Assembly: GCA_964479995.1 (NCBI GenBank)
Contig: CAYZPF010000001.1
Location: forward strand, 10,948-74,947
Source of the DNA: an uncultured Muribaculaceae bacterium
GTDB lineage: Bacteria > Bacteroidota > Bacteroidia > Bacteroidales > UBA932
Direction: 5' to 3'
DNA length: 64,000 nucleotides
Every line of letters begins with the position of its first letter. Positions within the stretch are counted from its first letter, which is position 1. The notes below the pieces were generated by a model. That model had not been told where the DNA came from. It did not search any database and saw only the letters and a list, made by a program, of their open reading frames with translations. Below are positions 1 through 64,000 of the stretch, piece by piece. The translations under genes were made by a program, and so were the position numbers.

Positions 1-615
1 ATTATAGGTGGAGCAAAGATTTCATCTAAGATTACGATCATTGAAAAGCTTTTTGATGTTTGTGACAATATGATTATCGGCGGAGGAATGGTCTTTACCT
101 TTGTTAAAGCTCAAGGCGGTAAGATTGGCAATTCACTATGTGAAGATGACCAAATGGAACTGGCAAAATCAATTCTGGATAAGGCTAAAGCAAAAATGGT
201 AAATCTCTACTTCTCTAATGAGGTTGTTGTTGCAGATTCATTTAGTAATGATGCAAACACTATGGTATGCAAAGTGAATGATATTCCTGACGGATGGATG
301 GGAATGGATGCTGCTCCTAAGGCTATTAAAGAGTGGGAAGGTGTACTTCGCAGCTCCAAAACAGTTTTGTGGAATGGCCCTGCAGGCGTTTTTGAAATGG
401 AGAAGTTTGCTGCAGGAACTAAGGCAATTGCAACTATTCTTGCAGAGATAACCCCTACAGGGGTCTTTACCCTCGTAGGAGGCGGTGACTCTGTGGCAGC
501 AGTCACTCAGATGGGTTTTGCCGGCAAAGTAAGCTATGTATCTACAGGTGGCGGAGCAATGCTCGAATACCTTGAGGGCATTGAGCTCCCCGGAATTGCA
601 GCGATACGGAAATAA
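1..615 (+). CDS. pgk: Phosphoglycerate kinase (5'-truncated by window edge)
   Basis: Frame open from base 1 (IIGGAKISSKI); motifs IIGGGM, WNGPAGVFE, GGGDSVAAV, VSTGGGAMLEYLEG. Confidence 0.97.
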   Translation: MIGGAKISSKITIIEKLFDVCDNMIIGGGMVFTFVKAQGGKIGNSLCEDDQMELAKSILDKAKAKMVNLYFSNEVVVADSFSNDANTMVCKVNDIPDGWMGMDAAPKAIKEWEGVLRSSKTVLWNGPAGVFEMEKFAAGTKAIATILAEITPTGVFTLVGGGDSVAAVTQMGFAGKVSYVSTGGGAMLEYLEGIELPGIAAIRK

Positions 616-781
616 AAAACCGGATTGTCTCCAGGTATTCTTTTATCTGACCGCCGCCAGTCTCAAAGATTTTGGACACAACTCCATTTAGGAAATGTAA
701 TTTCTTACACAGAAAATCGACATAAAGTCAATTAACTATGTAAATAACAGCTATATTCGTAATATATAATATAAATAGCTT

Positions 782-931
782 ATGAATTCTCTACTTGACT
801 TTGGAATAATTCCAATAGATAACGCCTCGTTGAGTAGTGTTTATTCTTCTCATAAGTCGTTAAATGATAAAATTTCCGATTTAAAAAAGCAAGGTGCCAA
901 ATTTGACTCTGACAGAGTTGTTCTCAGTTAA
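782..931 (+). pseudogene. N-terminal fragment of an AbiEi-like (type IV TA) antitoxin
   Basis: 49-aa ORF MNSLLDFGIIPIDNASLSSVYSSHKSLNDKISDLKKQG resembles Bacteroidota AbiEi N-termini and breaks where IIRLKRGLY is expected; TATATTCG promoter-like box at 752-759. Confidence 0.55.
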
Positions 932-1014
932 TAATTATTTGATTCAATGTTGGATTGGCAGTTAATTGTGGTGGTGAGAACTACTTGAATCCTAAAAAAA
1001 TCATTATAGATCAC

Positions 1015-1269
1015 CTGATAATCAAAGGATTGAAAAAGCTTTTCCAAAGCAAATTCGGTGTAGCCGTAAATACCAGCCCGACACTCTGCTGAAGTTTCCC
1101 ATGTAGGTGGCCGGCAAACTACCGCTCTGCTGAAGTTTTCCATGTAGGTCGCCGACAAACTGCCGCTCTGCCAGAGTTTTTTAAAACGACTTGATTACCT
1201 GGTGATTAACCTTAAAAAATTAAAAAATCCGAACGCTTTAAAAAGTTAAAATACTGATAATCAAAGGAT
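1015..1269 (+). repeat. 16-bp direct repeat CTGATAATCAAAGGAT (two copies)
   Basis: Identical at 1015-1030 and 1254-1269, followed by TGAAAAA and GTGAAAAA respectively. Confidence 0.85.
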
Positions 1270-1315
1270 GTGAAAAAATTCTGCCAGAGTTCTGTGTGGA
1301 AAACTTTAGCAGAGT
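1083..1315. repeat. Segment bounded by 19-bp imperfect inverted repeats (MITE-like or invertible-like)
   Basis: ACTCTGCTGAAGTTTCCCA (1083-1101) vs TGGAAAACTTTAGCAGAGT (1297-1315); AC dinucleotide flanks both sides. Confidence 0.6.
1084..1180. repeat. 41-bp tandem repeat, 2 full units plus a partial third
   Basis: 1084-1124 CTCTGCTGAAGTTTCCCATGTAGGTGGCCGGCAAACTACCG; 1125-1165 CTCTGCTGAAGTTTTCCATGTAGGTCGCCGACAAACTGCCG; 1166 CTCTGCCAGAGTTTT. Confidence 0.9.
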
Positions 1316-1345
1316 ACGATACATTCTTCCCGGCAGGTGAAGTGA

Positions 1346-1451
1346 TTAACCCCATCTGGTGCTTTTACACCGGTTGGAGGAGTGACTCCGTAACAGCTGT
1401 AACACAGATGGGGTTTGCGTTGGAGATTAGTTATATTTATCGGGAGGTGGT
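1346..1451 (+). pseudogene. pgk: Degenerate second copy of the pgk 3' region
   Basis: Reads LTPSGAFTPVGG/DSVTAVTQMGFALEISYIY/GGG with two 1-nt gaps; aligns to pgk 448-555 (ITPTGVFTLVGGGDSVAAVTQMGFAGKVSYVSTGGG). Confidence 0.85.
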
Positions 1452-1481
1452 AATACATAACTAAATATTGGACAGTGTCTA

Positions 1482-1652
1482 TTAATTATTTAAATATCTT
1501 TTATACTGTCTGTCAATAACATTATTTACTCCCTCAATTTGTTTTTTATAATAGTCAATCTTTGATTGCTGATACTTTAATGCAGTTTTTTGTGGAAATA
1601 GTCTAACACCGATAATCATCCTCTCTAAAGCAATTCTATTTGCCTCATTAAG
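1482..1652 (-). pseudogene. Orphan C-terminal gene remnant fused out of frame to the M16 fragment
   Basis: [37 protein letters not shown], then one frameshift in an A7 run, then QIEGVNNVIDRQYKRYLNN*; family not recognised. Confidence 0.35.
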
Positions 1653-2124
1653 TTTCATTATCTATCTCCTTCTCCTTAAGCAAAAGCTCATTTGCCCAAT
1701 CATGAAGTATCAATAGGCAAGAATCGATAATACCTTCTCTTTTGACAGGTACAGCCGAAATGTTATAAACTGTCTGATCTATTGCAGTATAGGCATTAAG
1801 ATTTGCGCCAAATTTTACGCCAATTGTCTCTAAATAAGATATAATAGTGTTACCAGGAAAGTGTTTAGTGCCATTAAAAGCCATATGCTCTAAAAAGTGC
1901 GCTAAACCTCGTTGATTCTCCTCCTCAAGTATTGATCCTACTTTTTGGACAATATAGAACTCTGCTAATCCTTTTGGTTCAGAGTTCTCCATCACAAAAT
2001 ACGTTAACCCATTCTCTAATTTACCTGTTTTAATCTTCTCATACAGGGGTAATCTCTGTGGTCTTTGTGCCAGGAGTATCACTGGTACAAACAAACAGAT
2101 AATAGCTGTATATACTTTTCTCAT
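1648..2124 (-). pseudogene. Truncated M16 (PqqL-like) zinc peptidase, N-terminal 158 aa
   Basis: Signal peptide, [20 protein letters not shown] (HxxEH); ends EIDNET* where the paralog at 36400 continues ERGVIREE to about 935 aa. Confidence 0.88.
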
Positions 2125-2126
2125 TT

Positions 2127-3467
2127 TTATTTACTCTTTCTCTTTATTATTTCAATGATATTCTCATTAGTTATTATCCGCATACCATGCCTGTCATCCG
2201 ATATACCATCATCAAGCTTGTATGAGTATGTGGGTATATTCCCGTCCATCTCGGTAGGAAGGTATTTAAACTGTATATTGCTGTGCTCCTCTTTTAATGT
2301 CAAACCAGCCTCCATGATATGAGTTGATACAATAAAGGCACACTCTTTTATATCCGAGAAAGCTCCCGTAATAGCTACCGTAGCATCATACGCGTCCTTT
2401 ACGTTTGTTCCTTTAAAAAGTTCGTCAAACATAATTACGAGACTTTTACCCGATGCCGCTTCAACCGCGATTTTCTTTACCCTCACAACCTCTGCATAGA
2501 AGTGACTGTATCCCATATGTATATCGTCCGGTACATTAATGGAGGTATAGAGCCCTTGTCTAACCGAGAATATCATCGACTCTATAGGTGCGGGGAAGCC
2601 CATATGGGCTAAATAGAGAGAGACTCCAAAAGATTTCATAAGGGTTGACTTGCCTGCCATATTGGCTCCCGTGAGGAAAATAACATTAAGGTCATCTGCG
2701 AGATGTATGTCGTTGGAGATAGCATTTGTTATTGCCGGATGATACACACCCTTTATATCAATAACATGATTGTGGCTGCCGGTTGCAACGGCATAATTAA
2801 ATCCTCTCTCTCTTCCTATGGTTGAAACGGTAATGTAAAGATCCATTTCATATAGTATCTCCATTAATCTGTTTATTGGCTCTGAAAGCAGATACCTCAA
2901 CTTATAGTCATATAACGCCATTTTTAAGAAGCTAATATCTTCATCCTCATTTAGAAGATAAATCCAATCAAATCTCTTGCTATGCAGAGAAGTCAAGGCA
3001 TTTTTGATTTGGTTATTGTAGGGATTGACCATAACCTTGTCATTTGTACTCATAGCTGATATTTGCTTCTCCAACCTCTTGATGAATTTAACGGTATGGA
3101 GCAATCCTTGTTGATGAATATCAAATTCCTTGCTATTAGTCAACAACTTAAGCGCTTTCCTTTTTACATTGTGTGAAAAGGAGATTAAGAAGTTTTTATG
3201 ATCGGGGTTGCCAATATAAAACTCAACTATACCTAATTCCTCTTTTGAAAAAGTAAATTCGAACCTACTTTCCTGAAAAAGGTTAAGGATACTACTACGC
3301 TCATTTATCAATGTTTCATCGATAAAGGGGTTGTGGAACATGCGTTCAAGTAATATCTCACCTCCGCGCGTTACTGTGTGATTAAAAAGTGAAAAAATAG
3401 AATTACTTTTAAATTTCCCCAATAAGTTTAAATCTTCAAGCGTCTGTTTATCTATCTCAAACTTCAT
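2127..3467 (-). CDS. MutS-related ATPase (domain III-like plus domain V; no mismatch-binding domain)
   Basis: [33 protein letters not shown] at 3467 overlaps the upstream TGA (TGATG). Confidence 0.9.
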
Positions 3468-4798
3468 CACTTTTTCCTGTTTTTCAAGATATCCAAAATA
3501 CCTTCATTGTTAATGATTATCATGCCATGCCTGTCAGAAGTGATACCCTCTGTAATGCGATATGTATATTTTGGTATTCCATTTTCCATAACAGTAGGTA
3601 AATTGACAAAATAGATGTTATCACAAAGAGATTTGAGAGTACTGCCTGCCTCAATAATGTGGGTAGAGATAATAAAGATGCAGTTTCGTTTGGTGGCAAA
3701 AGCTTCGGTTACGGCAATTGTCGCATCATAAGCGTCTTTAACATTAGTACCCCGAAAAAGCTCATCAAAAATGATAATAAATTTCTTGTCACCAAGAGAC
3801 TCTGCAACCTTCTTGACACGCATAACCTCGGAGTAAAAATGGCTGTAGCCAATATTAATGTTATCGGCAAGGTTTATAGTAGTAAACATACCATCTTGAA
3901 CAGAAAAAGAAAATTCAGAAGCGGGGACGGGAAAACCCATGTGAGCAAGGTAGATAGCAATACCAAAACTCTTCATAAAGGTCGATTTGCCCGCCATATT
4001 GGCTCCTGTAAGAAAAACAACATTGTTTTTACCGTCAATATTGATGCTATTAGGAACAGCCTTCTGCAGAAGAGGATGATAAATACCGTTCATCTCAAGC
4101 CTGTTGTCATCAACAGGAAGAGCCTTAGCGGCAACAAATCCCCTATTAGAAGATACAGAAGCAACAGAAATATAAACATCTAGATAGTAGATGTGTAAAA
4201 GAAGCTGTTTAAGTTCACTCCTGAGAGTATAGCGGTACTCTTGGTCATAGGAAGCTACCTTTGGATAAGCGTATTTCCTAAAGGTACTCTCATTAAGAGA
4301 TGACTGTAACCGTTCATGTGATAAAACATCTTTGATAGAATCAACTTCACTTTGATAAAAAGGAGAAATTTCAAATGTCTCTAATCTTTTAATGAAATTT
4401 TTAGTACTGCAAAGTATCTCAGTCATAGCCAAGACACCTTTGTGCAAAATTTCATATTCCGAATCGCTGCCCATAACACTCTTGAAACGGCGCTCAAGAG
4501 TGTATTCGTGAGCAGAAAGACGTGTCCTGTTGTCGGTATTGCTAAGATAAAACTCGACAGTATCGAAAAGATCACCTCTGAAAGGAAAAGAGATGTTAAT
4601 CTCCTGAAAAAAACGGATAATATTACTACGACGATTTATCTCAATCTCATCAGAGAGTGGATTCTTAAACATGCTTTCCAGCAGGAGAGAGCCGCCACTG
4701 GTTGCAGTCCTGTTGAAAAGACCGTAAACAGAGCGCTCCCTTAACCTACCAAAAATACCTAAGTCATTTATAGTCTGTCGATCAACTCTAAAACTCAT
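3467..4798 (-). CDS. MutS-related ATPase (paralog of the adjacent gene)
   Basis: [39 protein letters not shown]-terminus FNRTATSGGSLLLESMFKNPL is domain III-like. Confidence 0.9.
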   Translation of the reverse strand: MSFRVDRQTINDLGIFGRLRERSVYGLFNRTATSGGSLLLESMFKNPLSDEIEINRRSNIIRFFQEINISFPFRGDLFDTVEFYLSNTDNRTRLSAHEYTLERRFKSVMGSDSEYEILHKGVLAMTEILCSTKNFIKRLETFEISPFYQSEVDSIKDVLSHERLQSSLNESTFRKYAYPKVASYDQEYRYTLRSELKQLLLHIYYLDVYISVASVSSNRGFVAAKALPVDDNRLEMNGIYHPLLQKAVPNSINIDGKNNVVFLTGANMAGKSTFMKSFGIAIYLAHMGFPVPASEFSFSVQDGMFTTINLADNINIGYSHFYSEVMRVKKVAESLGDKKFIIIFDELFRGTNVKDAYDATIAVTEAFATKRNCIFIISTHIIEAGSTLKSLCDNIYFVNLPTVMENGIPKYTYRITEGITSDRHGMIIINNEGILDILKNRKK

Positions 4799-4817
4799 TA
4801 TAAAAACTATTTACAGA

Positions 4818-7139
4818 CTACCTGCCTCGTCTTCTAAGCCACATTAGTATATAAGAAACCAGCATAGCCAAAGGTATAAAACCAATTAACGACCATTTGG
4901 TGATGCGCATACCGGTAAGACCAACATAGACCTTTCTGTCGGTAAACGGAGGTCTTCTAACATCAATAGGAACTTCATCATCGGATAACCAGAAGAATGA
5001 GCCCATAATAAGATTATAATTTGAGGCTCTAATACCTTTTCTACTTCTATTCAACTCTCCATTACTAATGCAGTCGGCATCACCAACAACTATGATCTTC
5101 TGCTCTCTTTCCCCAACCTGTCTGCTTAGAGCTAACGCAACAGGAATAGATGCCTTGGCTACCTCCCCGGTCTCAGGATTAATCTTAACGGTATCGTCGA
5201 CAAAATTGGTGGTCTGCAATTCACTCCAGGTACCACCCGATGTGTCAGTAACGAAAAGCTCGGTAACATCAAAACCTTTGGATGCGCTATTCTCATAAGA
5301 GAGCGCAGCAGCACCGGGCATGGTGAGAACTTGTCTCCTACTAATCATATTCCTTAGCCAATACATCATTCTTCCTCCCTCTTTTGTAGGAATAGCTTGG
5401 ATCAAATCGGGAGAGAACTCCTCTGAAGGTTTAACCAATATGCCGGGTAAGAATTCTACGCCAAAACGAGATAATAAAGGATTAATAAACTCTCGCTTAC
5501 TAGCCTCTCCAGTTAAAATTAGATTACCACCTTTGTCAATATATTGATCAAAACTCTCCAATTCAATATCCGAAAGATTTTGTCTTGGTTCAGCTATTAC
5601 TAAGATGTCAATATTATCAGGCATACCTTTGTCCAATTCAATCTCCTCAAAATCAAATCCTTGGTTGATTAATGAATAACGGAAAGTCTTCTGTTGTGCA
5701 AGCATATTATAATCCCTATCACTCAGGCGGATACAATCTCTCTCGCCATGACCTTTTACAAAACCAACTTTTGGCAAATCCATAACCAAACGCTTAAATG
5801 CAGCAGAGATCTCTGCCTCGGAAGGGAAAATAGATATATCATCAAAAATCCTTAGAAATGTCTTCTGCCCATTCTCTCTTACCAAAGTTCGTACAAAACG
5901 GTTTCCTTCAGGTTCAAGATTTTCAATCTTTCTTATCTCCTCAGGACGCATAAAAAGATTACTGTCAACTCGATTAATCCTAGCATACTCAAGCATCCTC
6001 TCTCTGTCATTAAAGTCGGGATAGCGCCTATCTAAATTTTCATTATAATCTTTATCGCCACTTCTATCATAATAACGATAAAACTTCATCTTAATTTCAG
6101 GTTTAAAGCGTACATATTGCCTAAAGCGGTCAATGTCTTTAAGTTCATGTTTAGGAAAACCATAGGTATAGTGCCTGTCAAGAATGTTAGAAAAGGTATT
6201 GATGGTAAGCTTACCATCCATCTTAGCCACAATCTCTTGACTGTTTTGAGTTAAAGAATTAACTTTTCTTCTAGTGGAGTCATGATAAAACATCATCTTT
6301 GGACGGGAAGTGACATAACCAAGTCCAAAAGCTAAAATAAAAATTAAAGCATACCTACTGAAAGCTTTACTGAATGGCATTTTTTGTCTATTGGCCTTCA
6401 ATCTTAAAATCGAGAGCGCTAAGAATAAGATAATAACAATAATAAAATAGAGAAAATCTTCACTACAAATAAGACCATTAATAAACTCGCCTGCTCTTCC
6501 TTCTATTGAAAGCCACCAAGTTATATCTCTTACCAAAGCAATCTCTTGCCATAATCCCCCAACCATATTTAGAGCCGCTAAAATTATGAAGGTACCAATA
6601 GCTGCAACTATCTGATAAGAAGTTAAACTGGACATAAAAAGGCCGATAGCAGAATAGGTGAGAATTAGCAGAAAAATACCAAGTAATCCTGTTAATACAG
6701 CCGAAAAATCAAAATTCTGAATAGTAAACCCACCATAAAAGACAAAAATTAATAAAATGGCTATTAAACATAATGAATAAACAACCATTGATAAAAATTT
6801 ACCTAAAATTATCTGAGAATTAGTAACAGGAGAAGAATAAAGCTGTTTAATGGAACCACTACTCAACTCTCGGCTCATCAACCCCATGGTTAATAGAGGA
6901 ATATATAAATATAAGTGTTGTAGAATTTGTGGGAAAAAACCTCTATTTCTTAAACTAAATATAGAAAATGTAAGGTCATATAAGGAATGTCCCAAAGCCT
7001 GACTAGTTACGGCACCTCCGTAGATATTTGTAAATGTAATACTAGTCTGTATCGTAAACACAATAAGTGTAAGCCAGGCAATAGGAGAATAAAAGAGAGT
7101 TTGTAACTCTGTTTTTGCTATTTTAAAGATCATTTTCAT
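4818..7139 (-). CDS. GldF/GldG-like fused ABC-2 permease plus periplasmic auxiliary domain
   Basis: Multi-TM N-terminus (LFYSPIAW, LLTMGLMSRE, IILGKF), then GldG-type GFVKGHGER, YIDKGGNL, IIVVGDADCISN, and a C-terminal TM ending RRRGR. Confidence 0.88.
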   Translation of the reverse strand: MKMIFKIAKTELQTLFYSPIAWLTLIVFTIQTSITFTNIYGGAVTSQALGHSLYDLTFSIFSLRNRGFFPQILQHLYLYIPLLTMGLMSRELSSGSIKQLYSSPVTNSQIILGKFLSMVVYSLCLIAILLIFVFYGGFTIQNFDFSAVLTGLLGIFLLILTYSAIGLFMSSLTSYQIVAAIGTFIILAALNMVGGLWQEIALVRDITWWLSIEGRAGEFINGLICSEDFLYFIIVIILFLALSILRLKANRQKMPFSKAFSRYALIFILAFGLGYVTSRPKMMFYHDSTRRKVNSLTQNSQEIVAKMDGKLTINTFSNILDRHYTYGFPKHELKDIDRFRQYVRFKPEIKMKFYRYYDRSGDKDYNENLDRRYPDFNDRERMLEYARINRVDSNLFMRPEEIRKIENLEPEGNRFVRTLVRENGQKTFLRIFDDISIFPSEAEISAAFKRLVMDLPKVGFVKGHGERDCIRLSDRDYNMLAQQKTFRYSLINQGFDFEEIELDKGMPDNIDILVIAEPRQNLSDIELESFDQYIDKGGNLILTGEASKREFINPLLSRFGVEFLPGILVKPSEEFSPDLIQAIPTKEGGRMMYWLRNMISRRQVLTMPGAAALSYENSASKGFDVTELFVTDTSGGTWSELQTTNFVDDTVKINPETGEVAKASIPVALALSRQVGEREQKIIVVGDADCISNGELNRSRKGIRASNYNLIMGSFFWLSDDEVPIDVRRPPFTDRKVYVGLTGMRITKWSLIGFIPLAMLVSYILMWLRRRGR

Positions 7140-7151
7140 AATTAATTCGTA

Positions 7152-8078
7152 TTAATGGGCTGTTTTGGAAATTTCTGCAAAAATGGTGTCAAGAGAACTC
7201 TTCTCAAGACGAATCTCATTTAAACGCCATTTGTTGATAACACTGGCCTCAACAACTCTTTCAATAACATCTTGACTATCAGAGAACTTTAGTCTAAAAT
7301 TAGTTTTACTAAGCTCCTCAACACCAACAACACCGGGTATCTTTGATAATTCATCAACAGAGGGAGACTCTAAAAGAGAGACAAAGATGGAGTCAGGTGT
7401 TATATAGTTATCAAACTCGTCAACAGTACCGGAAAAAACCATACGACCCTCTTCAATCATTCTAATATGATTACAAATGGCTTGAACTTCGGAAAGAATG
7501 TGAGTAGAAAGAATAACAGTCCTCTCTTGAGCTATATCCTTAATTAAATTTCTAACCTCAACTATTTGATTGGGGTCAAGGCCATTAGTGGGTTCATCCA
7601 ATACAACCAGTTCAGGCTTGTGAATAATAGCTTGAGCTATACCAACACGCTGTTGATAGCCACCCGATAAATTGCGAATAAGACGCTTACGAAAATGAGT
7701 GATACCACACTCTCTCATAACATCCTCAACGGCAGAAGGAATTTTATTTTTAGAAAGACGCCTGATATTGGCACTATGAACTAAGTATTCTTCTAAAGTT
7801 AAGTCTAAATGAAGAGGAGGTTTTTGAGGTAAAAAACCTATAAGTTTCTTGGCATCAACAGGCTTATCTTTGATATTGATGCCTTTAATGAAAACATCAC
7901 CCTTAGTCTGTTTTAGTACACCACACATAATGTTCATTATAGTAGATTTACCGGCTCCGTTAGAGCCAAGCATACCATAAATCCCGCGATCAGTAATCTC
8001 CAGATCAACGTCTTTAACAGCCCATTGAACAGTATATTTATGTGAGAGATTGTTAATTCTTACAATTGGTTCCGACAT
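7152..8078 (-). CDS. ABC transporter ATP-binding protein (GldA/CcmA-like)
   Basis: GSNGAGKST, LSGGYQQR, LDEPTNGLDPNQI, LSTHILSEV. Confidence 0.95.
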   Translation of the reverse strand: MSEPIVRINNLSHKYTVQWAVKDVDLEITDRGIYGMLGSNGAGKSTIMNIMCGVLKQTKGDVFIKGINIKDKPVDAKKLIGFLPQKPPLHLDLTLEEYLVHSANIRRLSKNKIPSAVEDVMRECGITHFRKRLIRNLSGGYQQRVGIAQAIIHKPELVVLDEPTNGLDPNQIVEVRNLIKDIAQERTVILSTHILSEVQAICNHIRMIEEGRMVFSGTVDEFDNYITPDSIFVSLLESPSVDELSKIPGVVGVEELSKTNFRLKFSDSQDVIERVVEASVINKWRLNEIRLEKSSLDTIFAEISKTAH

Positions 8079-8241
8079 TATTTTATATTTTATGTTGATA
8101 TTTGAAATTTTCTAACAATTTAATTTTATCATTACATTACTTGATAAGTTTAAAAATAAAAATGACTAAATAGATGATATAATCTTGTGAGAAATATTAG
8201 CCAAAATTCTTATTTCATAATCTATTTTTGCTTTATCATCA

Positions 8242-8278
8242 TAACAAGAGAGGGAGGCATCAGTTCTACCTCCCCCTA
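8242..8278 (-). terminator. Stem-loop after the PKD lipoprotein gene
   Basis: Minus strand AGGGGGAGGTA-GAACTGA-TGCCTCCCTCT followed by CTTGTT (11-bp stem with G-U pairs, weak U tail). Confidence 0.6.
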
Positions 8279-8292
8279 TTTTAATAAAGAAT

Positions 8293-9810
8293 TTAAACAT
8301 ACTTATACCAAATATCTACTATTTTACCATCAAATTGAGTTTCAAATAGTACCTTTTGCTCTTCAATGTTACTAATAATTATTGCCTCTTTAATATCTAG
8401 TATGAAAAATTTACCATTTTCTAATCCAATACCAATAGAATTACTATTACTATATTGAGAACTTATTGTCGTTATTTTACTATCAAAGCCCTCTTTAAAT
8501 ACTGCATGCTTCTTTGTTCTCGGATCGTAATAATACAACTTATACGGATCACTACCTGATACAAAAAACAAGTATGGTCGCGCTCTTAGTAATTCAAAAA
8601 TTGTCCCTTCGCCCATTAATACCCTTGTATCACTTGGTATTTGATCATAATCTATCCTAGTACACACATTTTGAGGATTTGAGGTAGGTTTATGTATCAT
8701 GGCGTACACATACAACTCTCCGGTTGCTTTATCTCTGATTATGGAATGAATATCGTATTGCGTCCCGGAATTTTTCATCCTGGAATAAAGTACATCATAA
8801 TTACTTAAATCATTAGGTGAAGGAATACCTGTCGTGGGGGACCAATCAACCGGTGGATTTATCGGAATAAGTTTACCTGCTGACTGGATGCCAGCAGCCT
8901 CCAATCTATAAAAACAGGATGTTTTTCTGTCATAAACAGAAGGGTAATACACTCCATAGTGAAACAGGATAAATCGAATATCTAACACTTCACTATTTAA
9001 AGTTAAAGGTACTGTTGCAAAATAGCTATAAGGATATTCAGCAGCCCCATTATGAGTTTTTGTAAAAAGTCGACCATCCTCACCTAGTATAGCAGAAACA
9101 GCTATACCCGACATCATATATTTAGGAACAAAATTTTCTGGACATTTATGGTCAACAAAATCGGTTGTAAAATCTCCGAAATAAGAGTAGGTATTCGCGT
9201 CTAAAATAATATCATCGCCAGGTTCTCCCTGCAATATTCTAATCTCTTTCCTTCCCCCAACATTATATAATACTTTTCTTGGGTTAAAACCAAGATCTTT
9301 TCCTGTTGTTGTTCTATAAATATCTTTATCCGAAACCCATTCTTTGTTTACTTCTCTTGCAAAATTTAAAGTACTCTTTCCGGAGTGGTCAGATAAAACC
9401 AGCCAACCAACTTTGTAGGGCGTTGCCACAACAAAAGAGAGGCCGGCAGTAAATGAAGCTCCAGTAGTAGTATCTTTAGCAATACATATACCTAAATAGG
9501 TCTTACCCACTACAGCATTTTGAAGTATCACACTCATATTTCGCTCTGTGCATACCAATCCCAGCTCATCAAAATGATATTCCCATTTATATATATTAGT
9601 ATCTACCTGATTCTCATTGTAATATTTAACAATAGGGATAAATTCAACAGGTTCTCCCACCTCAAATGTAGCTGAGCTACTCGAAAAAGTAATGTCAATT
9701 TCGTTTGTCATGATATCTTTATACTCATAATTTCCTTTATCGGGGAAACAAGATTTTAAAGGGATAATCCCTAACATTAAAATAAAGAGTATTGTAGTAT
9801 TTTTTTTCAT
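8293..9810 (-). CDS. PKD-like family surface lipoprotein, probable C-terminal beta-propeller
   Basis: Lipobox LKSC followed by FPDKGNYEY, typical of this family; GWLVLS motif; position after susD and DUF4843. Confidence 0.8.
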   Translation of the reverse strand: MKKNTTILFILMLGIIPLKSCFPDKGNYEYKDIMTNEIDITFSSSSATFEVGEPVEFIPIVKYYNENQVDTNIYKWEYHFDELGLVCTERNMSVILQNAVVGKTYLGICIAKDTTTGASFTAGLSFVVATPYKVGWLVLSDHSGKSTLNFAREVNKEWVSDKDIYRTTTGKDLGFNPRKVLYNVGGRKEIRILQGEPGDDIILDANTYSYFGDFTTDFVDHKCPENFVPKYMMSGIAVSAILGEDGRLFTKTHNGAAEYPYSYFATVPLTLNSEVLDIRFILFHYGVYYPSVYDRKTSCFYRLEAAGIQSAGKLIPINPPVDWSPTTGIPSPNDLSNYDVLYSRMKNSGTQYDIHSIIRDKATGELYVYAMIHKPTSNPQNVCTRIDYDQIPSDTRVLMGEGTIFELLRARPYLFFVSGSDPYKLYYYDPRTKKHAVFKEGFDSKITTISSQYSNSNSIGIGLENGKFFILDIKEAIIISNIEEQKVLFETQFDGKIVDIWYKYV

Positions 9811-9820
9811 ATCTCAAGTT

Positions 9821-10492
9821 TTAAATTCTAACCGTTATTGTCATTAATAAACCATCCTCATCTAACGTAGGATGAGAATCTAGATAAGCTTTAAATTGAA
9901 GTGCCCAAGATCTAATCCAAGAAATGTTCACTTCAGAAAAATCGGGTTTTACTACTTCAACAAACAGTTTAAATTTTGTATCAGAGTATTTTCCTAGGTA
10001 ATAGGTAATTACCTCCGCCGTCCACCAATCGGGCTGAGCTATCATATCACTAACCTTAATAAATAGTCTTCTAAAATTTCTATCTCCCATTAAAAAATCC
10101 CTACTCTCATTTAACTCAATACAAATTAAATCTTCGGAAGTAGCCAATTCAGGATAATTTAAAAGTTTAAAATATAAAGTATCATACATACTCATCGGTT
10201 TAAACTTCATTGTAGAAGGTAGAATATATGAACCATTCTTCATTGTAGTATGTTCCGGAACAACTGAAATAGAAAATTCTTTCTCATTTAAGGATGGGAT
10301 TCCAATATGTTGCAGAATTATTGGACATTCATATTCAGAAAGACCGCCAAGCATAAAGAAAGAGACGATCATAGTGTCCTTTTCCGTTCTAGTAAAAGAA
10401 ATAAAACTGGTAGAATCGTATACTTTTATATCATCTATTTTACAAGCTGATACTCCGATAATTATTATTAATAAATATAAATACCTTTTCAT
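9821..10492 (-). CDS. DUF4843-like lipoprotein
   Basis: Lipobox VSAC; QPDWW...YYLGKYSDTKFKLF motif; directly after susD. Confidence 0.8.
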   Translation of the reverse strand: MKRYLYLLIIIIGVSACKIDDIKVYDSTSFISFTRTEKDTMIVSFFMLGGLSEYECPIILQHIGIPSLNEKEFSISVVPEHTTMKNGSYILPSTMKFKPMSMYDTLYFKLLNYPELATSEDLICIELNESRDFLMGDRNFRRLFIKVSDMIAQPDWWTAEVITYYLGKYSDTKFKLFVEVVKPDFSEVNISWIRSWALQFKAYLDSHPTLDEDGLLMTITVRI

Positions 10493-10504
10493 AATTTCTA
10501 TTTT

Positions 10505-11965
10505 TTAATTTAAAAACTGACTATCCGGTATTTGAAATGTCATCCTCTCTTCTATTGGAGGATAATTCCCTCCTTCAAATAGTATCGGGTAATTTAATCG
10601 TTTATACATAAAGAAAAGTTGACCTTCACCTATAAATTCTCTTCTAGCATCATTAATCAATATATCATATAACTCTGATTGACCGCTTATTGCTAAGATT
10701 TGTCGTTTACAACCCTTTCCCGAACGATATTCTTTAAGTAATCTTAAAGACTCATCAACGTCTCCCATTCGATAATAATACTCAATTAACGTATAGTATA
10801 TCTCACTCATTCTAAAAATTGGAATAGCTCTACCCTCCACATTGTCAGTCATGTCACTATTAACCATACGATATTTTAAAGAATTTCCGTATCCTTCAAC
10901 TTCTCTTTCAATTAAATAGAGTCTGTAATCATCCTCGTCTTCATAAAAAATATTTACTACATCACCTATAGGTAATGTGTTGGATGCGTAATAATTTTCC
11001 ACTGTATTCAACAAGTTTCTATTGTAAAAAGAAAATGGACTTTCAGATAAATATTTCTTCTGTCTAGAAGCTAAAGCTCCTGAATAATCACTTGAAGAGC
11101 TGAAGTTAAAATACCTTCTATCGCTTATTATGAACTCATCATAAAAATGTTTAGCAAATATAAATGCATTTTCATAATCACCCTTGTAAAGATGTACTCT
11201 AGATAACAAAGCAATGACAGCACAATAATTCATTCGGAAACCTCTTTTAGAGAAAAATTCTCCCCCATCAACTGTCCCCAGTACTGATCCATCATATCTG
11301 GCCGTTCTTGAATTTATAGCATTCCTATTCAAAATTGTATCATGAAAGGCCAATAAATTTTTTGCCTTTAATAAATCATCTGTAATCCTCTTTAAAGTTT
11401 CAACCGTTGTCAACGGAATGGTTATTTGCGAAGGATAAATATCATAATAAGGTACTAAAGTTGCGTTTAGGTCATTCATGACGGACGGGGCAAATAATCT
11501 CAACCAATCTAAATGCAACATAGCTCTCAGTGCTAACGCCTCGCCTTTTATAACATTTCGCCCGGTTGTATCCAATGTAAATAAGGATGGTTGAACATTT
11601 TCTATCTCATTTAATAAAATATTACAATTGGCAATTGCATTATAAGATTGGGACCAAACACTATTTATTAAGGGTAGTATCCGTTCACTTTGATAAAGAT
11701 AACGCATAGCACTTTGCTCTACTATATTAGTTGCGCTAGCATAATTTTGTGCAATACAACTTAATAATCCCCAACTTAATGTTTTGCCATAAAGAGATGG
11801 CTCCGAACATTTCTGATATATTCCGTTTAATGCATTATGAAAACCAACCTCATTAGAAAAAACAACATCTTTAATTATCTCACTTTTTGGTCGTACCTCT
11901 AGCCATTTATTGCACGAGATTAGTGATATGGTCAATATTGGTAGTATAAATAATATTTTTTTCAT
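10505..11965 (-). CDS. susD: SusD/RagB nutrient-binding lipoprotein
   Basis: SCNKWLEVRPKS, YNAIANCNILL, GEALALRAMLHLD, RMSEIYY, RREFIGEGQLFF. Confidence 0.95.
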   Translation of the reverse strand: MKKILFILPILTISLISCNKWLEVRPKSEIIKDVVFSNEVGFHNALNGIYQKCSEPSLYGKTLSWGLLSCIAQNYASATNIVEQSAMRYLYQSERILPLINSVWSQSYNAIANCNILLNEIENVQPSLFTLDTTGRNVIKGEALALRAMLHLDWLRLFAPSVMNDLNATLVPYYDIYPSQITIPLTTVETLKRITDDLLKAKNLLAFHDTILNRNAINSRTARYDGSVLGTVDGGEFFSKRGFRMNYCAVIALLSRVHLYKGDYENAFIFAKHFYDEFIISDRRYFNFSSSSDYSGALASRQKKYLSESPFSFYNRNLLNTVENYYASNTLPIGDVVNIFYEDEDDYRLYLIEREVEGYGNSLKYRMVNSDMTDNVEGRAIPIFRMSEIYYTLIEYYYRMGDVDESLRLLKEYRSGKGCKRQILAISGQSELYDILINDARREFIGEGQLFFMYKRLNYPILFEGGNYPPIEERMTFQIPDSQFLN

Positions 11966-11977
11966 AGCAAATCTTGG

Positions 11978-14900
11978 TTAAAATGTTAGTCTTAAATCAA
12001 AACTAAAAATCCTTGCGTACGGATATGTTGTTCCTCTCTCCCTTTTTATAGTTGAAAGATATAATACATCATTCATGTTAAATTGTAGTTTTAATTGGCT
12101 CATGCTCATTCTTTTTACGAATCCGTCTTTCTTTGTCCACGCCAGACTCAAAGAATTAAATCTGAAAGTATTATTGTCTTGTACAAACCTGGAAGTAGGG
12201 CGCGTATAAGCAGAACGGTCTGCAATATCTTTCAAAGGGGTAATGTCTCCTATTGCTCTCCATCTATCCGTTAGTACTCTCCTATCTGCATTATAATTAT
12301 AAAGATTAACTGATTCAATTTTCATAGGGATTGTAGTGTTATAAGCCTGCCCACCATATTCGTACAAAAAGCTCGTAAACATACTCAGGCTATTCCATTG
12401 AAAATTAAATCCGAATGCCCCCTGAATAATTGGTAATTTATTTCCTAAAATTTGCTGCTCATTAGCCTCCCAATTAAAAGTGATTGTCCCATCTCTTCTC
12501 ACAAAAACTTCCTTGCCGCTTGTTGGATCTATCCCTAAAGATTTCATACCAAAAATTGATGTTGTTGAACCGCCTTCTTCATATTTAACAAAAGGTTTTG
12601 CATACTTTTCATCATTTGAGCTTATTGAATAATTTTTTGTGTAATATTCATCTACTTTACTGTTATAGTGTTTCAAAGAGTTTGCAATTTCCAATATCTT
12701 ATTATTATTATGAGCAAGATTACCAAAAATGGCAAGAAACAAATTTTTCTTTTTAATGATATCTGATCTAATATCTAATTCAAATCCTGTATTTTCAACC
12801 TTTCCCATATTATCATAATAAGTTGTAAAGCCATACGATGAAGGTACGGTTATTTGAGAAACCATATCTATTGTTTTAGCATAATAATACGCAGGTTTTA
12901 AGTATAGTAGCCCATTTTTAATGTTTATTTCAAGCTTTAAATCGTAACTCTTCTTTTTCTCCCAATTTAATTGAGGATTTCCCATAGCATTTAACACTAT
13001 TCCCATACCCGTGGCATACCAAGTGTCAGAGAAGATTTTATAAATGTCTTTTGCGGCATAAGGAGGGAAATTTAATTTACCGGTTTCTCCGGTTGTAGCT
13101 GTTATTTTCAACTGTGTTAAATATGGGTGATTTTGTAAAAAAGGATATTTATGAATATTTAATCCTATACCTAGCGACCAAAAAGGAGCATATTTTTTCT
13201 CCCAACCAAATTCAGTTGAACCATCAACTCGAACAGAACCATCAAAAAGATAAATATCATCATATGAGTAATTAATTCTGAAGAAGCTTCCAAACAATCT
13301 CGTATTATTATCTAGCTCCAACGGTTTACTACTAATCTCCTGTGCAAACATAATCGAACTCATATTTCCCGAAGGAAAACCTTGATATTTTGCAATTATT
13401 GAAGATACTTTTGTTTCATAACTATTAAAACCTAAAGATGTACTTATGTGATTTAATCCAATTGAACGATTGTATAAAAGTTGTAAATTTGTTGTCCAAT
13501 TAAAATTATTACCATCTGTTTTTGTTAATTCTCCTTTTGCCTTATCAGCATATCCTATAGCATATCTTCCGGAAAGAGGATCAAAGAAGACCTCCTTAGT
13601 ATTAATCTCTTTGACAAGTCCTATTTGTCCTTTAAAATTTAGATATGCATTGGGACGCCAGTCTATAACTAAATTATTGGAAAATTCTTGACTATCGCCT
13701 TTAGAGAAATTTTGTGTCATACTCCCTTCATACATGGGATTTACATAATCAGTTGACGTTAAATACCATCTTGGGAAAGTATATACATATTCCCCATAAG
13801 AGTCATATAATTCATTATACGGAGCCTGTTTTACAAAATCAGCAAATGTACCATAGGGTGAATCTTTCGAATCAATTTTATTAAATGAAGCCCTGTTAAT
13901 TATCATTAATTTTTCAATTCTATAATCAAGTCTTAGCTCGGCACCTAATCTATTGCGATAGTCTTTTTTCATCACCCCTTTCTGTTGGTCATAAAGAAAA
14001 TTAATCCCATAACGAATATTGTTACTACCACCGTCAATAGCTAGACTGTGTTTATGATTATATCCTACCCTTAATGGTAATGATAGCCAATAAGTATTGA
14101 CTCCTTTTTCTATTGCATTTTGTTTATCTGCTATTTCTTTGTATAAATGTCTTACACCTCTTTGACCACCTGCCGGATCAGGTATATAGTATCCCGACAA
14201 TATCTCTGCTTCAAGTTTTTCCCTAGCATCAAAATAATCATAACTATTTAAATCTGGTACTGATAGATTGCCCATTAAACTATAAGCTATATTAAAAACT
14301 CCTGCTTTAGGCGCAATTGTCTCAATTACAATTACTCCATTTGATGCTCTAGAACCGTATACAGCTGTGGCTGCTGCATCTTTTAGAATAGTTATACTAT
14401 GAATTCTGTTTGGATCCATATCGTATATCTTTGAAATACTCACAGTAAGACCATCAAGAATAAATATTGGTAAACTTGGATTAGACTTCATTTTAACTTC
14501 CGATATATCTTCTATATCTAAATCCACAATTCCCGATTGTCCTCTTATATAAAAATCAGGAATTACATTTGGATTGGAGCCCATTGCATTATTTTCCATT
14601 ATCCTAAAAGAAGGATCAAAAACTTGAAGAATTGAAATCACATTTCGGCTTGCAACCTCTTTAATTTGTTCGCCACTAACTCGGGTGGCACTACCCGTAT
14701 AAGATTCTTTTCTAATATTCTCATAACCTGTCACCACCACATCGTCAAGGCTCATAGGCATATCTTCAAGTGTTATTATATACTCTTTTTCTCCGGTAAG
14801 AATCCTATCATCCATTATTTCATTTATCTTGATTTCTCTGCTCCTCATACCAATATAACTGAAAACTAAAATAGGATTATCAATTTCAGGAATTTTTATC

Positions 14901-15388
14901 GAATATTTTCCGTCACTATCTGTAAAAGCTCCTATTCTCGTCCCCTTTACAATTATATTAACTCCTACAAGAGGTTGGTTTTTATTATCAACTGCCCTCC
15001 CTATTATGGTAATGCTCTCTTTAACTTGTTGTTGACGTGATGTTTTTTTAATTAACAGTACTTCATTTACCTTTTCATATCTTAGGTTTGTACCTTTTAG
15101 AATATGTTCAAGCACCTCTTCTATTGTAGCATTCTCAAATGAAACATCTCCACATTCAAGGTCCCTGACACTATTAAGATCATAAAGTATTTTAACTCCC
15201 GGCAAATTTTTGATTTGATTTAATGCATCGACTAACGAAGCTTTTTTAATCGATATGGTGATAGGCTTCGGTTGTCCGGCAACAAAAGCACCGAATCCCA
15301 CGTTGGATGAAACGAGTATCACTGCCAGAGATAATACCTTAAAAAACAGCAGGGGATTACCCCATCTTAATGGAATTTTTTTTCTCAT
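11978..15388 (-). CDS. susC: SusC/RagA TonB-dependent transporter with N-terminal STN signalling domain
   Basis: STN-like N-terminus, carboxypeptidase-like domain, VVVTGY, LKDAAATAVYGSRASNGVIVIET, C-terminal RLTF. Confidence 0.96.
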   Translation of the reverse strand: MRKKIPLRWGNPLLFFKVLSLAVILVSSNVGFGAFVAGQPKPITISIKKASLVDALNQIKNLPGVKILYDLNSVRDLECGDVSFENATIEEVLEHILKGTNLRYEKVNEVLLIKKTSRQQQVKESITIIGRAVDNKNQPLVGVNIIVKGTRIGAFTDSDGKYSIKIPEIDNPILVFSYIGMRSREIKINEIMDDRILTGEKEYIITLEDMPMSLDDVVVTGYENIRKESYTGSATRVSGEQIKEVASRNVISILQVFDPSFRIMENNAMGSNPNVIPDFYIRGQSGIVDLDIEDISEVKMKSNPSLPIFILDGLTVSISKIYDMDPNRIHSITILKDAAATAVYGSRASNGVIVIETIAPKAGVFNIAYSLMGNLSVPDLNSYDYFDAREKLEAEILSGYYIPDPAGGQRGVRHLYKEIADKQNAIEKGVNTYWLSLPLRVGYNHKHSLAIDGGSNNIRYGINFLYDQQKGVMKKDYRNRLGAELRLDYRIEKLMIINRASFNKIDSKDSPYGTFADFVKQAPYNELYDSYGEYVYTFPRWYLTSTDYVNPMYEGSMTQNFSKGDSQEFSNNLVIDWRPNAYLNFKGQIGLVKEINTKEVFFDPLSGRYAIGYADKAKGELTKTDGNNFNWTTNLQLLYNRSIGLNHISTSLGFNSYETKVSSIIAKYQGFPSGNMSSIMFAQEISSKPLELDNNTRLFGSFFRINYSYDDIYLFDGSVRVDGSTEFGWEKKYAPFWSLGIGLNIHKYPFLQNHPYLTQLKITATTGETGKLNFPPYAAKDIYKIFSDTWYATGMGIVLNAMGNPQLNWEKKKSYDLKLEINIKNGLLYLKPAYYYAKTIDMVSQITVPSSYGFTTYYDNMGKVENTGFELDIRSDIIKKKNLFLAIFGNLAHNNNKILEIANSLKHYNSKVDEYYTKNYSISSNDEKYAKPFVKYEEGGSTTSIFGMKSLGIDPTSGKEVFVRRDGTITFNWEANEQQILGNKLPIIQGAFGFNFQWNSLSMFTSFLYEYGGQAYNTTIPMKIESVNLYNYNADRRVLTDRWRAIGDITPLKDIADRSAYTRPTSRFVQDNNTFRFNSLSLAWTKKDGFVKRMSMSQLKLQFNMNDVLYLSTIKRERGTTYPYARIFSFDLRLTF

Positions 15389-15406
15389 AATTTAAAAATT
15401 TAGTTA

Positions 15407-16621
15407 TTAGGTAACACCGTTTATTTTAGCTTTCTTTTTTTTAATAATTACATCTCTATCTTTTACAATAAATTTAATATCTACCTGTGCTTCAAACAAT
15501 TTTACAAACGAATCAATGTTCTTATACTTATCTAAGCTTCCGGAAAACAAAATGCTTTTTATATCGTCCGACTCATACATAACAGTTAAGTCATACCACC
15601 TGGCAAGGATTTTCATTATCTCTTCAAAAGGGAGACTCTCAAATTGAAAAAGTTTATCTTTCCAGCTCACATAATTTTTCACACTTACATTACTAACTTT
15701 TTGGGTACCAGACGAAAAATGATAGATAAGTTGCTGACCTGGTAAAAGAATAGTCTCTTCTCCTTGAGCTACTTTAAATGAGACTGCACCTTTTACAAGA
15801 GTCGTATATCTATAATCGTCCTCTGCATAGTCCTTAACATTAAATTGTGTTCCAAGTACAGTTATATCGCCTGAATTAGTGTTGACGATAAAAGGTTTCG
15901 ATTCATCTTTTGCAACTTCAAAATAGGCTTCTCCCTCTAACCAAACAACTCTCTTTTTTTCCGTAAATGATATAGGATATTTTAGTTTGGAATCAGCATT
16001 CAACCATATCTTTGTACCATCCGAAAGTATGAGCGAATACTCGCCTCCCCTTGGCACAAGAAGGGTATTGATTAATATCTTTTTGGACAGCTCTTTTTGT
16101 GTATCTTTCTCATATTCTACTCTATTAGATTCGATACTTATTATTTTTCCCCCTTCCTTAAGAATACCCTCTTTTAAATTTAAACCTCCTAGATTTATCT
16201 CCTTCCCGCCATCAAGAATTAAAAGAGCTTTTTTTTCTACAGGTTTAATATTTGAAAAATCAGCAATAAGCTTAATATCAGGCTTATTAGAACTTATAAC
16301 TCCATTAAACAGATATAAAATAATTACAATTGCAGAGGCTATTCCCACAGACCAACCAGATAGAGTATAGGCTCTTCTCTTAACCCTGTTCCCTCTGATT
16401 CTTCTCTCCATATCTCTTCTAGCCTTTTGGGTATCAATTTCCTTATATTTATGATAAGTCTTTATCAACAACTCTCTATTTTGCAATCTTTTAAATAACT
16501 CCTGATTCTTCGCCGATGCTTGCAACCAAAGATTCAGGTAAGATTGCTCCTCTTCTGTCAGAGTATTGAATTCTCTTTTAACAAGAATATTTATAATTTT
16601 TTCTAATTCCATACTTGGCAA
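15407..16621 (-). CDS. fecR: FecR-family anti-sigma factor
   Basis: TM segment, VPRGGEYSLILSDGTKIWLNADSKLKYP, LEGEAYFEV, VLGTQFNV. Confidence 0.95.
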   Translation of the reverse strand: MPSMELEKIINILVKREFNTLTEEEQSYLNLWLQASAKNQELFKRLQNRELLIKTYHKYKEIDTQKARRDMERRIRGNRVKRRAYTLSGWSVGIASAIVIILYLFNGVISSNKPDIKLIADFSNIKPVEKKALLILDGGKEINLGGLNLKEGILKEGGKIISIESNRVEYEKDTQKELSKKILINTLLVPRGGEYSLILSDGTKIWLNADSKLKYPISFTEKKRVVWLEGEAYFEVAKDESKPFIVNTNSGDITVLGTQFNVKDYAEDDYRYTTLVKGAVSFKVAQGEETILLPGQQLIYHFSSGTQKVSNVSVKNYVSWKDKLFQFESLPFEEIMKILARWYDLTVMYESDDIKSILFSGSLDKYKNIDSFVKLFEAQVDIKFIVKDRDVIIKKKKAKINGVT

Positions 16622-16678
16622 TATTTTCTATGAATTAATACAATAGTTTTGTCTCATTATCATCCTTTCGCATATTAG

Positions 16679-16705
16679 AGACGCTTAAAAGTCGAAAAAG
16701 GCTCA
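16679..16705 (-). promoter_or_regulatory. Candidate ECF-sigma promoter for the fecR-susC operon
   Basis: Minus strand TGAGCC-N16-CGTCT about 60 nt upstream of fecR. Confidence 0.5.
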
Positions 16706-16746
16706 AATAATTTTGACATTTTTATATCTTTACAAAAATCTCTCTT

Positions 16747-17442
16747 TTGATGCAATTTGATAGAGGAATAATTGATTCTTTTAAAAAAGGCAATCTTGAG
16801 CCGTTTTATTCTCACACCTATCCTGCAATGCTTATATATGCAAAAAGGCTATTAGGTGCTGGCTATGAGATGTATGCAGAAGATTGTGTTCAGAATGCCA
16901 TATACAAAACATGGAATAAAAGAGATATTTTTTCTGAGTCAAGTTCTCCAATTACATTCAGAGCATATATATATAGGTGTATCTTTAATGAAATTATGGA
17001 TATTAAACGGGCAAAATTCCGTTTTAATAAATTTGCAGAACAGAGCACCGATACTCCGGAGTTTTTCAATTCTGTGATTGAGCAAGAGGTTACAATAGCC
17101 ATTATTGAGGCAATAAAAAAATTACCTCAAAAAGAGAGAGAAGTTATTGAATTAAGTTATTTTAAGGGGCTAAAAAACAGTGAAATCGAAGAAAAATTAG
17201 GTATTTCTCTCTCCACTGTAAAACGTTACAAGAAAAGCGCTCTTGATTTCTTAAGGAAGAATATTCTCGAAACTATTACAATACTTATATCTATTATGCA
17301 TAACCCCTCACCCATTACTCATAACAGCTCACAGTTCACTCATCATAATTCACCCATCACCCGCCACCATTCACAATCTTGCCGGGTCAAAGAGTTTACT
17401 GTCGGGCGGAGTTGTACTCTTTTCGGGGATAATTTCCAGTAA
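16747..17442 (+). CDS. ECF sigma-70 factor with a repeat-derived C-terminal extension
   Basis: AEDCVQNAIYKTW (region 2), LPQKEREVIELSYFKGLKNSEIEEKLGISLSTVK (region 4); divergent from fecR; start 16747 (TTG) or 16750 (ATG). Confidence 0.92.
   Translation: MMQFDRGIIDSFKKGNLEPFYSHTYPAMLIYAKRLLGAGYEMYAEDCVQNAIYKTWNKRDIFSESSSPITFRAYIYRCIFNEIMDIKRAKFRFNKFAEQSTDTPEFFNSVIEQEVTIAIIEAIKKLPQKEREVIELSYFKGLKNSEIEEKLGISLSTVKRYKKSALDFLRKNILETITILISIMHNPSPITHNSSQFTHHNSPITRHHSQSCRVKEFTVGRSCTLFGDNFQ
17299..17375. repeat. Degenerate heptamer tandem repeat, 11 units
   Basis: CATAACC CCTCACC CATTACT CATAACA GCTCACA GTTCACT CATCATA ATTCACC CATCACC CGCCACC ATTCACA. Confidence 0.8.
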
Positions 17443-18213
17443 CGACTTTCTTTGGGTCCTGTTATTTATTACCTCCATTTCAATTGCAATATAGGTGCCG
17501 GGACCGCTCTTCTCGAACTTTGAAATTAATTGAGTTCTCAACAAAGCTCCTTTTGCGTCGTAGAATTCCACTTTACGGCAGAGGTTGTCGTTTTTGGTTA
17601 TATATGAAACCTTTTTAGTGAATCCGCTCTCTTTGGCAACCGTCGCATCTTTAGCTATTGACTCAATTATCCAGCAGACCTCGTTATTGATAGATCCGCT
17701 CCCTGTTAATGTATGCCTGTAATCATCTGTTGAGGGGCGGCTCATATCGGAATTGAGAAACTCCGATCCCATGAATTGTGAGGCTTTTTCAGAGCTTACC
17801 ACTCTTCTGCTCTTCCTAAGAGATGGTAAATAGATCCACATATCGTCGCCTTTCTCTTTATAGTCATGAATTAACATTGCAACTCCCTTTTGATCGGGGG
17901 GAGAGGTGATTCTCATAACCATTTTGGTAACCTCGGGAGTACTTAATGTTGATGATTCCATCTCTCTGACTCTCACTGCACCATTTGGAGCAAAGGTTTT
18001 AAGAGAGATCTTCATTGTTATACTCTTGTAATCAACCAAATCGGAGGATTTTTTTATAATCTTACAGGCCTCTTCACCCTCTTGTGCCGGTATTGCGCCT
18101 CTGCCAACAGCTAAAAGCGGAAGGCTTCCCGCCATAAGAAATGAGACAAAGGAGAGTAGTACAAGATTTGTTTTACACTTATTTATGCGTAGGATTTTTA
18201 TAAATTCTTTCAT
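17371..18213 (-). CDS. LolA-like 'outer membrane lipoprotein-sorting' periplasmic protein
   Basis: Signal peptide; SPPDQKGVAML, DDMWIYLPSLRKSRRV, FMGSEFLNSD motifs. Confidence 0.85.
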   Translation of the reverse strand: MKEFIKILRINKCKTNLVLLSFVSFLMAGSLPLLAVGRGAIPAQEGEEACKIIKKSSDLVDYKSITMKISLKTFAPNGAVRVREMESSTLSTPEVTKMVMRITSPPDQKGVAMLIHDYKEKGDDMWIYLPSLRKSRRVVSSEKASQFMGSEFLNSDMSRPSTDDYRHTLTGSGSINNEVCWIIESIAKDATVAKESGFTKKVSYITKNDNLCRKVEFYDAKGALLRTQLISKFEKSGPGTYIAIEMEVINNRTQRKSLLEIIPEKSTTPPDSKLFDPARL

Positions 18214-18235
18214 AACTTATTAATTTATAATTATT

Positions 18236-20521
18236 TTATATGTCTTTAATTATATCTTTATTAGGATTCGTTAAAAATTTTGGTTTAATGAGGAGAGAGA
18301 GTGCCGGTATAAGTAATAGTGCACTCATAAGGCATAAGAAAAGTGACAGGATAATAAGGAGCGCAAAGTTTCTAATCATTGGAAATGCCGAGGCAAACAG
18401 TACCGAAAACCCTGCCATAACCGAGAGTGCATTAATGGTTATACCTTTTCCTGTATTGGTAATAGCCAGTGTTAATGCCTGGGCAAGAGTATGCCCTTTT
18501 GTTGTCTCACTTTTTGTCCTCCAAAAGAGGTGAATGGTAAAATCAACCCCTAACCCTATTGAAACCGAAGAGATTAATGTTGTTACAATATCCAGCTCAA
18601 TCCCTAATACAGACATTACTCCAAGAGTTGTTATCACTGCAAAAAAGAGTGGCAGTGACCCTATAAGCCCTGCAAAATAATTCTTAAATATCAGGGCTAA
18701 TAGCAGGAATATGACCACAAAAGCAAAAAGAAGCGACGAATACTGTCCATATACTACAGAGCGGTTCATTTCATATTCAAGGAGGCTGAACCCTCCTATA
18801 GTGATATTTAATCCACTCTTCTCAACGTATTTAGTAACCTCTCCGATTAACCTCTTTGCCTCCTTCATACTATTAGCGCTGTATTGAACCCGCATTAAGG
18901 CATTTTCAAAATCAAAATCCACATAGTTCTCCAGCTCCTGAGGTGAAGCATTCATCATAAAAAGTTCTAAATACTGAGCAGACATCTCCCTTGTTTGCGG
19001 GAGTTTGCCATATAGTGAATCCTCTGGGTTTAAAAGGGCTTTGCCAATCTCTTTAAGAATATCTGTAATTGAGACAGCCGCTCCCACCCCGTGTATTGAT
19101 TCCAGATTACTTTGGAGAAACTCAACTTTTTCCAGTAAACAGGGATCAACAATCTCACCATTTATTGCAAGATTAATATATTTACTGCCTCCAAAACTGT
19201 TATCCAAAATAGCCGTTCCCTGTGAAAACGGATGCTTTTTAGGCAAGATAGTGCCTGAATCCGGTACAACCTTAATAAATGGTATCGTTACCAGCGAAAG
19301 TAACACAACGGATATAAAAATTACCAATATCCTTTTGGGTCTTGAGATTACACTTGATGCAGCACTCCTGAGAAACTTGTCAATTATATTGAACCTATGA
19401 CTCCTCCTGCTTTTTTTGATCTTTGCCGGATTAAACCAGGAGATACTTGCGGGAATATAGAGCAGGCTCAAAACCAAAGCAAAAGCAATGGATAGGGATA
19501 CGATCAACCCCATCTGCCTTATAGGGCCAAGTATGTGCATCATCAACCCCATCACTCCTGCAATTGTTGTAAGTCCACACATAGTGACCGGTTTACTCAG
19601 GAAGTTATACAATTCCGAAGCAACCTCACCGCTTGGCCTTATCCTGTCTCCGTTAAGTTGGACCTCTCTGTAACGGGAGACAAAATAGATCCCGTAATTA
19701 TTAGCTATAGCAATCATCATTACAGGAACAAGCACCCCAATAATACTTAACTCCCATCCAAAAAGAGGGATAAGCCCCATCGCAAAAACCGTACTGAATA
19801 TAACAACCGAAAAGGGCAAAAACATCGAACGCAGCTCTCCCAGTAAAATCGTGAGAAGAGCGAGCATAGCCAGCAAGGCTAAAGGTAAAAGCAAAGCCAA
19901 ATCTGCGCTAATCTTCTTGTTCGCCTCCTCTCTTAACAGAGGCAATCCCGTATAGATTATTTTTCCGTCAATAGGGTTTTGTGCCAGAATACTCTCCAAT
20001 TCACTGACAAGCGACGAGTCCGGGACATTGGTGTCATATCCGGCGATAATCAGTGTTTTATCAAATTTTTCCGAGATTATACTTTTGTACACAAGCCCAT
20101 TAGATTTAATGTCATCTTTAAGGATCTCTTTCTCTTCATCAGATAGATCATAATCCTCAATTAATGGCCGTGTTATCAAAAAGTCATCTTCATTTTCAAA
20201 ATTAACAACAGTCGTTACAGATACTACATCTCCAAACTTTTCGGAATTGGCCAGTCCATCGCTTATATTGTCAATGGCCGAAAGGAGCGATTCATTAAAA
20301 ATATCATCTGCCTCTACAATTATAGCCACCTTCTCGCTTCTGTTAAACAAACTCCTTACTTTATCATTATTCTGCCTGGAAACCATATTCTCAGAAAAGT
20401 ATGACTCCAGGTTAGAATTGATCTTAATCTGAGTCAAAGGAATTATTATAAGCAGAACCACCAAAAGTGTGGTAAAAACAATTGCCCATCTGTATTTAAC
20501 AATTTTCTCTCCAATATTCAT
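18236..20521 (-). CDS. MMPL/RND-superfamily transporter
   Basis: Two repeats of TM, periplasmic loop and 5 TM; IAIANNYGIY and SIGLGVDFTIH. Confidence 0.9.
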   Translation of the reverse strand: MNIGEKIVKYRWAIVFTTLLVVLLIIIPLTQIKINSNLESYFSENMVSRQNNDKVRSLFNRSEKVAIIVEADDIFNESLLSAIDNISDGLANSEKFGDVVSVTTVVNFENEDDFLITRPLIEDYDLSDEEKEILKDDIKSNGLVYKSIISEKFDKTLIIAGYDTNVPDSSLVSELESILAQNPIDGKIIYTGLPLLREEANKKISADLALLLPLALLAMLALLTILLGELRSMFLPFSVVIFSTVFAMGLIPLFGWELSIIGVLVPVMMIAIANNYGIYFVSRYREVQLNGDRIRPSGEVASELYNFLSKPVTMCGLTTIAGVMGLMMHILGPIRQMGLIVSLSIAFALVLSLLYIPASISWFNPAKIKKSRRSHRFNIIDKFLRSAASSVISRPKRILVIFISVVLLSLVTIPFIKVVPDSGTILPKKHPFSQGTAILDNSFGGSKYINLAINGEIVDPCLLEKVEFLQSNLESIHGVGAAVSITDILKEIGKALLNPEDSLYGKLPQTREMSAQYLELFMMNASPQELENYVDFDFENALMRVQYSANSMKEAKRLIGEVTKYVEKSGLNITIGGFSLLEYEMNRSVVYGQYSSLLFAFVVIFLLLALIFKNYFAGLIGSLPLFFAVITTLGVMSVLGIELDIVTTLISSVSIGLGVDFTIHLFWRTKSETTKGHTLAQALTLAITNTGKGITINALSVMAGFSVLFASAFPMIRNFALLIILSLFLCLMSALLLIPALSLLIKPKFLTNPNKDIIKDI

Positions 20522-20541
20522 CAGCTTAATTATTTGAAGAT

Positions 20542-21864
20542 TTAAAATGATATTTTTATTTGTGCAAAAACTGCATTAATTATCCCTTTTGTGTAATAGT
20601 ACGGCGTCTTCTCTTTCCCCGACAGATAATTAAATCCAAGGGTTGCAGATAGGTTATCGGTCGCTCTCCACTCAAATGCTCCTCTTAAAAGCCACTCTTC
20701 TGATGTTATATTATATAACGAAGTGAGATCAAACTTCAGAATATCATTGGCAAATGAACGCGATAGTGTAATTCCGGCTGCATGGTTGTACTCCTCTTGT
20801 TGGCGAAAAATTCTCCTGTTAAGCATAGCAAATTCATATTTGGCCATTTCCGAACCATACTGCAACATTGCCATAGGGTCTGTTGGATCTGTGATTTGCG
20901 GAACAGCAAGATCTTTAAACTCCAATGTCTTTTTAAGTGAGTATTCGGCCAGGATTGTAGTATTCAAAATTGAGGTCTCTAAGCCCACAGCTACCTCAAC
21001 GGACGGATATGGTATATGTATCTCCTGCTCGTAATCTTCAGTAATATTCCATGCACCCTCACCTCTAAGTATAACCTGACCGAGTCCTATTTCTGCATTT
21101 GCTCCCACTGTGTTCTTTAGATAAGGAGCTGCACTATTTTCGATTGAGACAGAGTTTGCACCGGTTGGAGTGAAGGAGAGCATTTTAAAACCGTAATCGG
21201 GATCATATCCTCTAAAGTAAGTGAGAGAGAGATCTACATTTCTAAACGAAAAATCGAGATTTGCAGCTATTGAACCATTTTTAAGCGTTTTTGAGGGAAG
21301 CGCAGGGGATTGAAAAGCTATACCATCTCCAAGATTATAGAGATCAAAACGGTATTCAGATTCTTTATAAACAGGAATTAACAAAACTCCTGCCTTAACT
21401 CCCTTCCCCAATATTGTCTCAAACTTCACCATAAAGTTTGATAACCGTTGGTCGTCCGGATCACAAGTAAGAAAAAACGGATTAATTGGAGTTATCCCCC
21501 CCATTGGAGCAAATAACTCTGTTTTACTTCGGTTGATTATTTGGTTACCTACCAAAAAAGTAACTTTCTCTCCCTCATAGCCCGCATAGGCCTCCTTTAT
21601 CTCGGGGACAATATATCTCTCCCCAAAGTTCAATCCTGCCCTAAGCCTGACGTCAGCAAAAAGCACAGCGTTATCCTTCCTGTAACTCCCCTTCACACTC
21701 GCCTCTGTAAAGAGGGATGCAAATGGATAATCCTTACCCCCGCCATAAAATGAACCTCTCACCCAGCCACCTATTTCTTTCTCCTGTGACATAAGTTGAG
21801 AACTAAAGGTTGCAAACAAGAATAGAGCAACCATCTTTACCATTAAAATATCAAATCTTCTCAT
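20542..21864 (-). CDS. Outer-membrane beta-barrel protein (DUF1302-like)
   Basis: Signal peptide, EIKEAYAGY...VGNQII motif, amphipathic strands, C-terminal QIKISF. Confidence 0.7.
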   Translation of the reverse strand: MRRFDILMVKMVALFLFATFSSQLMSQEKEIGGWVRGSFYGGGKDYPFASLFTEASVKGSYRKDNAVLFADVRLRAGLNFGERYIVPEIKEAYAGYEGEKVTFLVGNQIINRSKTELFAPMGGITPINPFFLTCDPDDQRLSNFMVKFETILGKGVKAGVLLIPVYKESEYRFDLYNLGDGIAFQSPALPSKTLKNGSIAANLDFSFRNVDLSLTYFRGYDPDYGFKMLSFTPTGANSVSIENSAAPYLKNTVGANAEIGLGQVILRGEGAWNITEDYEQEIHIPYPSVEVAVGLETSILNTTILAEYSLKKTLEFKDLAVPQITDPTDPMAMLQYGSEMAKYEFAMLNRRIFRQQEEYNHAAGITLSRSFANDILKFDLTSLYNITSEEWLLRGAFEWRATDNLSATLGFNYLSGKEKTPYYYTKGIINAVFAQIKISF

Positions 21865-21958
21865 TGCTTATAATTTACCTGAATTTAACATCTAAAATCC
21901 CGGCCAATTATAGGCAGATTTGAGAGGCAAATAATCTTATTTTAAAAAGTCAAACCAA

Positions 21959-23071
21959 TTAAGATGTCCGACTTTTAAAATTCAGAGCATTTTTACGATA
22001 TTGCGTGGGAGTTAAACCCGTCTCCGATTTAAAAAAACTGTAAAACGAGCTCTTGCTGCTGAATCCACACTCATATCCCAGTGCATCTATAGAGTATGGC
22101 AAGCTTTCGGCAGAGAGCATCTTTTTCACAGCCTCCACCCGATGGCGGTTGACCCATTGAAAGAAATTTTGTCCCAGCTCCCGGTTAAGCACCTCTGTCA
22201 ACTGGTACTTTGGTATTTTGAGGGCAGAGGAGAGTGAATCCATTGAAAGAGCAGGATCAAGATATGGTCTCTTTTTTTCGAAATAGTCAACAATCTTCTC
22301 CTTTATGGCCTTTCTCTGCTCATCATTCAGGACCGAGCCTTTGTAAGGCCTATTAGCTACAGTTACTGCCTGTGGATTGAATAATTTTGTCAACTCTCTT
22401 TGTCTCAATCCGTAAAAACTTATGATATAGAGGAGTAAAAGTAGAATTGCTGTATTTATCGCCTCGGTAATATTTAAAAATGATCCGGAGAAAATCTCTG
22501 TTAATCCAGCAATTGGTATTGTAAAACAAAAGATTACATAGAATATTGTAATAAATAAAAGCCAGGTCAGGTTTTCGTTCTTTTCTATATTGGATATCTC
22601 ACCTTTAAGTGCCATTCTATATCGGTGCACAATTATGATACTCAATGGTATATATACTATCCAGGAGAGTAGATTGACGGTAGCAAAGAGCATTCTGTAG
22701 AGATAATCCGGGCCTTGCGCAAAGAACTCTATCGGATTAAATGGAGTGTATTTTACAAAGGCCAAAGCCTCAAAAAGTACGAACGGCAGCAGATGCAGCA
22801 ACAAGATAGGTTTCAGTTTGAATTTGTCGTTTGTAAGCGTCCTGACGTAAATATAAATAGAGGGGTTGAAAAGCAGAAACGAAGCTGTAAGAAGGGTGCC
22901 GCTAAAGATTCGGATGTAGGTGGCAGTGCTCAGGAATAGAACAGCCATCAAGAACAGAAAGATAGTCAAGACCCTGTCTGATATCGAAATTTTCTCTTTC
23001 GTAATAATTAGAATTGCCGCAAAAAGACTTTGCGCCAGCCCAATCCACGAAGCACACTCAAGCATATCCAT
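21959..23071 (-). CDS. Membrane-anchored AraC-family regulator
   Basis: About 7 N-terminal TM helices; PYLDPALSM, FFQWVNRHRVE, CGFSSKSSFYSFFKSETGLTPTQY. Confidence 0.92.
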   Translation of the reverse strand: MDMLECASWIGLAQSLFAAILIITKEKISISDRVLTIFLFLMAVLFLSTATYIRIFSGTLLTASFLLFNPSIYIYVRTLTNDKFKLKPILLLHLLPFVLFEALAFVKYTPFNPIEFFAQGPDYLYRMLFATVNLLSWIVYIPLSIIIVHRYRMALKGEISNIEKNENLTWLLFITIFYVIFCFTIPIAGLTEIFSGSFLNITEAINTAILLLLLYIISFYGLRQRELTKLFNPQAVTVANRPYKGSVLNDEQRKAIKEKIVDYFEKKRPYLDPALSMDSLSSALKIPKYQLTEVLNRELGQNFFQWVNRHRVEAVKKMLSAESLPYSIDALGYECGFSSKSSFYSFFKSETGLTPTQYRKNALNFKSRTS

Positions 23072-23088
23072 AATATCTGCATTTGTTA

Positions 23089-23138
23089 CAAATATAGTAA
23101 TAAAAAACCGTCGGATTATTTTTAAATGGCTACCTTTG
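23089..23138. promoter_or_regulatory. Divergent Bacteroidota -7 promoter boxes
   Basis: TATATTTG on - (23089-23096); TACCTTTG on + (23131-23138). Confidence 0.65.
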
Positions 23139-23170
23139 TTAGTTCATTAAATAAAAAGGATAGTGTAATT

Positions 23171-24343
23171 ATGAAGAGTGTTAAAAGTTTATTGTTCATA
23201 TTGCTGTTGCTAATATCAGTAAGGGGTTTAACCCAGGATTTTGACAGATATATGGTTAAAAAGCAGTTGGATTGCCCGGACATCTCTCTTAATAGCGCAG
23301 CGCTCTTCGAGAAATATTATACAGAAAATAAGATCGATTCTGCAAAAACTCTTTTAACCTACTGGCAAAACAGATGCGGCCTGAGAGAACCTGTTCAGAG
23401 GGCAAAGTTGTTACTGGCTCTGCAAGAGAACAGTTTTCAAGATTCGATTCTGGCAGAGAATGTTCTTTTTCATCTTTTCAACTTCAAAAATAGGACAGAC
23501 CTTATAAGAGGTGAAGCGTATCACACTTATGATGACAATAGAGCCTATTTTGGGTATATTCCCTTAGGCAGGGAGTTCGATCTGTTCACAAAAAAATCTT
23601 TTAATAAACTGAAAGAGAAATTTGAAAGTAATAGCATAGAGTATCTGTTATGTGAATTTTACGGTGATAATTGTGATACGATCTTTTCAAAAATTCAAAC
23701 CGGTGCATATCCAAACTCAATCCTCACCAAAGAATATTACAAGGAGGTGAATAAATTTATCAATTTGCCGGAGCTCCATATGTCATTCATTACTGGAATC
23801 TGGATACCAACCGGAAAAGCTGCCAAGTTAGGCCTACATCCCGAGTTGGGCTATCAAATGGGAATTAAACGGAAAAAGATGAATTACGATATAATAATGA
23901 GCTTTAAATTTGGTAAAGCAGCTAACAGTTACATAGCTTTTAGAAAGGAGAGCGGTGAATATGAAGAGACTAACCACTTTTTTGGAGGACATATCGGTCT
24001 CGATATTGGTCGCGATATCTACTCCAATCGTAACCGTGAGTTGCAGCTTGTCGGAGGTATCGCTTTTGACGGATTTGACGCATTAAAAGGTGATGTTGAT
24101 AAAAATATCAAATCGGTATCTGTCTCTTCTTACAACTTCAATATTGGTGTGGCTTACAGATATTATATAACAAGTAGCCTTTATCTCGGACTAAGAGCCA
24201 AATACAACATAGTTGATTATACCAAAAGCGGCGTGATAGATTTCACCGGAAACCCAATTACAATACAATTCTCAATTGGTGGAGTCAATAACCTACTCAA
24301 GCACGATAACTTAAAAATACTAAAGTATAAGTTAAGAAGATAG
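23171..24343 (+). CDS. Secreted hypothetical protein, helical N-terminus and probable small C-terminal beta-barrel
   Basis: Signal peptide from ATG 23171 (downstream of the -7 box); strands such as YNFNIGVAYRYY and LYLGLRAKYN. Confidence 0.7.
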   Translation: MKSVKSLLFILLLLISVRGLTQDFDRYMVKKQLDCPDISLNSAALFEKYYTENKIDSAKTLLTYWQNRCGLREPVQRAKLLLALQENSFQDSILAENVLFHLFNFKNRTDLIRGEAYHTYDDNRAYFGYIPLGREFDLFTKKSFNKLKEKFESNSIEYLLCEFYGDNCDTIFSKIQTGAYPNSILTKEYYKEVNKFINLPELHMSFITGIWIPTGKAAKLGLHPELGYQMGIKRKKMNYDIIMSFKFGKAANSYIAFRKESGEYEETNHFFGGHIGLDIGRDIYSNRNRELQLVGGIAFDGFDALKGDVDKNIKSVSVSSYNFNIGVAYRYYITSSLYLGLRAKYNIVDYTKSGVIDFTGNPITIQFSIGGVNNLLKHDNLKILKYKLRR

Positions 24344-24346
24344 AAA

Positions 24347-24913
24347 TTAAACAGTCATTATCTCCTTCTCTTTTTGTGCGATAATTTCGTCCACTCTTTT
24401 GTTATAATTGTCTGTCTCTTTTTGAGCTGAAGCCTCTCCGTCTTTAACTACATCTTCCGGAAGACCCTCTTTCTGATATTTTTTAAGGAGTTCAACAGCC
24501 TCCCGTCTGGCATTCCTTATACTAATTTTTGCTGTCTCACCGTCATTCTTAGCCCTTTTAACCAACTCTTTACGTCTTTCTTCGGTAAGAGGAGGGACAT
24601 TAATCCTAATCTGTTCTCCGTTGTTTTGAGGAGTGAATCCAATGTTGGCAGCCATAATGGCCTTCTCAATCAGGGGGATCATCTTCTTTTCCCAAGGCTG
24701 TATAAGCATAGTTTTAGCATCGGGGGTAGTTATACTAGCCACTTGCGGAATGGGAGTCAGAGTACCGTAGTAGTCAATCATTATACTATTAAAAATTGCA
24801 GGATTGGCCTTGCCGGCTCTGTAGCTTTTTAACTCTTCATCCAAAAACTGAATGGCCTTCTCCATCTTTTCACCTGCCGCTTTTACTATCTCTTTTTGTG
24901 TATTTATATCCAT
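24347..24913 (-). CDS. frr: Ribosome recycling factor
   Basis: YRAGKANP, IQPWEK, VPPLTEERRKELVK, IRNARR. Confidence 0.98.
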   Translation of the reverse strand: MDINTQKEIVKAAGEKMEKAIQFLDEELKSYRAGKANPAIFNSIMIDYYGTLTPIPQVASITTPDAKTMLIQPWEKKMIPLIEKAIMAANIGFTPQNNGEQIRINVPPLTEERRKELVKRAKNDGETAKISIRNARREAVELLKKYQKEGLPEDVVKDGEASAQKETDNYNKRVDEIIAQKEKEIMTV

Positions 24914-24952
24914 AATTCACATTTTTAATATTCAATATTCTTAATTCTCAGT

Positions 24953-25666
24953 TTAAAAAGAGTCTGCTATAACCGTCCCTATCTCTTCTCCATTAACCAC
25001 CTTGAGTAAATTACCGGCGAGATTCATACTAAAAACTATTATTGGGATCCTATTCTCTTTACACAATGTAAATGCAGATAAATCCATAATTTTAAGATTA
25101 TCGGCAAGAGCTTTGTCGTAAGTGAGAGTTTTATATTTAACAGCATTTTTATCTTTTTCAGGGTCGGCACTATACACACCATCTACTCTTGTTCCTTTTA
25201 ACAAAACGGATACTCCAAGTTCGGCGGCTCTAAGCGCAGATGCCGAATCGGTCGTAAAAAAGGGATTTCCCGTGCCGCCGGCAATTATTGCTACCCCACC
25301 CCTGTTCAACAATTCTAAAGCCTTATCTCTCATATAATATTCTGCATAAGGCTTCATAGGAGTAGATGTAAACACCTCTGCTTCAATTCCTACATCTTTT
25401 AAAAACAACGAAAGAGCAATACTATTTATTACAGTAGCAAGCATACCCATTTGATCACCCCGTACTCTGTCAAAGCCTTTATTAGTACCAGAAAGTCCCC
25501 GGAAAATATTGCCTCCCCCAATAACAATAGCCACACCTACCCCGGCTGACACAACATCGGCTATCTCTTTCGAATACCTTTCGAGGGTTGTTTCATCAAT
25601 TCCGCTCCCCTTATCACCTCCCAGGCTCTCTCCACTAAGCTTGAGAAGTACTTTTTTATATTTCAT
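24953..25666 (-). CDS. pyrH: UMP kinase
   Basis: LLKLSGE, GGGNIFRG, GTGNPFFTTDSA; upstream of frr. Confidence 0.98.
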   Translation of the reverse strand: MKYKKVLLKLSGESLGGDKGSGIDETTLERYSKEIADVVSAGVGVAIVIGGGNIFRGLSGTNKGFDRVRGDQMGMLATVINSIALSLFLKDVGIEAEVFTSTPMKPYAEYYMRDKALELLNRGGVAIIAGGTGNPFFTTDSASALRAAELGVSVLLKGTRVDGVYSADPEKDKNAVKYKTLTYDKALADNLKIMDLSAFTLCKENRIPIIVFSMNLAGNLLKVVNGEEIGTVIADSF

Positions 25667-25685
25667 TATTAATGAGATTAGTGAA

Positions 25686-25733
25686 CAAAATTAGCTAAAG
25701 ATTATGAAAATACCAAGTAAGAGACTATATTTG
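25686..25733. promoter_or_regulatory. Divergent -7 boxes for pyrH and sdhC
   Basis: TAATTTTG on - (25686-25693); TATATTTG on + (25726-25733). Confidence 0.65.
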
Positions 25734-25777
25734 CGAAGCTTTATAAGGGCGTAATTTTATTATAAATTGTTAAGAAA

Positions 25778-26428
25778 ATGGCAAATATCTTCACCTCGTC
25801 CATAGGCAAAAAACTCATCATGAGTATCACCGGACTCTTCCTGATTCTGTTTCTACTTATACACTTGGTCGCCAACTCGGCCTACCTTCTTGGAGAAGAG
25901 GCATTTGATGCAGTTATTGAATTTATGGGCTCACCGGTTATTTTGGTAATGGTACCTGTTCTGGCAGCAGGATTCATCATTCACATCCTGTACGCTTCGT
26001 TACTTACCCTTTATAACCTTAAAGCGAGAGGTTCACAAAGGTATGCCGTATCAAACAAGGGAGCAACCGACTCATGGGCATCAAAGAATATGTATGTTCT
26101 TGGTATTATCATTGCCGGAGTTCTTATTTTTCATTTAACACACTTTTGGGCAAAGATGCAGCTCGCAGAGTTCACCGGAGGAGATGCTCAAAACGGTAAT
26201 GAACTCATGCATCTGACTTTTGGCAATACCTGGATTGTCATCTGTTACCTTATATGGTTTGCAGCGTTATGGTTCCACCTGACTCATGGTTTCTGGAGTG
26301 CATTCCATTCAATTGGGGCAAACAACCAGAAATGGATTAACAGGCTCCGCGTTATATCTTACATTTATGCAACTCTGATATTCGCAGGTTTTGCTACAAT
26401 TGCCATAACTGCTTGGATAAGAGCCTGA
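25778..26428 (+). CDS. sdhC: Succinate dehydrogenase/fumarate reductase cytochrome b subunit
   Basis: SSIGKKLIMSITGLFL, His ligands, WASKNM, FHLTHGFWSAF; 5 TM. Confidence 0.93.
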   Translation: MANIFTSSIGKKLIMSITGLFLILFLLIHLVANSAYLLGEEAFDAVIEFMGSPVILVMVPVLAAGFIIHILYASLLTLYNLKARGSQRYAVSNKGATDSWASKNMYVLGIIIAGVLIFHLTHFWAKMQLAEFTGGDAQNGNELMHLTFGNTWIVICYLIWFAALWFHLTHGFWSAFHSIGANNQKWINRLRVISYIYATLIFAGFATIAITAWIRA

Positions 26429-26431
26429 TTT

Positions 26432-27586
26432 TCAAATAAACAGATCGCGTATTATACCGTCTGAAAAGAAGAACTTTTTAGGCGGAATTTTTATATATCC
26501 CCTCTTTTCCACAAGATTCCCCAGTTTAAGATGCCTGGAGAGAGCTTTAAAAAATTCATCCGGGACTCCAAAGGACGATATATCATTCAACATCTGTACT
26601 TCTATACCCTTTGTCTGCCTTAGAGAGAGCATGATATACTCATTAAATTTATTGACTGGCGTTAACAACTCCTCTCTCTTACATCTGCTCTCTTTTGCAA
26701 CCTCTGTAAGGTACCTGGCTAAGGAGCTGCAATTCCAATAACGCCTTACACCATCAAAAGAGTGAGCAGAGGGACCAAAACCATAATAAGGGGTAAAGTT
26801 CCAGTAATTACTGTTATGTTTTGAAATTGCACCATCCATGGCAAAACTTGAAATTTCATACTGTATATATCCTGCCCCTTTCAGGACTCTCTGCAACAAC
26901 AGGTACTGCTCCAATGATTCAGAGTCGGCCGGATGATTATACTTACCTTTTTCAATAAGTTTATGAAGAGTTGTACCCGGCTCTACGCTTAACTGATAAG
27001 CTGATATATGCTCCGGGTTAAGATCAATTGCTTTTTTCAGTGCCTCCAGCCAAATCTTTCTTGTAAGGGCTTCAAATCCAAATATAAGATCTATACTTAT
27101 ATTTTTAAATCCTGCCTCCCTTGCATTTTTAAAAGCCAAAACAGCTTGCTCCGCATTATGACGGCGGTTCATAAAATCAAGATGCTCATTGTTAAACGAT
27201 TGAACTCCTATACTAAGTCTATTGAAGCCTTTACCTAATATTTGCTGTGCAAACTGCAAAGTCATATCATCGGGATTCACTTCAATAGTAATTTCGGGTT
27301 CAATTTTTCCGGTTCTCTTTACTGGAAAGTCTTCAATGTATAACCTGTAAATTGTATCAAGTATCTCTCCAAGAGCGTCAGATGAGAGTTGAGACGGAGT
27401 ACCGCCTCCAAAGTAAATAGTTTCAATTGATTCTCCTCGTTTAATAATATCAGGAGCCCGACGTTCCAGCTCTATCTTGAGAGCATCTATAAACAGCCCT
27501 TTTTTCTCTCTGTTCTTAACAGAATAGAAGTCACAATAGGTGCAGAATTGCGAACAGAATGGAATATGGATATATATCCCGGCCAA
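26432..27586 (-). CDS. hemW: Radical SAM heme chaperone HemW
   Basis: YIHIPFCSQFCTYCDF, FGGGTPS, HNSNYW. Confidence 0.93.
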   Translation of the reverse strand: MAGIYIHIPFCSQFCTYCDFYSVKNREKKGLFIDALKIELERRAPDIIKRGESIETIYFGGGTPSQLSSDALGEILDTIYRLYIEDFPVKRTGKIEPEITIEVNPDDMTLQFAQQILGKGFNRLSIGVQSFNNEHLDFMNRRHNAEQAVLAFKNAREAGFKNISIDLIFGFEALTRKIWLEALKKAIDLNPEHISAYQLSVEPGTTLHKLIEKGKYNHPADSESLEQYLLLQRVLKGAGYIQYEISSFAMDGAISKHNSNYWNFTPYYGFGPSAHSFDGVRRYWNCSSLARYLTEVAKESRCKREELLTPVNKFNEYIMLSLRQTKGIEVQMLNDISSFGVPDEFFKALSRHLKLGNLVEKRGYIKIPPKKFFFSDGIIRDLFI

Positions 27587-27590
27587 GATT

Positions 27591-28460
27591 CTATCTTAAA
27601 AGCAGATCGGTACTTCCCAGCTTTGACTCTTCTGTATAGATGTCAACATTATAAACACCCTTTGTGAACTTGCCGCTATCATTGGCGTAGAAAACACATA
27701 CTTCCAACTCACTTCCCTGGTAATCAACCTCCCTTACTGCAGAGTATAACATCTGTTCTCCATCCACACTAAAGATATTTTTTTGTGAGCTTGTCATTAA
27801 AAATCCATCCGGACCTGTTATCCTAATGTAAATTTTTCGAAGCCCCTTTACGGCAATAGAGTTTTCAATAAGATTCAGACAGGTTTTAAGCTTAACTACC
27901 CTGCTGCTTCTGTCGGTATCCTTATCAGATGAGTTAATAGCAGTGAGCACAAAACCTCTTCCCTTTAAAACAGAGCCCACTTCAACCTTTTTAGCATACT
28001 CGTCGGTTGTTGTTTTTAACTCTTCGTAACGCTGCCTGGTCTTTTTAACTTCATCACGTGCCAACGCCGCATCTTTTCTTAAAGAGATATTGAGTGTATT
28101 AAGAGAGTCAATCTGAACTATATAGCTTCTCATAATACTTCTTAAGGTACCCAGCTCTTTCTCGTAATCCCTTATTTTTGCTCTGTTGGTTGCTTCTGTT
28201 TTTTGGACCCGCTCAATAAGCTGCTCTACTTTCTCTCTCTCCCTTGAAAGTTCAGCATTCAAACTATCATTATTAGTGGTAAGGTTTTGATAATCTTCTT
28301 TTAACTGATACATTGCAGTAGTTAATTCATCTTTCTCTGTATTGAGCTCATCAATTATACCACCTCTGTCAATCCATATCCAAGTCAGTACAATTGCCAG
28401 CACCACCGCAACAGCAGCAAGTGCAATTACTAATCCCTTTAAATTTTTCTCGTTTCTCAT
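27591..28460 (-). CDS. Membrane-anchored coiled-coil protein with a beta-rich C-terminal domain
   Basis: N-terminal TM, long heptad region, YIVQIDSLN motif. Confidence 0.8.
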   Translation of the reverse strand: MRNEKNLKGLVIALAAVAVVLAIVLTWIWIDRGGIIDELNTEKDELTTAMYQLKEDYQNLTTNNDSLNAELSREREKVEQLIERVQKTEATNRAKIRDYEKELGTLRSIMRSYIVQIDSLNTLNISLRKDAALARDEVKKTRQRYEELKTTTDEYAKKVEVGSVLKGRGFVLTAINSSDKDTDRSSRVVKLKTCLNLIENSIAVKGLRKIYIRITGPDGFLMTSSQKNIFSVDGEQMLYSAVREVDYQGSELEVCVFYANDSGKFTKGVYNVDIYTEESKLGSTDLLLR

Positions 28461-28587
28461 CTTATAAAAGTATTTGTACCATACATCTTTTACAAAAGTA
28501 GAAATTTTATCCTATATAGAATAGATTATTTTCTTAGCTTTGTTATCCCGATCCCGTTAATTTACTTATCAATTGAAGTATCAGAAT

Positions 28588-29553
28588 ATGACAAAGCTTG
28601 TTGCCGGAATAGATATTGGAGGAACTAATACAGTTTTCGCACTTGTGGATGAAAGAGGCACTGTTCACAATTGCCGCACATTCCCAACAGAGAAATATTC
28701 CGTTTTTGACGAATATATCTCGGCCTTGTCTCAGGGTATCAGAGCTCTCTCTTCTGAGCTGGATATACCTCATGAGATTGCCGGGATTGGGATAGGTGCG
28801 CCTAACGGCAACTATTATACAGGATGTGTTGACTCTGCCGCCAATTTGCGCTGGAAGGGTGTTTTGCACTTTGCAGAGAAGATTAAAGCTCATTTTGAAG
28901 GGATCCCCGTGGTTTTGACAAATGACGCCAATGCTGCTGCAATAGGTGAAATGATTTATGGCGGCGCCCGTGAAATGAAAAATTTTGTTGTTATTACGCT
29001 TGGAACAGGTTTAGGCAGCGGATTTGTAGTAAATGGAGAGGTTATGTACGGGCACGACGGTTTTGCAGGAGAGTTTGGCCATGTTTCATATATGCGGAAC
29101 AGCAGGCAGTGTGGCTGCGGCCGGAAAGGTTGTCTTGAAACTTTTGTCTCTGCTCCCGGATTAAAACGTAATATTTTTGAACTTCTCGCTACCGAAAACC
29201 ACCCGAGCATTCTAAGAGATATACCATTCTCTCAGTTATCGGCCAAAAAGATTGCAGAAGCAGCTGTCGAAGGAGATATTATCGCAAAGATGGCATTCGA
29301 AATGACAGGCCGTATTTTGGGAGAGATGCTCTCCGATTTGGTAGCTTTCACCGTTCCCGAGGCAATTTTTCTTTTCGGAGGAGTGGCAAAATCGGGAGAT
29401 TTAATTCTGGAGCCCACCCGTCGCCATATGGAGGCTAACTTATTAAGCCTTTGGAAGGGAAAAGTTAAGTTACTAATATCTTCGTTAGACGAGAATAATG
29501 CAGCAGTATTAGGTGCTGCAGCTCTTGCCTGGAAAGCTTTGATTAACGACTAA
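28588..29553 (+). CDS. ROK-family sugar kinase (glucokinase-like)
   Basis: GIDIGGT, NDANAAAIGE, TLGTGLGSG, GEFGH, CGCGRKGCLE; TAGCTTTG box at 28535-28542. Confidence 0.93.
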   Translation: MTKLVAGIDIGGTNTVFALVDERGTVHNCRTFPTEKYSVFDEYISALSQGIRALSSELDIPHEIAGIGIGAPNGNYYTGCVDSAANLRWKGVLHFAEKIKAHFEGIPVVLTNDANAAAIGEMIYGGAREMKNFVVITLGTGLGSGFVVNGEVMYGHDGFAGEFGHVSYMRNSRQCGCGRKGCLETFVSAPGLKRNIFELLATENHPSILRDIPFSQLSAKKIAEAAVEGDIIAKMAFEMTGRILGEMLSDLVAFTVPEAIFLFGGVAKSGDLILEPTRRHMEANLLSLWKGKVKLLISSLDENNAAVLGAAALAWKALIND

Positions 29554-29565
29554 AATAATTGTGAT

Positions 29566-30036
29566 ATGAAATTTGATTTTAAACAATATTTAGTAAGAGT
29601 ATTTAAATACTTTATCTATCTCTCAATAGTATTTGTCCTGATAGTTGCAATCTTTTCCGTTACTTCTAAAACCGGCTTCAAATTCTCTGTTCTTTTCAGA
29701 GAAGGAACTGAGTTACAGATTGCACTATTCCTGATTGTAATGTCATTGATATACCCTTTTTTCGGATACGCTGGAAAGAAGGTCTATCTCAACAAGAGCT
29801 TTCCTGATGACAAAGATAAAATACTTGATGTTATGGAAAGAAGCCGTTTTGACGTTGAATGTGAAAAAGAGAGCACTATCACTTTTCGTCATAAATCCCT
29901 TGTAGTTAGAGCTTTCCGCATGTTTGAAGATAGAATAGTATTAGATACCTCCGATAATCCTATAGTAATCAGGGGGCAACGCAAAGAGGTTTACCGTATA
30001 GCCCGTATGATTGAATATGCTGTTAGAGAAGAATAG
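29566..30036 (+). CDS. Hypothetical two-TM membrane protein
   Basis: 156-aa ORF 12 nt after the ROK gene. Confidence 0.75.
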   Translation: MKFDFKQYLVRVFKYFIYLSIVFVLIVAIFSVTSKTGFKFSVLFREGTELQIALFLIVMSLIYPFFGYAGKKVYLNKSFPDDKDKILDVMERSRFDVECEKESTITFRHKSLVVRAFRMFEDRIVLDTSDNPIVIRGQRKEVYRIARMIEYAVREE

Positions 30037-30060
30037 TTAAAATTCCCTCTGCAAAAAAGA

Positions 30061-30726
30061 CTATTTTATACTAAACGACAACAGGTGAATCTTCATTCCA
30101 GTTGCAAGAAACTGAGATTCGTAACGAGTTTTAACAGAGAGAATTTTATCGGCGCGGCCTGTTCCATAAATATCGTTATTTGCCTCAATAAGCGTCAAAT
30201 CGTCCCTTGAGTTTACCAGCTCAAGAGTATATTCATATAGAAATGAGTTGTCAGTCTTAAGATGAATTAATCCTCCCAATTTAAGGAGATTCCTATATCT
30301 ATCAATAAATGAAGGAGATGTCAACCTTTTATTTTCTCTCTTTACCTGTGGATCGGGAAATGTAATCCAAATTTCCGATACTTCGTTTTCATCAAATGCC
30401 GATTCGATAAATTCAATCCTACATCGGAGAAATGCTGCATTTGTAATACCCTCTTCGGTCACTGTCTTTGCTCCTCTCCACATTCTGGCCCCCTTAATAT
30501 CTACTCCGATATAATTTTTATTGGTATTCATTCTTGATAAAGCTACCGTGTATTCACCACGTCCGCAGCCTAACTCCAGCACTATAGGGTTGTCGTTTTT
30601 AAAGTGATCACTTGCCCACTTACCTTTCATCTCATAATCCCGTCTGAACAACTCATTAAATTCCGGTTGATAAAGCGAGGGAAAGCTTTTGTTCTCCTCA
30701 AATCTTTTAAGCTTATCTTTTCCCAT
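30061..30726 (-). CDS. trmB: tRNA (guanine-N7)-methyltransferase
   Basis: MGKDKLKRF start, LELGCGRGEY, GVDIKGARMW, WITFPDPQ, HLKTD. Confidence 0.96.
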   Translation of the reverse strand: MGKDKLKRFEENKSFPSLYQPEFNELFRRDYEMKGKWASDHFKNDNPIVLELGCGRGEYTVALSRMNTNKNYIGVDIKGARMWRGAKTVTEEGITNAAFLRCRIEFIESAFDENEVSEIWITFPDPQVKRENKRLTSPSFIDRYRNLLKLGGLIHLKTDNSFLYEYTLELVNSRDDLTLIEANNDIYGTGRADKILSVKTRYESQFLATGMKIHLLSFSIK

Positions 30727-31147
30727 CCTTTTCAATTATAAAACCAATCTCTCCTGTCCTGGTACCATCTTCTACTTCAGCTATTTGCCTGACATAAAAC
30801 TTCCATATACCGGGAATTGAGAATTTAATACCGCCTCTGTAACTCCATTTTATATCCCTCCAGCGTCCGGCATATACCCATTCATTTGCAGAGTTTCCAA
30901 AATGAACCGGAAGTTTCAGCGTATCTGCATACCTTCCTCCTTCCGGTACAACTATATCAACTATAACATTGAGATAATCTTTGGAATAAGTATCAGGAAA
31001 TCTTGTGAAAATAGCAATATTATAATAACCCGCAGTATCAATAATATTAACCTCTCTCTTGAAACAGTATCCGGCAGGGTAGGTGCTGTTTTTTGCACAG
31101 GAGAGAAGAAGCGAGGCCCCTAATAAGAAAAGGAGAGATCTTTTCAT
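30713..31147 (-). CDS. gldH: GldH-like lipoprotein
   Basis: Lipobox LLSC, YADTL motif, holB-ricT-gldH synteny. Confidence 0.6.
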   Translation of the reverse strand: MKRSLLFLLGASLLLSCAKNSTYPAGYCFKREVNIIDTAGYYNIAIFTRFPDTYSKDYLNVIVDIVVPEGGRYADTLKLPVHFGNSANEWVYAGRWRDIKWSYRGGIKFSIPGIWKFYVRQIAEVEDGTRTGEIGFIIEKDGKR

Positions 31148-31149
31148 TT

Positions 31150-32319
31150 TTAAGAATTATAATTCCCTCTTTTTTTATTCCCTCTATAGTTTTTAGCCTT
31201 TGTACCTGAACCTTTCTGTTTATTAGGTTGACTATCTTTGTCAAATCTGGAAATACTCTCCTCTCCTGCAGCGCTTTTAAACTCCGGTATTTTTGGAGCT
31301 CTTTTCGGATTCAGATTTGAAGCTTTCTCTCCTCTTCTGTTAAGGTTCAATACCTCTTTTACCTTCTCTGCGCTTAAAGGGAACATATTAGTCATACTGT
31401 TCTGCTCATAAGAAAACCACATAACCCCTTTAAGAGTGTCTGTTTTCACAAGATATGCAGGCCCTTCATCTGTCTCAAGAGGAGCTCTCACCTGAGGGAT
31501 ATTGGTGTGAGCATCAATATATGCAGGAGCTTCATAGTTTATACAACACTTAAGTTTACTGCATTGGCCTGCTAGTTTTTGAGGATTGAGAGAGAGGTCT
31601 TGTGTACGAGCAACTTGCGTGGTAATAGATTGAAAATCGGACATATATCTTGAGCAGCATAGCTCCTGACCACATACTCCTATTCCTCCTATCAGACCGG
31701 CCTCCTGTCTTGCTCCAATCTGTTTCATTTCAATTCTAATCCTGAACTCTTCGGCAAAGACTTTTATCAGTTGACGAAAATCTACTCTCTCATCGGCAAT
31801 ATAGTAGAAAATCGCCTTGGTACTGTCCCCTTGAAATTCGACATCGCCAATCTTCATGTTCAGGTTAAGTGAAGCGGCAATCTGTCTGGATCTTATCATT
31901 GTTTTGTGCTCGCGGGCAATGGCGTCCTGCCATTTTTCAATATCCTGTGGTTTTGCCTTTCTGAATATCTTTTTGAAATCGTAACTGTTGATATCAATGC
32001 TATTCCTCTTTAATTGTGCAAGCATTACAGGACCGGAAAGGCTTATTATACCAACATCATGGCCATTTACGGCCTCTACTACCACCACATCACCTACCTG
32101 AAGTTTCTGTCCTGAGCTGTCGCGATAAAAGAGTTTTCTGGTATTCTTGAACCTTACTTCGAAAAGATCGCTTGTTATCTCATCGGGGATCCCCTTTAAC
32201 CAATCGTTAACACTCAACTTACAACAATCCCTGTTATACTCACATCTCAGCTCTCCCTGTGCATCCCTGTAAACTATGCCTCCCCGGTTACAATCATATT
32301 TTATATCCTTCTTTTCCAT
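31150..32319 (-). CDS. ricT: PSP1/RicT (YaaT) family Fe-S protein
   Basis: EVRFKNTRK, FYYIADERVDFRQL, CGQELCC, KLAGQCSKLKCCINYE. Confidence 0.92.
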   Translation of the reverse strand: MEKKDIKYDCNRGGIVYRDAQGELRCEYNRDCCKLSVNDWLKGIPDEITSDLFEVRFKNTRKLFYRDSSGQKLQVGDVVVVEAVNGHDVGIISLSGPVMLAQLKRNSIDINSYDFKKIFRKAKPQDIEKWQDAIAREHKTMIRSRQIAASLNLNMKIGDVEFQGDSTKAIFYYIADERVDFRQLIKVFAEEFRIRIEMKQIGARQEAGLIGGIGVCGQELCCSRYMSDFQSITTQVARTQDLSLNPQKLAGQCSKLKCCINYEAPAYIDAHTNIPQVRAPLETDEGPAYLVKTDTLKGVMWFSYEQNSMTNMFPLSAEKVKEVLNLNRRGEKASNLNPKRAPKIPEFKSAAGEESISRFDKDSQPNKQKGSGTKAKNYRGNKKRGNYNS

Positions 32320-32327
32320 ATTATCGA

Positions 32328-33446
32328 CTACAAATATAGGAAAAAACGATTACTTAAATCTGCAAAGATGTAACGTGAGTTTACATTTTTGTCAATATCT
32401 TCCAGAGCTCTGTTAACTTCATCGTAGGCCCTTGTGTAAAATTCCGGATTAATCCGCTTACTCCAGGAAGATATTAACTCCTTTTGGGAATAGGGAGTGT
32501 TAGAGATCTCTTCCACTCCTTGTGATGTGATAAGAGACCTTCGTATAAATTCCAGCAGATACTCGCAGAATCTCCTTTGCCCCTCTCTTCCCATCTGAGA
32601 TATCTCTTCCCAAAAAGAGATGATTCGCAGAAGATCTTTGTTAGCACAACTCTCTAGTAACTCATCTACAGAGTCTTTAAAATTACTGCTCTTCTCCTCT
32701 TCTGTAATAAGAGCTCTGGCTTTACTCAGGCTTCCGCCCGATATTCTTGCCCAAAAAAAGGCCTCCTCTCTGTCAAGATCAAACTCCTGTTCTAATTCCA
32801 CAGCCAAAGCCTCTCTCTCAATTGGAGCCAATTTAAAGAGTTGACATCTTGAAATTATAGTTGGTATGATATTTTCCGGAGATTGGCTTACCATAAAAAC
32901 ATATGTCTCCGGAGGAGGTTCCTCAATTAGTTTGAGTAATTTATTTGCTGCCTCTTGATTCATCTTCTCCGGCAACCACATTATAATAAACTTTTTACCC
33001 CCTTCAAAAGCTCTCAGGTTTAATTTTCTGGTAATCTGTGCTGCCTCATGTACGTTAATTAATCCCGATTTGTTTCCCATTTTAATTTTGTCATACCACT
33101 CTTGCTCAGAAAAATATGAGTTTGCAATAACCTGCTCCCTCCACTCCGTGATAAAATGATCACTTACCGGTGGAGGTTGTGTCTTTGTTGAATTTACCGG
33201 TACGGCAAAATGTAAATCCGGATGGATAAGTTTTGAAATTTTATTACATGCTGCACAGCTCCCGCAAGAGTCGCCCCCAACTTTTGCCTGGCACATTAAA
33301 TATTGGACATATGCGATAGCAATAGATAAAGCTCCATATCCTTCGCTTTCAGAAAAAAGAATTGCGTGACCCACCTTGTCATTGTCTGCTATAGAGACAA
33401 GCTTCTCTTTCAATTTATACTGACCAACTATTGAGGCAAACTGCAT
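32328..33446 (-). CDS. holB: DNA polymerase III delta' subunit
   Basis: Zn Cys cluster, HPDLHF, AANKLLKLIEEPP, TIISRC. Confidence 0.93.
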   Translation of the reverse strand: MQFASIVGQYKLKEKLVSIADNDKVGHAILFSESEGYGALSIAIAYVQYLMCQAKVGGDSCGSCAACNKISKLIHPDLHFAVPVNSTKTQPPPVSDHFITEWREQVIANSYFSEQEWYDKIKMGNKSGLINVHEAAQITRKLNLRAFEGGKKFIIMWLPEKMNQEAANKLLKLIEEPPPETYVFMVSQSPENIIPTIISRCQLFKLAPIEREALAVELEQEFDLDREEAFFWARISGGSLSKARALITEEEKSSNFKDSVDELLESCANKDLLRIISFWEEISQMGREGQRRFCEYLLEFIRRSLITSQGVEEISNTPYSQKELISSWSKRINPEFYTRAYDEVNRALEDIDKNVNSRYIFADLSNRFFLYL

Positions 33447-33456
33447 TTAAAAATTT

Positions 33457-35304
33457 TTATCCAAATATAACCATTTCACAATTTTTACAGTCAAAAGCGA
33501 GTTCAAATCTCTTGCCTCCGTTTTCAAGCCACAGAGGTTCATGGAGCCTGACTTTACTGCCCTCAGCAGGACAAGCGCCCATTTCGTACTTCAGGCAATA
33601 TTTGCACCTCATAAGCTCTCCTTTTGAGGGAGCTTTAATTTCATAAGCCTCTTCACAGCTCTCTGCTCCCAGCTCTTTATAAAGTTCCCGGGAATATCTG
33701 TTTGATATATTTGCTCTGTAATCCTTATTCCCAACTTTAACAGAATTTTGACTTTTTTTATCTCCCGATTCATCGTATTTTATACGGGTAACCGGCATTT
33801 TATCAAGTTTACCGGCAACTTTTCTTCTAAGTTCATTAAGAACAGAAACAGGGTAGAAGAGAAACTCTGCCTCCCCTTTGAAATTGACGGAATAACACTC
33901 AACAAGCTTAAAATCATATATTGATGACCTTTTTTGAAACTGTTTAAAAAGGATCTCCTGTGCCGATCTTTGCTCTTTGGCTTTTTCAAATTTATCATTG
34001 AGGGATATTTCACAAATACGCCCGTCTTGCGACTTTGCCCGGAGGAATGTACTATCGCCTATCCGGTTAAAGCTAAGCTCCACCGGAATTAGCCGCTTAG
34101 GCATATTATTCACTAACTCTTTTTCAAAAAGATGATTATAATTTCTATAGATAACAGAACCTTTTTTTATGGAGGCTCTCTCATTAGTCACCACCTCGTT
34201 TGCTTTAGTAAAGCTTGCCCTTATCCCAACTGTTTCGCCCTCCGGAGAGACAATGACAAGTCCGTCTCCGTTTGAAATTACACTCTCAGATTGATATTTA
34301 AAAGTTAGATTGCCCCTTATATCTCTCCCGGCAGAGAGAACCATTCCCAATAACTCGCCTTTAGACTTTGCACTCTCTTCGCTACTCCATTTACTCCTTT
34401 CACTCTTGATAAAAAGGTTTGTATAGCCCCTGTTAAAGGTACTCTCTGGTCTTGGAGTAAAGCCTCCGTAGAGTTTCCCGTAAGAGGCGGTGCTGTATGA
34501 TTTGTCTCTTTCAAGAAAATTATCGATAATGTTACGATAAAATCTCACAATATTCTTCACATAAGATTCGTTTTTCAATCTTCCCTCTATTTTAAATGAG
34601 GTAATCCCTGCTTTTATGAGGGCGGGTATATGCTCCGATAAATTTAAATCTTTAAGCGAAAGAAGAGGCTTCTCTTTGATTATCGTGCTACCCTTATTAT
34701 CAATCAAGCTCCAGTCAGAACGGCATAGTTGTGCACATTCTCCCCTGTTTCCGCTCCTTCCGGTAACTTTACTGCTCATATAACATTGTCCGCTGTATGA
34801 TACACATAACGCACCGTGTACAAAACTTTCCAACTCTACGTTGGTTTGCTCTCTAATGCGTGCTATTTGGTCAAGTGAAAGCTCTCTGGCAAGAATCAAT
34901 CTTTTAAAACCGAGAGACTCAAGCAGAACAGCCTGTTCAACAGTACGTATATTAGTTTGAGTAGAAGCGAAAAGCGGAATTGGCGGGAGCCCTGCTTTTA
35001 AAAGGCCTAAATCCTGAATTATTAAAGCATCACATCCTATCTCATAGGCATGTTCTGCAAGATCCCTTGCTTTTGCTATCTCAGCATCATATAGGATAGT
35101 GTTTAAAGTTAGATAGACTTTAACCCCAAACTTGTGAGCATATTTGACCAACACCTCAATATCGGACATAGCATTGGCCGCCGCTTCGCGCGCGCCAAAA
35201 GCAGGGCCCGCAATATAAAGAGCATCGGCACCACAGTCAATAGCCGCAATGCCGATGTCTCTGTTTTTTGCCGGAGCTAATATCTCAAGCTCCCTTAATT
35301 GCAC
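33457..35304 (-). CDS. rlhA: Peptidase U32 family, RlhA/YdcP-like 23S rRNA hydroxylase
   Basis: GADALYI, HGALCVSYSGQC...NRGECAQLCR, KIEGR; long form with C-terminal Cys motifs. Confidence 0.75.
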   Translation of the reverse strand: MQLRELEILAPAKNRDIGIAAIDCGADALYIAGPAFGAREAAANAMSDIEVLVKYAHKFGVKVYLTLNTILYDAEIAKARDLAEHAYEIGCDALIIQDLGLLKAGLPPIPLFASTQTNIRTVEQAVLLESLGFKRLILARELSLDQIARIREQTNVELESFVHGALCVSYSGQCYMSSKVTGRSGNRGECAQLCRSDWSLIDNKGSTIIKEKPLLSLKDLNLSEHIPALIKAGITSFKIEGRLKNESYVKNIVRFYRNIIDNFLERDKSYSTASYGKLYGGFTPRPESTFNRGYTNLFIKSERSKWSSEESAKSKGELLGMVLSAGRDIRGNLTFKYQSESVISNGDGLVIVSPEGETVGIRASFTKANEVVTNERASIKKGSVIYRNYNHLFEKELVNNMPKRLIPVELSFNRIGDSTFLRAKSQDGRICEISLNDKFEKAKEQRSAQEILFKQFQKRSSIYDFKLVECYSVNFKGEAEFLFYPVSVLNELRRKVAGKLDKMPVTRIKYDESGDKKSQNSVKVGNKDYRANISNRYSRELYKELGAESCEEAYEIKAPSKGELMRCKYCLKYEMGACPAEGSKVRLHEPLWLENGGKRFELAFDCKNCEMVIFG

Positions 35305-36257
35305 TTTAAGATTGATATTTTATATTCCGCCATCTGTTTGTATGTAGGGTCGTTGAGAAGCTGCTTGTAATATCCGCAAGCTTTCGAAGTATTCCCTTTT
35401 GATTCATAGCAAACAGCCAGATTGTATAATGTGCTGTTTTTATCCTTTGCATTGGGATCTACTGCATAATAGCACTCAAGGGCATTGATGGCTTCATCAT
35501 ATTTCTTAAGTTGAGCGGCAGAGAGACCTATTAGCTTATGTCCATTTGGAGACTCTGTGTAATCGTTCGATTTTTTTGCATTTGCATAAACTTCATTCCA
35601 GTTTTTTGCTTTTGCAGCATTAGCCGATCTAGTAAGGTAAATTACAGAAAGTCTCTTTGGCGCGGTCTCTACTTCGCCAAGGTCAATAGCCTTCTCGTAA
35701 GCTTCAATAGCCGCTGCTTCATCATCCTGTCTCTGCATAGCAACAGCAGTATAAAGATAGGCCTCTTTATTGTTAGAGTCCAGCTCAATCACCTTCTTAA
35801 ATCCCGCAATAGCCTCGGCAAGTTTGCCGGCATTGAGATTGTTTGTCGCATTTGCCATTAGTAGCTGAGGAATGATATCTGTAGCCTCTTCGCTAACCCC
35901 TTCAACTGAATATGCCTTTGCTGTCTCTTTTGCTTTATTCAATTGAACCATCGAGTTATCAATATCCCCCGATGCGGCCAATGTTTTGCCGTAACGAAGA
36001 TGTATTTGTGGTATTATTGATTTTGCCTCTTTCATAAGTTCATCTCCCTCCTCACCTCTCTCCTCAGGTGTAATCGCTTCCAGCATCTTCAGAGCTTTGT
36101 TAAACGACTCTATCGCAGTTGCGTAGTTGTTTTCACTAAGTGCTTTTGCACCCTCATTATAAATATTTGTTGCGGACTCCATATCTTGTCCGAACAGTGC
36201 AGTAATAGAGAAAAGGGCTGTCAGACAAAAAACGGTTAAGATTCGGATACTTTTCAT
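35295..36257 (-). CDS. Secreted TPR-repeat protein
   Basis: Signal peptide and several TPR-pattern helices. Confidence 0.85.
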   Translation of the reverse strand: MKSIRILTVFCLTALFSITALFGQDMESATNIYNEGAKALSENNYATAIESFNKALKMLEAITPEERGEEGDELMKEAKSIIPQIHLRYGKTLAASGDIDNSMVQLNKAKETAKAYSVEGVSEEATDIIPQLLMANATNNLNAGKLAEAIAGFKKVIELDSNNKEAYLYTAVAMQRQDDEAAAIEAYEKAIDLGEVETAPKRLSVIYLTRSANAAKAKNWNEVYANAKKSNDYTESPNGHKLIGLSAAQLKKYDEAINALECYYAVDPNAKDKNSTLYNLAVCYESKGNTSKACGYYKQLLNDPTYKQMAEYKISILKCN

Positions 36258-36399
36258 TTCAATTCACTTTAATAATTATATCTTAGTTTTTAAATTTTCA
36301 ATTCGGTGTAACCACAAAAATAAAAAATATATTTTAGTATGCAAAATTATTCTTTACATTTGTAAAATGTTAAGGTTTAATGCAAATCGCAATTTTTTT

Positions 36400-39207
36400 A
36401 TGAGAAAATTATTTTTTATTACGGCTACTTTGCTTGTTTCTATAAGTATTTTTGGCCAAATACCACAAAAATTACCGCTCGATTCAAAGGTCCGTTCAGG
36501 AGTTCTCGAAAACGGTTTGACCTATTTTATTGTTAAAAATGCAGAACCGAAAGGACAGGCGGAATTCTTTATTGCACAAAAAGTAGGAGCAATTCAAGAG
36601 GAGGAGAATCAAAGAGGTCTTGCTCATTTTTTAGAGCATATGGCCTTCAATGGTACAAAAAACTTTCCCGGTAATAAAGTTATATCATATTTGGAAAAAA
36701 TAGGAGTAAAGTTTGGCGAGAACTTAAATGCCTATACGGCAATTGATCAAACTGTTTACAACATATCTGCCGTACCAGCTCAAACCGATACTGTAATAGA
36801 TGCTTGTCTGTTAATACTTCATGACTGGGCATGCGCCATTAATCTTCTGGAAGAGGATATAGATAAGGAGAGAGGCGTTATACGTGAAGAGCTGCGCACA
36901 ACGAGTAATGCAAGGATGAGAATGTTTGAAGCGCTCTTACCGGAACTTATGCCCGGCAGTAAGTATGCACACCGGCTTCCGGCAGGTTTGGTTGAGGTGA
37001 TTAATACATTTACCTATGACGAGTTAAGGGCATACTATAAAAAATGGTATCGCCCCGATCTTCAGGGTATAGTTATTGCCGGGGACATCGATCCCGATGC
37101 TGTTGAAAAAAAGGTAAAAAAGCTGTTCGGAGCTATACCTGCTCCTGTTAATCCCGCAATAAGAAGGGAATATGAGGTGCCTGACAATAAAGAGCCTCTG
37201 ATTGCCGTCGCTTCTGATAAAGAGGCCCAGTCAACAAACATAATGCTTATGTACAAACATGATCCGCTTCCTGCTGAGCATAGGGCTACGGCAAGCATAA
37301 ATGCTTATGATTATCTTAACACAATGACGGTTTCTATATTAAATGAAAGATTATCTGAGATTGCTCAAAAACCCGGAGCCCCATTTTTAGGCGCCTCTTC
37401 ATATTATGATCTCTTTTTGACTTCACAAACCAAAGATGCCTTCACAATTGGAGCTATATCACGGGAAGATGGAATAGCAGATGCCTTTAAATCAATTACA
37501 ACAGAGGCAGAAAGGGTTAAAAGATTCGGTTTCACATCTAGTGAATATGAGAGAGCAAAGGCAAATTATCTGAGCGAAATTGAAAGAGCATATAAGGAAA
37601 AAGATAAAAGAAGCAGTTCAGACTATGTAGAAGAGATTTTGAATCACTTCCTTACCGGTGATGCAATGCCCGGTATCGAAATTGACTACTCAATATCGCA
37701 ACAACTTGCCTCTGTTATCACATTAGAACAGTTAAATTCTTACGCCAATTCACTTATAACTGATAATAATGTAGTTGTAGCTGTCATGATGCCTAAGAAA
37801 GATGGGGTAGAAGAGCCTGGTAAAGAGCTTCTTCTAAAAATCTATGAAGAGACTAAAAAGTCTGAGATAGAGGCCTATAAAGAGAAAATCACTAACGAGC
37901 CGCTTATTTCTAAAACTCCGGTTGCCGGTAAGATTTTATCGGAAAGCCCGGAGCCAATAAGCAATGGTGTTGTCTGGATACTTTCAAACGGAGCAACTGT
38001 GGTTGTAAAGCAAACAGATTTCAAGGAAGATCAGATTCTGTTCAATGCAGTCAGTCGCGGAGGCCTCTCATTAGTTGATGTAAAGGAGGTTATAAGCTCA
38101 AAAATTGCAAGCAATGTTATATCAATTGGAGGGTTAGGAAATTTTAGCCCTACCGATCTCAACAAAGTCCTCGCCGGGAAAAATGTCTCTTTTAAAAATA
38201 CTATATCTCTGAGTTCAGAATCAATAAGCGGAAACAGTTCTCCTAAAGACATAGAGATATTTTTACAACTTATATATTTGAATTTCATAGATATAAGAAC
38301 AGATGAAGAGGCTTATCAAGCTTTTTTGGAAAGATATAGGGTGGGACTTAAAAATTCAGAAACCAATCCCGGTACAACATTCAGCGATTCCCTTCAAGCA
38401 AACCTTTACAACAGAAATCCCTATATCAAGAGGCTTACGGCAGATGATACAGACCATCTTGATTACAAGACGGCAATTCAAATTTTTAAAGAGAGACACG
38501 CCAATGCCGCCGACTTCACCTTTATATTTGTTGGTAATATTAATCCCGATATACTTAAACCACTGGTTGAAACATACATTGCATCATTGCCAGGCAATAA
38601 AAGTAAAAGAGAAGACTGGAGAAATATTGGGTTATCACCAATAAAAGGTGTTGTTAAAAAAGAGTTTGGAAGGGAGATGGAAACACCCAAATCTACGGTA
38701 AATGTAGTCTATACCGGTGAAATTGAATATACTCTTGAGAATATCCTGATGGCAGATATAATCAGACAGATTTTTGACCAGCTCTTCACCAGGACAATAC
38801 GAGAGGATGAGCAGGGAACTTACGGCGTGGGAGTTGATATGACTCTCTCACTATATCCTTATGAAAATTACACTTTTGTTTATGGTTTTGATACCGATGT
38901 TACACTAACGGAAAGACTCCTTGCACGGGCTAAAAAAGAGATAGAAGGTGTAATTGAGAATGGTGTGGAGACAGAGGATTTCAATAAGGTTATAGAGTTT
39001 ATGAATAAAAATTATGCTCAAAATCTACGGGAAAATAACTATTGGTTAAGTATAATTACTGGCAGGTATCTTAGTGGAAAAGATCTCCAGACAGATTATG
39101 AATCAACGCTTAAATCCATTACCCCCGATAAAGTAAACTCTTTTATAAAAAAGATCTTATTACAGGGCAACAGGTACGAGCAAATTATGAATGGATACAA
39201 AAAATAA
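36400..39207 (+). CDS. pqqL: M16 family zinc protease (PqqL-like), full length
   Basis: Signal peptide, [44 protein letters not shown] box at 36355-36362. Confidence 0.9.
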   Translation: MRKLFFITATLLVSISIFGQIPQKLPLDSKVRSGVLENGLTYFIVKNAEPKGQAEFFIAQKVGAIQEEENQRGLAHFLEHMAFNGTKNFPGNKVISYLEKIGVKFGENLNAYTAIDQTVYNISAVPAQTDTVIDACLLILHDWACAINLLEEDIDKERGVIREELRTTSNARMRMFEALLPELMPGSKYAHRLPAGLVEVINTFTYDELRAYYKKWYRPDLQGIVIAGDIDPDAVEKKVKKLFGAIPAPVNPAIRREYEVPDNKEPLIAVASDKEAQSTNIMLMYKHDPLPAEHRATASINAYDYLNTMTVSILNERLSEIAQKPGAPFLGASSYYDLFLTSQTKDAFTIGAISREDGIADAFKSITTEAERVKRFGFTSSEYERAKANYLSEIERAYKEKDKRSSSDYVEEILNHFLTGDAMPGIEIDYSISQQLASVITLEQLNSYANSLITDNNVVVAVMMPKKDGVEEPGKELLLKIYEETKKSEIEAYKEKITNEPLISKTPVAGKILSESPEPISNGVVWILSNGATVVVKQTDFKEDQILFNAVSRGGLSLVDVKEVISSKIASNVISIGGLGNFSPTDLNKVLAGKNVSFKNTISLSSESISGNSSPKDIEIFLQLIYLNFIDIRTDEEAYQAFLERYRVGLKNSETNPGTTFSDSLQANLYNRNPYIKRLTADDTDHLDYKTAIQIFKERHANAADFTFIFVGNINPDILKPLVETYIASLPGNKSKREDWRNIGLSPIKGVVKKEFGREMETPKSTVNVVYTGEIEYTLENILMADIIRQIFDQLFTRTIREDEQGTYGVGVDMTLSLYPYENYTFVYGFDTDVTLTERLLARAKKEIEGVIENGVETEDFNKVIEFMNKNYAQNLRENNYWLSIITGRYLSGKDLQTDYESTLKSITPDKVNSFIKKILLQGNRYEQIMNGYKK

Positions 39208-39796
39208 GATGTCTGTATCAACCATTATAGAGATTGATAATTTCCTGGTCTCATCAGAAATACTTACGGAAAAATATATCTGTGATATTGAAAAATGCAG
39301 GGGCGCCTGCTGCATCATTGGCGATAGCGGCGCTCCTCTTAATGAGGACGAATGTGGTAAATTAAAGATAGAATATGATAATATCTCCCGGTATATCAGG
39401 AGAGAGGGAATTCAAACTATTGAAGAGCAAGGGCACTTTGTAATTGACATAGATAACGATTTGGTAACGCCTTTAAGCTCTGGAGAAGAGTGTGCATACA
39501 CTATCTTTGACAATGATGATATCTGTTTGTGCGGAATTGAAAAGGCACATAATGATGGGAACTGTACATTTAAAAAACCTATTTCCTGCTGGCTTTACCC
39601 CATTCGAGTATCAAAGTTGTCAAACGGGATGACTGCCTTAAACCTTCACCGCTGGCACCTTTGCACAGACGCATACGAAAAAGGAAGAAGAGAGGGCGTG
39701 CCAGTATTTCGTTTTCTGAAAGAGCCGTTAATTTTCGCTTTTGGTGAGAAGTTCTATAATAGCCTGGAGGTTATATATGACAATCTATTTAAATAA
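39191..39796 (+). CDS. DUF3109 family Cys-rich protein
   Basis: CRGACCIIGDSGAP, CGIEKA, KPISCWLYPIR. Confidence 0.85.
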   Translation: MDTKNKMSVSTIIEIDNFLVSSEILTEKYICDIEKCRGACCIIGDSGAPLNEDECGKLKIEYDNISRYIRREGIQTIEEQGHFVIDIDNDLVTPLSSGEECAYTIFDNDDICLCGIEKAHNDGNCTFKKPISCWLYPIRVSKLSNGMTALNLHRWHLCTDAYEKGRREGVPVFRFLKEPLIFAFGEKFYNSLEVIYDNLFK

Positions 39797-40763
39797 CTCT
39801 GGTACCTACGTAAACAGCTATCTCTACCAGCTCATCTTTAAACATAGATTCTTTAATACCGGTTAAAGAGTCAATTGCCATTTGGGAATATTTGCTTAAA
39901 GTCTCCTGCGCCAAAACAGTACCGTTATTACAGTTCACAAAATCAATAGTTTTGTTTGCCAGAACATCGTCCACCATCTTAGTCTCCTTAATAATTTTAA
40001 GCAATTCATCACTCTCCTTATGGTTCGCTTTTTTAAAAGCATATATTAACGGAAGAGTAATTTTCTTCTCTCTAATATCTGAACCGGTATTTTTTCCTGT
40101 ATTATAATTAGGAGTATAATCAAAAATATCGTCTCTTATTTGAAAAGCTATTCCAAGGTTGTAGGCATAACGGCTCATCTTCTCAATAGTAATCTCATCT
40201 GCTCCTGCCGAATATGCCGAACTCCCTGCAGTTGCAACAAAAAGGCTTGATGTTTTCCTTGTTATTATACTTAGATAATCATTTTCCGTTGTATCCAGCT
40301 TTAGAGCTTTTTGCATTTGAAAAAGCTCGCCCTCGGTTAGCTCCTCCACTGCTGCTGTAAAAAAATCCAGTATCCTTGTATTTTTCTGTTTAACTAATAG
40401 AGAAAGTGCTTTTGCCAGCCAAAAGTCGCCCATAAGAATCGAAGAGGCTGGAGAGAATTTATTGTGTACAGTAGGAGCGCCTCTTCTTACGGCAGAGTTA
40501 TCGGCCACATCATCATGCAATAGTGTGGCAGTGTGAACCATCTCTGATACGGCTGCGCAACAAATTGTAAGATCATTTATTTCGCCACACGCCTTTGCTG
40601 TTACAAGACTTAAGAGCGGCCTTATCTGTTTGCCTTTCTGATGAAACAGATAGCTGTTTATTGTATTAAGATACTCTACTTCACTCTCCAGATTTCTTTT
40701 AATCAAAGAGTTTACCTTGTCGAAATCTTCGCCAATAAGCCTTTGTATTTTGCTTAAGTCCAT
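39789..40763 (-). CDS. ispB: Polyprenyl diphosphate synthase (IspB-like)
   Basis: GKQIRP, LLHDDVAD, FQIRDDIFD; start may be 40763 or 40772. Confidence 0.88.
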   Translation of the reverse strand: MDLSKIQRLIGEDFDKVNSLIKRNLESEVEYLNTINSYLFHQKGKQIRPLLSLVTAKACGEINDLTICCAAVSEMVHTATLLHDDVADNSAVRRGAPTVHNKFSPASSILMGDFWLAKALSLLVKQKNTRILDFFTAAVEELTEGELFQMQKALKLDTTENDYLSIITRKTSSLFVATAGSSAYSAGADEITIEKMSRYAYNLGIAFQIRDDIFDYTPNYNTGKNTGSDIREKKITLPLIYAFKKANHKESDELLKIIKETKMVDDVLANKTIDFVNCNNGTVLAQETLSKYSQMAIDSLTGIKESMFKDELVEIAVYVGTRVI

Positions 40764-40778
40764 ATTGTTCATCAAGAG

Positions 40779-40813
40779 AAGCCGCGCCAATTATCTAAGT
40801 ATGGGCGGCTTTT
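40779..40813. terminator. Intergenic hairpin
   Basis: AAGCCGCGCCA...TGGGCGGCTTTT. Confidence 0.55.
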
Positions 40814-40853
40814 ATAATTCTCTTTTACTTTTCTTGCGTATATTGGATAAGGC

Positions 40854-41447
40854 TTAAAAGATGTACGCAATTGAAAGCTGGAAACCATCAATTTTTGCAT
40901 CTTTTAATGTCTGCCCATTTATCTGGATTGATCCTACATCCTGGAGTTTGCCCAAAGCCCAGTTATATTTGCCTGTTATTTGCAGCTTCCAGAAATCTAT
41001 TCCGGCACCTAATCCTACCCCAAAGTCTAATCTGTTAAGATCATCCCATGAAGTTTCGCTTAAAGCGCCCCCTTTCCCCAATGCGTATGAAATATACGGA
41101 CCTGCAATAACAAATGGCCGGAACAATAAAAGATCCAGGCCTAATTGCAGGTTAAGGGGCAAAGAGAGATAATCCAAATAAAAATTATCTGTAGGGTCAG
41201 TAGCATCTGCTCCCTTCCTTACAAATAACAGCTCAGGTTGAAACCCTAAACCGATAACCGGTATTTTAGTCTTTAAAAACAGTCCAAAGTGGGTACCGGT
41301 ACTTTTGCCCCATACGTTGCTGATATCTCCGGAAAGATCTTTATACGTATTAAAGTTCAATCCCCCTTTTATACCCACCTTACCTTGAGCAGAAGCTGCC
41401 GGGAGGAAGAAAAGAATCAATACAAGCAGGGTTGCTAGTTTCTTCAT
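40854..41447 (-). CDS. Porin-family 8-stranded outer-membrane beta-barrel
   Basis: GIKGGLN, FQPELLF, YLSLPL, GPY, C-terminal IAYIF. Confidence 0.88.
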   Translation of the reverse strand: MKKLATLLVLILFFLPAASAQGKVGIKGGLNFNTYKDLSGDISNVWGKSTGTHFGLFLKTKIPVIGLGFQPELLFVRKGADATDPTDNFYLDYLSLPLNLQLGLDLLLFRPFVIAGPYISYALGKGGALSETSWDDLNRLDFGVGLGAGIDFWKLQITGKYNWALGKLQDVGSIQINGQTLKDAKIDGFQLSIAYIF

Positions 41448-41455
41448 GATTTACT

Positions 41456-41773
41456 TTACATCAATTTGTTTATTTTCTCTACAATAACCGCCTTTGTAGT
41501 AGCCCCCACAATCTTATCCTTAACCTCTCCGTCTTTAAAAAAGAGAATGGTAGGAATATTGCGGATTCCATACTTAACGGGAATACCTTGACTAGAGTCA
41601 ACGTCACACTTAGCAATAACGGCTTTACCTTCATACTCAGTATGAAGTTCATCAATAATCGGAGCAATCATGCGACAAGGGCCGCACCATGTCGCCCAAA
41701 AATCTATTACTACAGGTTTGTCTGATTTAATTACTAACTCATTAAAATTTGAATCATTAACTGCTATTGCCAT
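41456..41773 (-). CDS. trxA: Thioredoxin
   Basis: WCGPC, GIRNIPT. Confidence 0.97.
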   Translation of the reverse strand: MAIAVNDSNFNELVIKSDKPVVIDFWATWCGPCRMIAPIIDELHTEYEGKAVIAKCDVDSSQGIPVKYGIRNIPTILFFKDGEVKDKIVGATTKAVIVEKINKLM

Positions 41774-41858
41774 CTCTTAGATTTATTAAAAATTAAATAT
41801 AATATCGGGCTAAATTAACACCTTTTTTTTAATTATACTTAAAATATGTGGTAAATCA

Positions 41859-42152
41859 TTAAACTATCGAATCGGCCTCCCATACAAAAGCTCTGAGCCC
41901 CTGCTCGGGAGCAGATTCATCTGAACTCTTTAATTTATCTATGAGGGCGGGAAGCCGCTCTTCCTCAATCATAGCAAGTATGGCCATATTCTTTGAAGGC
42001 CAGGCGTGAGTTCCGTAATGGGGCTCACCTCGGTAAGAGCCTCTGCCTTGTATATCTGTCCATCTTGTAAATCCCCTTATTGAAAGAGCATCCAGAATCT
42101 CCACTACCGTTGAGGCGTGAGCCTGGTTATAAATTATCATAACTGCTTTCAT
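41859..42152 (-). CDS. P-II-like transporter-associated protein (PG0541-type)
   Basis: RGFTRWTDIQGRGS..GEPHYGTHAWP; last gene of the RND operon. Confidence 0.82.
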   Translation of the reverse strand: MKAVMIIYNQAHASTVVEILDALSIRGFTRWTDIQGRGSYRGEPHYGTHAWPSKNMAILAMIEEERLPALIDKLKSSDESAPEQGLRAFVWEADSIV

Positions 42153-42158
42153 GTTCTA

Positions 42159-45100
42159 TCAATTTTTACTGTTTAACTTAGCCATAGCTCTTCTCTTTCT
42201 CTTAATATCTCCCGCATGAAAAGAGCAATAAATTACCGGGATAACCACAAGGGTCAATATTGTAGAAACAGTCAGTCCGCCTATTATTGAAACACCCATC
42301 GGTTGCCAGATCTCTGAACCCTCGCCAAGGCCTATAGCCATTGGTAACATCCCCAGAATTGTTGTTACTGTTGTCATTAAGACCGGCCTCAACCTTGAAC
42401 GCCCTCCTGATACTACGGAACGAACAACACTCATACCTCTCTCTTTGTTTAGGTTGATATAGTCAATGAGCACAATCCCATTTTTCACCACTATCCCCAC
42501 CAGCATAACGGCTCCAATAAGGGCTATCAAACTTAAAGAGGTGCCTGTCATCCAGAGAGCCACAAAGACTCCTGTAAAGGCAAATGGCAAAGAGAACATT
42601 ATGATAAACGGATCTCTGAAAGACTCAAACTGGGCTGCCATTACAATGTATGTAAGAATTGTGACTAAAATTAAGAGAACAAACATATCCCTAAATGACT
42701 CCTGCTGCTCCTCATATGAACCTGAAAGTTCAACAGCAATATTTGGAGGGAGGGACAGTTCGCTCGCTTTGGCCGTTACCTCTTTTGCGATGTCCCCCAA
42801 TGCTCTTTTATATATCTTTCCCGAAACCTTAATTACCCGTTCTCTGTCCAAATGTTGTATTGCAGGCGGGGCAAAGTCCTCAACTACATCTGCAACCTCG
42901 CTTAATCTAACACTTTTACCCGCAGTATTGTAGAGTAAAATCTCTTTTATATCCTCTATATTGGTTCTGTATTTTATATCATTTCTAACTACAATGTCAT
43001 ACTCTTCTCCATCCTCTCTGAAACGAGTTGTAATAATTCCGTTAATCCTGTTTCTCACCATGGTTGCAGCATTGGAAAGGGATATACCATTCATTGCAAG
43101 TTTTAATCTGTCAAATTCGACTGAGAGCTGAGGCATAAAATCTTCTCTGCTAAGTTTAATATCTCTTAACCCTTTTGTATTACGCATAATCCCTGCCACC
43201 TCATCTGCAGCATACGCAGCATCCTCCATATTGTATCCTAAAACATTCATTTCAAAACTGGATCCACCCGCACCCATAACAGGATTTGAGCCCCCCGGTA
43301 TTACCTCGTACCTGTAAAGCTCAGGGATTTTACTCAAATCTTCCCTCATTAGATCTGCTATTTCACTTATTGACCTGCTCCTCTCATTTGGATCTACCAT
43401 TCTTACTGTGTAAGAGATAATGTGAGTTCCTGATGTTCTTAATGACATAAAGAGATTGGTTCCGTCCGATTGTCCCATAGAGGTTTGGAGGACCCTTATC
43501 TCCGGGTATTTTTCTCTCCATTTTGCATAAAGATACTTATCAAGCTCTCTACTTTGCTCAACCCTGGTACCAACAGGCAACTCAACATTAATGGATATTT
43601 GTGAATTATCCGATTCGGGGAAAAAGTCAGTTCCAACCTTTCTCACCAAAAGAACACTGGAGAGGAATATCAGGAGTGTTAATGCAAAAACAAACACTCT
43701 GTGGGAAACCGACCATTTAAGTAATCTTGCATACCACACATCAAGTGCATCAAGTCCCCGCTCAATTGGTGCATAAAAGAACATAAAGGTCTTACTCCTT
43801 TTTGGATCTTTTTTCAACATTCTTGAGCTTAGCATTGGGGTTAGCGAAAGTGCTGCTAAAGTAGACACTACAATGATAATAGTTACTATCCACCCAAGCT
43901 GCTTGAACATAACACCGGCCAATCCCGAAACCATGGTTAGGGGGAAAAATACGGCTACAATGGTCAAAGTAGAAGCAACTACTGCAACAGCTACCTCATT
44001 GGTAGCATAAATTGCTGCATCTTTTGGTTTGCTGCCTCGTTCAATATGGGTCGTTATGTTTTCCAATACTACAATTGCGTCATCCACAACCATCCCAATT
44101 GCAATAGAAAGAGAGCTCAAAGAGATAATATTAAGCGTATTACCGGTTATCATCAAATAGATAAATGCTGCAATAAGTGAAACCGGAATGGTAAGGATAA
44201 TTATAAAGGTAGCCCTCCATCTGCCTAAGAAAAACAGAACCACTATCATTACAAAAAGGCCTGCCAGCAACACGGTATTGGTTAGGGAGCTGATACTGCT
44301 TTTAATGAAATCCGAGGTATCAAGAGTCACCTCAATCTCCACATCAGGAGGCAGGGAATTTTTTATTGCAGGGAGCTCTTTATTGATTCTGTCGGCAATC
44401 TTAACTACGTTTGCGCCCGATTGCTTCTGGATCACAATCATTGCTGCTCTCTCTCCATTGGTATAAACTTCTGTTGACCTCTCTTTTAGCGTATCCTTAA
44501 CCGTAGCTACATCTTTCAGGTATATATTTTTACCCATAAAGCTGGCTACGACAATCTCTTTAAGATCATCACTTGTTTTAAACTCTCCGTCTATTTTAAC
44601 TGCATATGTATCCGAACCTATGTCTATATTACCTCCCGGAATATTTCTGTTCTCTAATGCTATCAACCCTGACAGTTGCTCAATAGTAAGCTTATATGCC
44701 TCCATTTTCTTTGGATCAACCGATACTTGAACCTCTCTCTGAGGCGCTCCCGAAATTGAGACTGATGCTACCCCTCCAATTCTATTGATAGGGTTTGCCA
44801 CTCTCTCTTCAAGAAGCTTATACAGACTTTGAGTATTTTGGGTTGTACTGGCAGAGAGAAAGACAATAGGCATCATTGATGAGCTATACTTGAGTATAAC
44901 AGGATTTTCTGCCTCTTTGGGAAGAGAATTCCTTATCATATCAATTACAGATCTTACATCATTAATGGCCTCATCCATATCTGTACCATATTCAAACTCC
45001 AGAGTAATGAGAGAAACGTTATCTTTTGAGGTAGAATGTATCTTCTTTAAATCGGATACTGTACTCAAAGACATCTCCAGCCTCTTAGTAATATTTTGCT

Positions 45101-45278
45101 CTATATCGGTAGCGCTTGCCCCGGCGTATGTAGTCATTACCGTTGCCGCATTCAGCTCTATATCGGGATAGAGATCTACCGACAACTTCGTAAAAGAGAA
45201 GATGCCAAGTACAACTATCCCTACAAATATGAGTGCAGTTGTTACCGGCTTCCTGACCGCGGTTTCATATATTCTCAT
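42159..45278 (-). CDS. RND efflux permease (AcrB/HAE1 family)
   Basis: GMVVDDAIVVLENI, GIVVKNGIVLID, RLRPVLMT. Confidence 0.96.
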   Translation of the reverse strand: MRIYETAVRKPVTTALIFVGIVVLGIFSFTKLSVDLYPDIELNAATVMTTYAGASATDIEQNITKRLEMSLSTVSDLKKIHSTSKDNVSLITLEFEYGTDMDEAINDVRSVIDMIRNSLPKEAENPVILKYSSSMMPIVFLSASTTQNTQSLYKLLEERVANPINRIGGVASVSISGAPQREVQVSVDPKKMEAYKLTIEQLSGLIALENRNIPGGNIDIGSDTYAVKIDGEFKTSDDLKEIVVASFMGKNIYLKDVATVKDTLKERSTEVYTNGERAAMIVIQKQSGANVVKIADRINKELPAIKNSLPPDVEIEVTLDTSDFIKSSISSLTNTVLLAGLFVMIVVLFFLGRWRATFIIILTIPVSLIAAFIYLMITGNTLNIISLSSLSIAIGMVVDDAIVVLENITTHIERGSKPKDAAIYATNEVAVAVVASTLTIVAVFFPLTMVSGLAGVMFKQLGWIVTIIIVVSTLAALSLTPMLSSRMLKKDPKRSKTFMFFYAPIERGLDALDVWYARLLKWSVSHRVFVFALTLLIFLSSVLLVRKVGTDFFPESDNSQISINVELPVGTRVEQSRELDKYLYAKWREKYPEIRVLQTSMGQSDGTNLFMSLRTSGTHIISYTVRMVDPNERSRSISEIADLMREDLSKIPELYRYEVIPGGSNPVMGAGGSSFEMNVLGYNMEDAAYAADEVAGIMRNTKGLRDIKLSREDFMPQLSVEFDRLKLAMNGISLSNAATMVRNRINGIITTRFREDGEEYDIVVRNDIKYRTNIEDIKEILLYNTAGKSVRLSEVADVVEDFAPPAIQHLDRERVIKVSGKIYKRALGDIAKEVTAKASELSLPPNIAVELSGSYEEQQESFRDMFVLLILVTILTYIVMAAQFESFRDPFIIMFSLPFAFTGVFVALWMTGTSLSLIALIGAVMLVGIVVKNGIVLIDYINLNKERGMSVVRSVVSGGRSRLRPVLMTTVTTILGMLPMAIGLGEGSEIWQPMGVSIIGGLTVSTILTLVVIPVIYCSFHAGDIKRKRRAMAKLNSKN

Positions 45279-45292
45279 AATAAAATTTCAAT

Positions 45293-46315
45293 TTATCTGG
45301 TAAGATTAAGATCTGTCACAGTAACCTTTACTTTGGTTTTATCAGAAAGGGTTGTATTGCCTGCAACCACTATCTTCTCTCCCTCTTTAACTCCGCTAAT
45401 TACCTCATATACAGAGCCAATCCTTCTGCCAAGTTCTACTTTGGTATAGTTTACAATGTCACCATCCAGGGTATATACATATCTATCATTTGTTCCTGTT
45501 TGTTTGATGACTGCTTTATCGGGGATTATAACCCTCTCCTTTGCTCCAAAGTTGACTCTGACTCTGACAAACATGCCGGGACGGATTAGAAGAGCAGGGT
45601 TCTCTATCCGAACCTCTGCGGTGAAAGTTCTGGTGTTAGGGTCTATAGTGGGGTGAATGAGCATAATCTTGCCTGGAAATACTTTATCAGGATAGATATC
45701 CAATGATAGCTCAACAGGTGTTCCTGGAGTTGTTTGAGGAAAAAATTCTTCAGATATGGCAATCAATGTCTTAACGGGTTGCATCTGCATAACTACCAAA
45801 ATAGGCTGGCCGGTTGCAAGATCTCCGTCATAAAAGTTTTTCTGCACCACAACACCATCTATTGGAGAGAGAAGCCTTGTGTTCTTTTGTAAATTAGAGA
45901 GGCTCTCTTCGGCAATACTCACCTGTGTCTTTAACTGGGTGTATTGTTGCTCGGCAACTCCTCCTGCTTTGTAAAGCGCCTCTATTCTTGCAAGGTCTAT
46001 TTTAAGATTGTCTGTCTGAATCTTTGCCTGAAGATAATTTACATTTTCCATCTCAACCAAGAGGTCACCTTTTTTTACCTTGGTCCCTATCTCTACATGA
46101 ATCTTCTCAATTCTCTGTGCAGCGGCACTGGCAATGATATTCTTGGCCATAGGCTCAATATTGCCGGTAAAATCGTATTCCTGGTTAATCATCGCTTTTT
46201 CTACGGTAACCACCTTTACCGGATATTCCTTCTCTTTTTCCTCCTTAACAGCCTTTTCTGAACAGGAGGTAAAGATAAGTGCTCCCAATACAAATAATGT
46301 TGTAATTTTTCTCAT
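45293..46315 (-). CDS. RND periplasmic adaptor (membrane fusion lipoprotein)
   Basis: Lipobox FTSC, lipoyl halves VKKGDLL and SPIDGVV, RPGMF. Confidence 0.94.
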   Translation of the reverse strand: MRKITTLFVLGALIFTSCSEKAVKEEKEKEYPVKVVTVEKAMINQEYDFTGNIEPMAKNIIASAAAQRIEKIHVEIGTKVKKGDLLVEMENVNYLQAKIQTDNLKIDLARIEALYKAGGVAEQQYTQLKTQVSIAEESLSNLQKNTRLLSPIDGVVVQKNFYDGDLATGQPILVVMQMQPVKTLIAISEEFFPQTTPGTPVELSLDIYPDKVFPGKIMLIHPTIDPNTRTFTAEVRIENPALLIRPGMFVRVRVNFGAKERVIIPDKAVIKQTGTNDRYVYTLDGDIVNYTKVELGRRIGSVYEVISGVKEGEKIVVAGNTTLSDKTKVKVTVTDLNLTR

Positions 46316-46339
46316 ATTTTTAATTTATTCTATTTGCTA

Positions 46340-47683
46340 TTAATTATTTAATAAGTTAACGTCACATCCAATCACTTTTTCATACTCGTTTTTGGCTTTA
46401 ATGTAATCGTAAATGGTTTGATTCAGGTTTAGTTTTGACCTGGTTAGCGCCACTTCTGAATCATTAAGTTCCAGGATAGTACCTACACCGGTATTATATC
46501 TTACCTTTGAAATCTCATAGCCTTTCATTGCCTGGTTAACAGTCTCTTTATCGGATTCAAGTTGAATTTTTGCCCTTTTCATCTCATTAAGGGAATTTTT
46601 TACCGCAAGTCCAAGGTTGTTCTCCAGCAACTCCTTCTGTAAATTCAGCTGCATTCTAACTACTTGCGTTTGCCTCTCTTTCATTACTGTTGACATCTTA
46701 TTAAAAATAGGAATCTGGAGAGCCATACCAACCGAAAAAGAGTTTGACCAAGGTTTGTTAAATGTAAACTCCTGGCTTTGCATCTGTAATTGATAGTTAG
46801 CAAAGCCCGCCAAAGAGGGTAATCTTTGCGAGCGAATAAGTTCAAGGCTCTTATCCAGTCTCTCTCCTTGAATTTCAAGGCTTTTAATATTGGTATTACC
46901 GGCAAGGGAGAATGTATTTAATACCTCATAATCCTTAATCTCGACTTCAAAATTTTCAATATTCCCCTCAAGAATAAAAGGTGTTTCAATATCCAATGAG
47001 AGAAGAATCCTAAACTGCATCTTTGCAAGCTCAATTCCGTTTCTTGCCTGAGTAATTGCCGGAGTGATATTTCTTACTGCCACATCGCTTCTAATCATAT
47101 CATATTCAGAGGCCAGTCCATTATTGTACATTCTCTTAATATTTTCTGCACTCTCTTTTGCATTTTTATAACTCTCTTCCAGTACTTTAAGAGATTTCTC
47201 AAGCATCAGGATACCGTAAAACGAATTTTTTACCTGTGAGATTAATTCAATCTTTGCTCCTCTTGACGATTCCAGTGCCGATTTCATCTCTATTTCTGAC
47301 ATCTGTATGTTTTTAAACAGAGCCAAAGAGAAGATAGGAAGCTGCATTGTACCTGTAACTGCATAGCTGTTGGTAGAACCAACCTCCATTTTTCCACCAG
47401 GGAAAAAATCAGAGAAGAAGACCGGCTTTAGAATATTGTTTGTGTACTGAGCATTAGCATTTAACGAAGGGAACAGTGTGTACCAATTCTCTTTTATCAG
47501 CCAATCAACCCTCTTAAGTTCTTCATCAGCAACCTTAATATTCATATTTCTATCCAGAGCAATTTCAAGAGCTCTTTCAATTGTGAGGCTTAGAGGCTCT
47601 TTTTGCTCTTTAGCATTGATTTGCAAAGAGGTTATGAGAAGAGCCAGTGTAAAAAACATTTTAATTTTTACCCTTAATTCCAT
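46340..47683 (-). CDS. TolC-family outer membrane channel
   Basis: Signal peptide, two OEP repeats (LPIF, QIPIFN), RYNTGVGTILEL. Confidence 0.94.
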   Translation of the reverse strand: MELRVKIKMFFTLALLITSLQINAKEQKEPLSLTIERALEIALDRNMNIKVADEELKRVDWLIKENWYTLFPSLNANAQYTNNILKPVFFSDFFPGGKMEVGSTNSYAVTGTMQLPIFSLALFKNIQMSEIEMKSALESSRGAKIELISQVKNSFYGILMLEKSLKVLEESYKNAKESAENIKRMYNNGLASEYDMIRSDVAVRNITPAITQARNGIELAKMQFRILLSLDIETPFILEGNIENFEVEIKDYEVLNTFSLAGNTNIKSLEIQGERLDKSLELIRSQRLPSLAGFANYQLQMQSQEFTFNKPWSNSFSVGMALQIPIFNKMSTVMKERQTQVVRMQLNLQKELLENNLGLAVKNSLNEMKRAKIQLESDKETVNQAMKGYEISKVRYNTGVGTILELNDSEVALTRSKLNLNQTIYDYIKAKNEYEKVIGCDVNLLNN

Positions 47684-47692
47684 ATACTTATT

Positions 47693-48304
47693 TTATCTTT
47701 TTGTTTTTTCTAAAAATCTATCTATTATTTCAATGCCTTTAGGAGTAGAAATACCCCTGAAGTATAGGATTATCACACTTCTAAAAAGCTCTCTCCTGGA
47801 GTGCCTGTACTTTGTAAATATCTCCGAACCCTCTATCATATTCGATATCTCAATTATGATTCCGCAGATTAAATCCTTATCCAGGTTCTCTAAAAGAAAG
47901 CCCTCCTTTTGACCTCTCGTCAGGTACTCCATAATCTTCTTTTGGTGATACTCGGAGAATTTTTTATATGCGTTCTTATATATAGGGAAATGGTACCTTT
48001 TTAGCTCCTTAAAAAAGTTTATTTTAAGATTAATGACAACATCCGACTGAGTATCATGAAGTTTAAAGAGCAAGTCCAGTATATCGTTAGAGCTCTCTTC
48101 AATCTTAACCGCCTCCTCCATCATCTGTTTATAAAAATAATTGATTGACTGTTCCAAAAGATCTGACTTATCGCTAAAATGCTCATACAATGTCCTTTTA
48201 GATATTCCATTCTCCTTAGCGATATCATCCATGGTCACAGATTTACAGCCTCTTTCAAGAAAGCACTGTATTGAATTTTCCAGAATTGATCTCTTAAAGT
48301 CCAT
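47693..48304 (-). CDS. TetR/AcrR family regulator
   Basis: VTMDDIAKENGISKRTLYEHFSDK HTH. Confidence 0.95.
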   Translation of the reverse strand: MDFKRSILENSIQCFLERGCKSVTMDDIAKENGISKRTLYEHFSDKSDLLEQSINYFYKQMMEEAVKIEESSNDILDLLFKLHDTQSDVVINLKINFFKELKRYHFPIYKNAYKKFSEYHQKKIMEYLTRGQKEGFLLENLDKDLICGIIIEISNMIEGSEIFTKYRHSRRELFRSVIILYFRGISTPKGIEIIDRFLEKTKR

Positions 48305-48323
48305 TATTATAAATTTTGTGGCA

Positions 48324-48364
48324 CAAAAGTAGATAGAGAAAACTTATAAAACAAAAATAGTTTT
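48324..48364 (-). promoter_or_regulatory. tetR-RND promoter with candidate TetR operator
   Basis: TACTTTTG (48324-48331) and inverted repeat AAAACT-N14-AGTTTT (48339-48364). Confidence 0.45.
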
Positions 48365-48435
48365 TATATTTCGGGAAATATCTTAATATCTTCTTAAATT
48401 TGTTTCCTTTATGTGTCATCTAAATATCTAATTAT

Positions 48436-49626
48436 ATGTATCAGGATTTTCAAAAGTTTTTACAGAGTGAGATCAGCACAATTACAGAAGCCGGCCTCTA
48501 TAAGAAAGAGCGGGTCATTGTAACGCCTCAAAAGGCAAAAATTGAAGTCAACACAGGTCAGGAGGTTTTAAATTTTTGCGCCAATAATTATCTTGGACTT
48601 TCTAACAGCCCCGTATTGATTGATGCAGCCATTAACGCACTCAAAACAAGAGGATTTGGGATGTCAAGCGTACGCTTTATTTGTGGCACCCAAGATCTTC
48701 ATCTTGAGTTGGAAAAGAAGATTGCTCAATTCTTCGGTACAGAAGATGCAATACTATATGCAGCCTGCTTTGATGCAAACGGAGGCCTTTTTGAACCGCT
48801 GCTTGAAGAAGAAGATGCAATTATCTCGGATGCTCTCAATCACGCCTCAATAATTGATGGAGTAAGACTATGTAAAGCTAAAAGGTACAGATACGCCAAT
48901 GCCAATATGGAAGAGCTTGAGAGTTGTCTCAAACTTGCTCAGGCGCAAAGGTTTCGTCTTATAGTAACAGATGGGGTTTTCTCTATGGATGGCAACGTCG
49001 CTCCATTAGATAAAATATTTGAACTGGCAAATAAATACAACGCAATGATAATGGTTGACGAGTCCCACTCAGCCGGTGTTGTAGGAGAGACCGGGCGTGG
49101 TACAACAGAACTTTTTGATTTAAAGGGTAAAGTTGAGGTTATTACCGGGACTCTGGGTAAGGCGTTTGGAGGTGCAATTGGTGGTTTTACAACCGGCAAA
49201 AAAGAGATTATAGAAATGCTCCGTCAACGCTCAAGACCCTATCTCTTCTCAAATTCAATCCCACCTATGGTTGCTGCAGCAGGAATTGCCATGTTTGATA
49301 TGATGGAAAACACAAATGAACTACAAGATAAATTGCACTCAAACACTAAATATTTTGTAGATAAAATGCTGGCAGCCGGATTCGATATAAAACCTACACA
49401 ATCTGCAATATGTGCAGTTATGTTGTACGATGCTAAACTATCTCAGAAAGTAGCTGCCAGAATGCTTGAAGAGGGTATATATGTAATTGGCTTCTATTTC
49501 CCTGTTGTACCTAAAGAGCAAGCACGAATCAGGGTCCAGATAAGTGCAGGGCATGAGATTGAACATCTGGACAGATGCGTTGCCGCCTTTACAAAAGTTG
49601 GTAAGGAATTGGGAATAATATCTTAA
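48436..49626 (+). CDS. kbl: Glycine C-acetyltransferase (2-amino-3-ketobutyrate CoA ligase)
   Basis: NFCANNYLGL, SVRFICGTQ, TGTLGKA, RQRSRPYLFSN. Confidence 0.96.
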   Translation: MYQDFQKFLQSEISTITEAGLYKKERVIVTPQKAKIEVNTGQEVLNFCANNYLGLSNSPVLIDAAINALKTRGFGMSSVRFICGTQDLHLELEKKIAQFFGTEDAILYAACFDANGGLFEPLLEEEDAIISDALNHASIIDGVRLCKAKRYRYANANMEELESCLKLAQAQRFRLIVTDGVFSMDGNVAPLDKIFELANKYNAMIMVDESHSAGVVGETGRGTTELFDLKGKVEVITGTLGKAFGGAIGGFTTGKKEIIEMLRQRSRPYLFSNSIPPMVAAAGIAMFDMMENTNELQDKLHSNTKYFVDKMLAAGFDIKPTQSAICAVMLYDAKLSQKVAARMLEEGIYVIGFYFPVVPKEQARIRVQISAGHEIEHLDRCVAAFTKVGKELGIIS

Positions 49627-49634
49627 CAACAAGA

Positions 49635-51065
49635 TCAGAATAATCTGGTTTTTACCCTTTTCCTGAAGTTATGTTTTATTGGTTCCTCTACAATGACTTC
49701 AACGCTGTTTGGTATAAACAGGGTAATATTCTGGTAGGTTCCATCCCATTTACTCCTTTTCCCGAACGATTTGGATCTGATTGTAAGTAAAGAGTCCTGG
49801 AGGGTAAACTGAGAAAGATTCTCTTGCGCCTTGCTAATAGCCTCTGCATAAGAATAAGCATGTGCTTTGCTTTTTATCCTCACCAAAGAGGGCTCATTGT
49901 AACTCTGCCTTATAATGCGTACTGAAGGAAATACAACAATATCGGCCCCATCTGATTTTTCATCCATCCACATTAATGAGAAATCAGAGTACGAAGCATT
50001 CATTATCACACGTTTAATAGGAATAGGGTTATTATGTTCAAATCTTATAAAGATAGTATCATGATGCTTGCCTATAGGGTATTCCACACTCTCCTGAGTT
50101 TTAGTCCAAAATGGACGACTGGCTTTAGTTGCATTCACAGAAAAACCAATCAGAGAGAGAACCCATAAAAGCAGCATTACAATTCCCGGGCGGATGCGCG
50201 GTGTGCGAAGGTCGAACAGTAATTGAAGACCTACCCACAATATCCCTAACAATGGGAGTAAAAGCACGGCTAAAAATGTTATCTTCATAAAAAGTGTATT
50301 ATCTACGCCAAGCTCTACATAATCAATAAAATTCAAAGGCAAGATTCCTTTAAAAACTTCAATTCCCAGGAACACAAAGGTTAAAGCGGCAATGGATATC
50401 AAAGCAACAAACACGATTATACCAGATATTATTTTCCCGAAAATAATAAAAATGCTTTGTATTGAAGAGGCATTCTCTTTTCCGGCTCTTTTTATACTTT
50501 CATGAATATTAGATAGGTCCATTGCTTCGCCATACATAGAGCACCTTTGTTCAACTGTTTTTGCCTGAGGTATCAGCACCCACATTATGAGGTAGATAAT
50601 CAGAGCTACAACACCTCCGCCAAAGCTAAAAAAGCCGATAAAGAAGATGAAGAAAAGAATTCTTACCAAAGCAGTATCAAGCCCGGTGAATGCTGCAATA
50701 CCGGAACAAACCCCTCCCAGCACCTTGTTATCAGGGTCTCTGTAAAGTCTCTTAGGAATACTTCGTCTTCTTTTGTTAATACCAAGACTTCTTATATCTC
50801 CCTCTTCTTCAAAAATAGTCTCGGGTCTGCCCAGGATTGTTATTATCTCTTTGATAACTGAGGTTGAGACAACACTATCCGGACCACATTTTTCAATAAA
50901 GAGTTCGGCAACTCTCTCCTCTATTCCTTCGACTATTTCTGCTCCATCCTCTTTATCTCCATAATATTCGCTTAGTGAATCCAAGTAACCTTTTAAAAGG
51001 AGGTAACCCTCCTCTTCTAAAGTAAAGGCAAGTTTGCCGATACTTACTTTTATAACCTTTTTCAT
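49635..51065 (-). CDS. PspC-domain membrane protein (long form)
   Basis: LYRDPDNKVLGGVCSGIA, several TMs, C-terminal soluble domain. Confidence 0.9.
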   Translation of the reverse strand: MKKVIKVSIGKLAFTLEEEGYLLLKGYLDSLSEYYGDKEDGAEIVEGIEERVAELFIEKCGPDSVVSTSVIKEIITILGRPETIFEEEGDIRSLGINKRRRSIPKRLYRDPDNKVLGGVCSGIAAFTGLDTALVRILFFIFFIGFFSFGGGVVALIIYLIMWVLIPQAKTVEQRCSMYGEAMDLSNIHESIKRAGKENASSIQSIFIIFGKIISGIIVFVALISIAALTFVFLGIEVFKGILPLNFIDYVELGVDNTLFMKITFLAVLLLPLLGILWVGLQLLFDLRTPRIRPGIVMLLLWVLSLIGFSVNATKASRPFWTKTQESVEYPIGKHHDTIFIRFEHNNPIPIKRVIMNASYSDFSLMWMDEKSDGADIVVFPSVRIIRQSYNEPSLVRIKSKAHAYSYAEAISKAQENLSQFTLQDSLLTIRSKSFGKRSKWDGTYQNITLFIPNSVEVIVEEPIKHNFRKRVKTRLF

Positions 51066-51067
51066 TT

Positions 51068-51409
51068 TTACTGCTTTTTATGTCTTAATAATGCGATGGT
51101 CTCTACTATTTCTTTCCAGGCGGAATCCATTTCGGCAAGCAGCTCCTTGCCTTTATCGGTAATAGAATAGTACTTCCTGGGAGGTCCCTGTTGTGACTCC
51201 TCCCAGCGATAACTTAACAGCCCCTGGTTTTTCTGACGGGTCAAAAGCGGATAGAGTGTGCCCTCTACTACAATCATCTTAGCCTCCTTAAGTTCGACAA
51301 TCAGCGATGAGGCATATGCATCATTATTGCTCAGAATACTCAATATACAGTATTCCAATACACCTTTACGCATTTGTGATTTAATATTATCTGTGTTAAT
51401 TTCATTCAT
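51068..51409 (-). CDS. PadR family regulator
   Basis: QMRKGVLE, VEGTLYPLL, GPPRKYY. Confidence 0.95.
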   Translation of the reverse strand: MNEINTDNIKSQMRKGVLEYCILSILSNNDAYASSLIVELKEAKMIVVEGTLYPLLTRQKNQGLLSYRWEESQQGPPRKYYSITDKGKELLAEMDSAWKEIVETIALLRHKKQ

Positions 51410-51417
51410 GGCTCTGT

Positions 51418-51984
51418 TTATTTGGAATAAGTCGAAAATCTTCTGAGATTCTCTGCCGTTACCGGTAAGCCTCTCATTTCACATTTTTGAGTTGCGCTTT
51501 TAGCCAACGGAACTATGATCCATATAATGATATACGTCCAGAATCCCATACCACCCATAATAAGTGTCACTACAAACAATACTCTTAGAAGTACTACATC
51601 AATGTTAAAATAATGAGCCAGTCCGCTGCAAACTCCTCCGATCCTTTTATCATCCGGATCACGATAGAATCTGCGAACAGGCTGACGTACCTGATACTCC
51701 TCCTCTGCACTGAAATCATCTTCTGCAGAGCTACCGTCCGGCATGCCAAGTTGTGCAATTACTCTGTTAACCATTGATAAATTAATGACCTCTATGTGAG
51801 ATTTCATCTCCTCGGTGAAGAGTTCTGCAATCCTTTGCTCCAGGTCTTCCATAACATCGGATGAAGAGTGTCCCATTTTGGTTCTCTCTCTAAATTTTGA
51901 GAGATAGAGACTTAATTTTTGATAGGCATCTTCATCAATCACAAAAGATTTTCTGCCTATAGCTACTGTAACAACTTTTTTCAT
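51418..51984 (-). CDS. PspC-domain protein (short form)
   Basis: FYRDPDDKRIGGVCSGLAHYF; ATG at 51984 (TTG at 51990 also possible). Confidence 0.9.
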   Translation of the reverse strand: MKKVVTVAIGRKSFVIDEDAYQKLSLYLSKFRERTKMGHSSSDVMEDLEQRIAELFTEEMKSHIEVINLSMVNRVIAQLGMPDGSSAEDDFSAEEEYQVRQPVRRFYRDPDDKRIGGVCSGLAHYFNIDVVLLRVLFVVTLIMGGMGFWTYIIIWIIVPLAKSATQKCEMRGLPVTAENLRRFSTYSK

Positions 51985-52022
51985 TGTCAAGATTATTTAA
52001 TACAACATAGAATTTGGTACTG

Positions 52023-52063
52023 CAAATATATATATATTTATTATTACTGTGCAATACATAGTA
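52023..52063 (-). promoter_or_regulatory. pspC-padR promoter with palindromic candidate PadR operator
   Basis: TATATTTG (52023-52030); TACTGTG-N5-CATAGTA (52045-52063, one mismatch). Confidence 0.55.
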
Positions 52064-52076
52064 CTAAATATTCAAT

Positions 52077-52106
52077 AAAAAAAGCCCGTTATCTCCATAA
52101 CGGGCT
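52077..52106 (-). terminator. Rho-independent terminator after secG
   Basis: AGCCCGTTAT-GGAG-ATAACGGGCT followed by a T run on -. Confidence 0.88.
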
Positions 52107-52134
52107 CATTTATAAGCTAAAAATTTATTCTCTT

Positions 52135-52485
52135 TTATTCTTGGGGCTCACCTTGCGGCTGTGTATTATCAGAAGCAGGAAGAGCAGGGAATTCCGGTTT
52201 CCCCTGAACAGGCAAAGTATTCTCGATTCTCTCCTGTATAAGATTTTTCTTCTTAGTGTTACCAGTAGATACAAAGGCAGTAGCTAAAACACATAGTACG
52301 ATAATTGATATCGAGAGTGTCCATGTAGCTTTTTCAAGAAAATCAGCAGTCTGGCGTACTCCAAATGTTTGATTTCCGGAGGCAAAATTTGCAGCCAGCC
52401 CACCACCCTTTGAATTCTGCACCAATACTACTATAGTTAACAATATGCTGGCAATAACAATAATAACTGCGATAACTGTATACAT
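52135..52485 (-). CDS. secG: Preprotein translocase subunit SecG
   Basis: VLVQNSKGGGL, FLEKATW. Confidence 0.95.
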   Translation of the reverse strand: MYTVIAVIIVIASILLTIVVLVQNSKGGGLAANFASGNQTFGVRQTADFLEKATWTLSISIIVLCVLATAFVSTGNTKKKNLIQERIENTLPVQGKPEFPALPASDNTQPQGEPQE

Positions 52486-52502
52486 CTTACTTAATATATG
52501 AA

Positions 52503-53099
52503 TTACATTTTACTCCTAATATCTTTTACAAGGGTCGCAAAGTAAGCACTTTTTTCCGGAAATAACAAAATTAATTTCGCATAGATATCTAAAGCTCTTT
52601 TATAATGACCTTGTTCTGCATATATGGATGCCAAAGTTTCCGTAAAGAAAGTTGCATCTTCAAAACTGTCATCTATAATTATCTCCTCTTCCGGAATAGT
52701 TTTTGGCGTTCTGCCACTAATTGCTGTTCTTAAAAGTGATGGCTTTTCTGCAATAAAACTGTCCAGGGGTTTAGAAGTATCCAGTTCTATTCTTTCAAAA
52801 TCCTTTGACGAGTAGTAGTCTCCGCCAGCTAAAATAAATCCTGCATCCTGAGCAGGTATAACAAAAGGGGCATCCTTAATCTCTTCAACTTCACAGGTAT
52901 TATGTGGTTCATCCCGTTTCATGTAAATTCTGTACAACCTCTCACGGGACCAAACATACGAAGCAGCCTTTCCAAGGAATGACTCACTCATCTCTTTATC
53001 GACCGAGCACATAGAACGATAGAGCTCTAAGTATCCTGTGGAGAACCATGGGTACTGGGCTATGTAATCCTCTAAAAGCGTTATGTCGTCAATTCTCAT
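52503..53099 (-). CDS. Conserved hypothetical protein with a C-terminal TPR-like motif
   Basis: YPWF, FTETLASIYAEQGHY, PEKSAYFA; ATG at 53099 follows the lptE stop. Confidence 0.8.
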   Translation of the reverse strand: MRIDDITLLEDYIAQYPWFSTGYLELYRSMCSVDKEMSESFLGKAASYVWSRERLYRIYMKRDEPHNTCEVEEIKDAPFVIPAQDAGFILAGGDYYSSKDFERIELDTSKPLDSFIAEKPSLLRTAISGRTPKTIPEEEIIIDDSFEDATFFTETLASIYAEQGHYKRALDIYAKLILLFPEKSAYFATLVKDIRSKM

Positions 53100-53100
53100 T

Positions 53101-53598
53101 TTACCAGTTAGCAACCGTTGCGTTAAATATATCCTCTGTAAGTTTGTCAACTATACTCTCTACGAGCCTTCCCTCAACCGCATCCAGAGAGGTAGTTGAT
53201 GGGAAATCCTCAAAAGCTACAAAGCTCTTCTCGAAATTTTCTTTAGGGTATTTCGTATTGGTAAATGTAACTTTAACAGTAACTGTCAATCTGTTTTGCG
53301 CTGCCACCTCCTGTGCCGTAACTGCAATTGAAGTGGTTTCATAGCCGGTAATTTGTCCGTCAACTATCAGATCTCCCTTATCGCCTTCAATCTTAAGTTT
53401 TGTCATTCTTTTGTACTTATCCTTCAAAGTTTCTGTGAGCTCATTACTCAATGACGGATTAATTCTTATGGCCCTGTTTTCGAAATTAAATACAGTGATT
53501 GAACTCACATCAGGAGCTATTGATGTTCCCGAAAAGGAGTAAATTCCGCAAGCTGTGACAAAGGCGGCAATAAGGAAGAGTATTATTGATCTTTTCAT
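53101..53598 (-). CDS. lptE: LptE-family lipoprotein
   Basis: TACGIYSFSGTSI, NRLTVTVKV, IFNATVANW. Confidence 0.85.
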   Translation of the reverse strand: MKRSIILFLIAAFVTACGIYSFSGTSIAPDVSSITVFNFENRAIRINPSLSNELTETLKDKYKRMTKLKIEGDKGDLIVDGQITGYETTSIAVTAQEVAAQNRLTVTVKVTFTNTKYPKENFEKSFVAFEDFPSTTSLDAVEGRLVESIVDKLTEDIFNATVANW

Positions 53599-54782
53599 AA
53601 ATCCAGACTAAGTTCCTTAATTTTCCTGTATAATGTTCTCTCCGAAATACCAAGTTCTTTGGCAGCAAGTTTTCTTTTACCGCTATTCCTTTCCAGCGCT
53701 TTTTTTATTAGCTCTGCATTCATCTCCTGAATAGAGAGCGATCCCTCCTGGGACGTAGCATCTGTAATATCTTCATCTTCATAGCTATCTTCATAGTCCA
53801 GCACAGAGGTCTCCTCAATGGAATCTGCAAGTTCCCGGTTGGATGAAAGGATTGACGTTGCTGTTGTTTGTTCCTTACCTATCTTGTATTTTAACTCCTC
53901 TACCTCTTGTCTTAATTGATAAAGAATCTTAAAGATAATGTCCCTATCCGACAGATAGTCCGGCCCATGGCCATCTGTTCTCATCGGAAGCGTATTTGGT
54001 GCGTCTTGCGGAAGATATTTTTTTAATATTTCCGTACTTATTGTACGGTTATGTTCAATTATTGATATCTGTTCGGCGATACTCTTTAACTGCCTGACAT
54101 TTCCGGGCCATCTGTAGGACTCCAAAGCATTTACAGCTTCGGGAGTGAGGCGGATTGGAGGCATCTTGTACTTATCTGCAAAATCCAGAGCAAATTTTTT
54201 GAACAAAAGGTGAATATCCTCTTTTCTGCTTCTTAAAGAGGGTACTGTAATGGGAACGGTATTTAACCTGTAATATAAATCTTCCCTAAATTTTCCCAAT
54301 TCAATCGCTCTCGTCAAATTCACATTTGTTGCGGCAATTACTCTTACATCGGTTTTCTGCACCTTTGAGGAGCCTACTTTAATAAATTCACCTGATTGTA
54401 TAACCCTTAGAAGCCTCACCTGTGTCGAGAGAGGAAGCTCTGCAACCTCATCCAAAAAAATTGTACCTCCGTCAACAACCTCAAAATAGCCTTTTCTGGT
54501 TTCAAAAGCTCCTGTAAATGAACCTTTTTCATGTCCAAAAAGTTCGGAGTCTATGGTACCCTCAGGTATAGCGCCACAATTTACTGCTATATATTGATTA
54601 TGCTTTCTGGGACTGTTAATGTGAATAATCTGGGGAATAACCTCCTTGCCTACACCGCTCTCGCCGGTAATGAGAACAGAGAGATCGGTTGGCGCCACCT
54701 GGATAGCAATCTCAAGCGCTCTGTTAAGCGCCGGATTATCTCCCACTATATCGAATCTTAATTTGGTAGCTCTTAAATCCAT
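53595..54782 (-). CDS. Sigma-54-interacting AAA+ Fis-family regulator without a sensor domain
   Basis: GESGVGKE, ELFGHEKGSFTGA, FLDE, FREDLYYRL, WPGNVRQL, C-terminal HTH. Confidence 0.93.
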   Translation of the reverse strand: MDLRATKLRFDIVGDNPALNRALEIAIQVAPTDLSVLITGESGVGKEVIPQIIHINSPRKHNQYIAVNCGAIPEGTIDSELFGHEKGSFTGAFETRKGYFEVVDGGTIFLDEVAELPLSTQVRLLRVIQSGEFIKVGSSKVQKTDVRVIAATNVNLTRAIELGKFREDLYYRLNTVPITVPSLRSRKEDIHLLFKKFALDFADKYKMPPIRLTPEAVNALESYRWPGNVRQLKSIAEQISIIEHNRTISTEILKKYLPQDAPNTLPMRTDGHGPDYLSDRDIIFKILYQLRQEVEELKYKIGKEQTTATSILSSNRELADSIEETSVLDYEDSYEDEDITDATSQEGSLSIQEMNAELIKKALERNSGKRKLAAKELGISERTLYRKIKELSLDL

Positions 54783-54834
54783 ATCTTACAAAAGTAGATA
54801 AATTTTATACCTTTGAGAAATTTTATGAGGTAAA

Positions 54835-55584
54835 ATGAAATATTTAGCAATCATCCCGGCCAGGTATGGTTCGACCAGATTCCCGGGTAAACCTCTTGCA
54901 GATATAGGGGGAAAGACAATGATCCGGAGAGTCTTTGAGCAATCTGCCAAAGTATTTGATAATCTATTCGTCGCTACGGATGATACAAGGATCTTCAATT
55001 CGGTCATAGAGTTTGGAGGAGATGCAGTTATGACATCTGAGAGTCACCCTAACGGAACCGGCAGGGCGTTGGAAGCGATGTATGCAATTGAAAGACTTAA
55101 AGGAGAGAGATGCTCTTTTATAATCAATATCCAGGGTGATGAGCCATTTGTCAAACCGGAGCAACTGAAAGAGCTTATCACGGCGTTCAATGACTCCGAT
55201 ACTGAGATTGCTACACTGGTAAAAAAAATTGAACTATCAGAAGAGATTTTTAATCCGAATATTCCGAAAGTGGTGTTTGATAAAACAGGTAATGCGCTTT
55301 ATTTCAGCCGTTCTCCAATTCCATACGTAAGAGATAGCGATAAAGAGAGCTGGATCAATAAGAGTGTTTTTTACAAGCATGTGGGTTTATATGGGTACAG
55401 GAGAGATATTCTTGAAAGAATAGTTAACCTGAACAAAGGTACTTTTGAAGAGGCGGAGAGCCTTGAACAATTAAGATGGTTGGAATTTGGTTTTAAAATA
55501 AAGGTGACAGAGACTACGTATGGCAGTTATTCTATAGATACTCCCGCAGATATTGAAAATCTTAGGTTAAAAGGGATTATTTAA
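54835..55584 (+). CDS. kdsB: 3-deoxy-manno-octulosonate cytidylyltransferase
   Basis: IPARYGSTRFPGKPL, NIQGDEP, ESLEQLRWL. Confidence 0.97.
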   Translation: MKYLAIIPARYGSTRFPGKPLADIGGKTMIRRVFEQSAKVFDNLFVATDDTRIFNSVIEFGGDAVMTSESHPNGTGRALEAMYAIERLKGERCSFIINIQGDEPFVKPEQLKELITAFNDSDTEIATLVKKIELSEEIFNPNIPKVVFDKTGNALYFSRSPIPYVRDSDKESWINKSVFYKHVGLYGYRRDILERIVNLNKGTFEEAESLEQLRWLEFGFKIKVTETTYGSYSIDTPADIENLRLKGII

Positions 55585-55702
55585 TGGTAGATATATTGAA
55601 TATTTTATTTAATTTTGTAATTGCTCCTTTTATAAGCAGGTAAGAAAGCAATACCCTACCTTATGTGACAACTGAAAATATAACAATCAAATACGTCGTA
55701 GA

Positions 55703-57355
55703 ATGAAAAAGAATCTATTAAAATCTCTATCCGTTGTGATTCTGGGAGTCTCAATTGTCTCCTGTAGCAATCCTTCAAAAATGGCCAAAAATGCAGATTT
55801 GGTGTCGGTTGAATGCACACCTCAAGTTCTGGAAGTTGTGGCTGACCAAATCACAGCAACCTACACTATGAATTTTCCTAATAACTATTTTCATTCAAGA
55901 GCTATTCTTGAAGTAGTTCCCGTTCTTGTCTATCAAGGCGGAGAGGTAGCTGCTCCAATTCAAAAACTGCAGGGAGAGAAGGTCACAGATAACTACCGTT
56001 CAATTTTTAAAATGGGTGGGAAAGTTCCAAATACAGTAAAATTCAATTATAAACCGGGAATGGAAAAATCACATCTGGAGTTAAGGGTCGCTGTATGGAG
56101 CGGTGCAAAAAGATTTGACTTTCCTTCACCTTATAAGCTGGCTGACGGGGCAAACACAACTTACAAACTGGTAGAAACCGAAGGTGTACCTACCATTGCA
56201 TCAAATGATTACAAAAAAATATTGAATGAGAAGAAGGAGGCTCAGATACTCTACACAATAAACAGCCATGTGGTTCGTCCTAAAGAACTTACAAAAGAGG
56301 AGATAAAGGAATTTGAGCGCTTTATTGCAAACATCGAAAAAGATGAGAGGAGAAACGTTACAAGTACAAATATTGTTGCTTATGCTTCACCCGACGGTCC
56401 GTTATCTCTAAATACCAAACTTTCCGGAAAACGCGGAGAGACAGCTAAAACCGCTTTTGATAAGATAACAAAGAAACTTCCTGCCGGCACCCCGGTAAAT
56501 ATTGAAACTATAGCAGAAGACTGGGAAGGCTTCCAGGAGTTGGTGGCTGCATCAACTATCCAGGATAAGGAGCTTATCCTTAGAGTCCTCTCAATGTATA
56601 GCGATCCGATGATTCGCGAAAGAGAGATAAGGAACATGTCAATGGTTTTTAAAACCCTTGCAGATAAGATCCTTCCTGAACTCAGAAGAGCAAGAGTAAT
56701 AGCAAATATTGATTACACCAATTATACAGATGAAGAGCTTAAAGAGCTGGCTAAAACAAATATTGAGATTATGGATCTTGAGGCTCTGTTATATACCGGC
56801 ACCCTTTTCAAAGATTATGACACACAAGCTGCGCTTTACAGAAAAGCGGGTGATAAATTTAAAAATGACAGAGGGTATATAAACCTGGCTGCTGCTGCTC
56901 TTAAAAACAACAGAGAGCCCGAAGCTAAGGCTGCCCTGGCAAAAGTTTCAAATAAGAGTACTCCGGAATATTTAAACAATGCCGGTCTTTTAGCTCTGCG
57001 CGAAGGTGACTATACTGCTGCAGCTCAAATGCTTTCACAATCATCTTCTCCGGAAGCTAAAAGGAATATCGCAATTGTGGATATCCTCAATGGAAGGTAT
57101 AGTGAAGCGGCAAATAAGCTTGCAGGAACCAAAGATGAGAATGAAGGTTTAGCTTATATTCTTACTAACCAATTAGATAAGGCTGAGACCGCTATCACCT
57201 GTAAGTGCCCGCACGCTTATTATCTAAGGGCTATTATTGCTGCCCGTCAAGGTAAATTTACAGATGTTGTAAAATATCTTGAGGAGGTTTATAAAGATGA
57301 TGCTCTTAAAGCCCGTTCACAAACTGATATCGAATTTGCAAAATTCAGAGAGTAA
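55703..57355 (+). CDS. Lipoprotein with an OmpA-like domain and TPR repeats
   Basis: Lipobox VSC, YASPDGPLSLNTKLSGKR, EDWEGF, LPELRRA, C-terminal TPRs. Confidence 0.82.
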   Translation: MKKNLLKSLSVVILGVSIVSCSNPSKMAKNADLVSVECTPQVLEVVADQITATYTMNFPNNYFHSRAILEVVPVLVYQGGEVAAPIQKLQGEKVTDNYRSIFKMGGKVPNTVKFNYKPGMEKSHLELRVAVWSGAKRFDFPSPYKLADGANTTYKLVETEGVPTIASNDYKKILNEKKEAQILYTINSHVVRPKELTKEEIKEFERFIANIEKDERRNVTSTNIVAYASPDGPLSLNTKLSGKRGETAKTAFDKITKKLPAGTPVNIETIAEDWEGFQELVAASTIQDKELILRVLSMYSDPMIREREIRNMSMVFKTLADKILPELRRARVIANIDYTNYTDEELKELAKTNIEIMDLEALLYTGTLFKDYDTQAALYRKAGDKFKNDRGYINLAAAALKNNREPEAKAALAKVSNKSTPEYLNNAGLLALREGDYTAAAQMLSQSSSPEAKRNIAIVDILNGRYSEAANKLAGTKDENEGLAYILTNQLDKAETAITCKCPHAYYLRAIIAARQGKFTDVVKYLEEVYKDDALKARSQTDIEFAKFRE

Positions 57356-57374
57356 TCTGCAGTAATTTTATGAT

Positions 57375-57406
57375 AAAAGAGCCGGGTATTATCTCCCGGC
57401 TTTTTT
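57375..57406. terminator. Bidirectional terminator between convergent genes
   Basis: AAAAG-AGCCGGG-N8-CCCGGCT-TTTTT. Confidence 0.85.
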
Positions 57407-57415
57407 ATTTATAGG

Positions 57416-59203
57416 CTAATCCAATTTCAAGACGGCTAAAAATGCACTCTGAGGTACCTCTACATTCCCCACTTGGCGCATTCGCTTCTTCCCCTTTTTC
57501 TGTTTCTCCAGAAGTTTGCGCTTCCGGGAGATGTCTCCGCCATAACATTTTGCCGTTACATCTTTACGTACCGCCTTTACCGTCTCACGGGCGATGATTT
57601 TTGAACCTATCGCTGCTTGAATTGCTATATCAAATTGCTGTCGAGGTATAAGCTCTTTAAGTTTTTCGCACATCTTTCGCCCGAAATCGTAGGCATGGTC
57701 TCTATGAATAAGACAAGAAAGGGCATCAACCTGTTCTGAATTAAGTAGAATATCCAATTTCACAAGATTTGCCTCTTTATAGCCTGTCAAATGATAGTCA
57801 AATGAGGCATATCCTCTCGAGATTGATTTTAACTTATCGTAAAAGTCGAAGACAATCTCGGCAAGAGGCATGTCAAAATTGAGCTCTACTCTGTCGCTTG
57901 TCAAGAAGTTTTGGCTTGTCAAAATGGCCCTCTTATCCAGACAAAGTTTCATTATTACCCCAAAGTATTCCGACCTGGAAATAACCTGTGCCCTTATATA
58001 TGGTTCCTCTATATAATCAATGAGTGTCGGGGCCGGCAAACCGGAAGGATTATGCACATCCAATGTCTCTTTCTGAGTGGTATGTACTTTATATGAGACG
58101 TTTGGAACAGTAGTTATAACATCCATATCAAACTCTCTGTAGAGGCGCTCCTGAACAATCTCCATATGAAGTAATCCAAGAAATCCGCATCTAAAGCCAA
58201 AGCCTAATGCCAAAGAGGACTCAGGCTCAAATACCAGAGAGGCGTCATTTAACTGAAGTTTTTCCAGAGAACTCCTCAAGTCCTCATAGTCATCTGCCTC
58301 AACAGGATAGACTCCTGCAAAGACCATCGGTTTAACCTCTTCAAAACCTGCAATTGAACTGCTGCAAGGCCTTTCTCTGTGAGTAATAGTATCTCCCACT
58401 TTAACCTCGCTGGCAGTCTTAATGCCAGAAATAATATAACCCACATCTCCTGCTCCTACCTCACCGGTAGATACCATCTTTAACTTGAGTTTGCCTACCT
58501 CATCGGCCTCATACTCTTTTCCGGTATGAAAAAATTTAACTTTATCTCCTTTTTTTATTACACCGTTGAACACCTTGAAATAAGCTATTATCCCTCTGAA
58601 AGGATTGAAAACAGAGTCAAAAATAAGAGCTTGCAACGGCTCATTTATATCTCCCCTTGGACCCGGGACACGTTCAACAATTGCTTCAAGAATTCCCGGA
58701 ACACCTACACCTGTTTTACCGCTTGCCAATAAAATTTCTTCATCCTTACAGCCTAACAGTTCAATAATTTGATCCTTAACAGAATCTATCATTGCTGCGT
58801 CCATATCTATCTTATTGACAATGGGTATTATCTCCAGATCATGATTTATTGCCAGATAAAGATTAGATATGGTTTGTGCCTGAATGCCTTGTGTGGCATC
58901 TACAACCAGGAGGGCTCCTTCACATGAAGCGATTGCCCGCGATACTTCATAAGAGAAATCTACGTGACCGGGCGTATCAATCAGATTAAAGACATACTTC
59001 TCTCCTTTGTACTCATAATCCATCTGAATTGCATGACTTTTGATGGTAATCCCTTTCTCTCTCTCCAAATCCATAGAGTCTAGCACCTGGCTGTCCATCT
59101 CTCTCTCATGTACAGTCTTTGTTACTTCAAGTAACCTGTCTGCCAGAGTGCTCTTCCCATGATCTATGTGGGCTATTATACAAAAGTTTCTAATATGGTT
59201 CAT
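57416..59203 (-). CDS. lepA: Elongation factor 4
   Basis: [43 protein letters not shown]. Confidence 0.99.
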
Positions 59204-59231
59204 TCTTCAATTCGGAGATTAATAACGGCTG

Positions 59232-59277
59232 CAAATATAAAAATAATTCTAAAATTATAAGTTTGATGCTATCTTTG
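59232..59277. promoter_or_regulatory. Divergent -7 boxes for lepA and transketolase
   Basis: TATATTTG on - (59232-59239); TATCTTTG on + (59270-59277). Confidence 0.65.
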
Positions 59278-59308
59278 CTGCAATTGTTGTTAATCATAAA
59301 GAACTATA

Positions 59309-60154
59309 ATGAAGCAAATTGAAGAATTACAGGAGATTGCATCTCAGGTAAGAAGAGATATTATCCGTATGGTTAATATGGCCGGTTCAGGACACCCCGG
59401 CGGCTCTTTAGGTAGTGCGGATATTCTTACTTCACTCTTTTTTAGTGAGATGAATCATGATCCCAAAAATTGGAACAGAGATGGTGTTAATAAGGATATT
59501 TTCTTTCTCTCGGCAGGACATCTCTCACCGCTTTTTTACAGCGTTTTGGCACGCTCCGGATACTTCCCGGTTGAGGAGTTAGGTACATTCAGGAAACTGG
59601 GGTCACGGCTACAAGGCCACCCTTCAACAGATATGGGACTTCCCGGCGTTCATGTAGCCTCCGGTTCTCTCGGACAAGGTCTTTCAATTGCTTGTGGAGC
59701 AACTGTTTCTAAAAGGATGTCGGGAGATAAGAACTTTGTTTATGTTCTTATAGGTGACGGAGAGAGTGAAGAGGGGCAGATTTGGGAAGCGGCACTTTTT
59801 GCTGCACAACATAAACTTGACAGATTGATAGCGATTACCGATTGGAACGGACAGCAGATTGACGGACCGGTTCATACCATCCTGGATCTTGGTGATTTAG
59901 AGGCAAAATGGAGATCATTCGGCTGGGACTGTAAAGTCGCGGACGGAAACTCAATTAAGGAGATTCTCAGTTCAATCAAATGGGCTAAGAGCAAAGAGGG
60001 AAATGGAAAGCCAAAGATGTTATTAATGCGTACAGATATGGGTAAAGGTGTAGATTTCATGCAGGGCACACACCACTGGCACGGCAAGGCTCCAAACTCA
60101 CAAGAGACAGAGATAGCTTTAGGCCAGCTTAAAGAGTCTCTCGGCGACTTCTAG
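59309..60154 (+). CDS. Transketolase, N-terminal (TPP-binding) subunit
   Basis: [32 protein letters not shown]. Confidence 0.95.
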
Positions 60155-60192
60155 GAATATTATTTATTCAATTTCACAAACCTCTAATCATA

Positions 60193-61155
60193 ATGAAATT
60201 AATCGAAAAATATATTAACAGCGGGAACAAAGATACCCGTTCGGGTTTTGGAGCCGGCCTGCTCGAAGCCGGTAAAAGAAACAGTAAAGTAGTTGCTTTA
60301 TGTGCCGACCTTACCGGTTCACTCAAAATGGATGCTTTTGTTAAAGAGTTTCCGGAAAGGTTTCTTCAATGCGGAATAGCAGAGGCCAATATGATTGGTA
60401 CGGCAGCCGGATTGGCTGTTACCGGAAAAATTCCGTTTGCGGGAACATTTGCAGGATTCGCAACCGGGCGTGTATATGACCAGGTAAGGCAAAGCATAGC
60501 ATATTCCAATACTAATGTTAAGATATGCGCTTCACATGCCGGAATTACCCTTGGAGAAGATGGAGCTACTCACCAGATAATGGAAGATATCGGTTTAATG
60601 AGGATGTTGCCCAACTTAACTGTGATAAGCCCCTGTGACTACAACCAGACAAAGGCCGCTACAATAGCCATTGCAGATTATAACGGACCTGTCTATTTGA
60701 GATTTGGCCGTCCTGCGGTACCTAATTTTACTCCGGCAGATCCCGGATTTGAGATAGGTAAAGCCCAGATGATTAGCGAAGGAGAAGATGTCTCGATATT
60801 TGCTACCGGACATCTTGTGTGGGAGGCAATTCTGGCAGCCGACATCCTTAAGGAGAAGGGAATATCTGCCGAGGTTATAAATATCCATACAATTAAACCT
60901 TTAGACAAAAAAGCAGTCTTAGAATCGGCCGCAAAAACTAAAGCTGTTGTTACTGCAGAGGAGCATCTCGTTGCCGGAGGACTCGGAGAGTTAATAGCAG
61001 GATTATTTGCAAGTCAGATGCCTGTGCCTGTTGAATTTGTGGCAGTTGACAACCTGTTTGGTCAAAGTGGGAAGCCGGCTGAGCTTATGAAAGAGTATGG
61101 GCTAACTGCAGAAAATATTGTTGTTGCTGCACAAAAAGCGATATTAAGAAAATAA
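60193..61155 (+). CDS. Transketolase, C-terminal subunit
   Basis: [30 protein letters not shown]. Confidence 0.95.
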
Positions 61156-61189
61156 CAGCGTAGTACGGCAAATTGCGATAACTAAGGGT

Positions 61190-61732
61190 ATGGACGATAA
61201 AGATCTTCTCGAACTATTCAGAGAGGAGGGCAAGCAAAACTACGCCTTCAACTTTATTGTTGACAAATACAGTGAGCGGCTATATTGGCATATCAGGAAA
61301 ATGGTTGCCTCACATGATGACGCTAACGATTTATTGCAAAATACGTTAATTAAAGCCTGGAAAGCCCTTCCACAATTCAGAGAAGAGTCATTATTATTTA
61401 CATGGCTATACAGAATAGCTACAAATGAAACGCTCACTTTTTTAAAAAAGGCTAAGGCCAAGGCAGTGTTTTCACTTAGTGATTACACTAAGCAGGTAGA
61501 TAGTTTAGTTGAATCAGACCCATTTTTCAATGGAGACGAGGCTCAACGTCTTTTTAGAAAAGCTGTAATGAGACTCCCCGAAAAGCAGAGGGCAGTTTTT
61601 AATATGCGTTACTATGATGAATTAAAATATGAAGAGATTTCGGAGATATTGGGCATATCGGTAGGTGCCTTAAAAGCCTCATATCACCATGCTTTTCAAA
61701 AAGTAAAAGATTTTTTAAAAAGCTCCGTTTAA
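61190..61732 (+). CDS. ECF sigma-70 factor
   Basis: DLLQNTLIKAW, FTWLYRIATN, LPEKQRAVF, LKASYHHA. Confidence 0.94.
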   Translation: MDDKDLLELFREEGKQNYAFNFIVDKYSERLYWHIRKMVASHDDANDLLQNTLIKAWKALPQFREESLLFTWLYRIATNETLTFLKKAKAKAVFSLSDYTKQVDSLVESDPFFNGDEAQRLFRKAVMRLPEKQRAVFNMRYYDELKYEEISEILGISVGALKASYHHAFQKVKDFLKSSV

Positions 61733-61762
61733 TCCTTTTCACATTTATATAGTCAAAGAGGT

Positions 61763-62200
61763 ATGAAGACAAAATTTGATATTAATAACCCACATCTTAA
61801 AGAGAATCCGTTTACCGTCCCGGAAGGGTATTTTCTTAATCTAAGGGAAAATATCTCTGAGATGATCTCCTCCGAGAGGGTTGAAGAGAGTAAAATCGGA
61901 TTCTGGAGGCTTGTAAAGCCCCAACTTGCTCTCGTATCTACATTTGCCGCAATATTCCTCATTGCATATGGAGCCCTTACACTCTTCTCTCCTGAGATAA
62001 TCAAATCTAAGATGTCATCTGTAAGTGCTAATGGAGAAGCATCCCTGTTTGAATCAGGATTTTTGAAGACATCTTTTATAGACTTTATAGATTTTGAGGA
62101 GGACGCTTTAAACTCCTCCAGCGATACTATTGATAGTGACGATCTGGTAAAATATATTAGTGAAAATATTGACATCATAACATTAGCCTCTCTTGAATAG
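61763..62200 (+). CDS. Single-TM putative anti-sigma factor
   Basis: NPFTVPEGYF motif plus TM, directly after the ECF gene. Confidence 0.7.
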   Translation: MKTKFDINNPHLKENPFTVPEGYFLNLRENISEMISSERVEESKIGFWRLVKPQLALVSTFAAIFLIAYGALTLFSPEIIKSKMSSVSANGEASLFESGFLKTSFIDFIDFEEDALNSSSDTIDSDDLVKYISENIDIITLASLE

Positions 62201-62230
62201 AGGATTATTTACAAATAATTAATAATCGCC

Positions 62231-62728
62231 ATGAAAAAATATATAATAATATTGACATTATCGCTCTTTACCACCAGTCTCTTCTCACAAAACAATCCAA
62301 TGATGAGACAACAGAGGCAACAAAAAGTGCATCAAATCCAGAATGCCAAGATTGCCTTTTTTACTACCGAAATGGGACTTACTCCGCAAGAAGCGGAAAA
62401 GTTCTGGCCCATCTACAACGAATATTGGAATGACCGTGAAAAGTTAGTGCAAAAAAACAGGGATTTGCTCTCACAAATCATCATCTTTATCAAAGATGAG
62501 AAAACAGCAAATCCGTCTGAATTGGTAAAAATCCTATTCTCCTATACAGCTACCACTTCTGAAGAAGGCGCCTTACATAAAATCTATTTTGAAAAATTCT
62601 ACAAGATTCTGCCAATTGACAAAGTTGCTAAGCTGTACATTGCTGAGGAGGAGTTCCGGATGAGGATGATACGCCAGTTGCGAGGGGGCCCGGCTGCCAA
62701 TCCTGTCATAACTTCACCTGTCAGATAG
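62231..62728 (+). CDS. Periplasmic Spy/CpxP-like helical protein
   Basis: Signal peptide; KIAFFTTEMGLTPQEAEKFWPIYNEY. Confidence 0.7.
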   Translation: MKKYIIILTLSLFTTSLFSQNNPMMRQQRQQKVHQIQNAKIAFFTTEMGLTPQEAEKFWPIYNEYWNDREKLVQKNRDLLSQIIIFIKDEKTANPSELVKILFSYTATTSEEGALHKIYFEKFYKILPIDKVAKLYIAEEEFRMRMIRQLRGGPAANPVITSPVR

Positions 62729-63505
62729 ATAGAAATCACCGACAAGAGAGTTATATTGCGGGGTATAGCAATCTTTACCCTTCTCCTGTATAACTAACTC
62801 TTCTTCCTGTATTGTTTCAGCTTCTCCTTTAACAAACTCCAGCAAGACTCTCTTCGCTTTTTTGTGTGCAAGGGGTTTAACTCTGCATAATCTCAATAAA
62901 GAGAAAGAGAAGAAACGTGCAATTCTTATAAAAATATCTCCCTCATTTACAGGTAACACTACAGCCAAAATGCCTCCTCTTTTCAACAGGCTTTCCGCTG
63001 CTTTCAATATTTCATCAAACGGCAGCATATCATTATGTCTCGAGACACTTCTCCTATGCGATGATGCCTTTAAAGAGGAGGAGAAAAATGGAGGATTTGA
63101 GAGAATCAACGAAAAGCTCTCTCTGTACTCCTCACCAAAATCTTTTATATAATCCTTAAGGGGGGTATGAATGGACATCAGATAAGAACTCCAGGGAGAT
63201 TCTTCAAAATTATACGCTGCTTCACTTGCCGAAGCCTCGTCCAAATCTATTCCCGTTATTTGAAAAGCTCTTTCCCCTCTGTTTTGCTCATTATTTACAA
63301 ATTGTTCTTCCAACCGCTGAGCTATAATAAGTGCAATTACTCCTGTTCCGGTGCCGATATCTAAAATGCGATAAACATCATTGCTTCTCAATAATTCACT
63401 CTTTGGCAAATCAACCCAGGCAGACAGCAAGACTCCGTCTGTATTAACTTTCATCGCAGAATACTCCTGCTTTACCTTGAATTTTTTAAATGAGAAACTC
63501 TCCAT
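62714..63505 (-). CDS. trmN6: tRNA1(Val) A37 N6-methyltransferase
   Basis: [25 protein letters not shown]. Confidence 0.88.
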
Positions 63506-64000
63506 CTTTCATCTCCAAAGTACGGTCACTCATCCTTGAGAGATCTTTATCGTGTGTGACAATAATAATTGTCTGCTTAAACTTGTCTCTTAGATCGAAA
63601 AAGAGTTGATGAATCTCTCTCTTTGTATTTGTATCCAGATTTCCCGAAGGTTCATCTGCAAAAAGTACAGATGGTTTATTGATAAGGGCTCTGGCAATAG
63701 CCACTCTTTGTTGTTCGCCCCCGCTCAGCTCAGAGGGTTTATGTGTAAGGCGCTCATTTAATCCTAAAAAAGAGAGGAGTTTAGAGGCCTCTTCCTTTGC
63801 TTTTCTCATTCCAAGGCCAGCAATGAGTGCAGGAATTGCTACATTTTCAAGAGCTGTAAATTCCGGAAGTAAATGATGGAATTGAAATACGAAGCCAATC
63901 TTTCTATTTCTAAAATCGGCCAAAGCATTTGATTTAAGCGAAAACACATCTACTCCATCAATATAGACCTTTCCGGTATCAGGTAATGATAAAGTACCAA
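63486..64000 (-). CDS. lolD: LolD-like ABC ATP-binding protein (5'-truncated by window edge)
   Basis: Frame open to the edge; [35 protein letters not shown]. Confidence 0.8.

Follow-up and report, generated by a model that had tools for sequence, protein, structure and literature searches.

A two-module SusCD locus with a GldAFG-like ABC transporter and a pair of MutS-fold ATPases in an uncultured Muribaculaceae bacterium

Background

Several described systems resemble parts of the locus analyzed here. RagAB of P. gingivalis and ButCD of B. fragilis are SusC-SusD pairs for peptides or proteins, without glycosidases and with a metallopeptidase neighbour, and PMC11467351 also describes import of a disulfide-bonded toxin by SusCD. 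Its section on butCD names none of the STN/FecR/ECF signalling, extra lipoproteins, GldAFG-like ABC transporter and MutS pair of the present locus. The Fus and Ydd/PqqL systems of protease-associated import, described for Proteobacteria (PMC6793856), likewise combine a TonB-dependent receptor, a periplasmic M16 protease of ~930 aa and an inner-membrane transporter. The receptor here is SusC with a SusD lid rather than FusA or YddB, from which the S1 legend of that paper sets SusC apart; nothing here shows a link to iron, and "MutS" does not occur in that paper.

The GldA, GldF and GldG proteins of Flavobacterium provide a model for the transporter, with a GldA-like ATPase, a GldF-like permease and a periplasmic GldG/GIFT domain; PMC9127263 reports that the lipoproteins GldJ and GldK need GldA and GldF for stability. 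The proteins considered here differ in several ways: F and G are fused, all three components score below the NCBIfam cut-offs, a genome can have up to 21 of the genes, and the association is with SusCD loci rather than with gliding genes.

For the MutS pair, the closest descriptions are those of MutS4A/MutS4B and MutS3A/B in the passages of PMC2190696 covered here, which are paralogues from an old duplication without mismatch domains, the MutS4 genes being adjacent with overlapping stop and start codons as here. Linkage to an ABC transporter is not described in those passages, and no word beginning with "Bacteroid" occurs in the main text. Other MutS-fold ATPases, the reactivase KamC (NF052383) and the ribosome splitter MutS2 (PMC11633108), act on protein or ribonucleoprotein complexes; the mini-MutS proteins score far below the cut-offs of both models. 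Among the papers that our literature search listed, none dealt with this arrangement, and none of a set of 25 contained DUF4843.

Anatomy of the locus

The window is the whole stretch of 64,000 nucleotides that was analyzed. Near its beginning, the minus strand carries ten co-directional open reading frames, from fecR through an M16 peptidase fragment, with an ECF sigma factor gene diverging 125 nt from fecR:

16747..17442, plus strand: ECF sigma factor, divergent (profile matches)
15407..16621, minus strand: FecR-type anti-sigma factor (profile match)
11978..15388, minus strand: SusC TonB-dependent transporter with STN signalling domain (TIGR04056, 552 bits, cut-off 368)
10505..11965, minus strand: SusD lipoprotein (profile match; lipobox Cys18 from sequence)
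9821..10492, minus strand: DUF4843 lipoprotein (profile match)
8293..9810, minus strand: PKD_2 lipoprotein (profile match)
8249..8277, minus strand: GC-rich 11-bp hairpin (folding energy versus shuffles)
8159..8170, minus strand: TTTAGTCAnTTT motif (common to stand-alone ABC blocks)
7152..8078, minus strand: GldA/DrrA-like ABC ATPase (profiles and motif check)
4818..7139, minus strand: GldF-GldG-like fusion of an ABC-2 permease with a periplasmic ABC_transp_aux/GIFT domain (profile matches)
3467..4798, minus strand: mini-MutS subunit A, domains III and V, no TM segment (profiles, tree, model)
2127..3470, minus strand: mini-MutS subunit B (44% identity to A)
1648..2124, minus strand: 5' fragment of a PqqL-type M16 peptidase (158 of about 938 aa)
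1482..1661, minus strand: 59-codon remnant, thioredoxin-like 3' end (tblastn within the genome, E 3e-4 and 9e-4)

From fecR to the M16 fragment, the intergenic gaps are 18, 12, 12, 10, 214, 12, 19, -4 (overlap) and 2 nt. The original prediction thus holds for the ten co-directional genes of these families, the small gaps interrupted by one of 214 nt, and the divergent sigma factor. Its statement that no CAZyme is present was also confirmed: the locus has the SusC-SusD pair and regulator of a polysaccharide utilization locus, and none of its 11 proteins has a CAZyme domain (a minority of relatives carry one). The claim that the DNA is AT-richer than its flanks applies to the half from ECF to PKD, with a GC content of 0.329 that is equally low in 4/275 genome windows, and not to the half from ABC to M16, where the value of 0.369 is ordinary (107/482 genome windows are as low).

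The locus consists of two separable modules, a front end of ECF, FecR, STN-SusC, SusD, DUF4843 and PKD genes and a back end of ABC, GldF-GldG, MutS-A and MutS-B genes. STN-SusC, FecR and ECF proteins together carry out trans-envelope signalling. The sigma factor gene has about 40 extra low-complexity codons at its C-terminal end, which overlap the next gene by 72 nt; FecR has one TM segment near residue 84; and sequence search found no solved relative of the PKD_2 lipoprotein. Just 3' of the PKD stop codon lies the hairpin (-21.3 kcal/mol, z -3.98, 0/200 shuffles as stable), which, with its weak U tract, could be a terminator or an mRNA stabilizer. The TTTAGTCAnTTT motif lies ~90 nt upstream of the ABC start and precedes both close ABC copies and the ABC genes of four relatives; it may be a promoter element for the back end, and only its position counts, as four occurrences in the genome compare with 2.2 expected. 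The hairpin and this putative promoter probably separate the MutS/ABC block from susC. Scans for sigma-70 promoters (88 sites versus 73 +/- 10 expected) and terminators (12 versus 8.8 +/- 3) are uninformative as counts, and an Rfam search of window positions 1-24000 gave no matches.

This copy of the locus is decaying at its 3' end. The M16 fragment retains HXXEH and stops before the conserved downstream Glu motif, so that the intact FusC/PqqL-type protease of the Fus/Ydd systems is lacking at this position. The 59-codon remnant resembles the 3' end of thioredoxin-like genes from other SusCD loci and weakly suggests a deletion. One contig of sequencing run X1 crosses the M16 break without differences and so gives no sign of an assembly artefact, X1 being possibly the source of the same DNA and therefore not independent support. 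Intact M16 paralogues, at 36367-39207 of the window and on C21, could replace the truncated enzyme; an intact paralogue matches PqqL at 257 bits, and the copy on C21 is PqqL-like.

The mini-MutS proteins

MutS-A and MutS-B (443 and 447 aa) are encoded by genes whose stop and start overlap by 4 nt (3467-3470). Both have the core and ABC-type ATPase domain of the MutS superfamily, and only MutS_III and MutS_V match. The mismatch-binding (I) and connector (II) domains have been lost; in the MutS1 of this genome, about 265 residues at the N terminus have no counterpart in the pair. The clamp domain (IV) has also been lost; about 70 MutS1 residues are missing at residues 148-155 of A, where a structure model of A has short helices. 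The prediction of MutS-fold ATPases without DNA-repair domains was therefore correct. The ATPase motifs GANMAGKS, SHFYxEV, DELF(R/K)GT and STH are conserved across both clades. The pair lacks the length of about 790 and C-terminal Smr domain of MutS2 and scores 84 and 68 bits with TIGR01069 (cut-off 400), and 117 and 90 bits with the KamC model NF052383 (cut-off 300); a true KamC is encoded on C3 of the same genome, and a full MutS1 and MutL elsewhere.

In a tree made without MutS3/4/6/8/9 reference sequences, A and B form old, separate clades (A, 58 sequences, support 0.995; B, 57 of 58, support 0.934). Their trees mirror each other (r 0.85), and A and B are fused in 7/61 loci. MutS ATPases work as dimers.

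What the pair travels with

The order SusD-DUF4843-PKD-ABC-GldFG-MutS recurs in seven other non-redundant loci and is therefore not due to chance, as the original prediction of recurring synteny proposed; the similar gene orders it placed in other groups agree with presence in the family with Gabonibacter-type proteins and among proteins named for Pedobacter and Chitinophaga. The main partner of the pair is GldFG, present within 3 kb in 49/54 non-redundant loci (the five exceptions include the C21 locus of the same genome); a single-protein scan of genome contigs gave only two loci. Single MutS relatives with 26-41% identity have GldFG at that distance in 0/14 loci. SusCD lies within 15 kb in 34/46 pair loci, and DUF4843/PKD in 14/46.

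The dependence runs one way. GldFG occurs in 25/25 pair-bearing genomes of family f167 versus 6/51 without the pair, and in 10/10 versus 2/111 in the bacterium's own family, related genomes not being independent in either case. The pair itself is dispensable: it is missing from 7/9 GldFG-bearing genomes of a class sample, and SusCD-ABC-GldFG(-M16) loci exist in genomes without it. GldFG adjoins SusCD in 10/11 regions fetched from pair-free genomes, and all 16 MutS-free GldFG regions fetched from genome G675 come after a SusC-SusD unit. The pair was found in 4/250 genomes of an order sample and in none of 300 other genomes of a phylum sample (5 candidates scored each).

Distances tell a similar story. 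Across 23 loci, A correlates with GldFG (0.68) and ABC (0.70; Mantel p 0.001) and not with SusC (0.04, p 0.24; with a mean of 3.0, SusC distances come close to saturation), while SusC and SusD correlate at 0.77. Overall, rho between pair and ABC/GldFG tree distances is 0.5-0.7, and common descent of the hosts may account for part of the correlation between A and GldFG. The idea of a GldFG subfamily specific to MutS was rejected, since MutS-adjacent GldFG proteins fall into more than one clade (17 label changes versus a mean of 35 after shuffling, with one locus, L141, wrongly labelled MutS-free).

The MutS pair thus follows the ABC transporter and not the SusCD type, and SusCD partners are exchangeable. 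The proposal of one machine wired to this SusCD type is not supported, given this co-variation, the 12/46 loci with the pair and no SusCD, the many SusCD-ABC-GldFG loci and genomes without the pair, and the hairpin and probable promoter that divide the block from susC here. Because the pair travels with the pump across many genomes, it likely serves the ABC transporter rather than DNA.

Proposed function

Our preferred reading, which falls just short of an even chance, is a locus of two modules for the uptake and processing of peptides or small proteins, with a generic ABC back end and a MutS heterodimer. The front end (ECF, FecR, SusC, SusD and two lipoproteins) is predicted to induce itself upon sensing its ligand. 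The GldA/GldFG-like transporter, whose ATPase has intact Walker A, signature, Walker B and H-loop motifs, would then carry peptide products over the inner membrane, and the mini-MutS proteins would assemble into a heterodimer that uses ATP to reset or regulate it. One pair per genome would act in trans on many ABC copies, one genome having 21 GldFG genes and a single pair. This reading predicts contact between MutS and ABC proteins. At locus L151 a single MutS relative is fused to an ABC ATPase; a complex prediction with MutS-A, the ATPase half of MutS-B and the ABC ATPase (score 0.02, mark 0.32) is evidence neither way.

The direction of transport and the reset role are doubtful. Most transporters of the ABC-2 type export their substrates, and the default direction is thus not import. 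The fullest version is rather unlikely in its entirety: a previously undescribed back end for peptide import in Bacteroidota, in which a GldAFG-type ABC transporter works as the importer for dozens of SusCD receptors that induce themselves, and an obligate heterodimer of MutS fold, docked on its cytoplasmic side, uses ATP to unjam or unload it.

The ABC transporter could instead carry no nutrients and, like GldAFG, help lipoproteins or the receptor of its own locus to be folded, released or trafficked in the periplasm, with the MutS pair assisting it. This is unlikely, even though the best NCBIfam matches are GldA, GldF and GldG, of which the first two are required for stable GldJ/GldK (PMC9127263). 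All three models score below cut-off (TIGR03522/03518/03521, 274/403, 79/289 and 33/390 bits), and F and G are one gene. Matching of an ABC to the substrate of its SusC was rejected: within one genome ABC/GldFG distances barely track SusC (rho 0.15-0.16, p 0.05-0.07), the pattern that a generic helper would be expected to show. Against such a role, most SusCD loci in the genome lack the transporter (33 long SusC versus 3 GldFG), and M16 directly follows GldFG in pair-free loci.

The substrates are probably peptides, judging from the genes nearby. Among 93 scanned neighbours were 13 peptidases, 8 thioredoxin-fold proteins and one glycoside hydrolase, and in this bacterium's genome a thioredoxin-like gene follows 21/36 SusD genes. 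The Peptidase_Mx1-like lipoproteins after SusD were rejected as active peptidases and not counted, since HExxH is present in 0/26. The SusC of the window scores best on RagA; a 20-sequence SusC profile gave ButC 702 bits and the 8aa4 SusC, which we take to be from a dextran system, 693 bits, and so did not separate peptide from glycan. Among the sequencing runs listed as matches none was of RNA, and four low-share matches gave no habitat evidence.

The same neighbours could serve protection, with the locus sensing antimicrobial peptides that come in via SusCD and are membrane-active or disulfide-bonded, reducing and cleaving them, and the ABC transporter expelling them from the inner membrane. 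WCxxC is present in 37/43 thioredoxin copies of the genome, a disulfide-bonded toxin is among the cargoes that SusCD can take in (PMC11467351), some loci add a MacAB-TolC-type exporter, and the next-best ABC matches are DrrA and lantibiotic-protection models. These matches are below cut-off, however, and dozens of receptor loci per genome suit foraging better than defence, making protection quite unlikely.

It is improbable that the MutS pair has only its place in the ABC operon and that its targets are nucleic acid, ribosomes or the sigma/anti-sigma proteins. The fold matches MSH/MutS (Foldseek E 2e-20) and, among the matches listed, only MutS/MSH structures; MutS2 splits ribosomes (PMC11633108); an ECF gene often follows MutS-B; and five loci lack adjacent GldFG. 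Opposed to this are the missing mismatch, connector and clamp domains, a median pI of 6.9, no MutL among the 93 scanned neighbours, the way the pair depends on GldFG across genomes, and the fusion between ABC ATPase and MutS relative. Very improbable are glycan or glycopeptide utilization loci with enzymes encoded elsewhere, for although glycoside hydrolases lie in or beside four loci (GH3; GH63-like and GH2; GH29; GH92), qualifying the predicted absence of glycan enzymes, and the SusC profile is compatible with glycan transporters, neighbourhoods are mostly glycosidase-free, peptidases and thioredoxins far outnumber glycosidases, and neither the window locus nor six scanned C21 genes include one.

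Conclusions

What is new in this locus is an ABC back end that is linked to SusCD and present in multiple copies. What GldAFG-type transporters carry and do becomes testable in a fused family that stands behind SusCD in anaerobes, away from gliding genes and with as many as 21 copies in one genome, as does the poorly defined route of SusCD-captured peptides past the periplasm in proteolytic Bacteroidota. Natural controls are provided by relatives that have one MutS pair and by others in which the locus is the same but the pair is absent. A MutS sub-lineage without DNA-handling domains and dependent on a membrane transporter would put the fold to a new use and would mean widespread mis-annotation, its members being labelled "DNA mismatch repair protein" in databases. 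If the fullest version of the proposal is true, a member of the MutS family has been turned from a DNA clamp into an accessory of a membrane transporter.

Organization of the locus and its genomic setting

The gene positions and domains of the original prediction were borne out, with ten minus-strand genes and a divergent ECF sigma factor gene. Successive intergenic gaps along the minus-strand series are 18, 12, 12, 10, 214, 12, 19, -4 and 2 nt. The genome is that of an uncultured Bacteroidales bacterium (2.46 Mb, GC 0.385, 92% complete). The AT-richness ascribed to the whole locus held for the half from ECF to PKD (GC 0.329; 4 of 275 windows equally low), but the half from ABC to M16 is ordinary (0.369; 107 of 482). 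GC is 0.33 in the locus SusC and spans 0.33 to 0.43 over the genome's 33 counted long SusC genes.

Features of the window
About 1030-1315: a repeat dispersed between genes; other contigs, often those that bear SusC, have many copies at 75-94%
1346-1417, plus: 73 nt that match the 3' part of a pgk-like gene (at about 449-521) with 74% identity and E 1e-8; a degenerate duplicate that lies on that gene's side of the locus
1648-17442: the locus, ECF (plus), then FecR, STN-SusC, SusD, DUF4843, PKD, ABC ATPase, GldFG (a GldF-GldG-like fusion), MutS-A, MutS-B and M16 fragment (minus)
17371-23071, minus: genes for an AraC regulator, a 440-aa protein, MMPL/RND and LolA-like proteins, convergent with the ECF gene (72-nt overlap)
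36367-39207, plus: intact M16 paralogue, 946 aa, 68% identity across the fragment

Genes that accompany the MutS pair

Loci carrying the adjacent A and B genes were mapped in genomes and metagenomes (77, or 61 after collapse at 90% identity) and their neighbours compared with those of single relatives, which are unpaired mini-MutS proteins.

Neighbours of the MutS pair and of single relatives at the same distances (pair loci with sufficient flank only; single relatives are a small control)
GldFG within 3 kb: pair 49/54; single 0/14
SusC+SusD within 15 kb: pair 34/46; single 0/5
DUF4843/PKD: pair 14/46; single 0/5
M16 within 3 kb: pair 13/56; single 0/13
Thioredoxin within 5 kb: pair 13/56; single 0/13

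The exact gene order is found at 8 loci, the window counted. In the host's own family the pair occurs in 10 of 121 genomes, all among the 12 that bear GldFG, and in another family (f167; G665, with a 39% single relative, dropped) in 25 of 76, all among 31 GldFG-bearing genomes; kin in these counts are not independent. The dependence of the pair on GldFG runs one way, because GldFG-bearing genomes are often without the pair. A class sample of 400 genomes included 9 with GldFG, 2 of them with the pair; three of the 9 have ECF-FecR-SusC-SusD-ABC-GldFG-M16 and no MutS match; and one genome (G675) has a single pair for 22 GldFG hits, which are 21 genes, with a SusC-SusD unit preceding GldFG in 16/16 MutS-free regions examined. 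The arrangement is patchy: the pair was found in 4 of 250 genomes of an order sample and 0 of 300 of a phylum sample, and its named genera include Chitinophaga, Pedobacter, Pseudobacter and Gabonibacter. The literature searched, which covers MutS subfamily classification incompletely, gives no account of a SusCD-ABC-MutS arrangement.

A modular back end

In the host's genus and family the ABC-GldFG-A-B block is often found by itself, with unrelated genes around it (G436, G586, G622, L001, L002, L015). Across the 23 loci with all six genes, distances of A correlate with those of GldFG (0.68) and ABC (0.70) and not with those of SusC (0.04) or SusD (0.08), while SusC and SusD correlate with each other (0.77). 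Within G675 the values are 0.76 for ABC-GldFG, 0.79 for SusC-SusD and 0.16 for GldFG-SusC. Since the pair and ABC covary, SusC and SusD do not follow them, and stand-alone blocks exist, we regard the pair together with ABC as a generic back end that can sit behind receptors of various kinds. The single wired SusCD-ABC-MutS machine first proposed is best replaced by two modules. At one locus (L185, G542) the receptor in front of ABC-GldFG is of a TonB type other than SusC and is accompanied by DUF4876, DUF6850 and a ChaN haem-binding protein, a hint that substrates may be more varied; at another (L120, G716) about 15 tandem GLPGLI/Porph_ging-type genes precede the MutS pair in place of ABC.

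The 214-nt gap between PKD and ABC begins with an 11-bp hairpin (z -3.98) and contains TTTAGTCAnTTT about 90 nt upstream of the ABC start. The same element is found at a second close ABC copy (contig C16) and at stand-alone blocks L001, L002, L014 and L015, and the window GldFG groups with the GldFG of those stand-alone copies. We infer from these sequence features that, in this locus, an AT-richer receptor unit was joined to a back end of the stand-alone type that has a putative promoter of its own. Elsewhere the corresponding gap does not exceed 60 nt in 14/47 loci, and co-transcription is likely there because of that short spacing.

The MutS pair

Domain searches find only MutS_III and MutS_V in A and B, with no TM segments. 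The AlphaFold model of A (pLDDT 84) matches the MutS/MSH core plus ATPase with TMq 0.59-0.71 among the matches listed. Relative to the host's MutS1, both lack about 265 N-terminal and about 70 clamp residues; each has conserved Walker A, signature, Walker B and H-loop motifs. A tree was built from 136 sequences, with near-duplicates and partial loci removed by hand and fused proteins split into halves. In it all 116 sequences from pairs fall into a single clade (support 0.955), comprising A (58; 0.995) and B (57/58; 0.934). A lies upstream of B in 57/58 loci, distances among A proteins parallel those among B proteins (r 0.85), and in 7/61 non-redundant loci A and B are one fused protein; it is natural to infer an obligate heterodimer. 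MutS4 pairs likewise come from adjacent genes with overlapping stop and start (PMC2190696).

The single relatives (26-41% identity) share this architecture among mostly other genes. One (L005) follows an ABC ATPase gene, another (L006) lies upstream of ECF-FecR, and a third forms the rear part of a 680-aa fusion with an ABC ATPase domain (L151; the fusion gene and a 109-aa ORF overlapping it, at 9376-11740, minus, lie beside nuo-like genes). At L007-L010 and L058-L077 single relatives repeatedly follow a conserved gene of about 450 aa, dihydroorotase-like by eye, with ABC and SusC absent nearby.

The M16 gene

The M16 gene of the locus stops after 158 codons, right before the ERGVIREE stretch of an intact paralogue on contig C21 (938 aa, 79% identical to the fragment). 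The nearest solved relatives of intact M16 are a 916-aa M16 peptidase and then PqqL. The fragment is followed by 59 codons similar to the terminal part of genes for thioredoxin-like proteins (E 3e-4), which suggests a deletion. The C21 locus reads A-B-M16-ECF-IS-FecR-SusC-SusD-DUF4843-PKD-thioredoxin, without ABC; its DDE transposase (L137, 12569-14113) is inserted between ECF and fecR.

Substrate and proposed mechanism

Among 93 neighbouring proteins (5 plus 88 of the 140 cluster representatives, from which those that looked like housekeeping proteins were omitted) were 13 peptidase matches (M16, S9 twice, S41, S8, M3, M20, M43, M48, M64, Met-zincin, trypsin-like and PmbA/TldD), 8 thioredoxin folds and one GH3. 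A second set of 32, mostly from G675 and chosen from 74, held 4 Met-zincins, M13, M28, PmbA and a trypsin-thioredoxin, together with 4 glycosidases (GH63-like and GH2 within a single locus; GH29 and GH92 following GldFG in two loci). In the host a thioredoxin-like gene follows SusD in 21/36 cases (neighbour labels from BLAST). Lipoproteins after SusD at L153-L168 (G675) and elsewhere are Peptidase_Mx1- or M43-like with HExxH in 0/26, and could possibly be non-catalytic peptide-binding surface proteins. Sequence similarity of SusC does not distinguish peptide from glycan transporters. The best reading of the substrate is peptides or disulfide-bonded small proteins. Comparators are ButCD for peptide/protein SusCD (PMC11467351), Fus and Ydd/PqqL for protease-associated import (PMC6793856), and, as context, peptide-type SusC in digester Bacteroidales of another family (PMC7661554).

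In the general model, ligand on SusCD signals through STN and FecR and frees the ECF sigma factor, and the same relay would operate here. Peptides brought in by SusCD would be reduced by thioredoxins and cleaved by M16; ABC would either move the products over the inner membrane or remove from that membrane those that are membrane-active. A heterodimer of the two MutS proteins may reset or regulate ABC by ATP-driven action, by analogy with KamC, in the role that its NCBIfam name gives it, and with MutS2 (PMC11633108).

It is unlikely that ABC, with its GldA/DrrA-like ATPase and GldFG, is instead a lipoprotein-biogenesis helper in the manner of GldAFG (PMC9127263). Antimicrobial-peptide detoxification is rather less probable. 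We doubt slightly more that the pair, for all its MutS core, acts on nucleic acid or regulators. Full MutS1, MutL and KamC are encoded elsewhere in the genome. Glycan use is very improbable: glycoside hydrolases, expected to be absent from homologous loci, do occur (GH3, GH63-like, GH2, GH29, GH92), but peptidases and thioredoxins are commoner.

Long SusC genes number at least 33 in the 2.46 Mb of the host, and ECF/FecR and thioredoxin genes neighbour most of them; receptor loci that do not look glycan-directed have thus expanded greatly. The locus studied here is real and conserved. It belongs with the peptidase-associated SusCD/TonB import loci, among which its ABC back end is unusual and its MutS-fold accessory optional.
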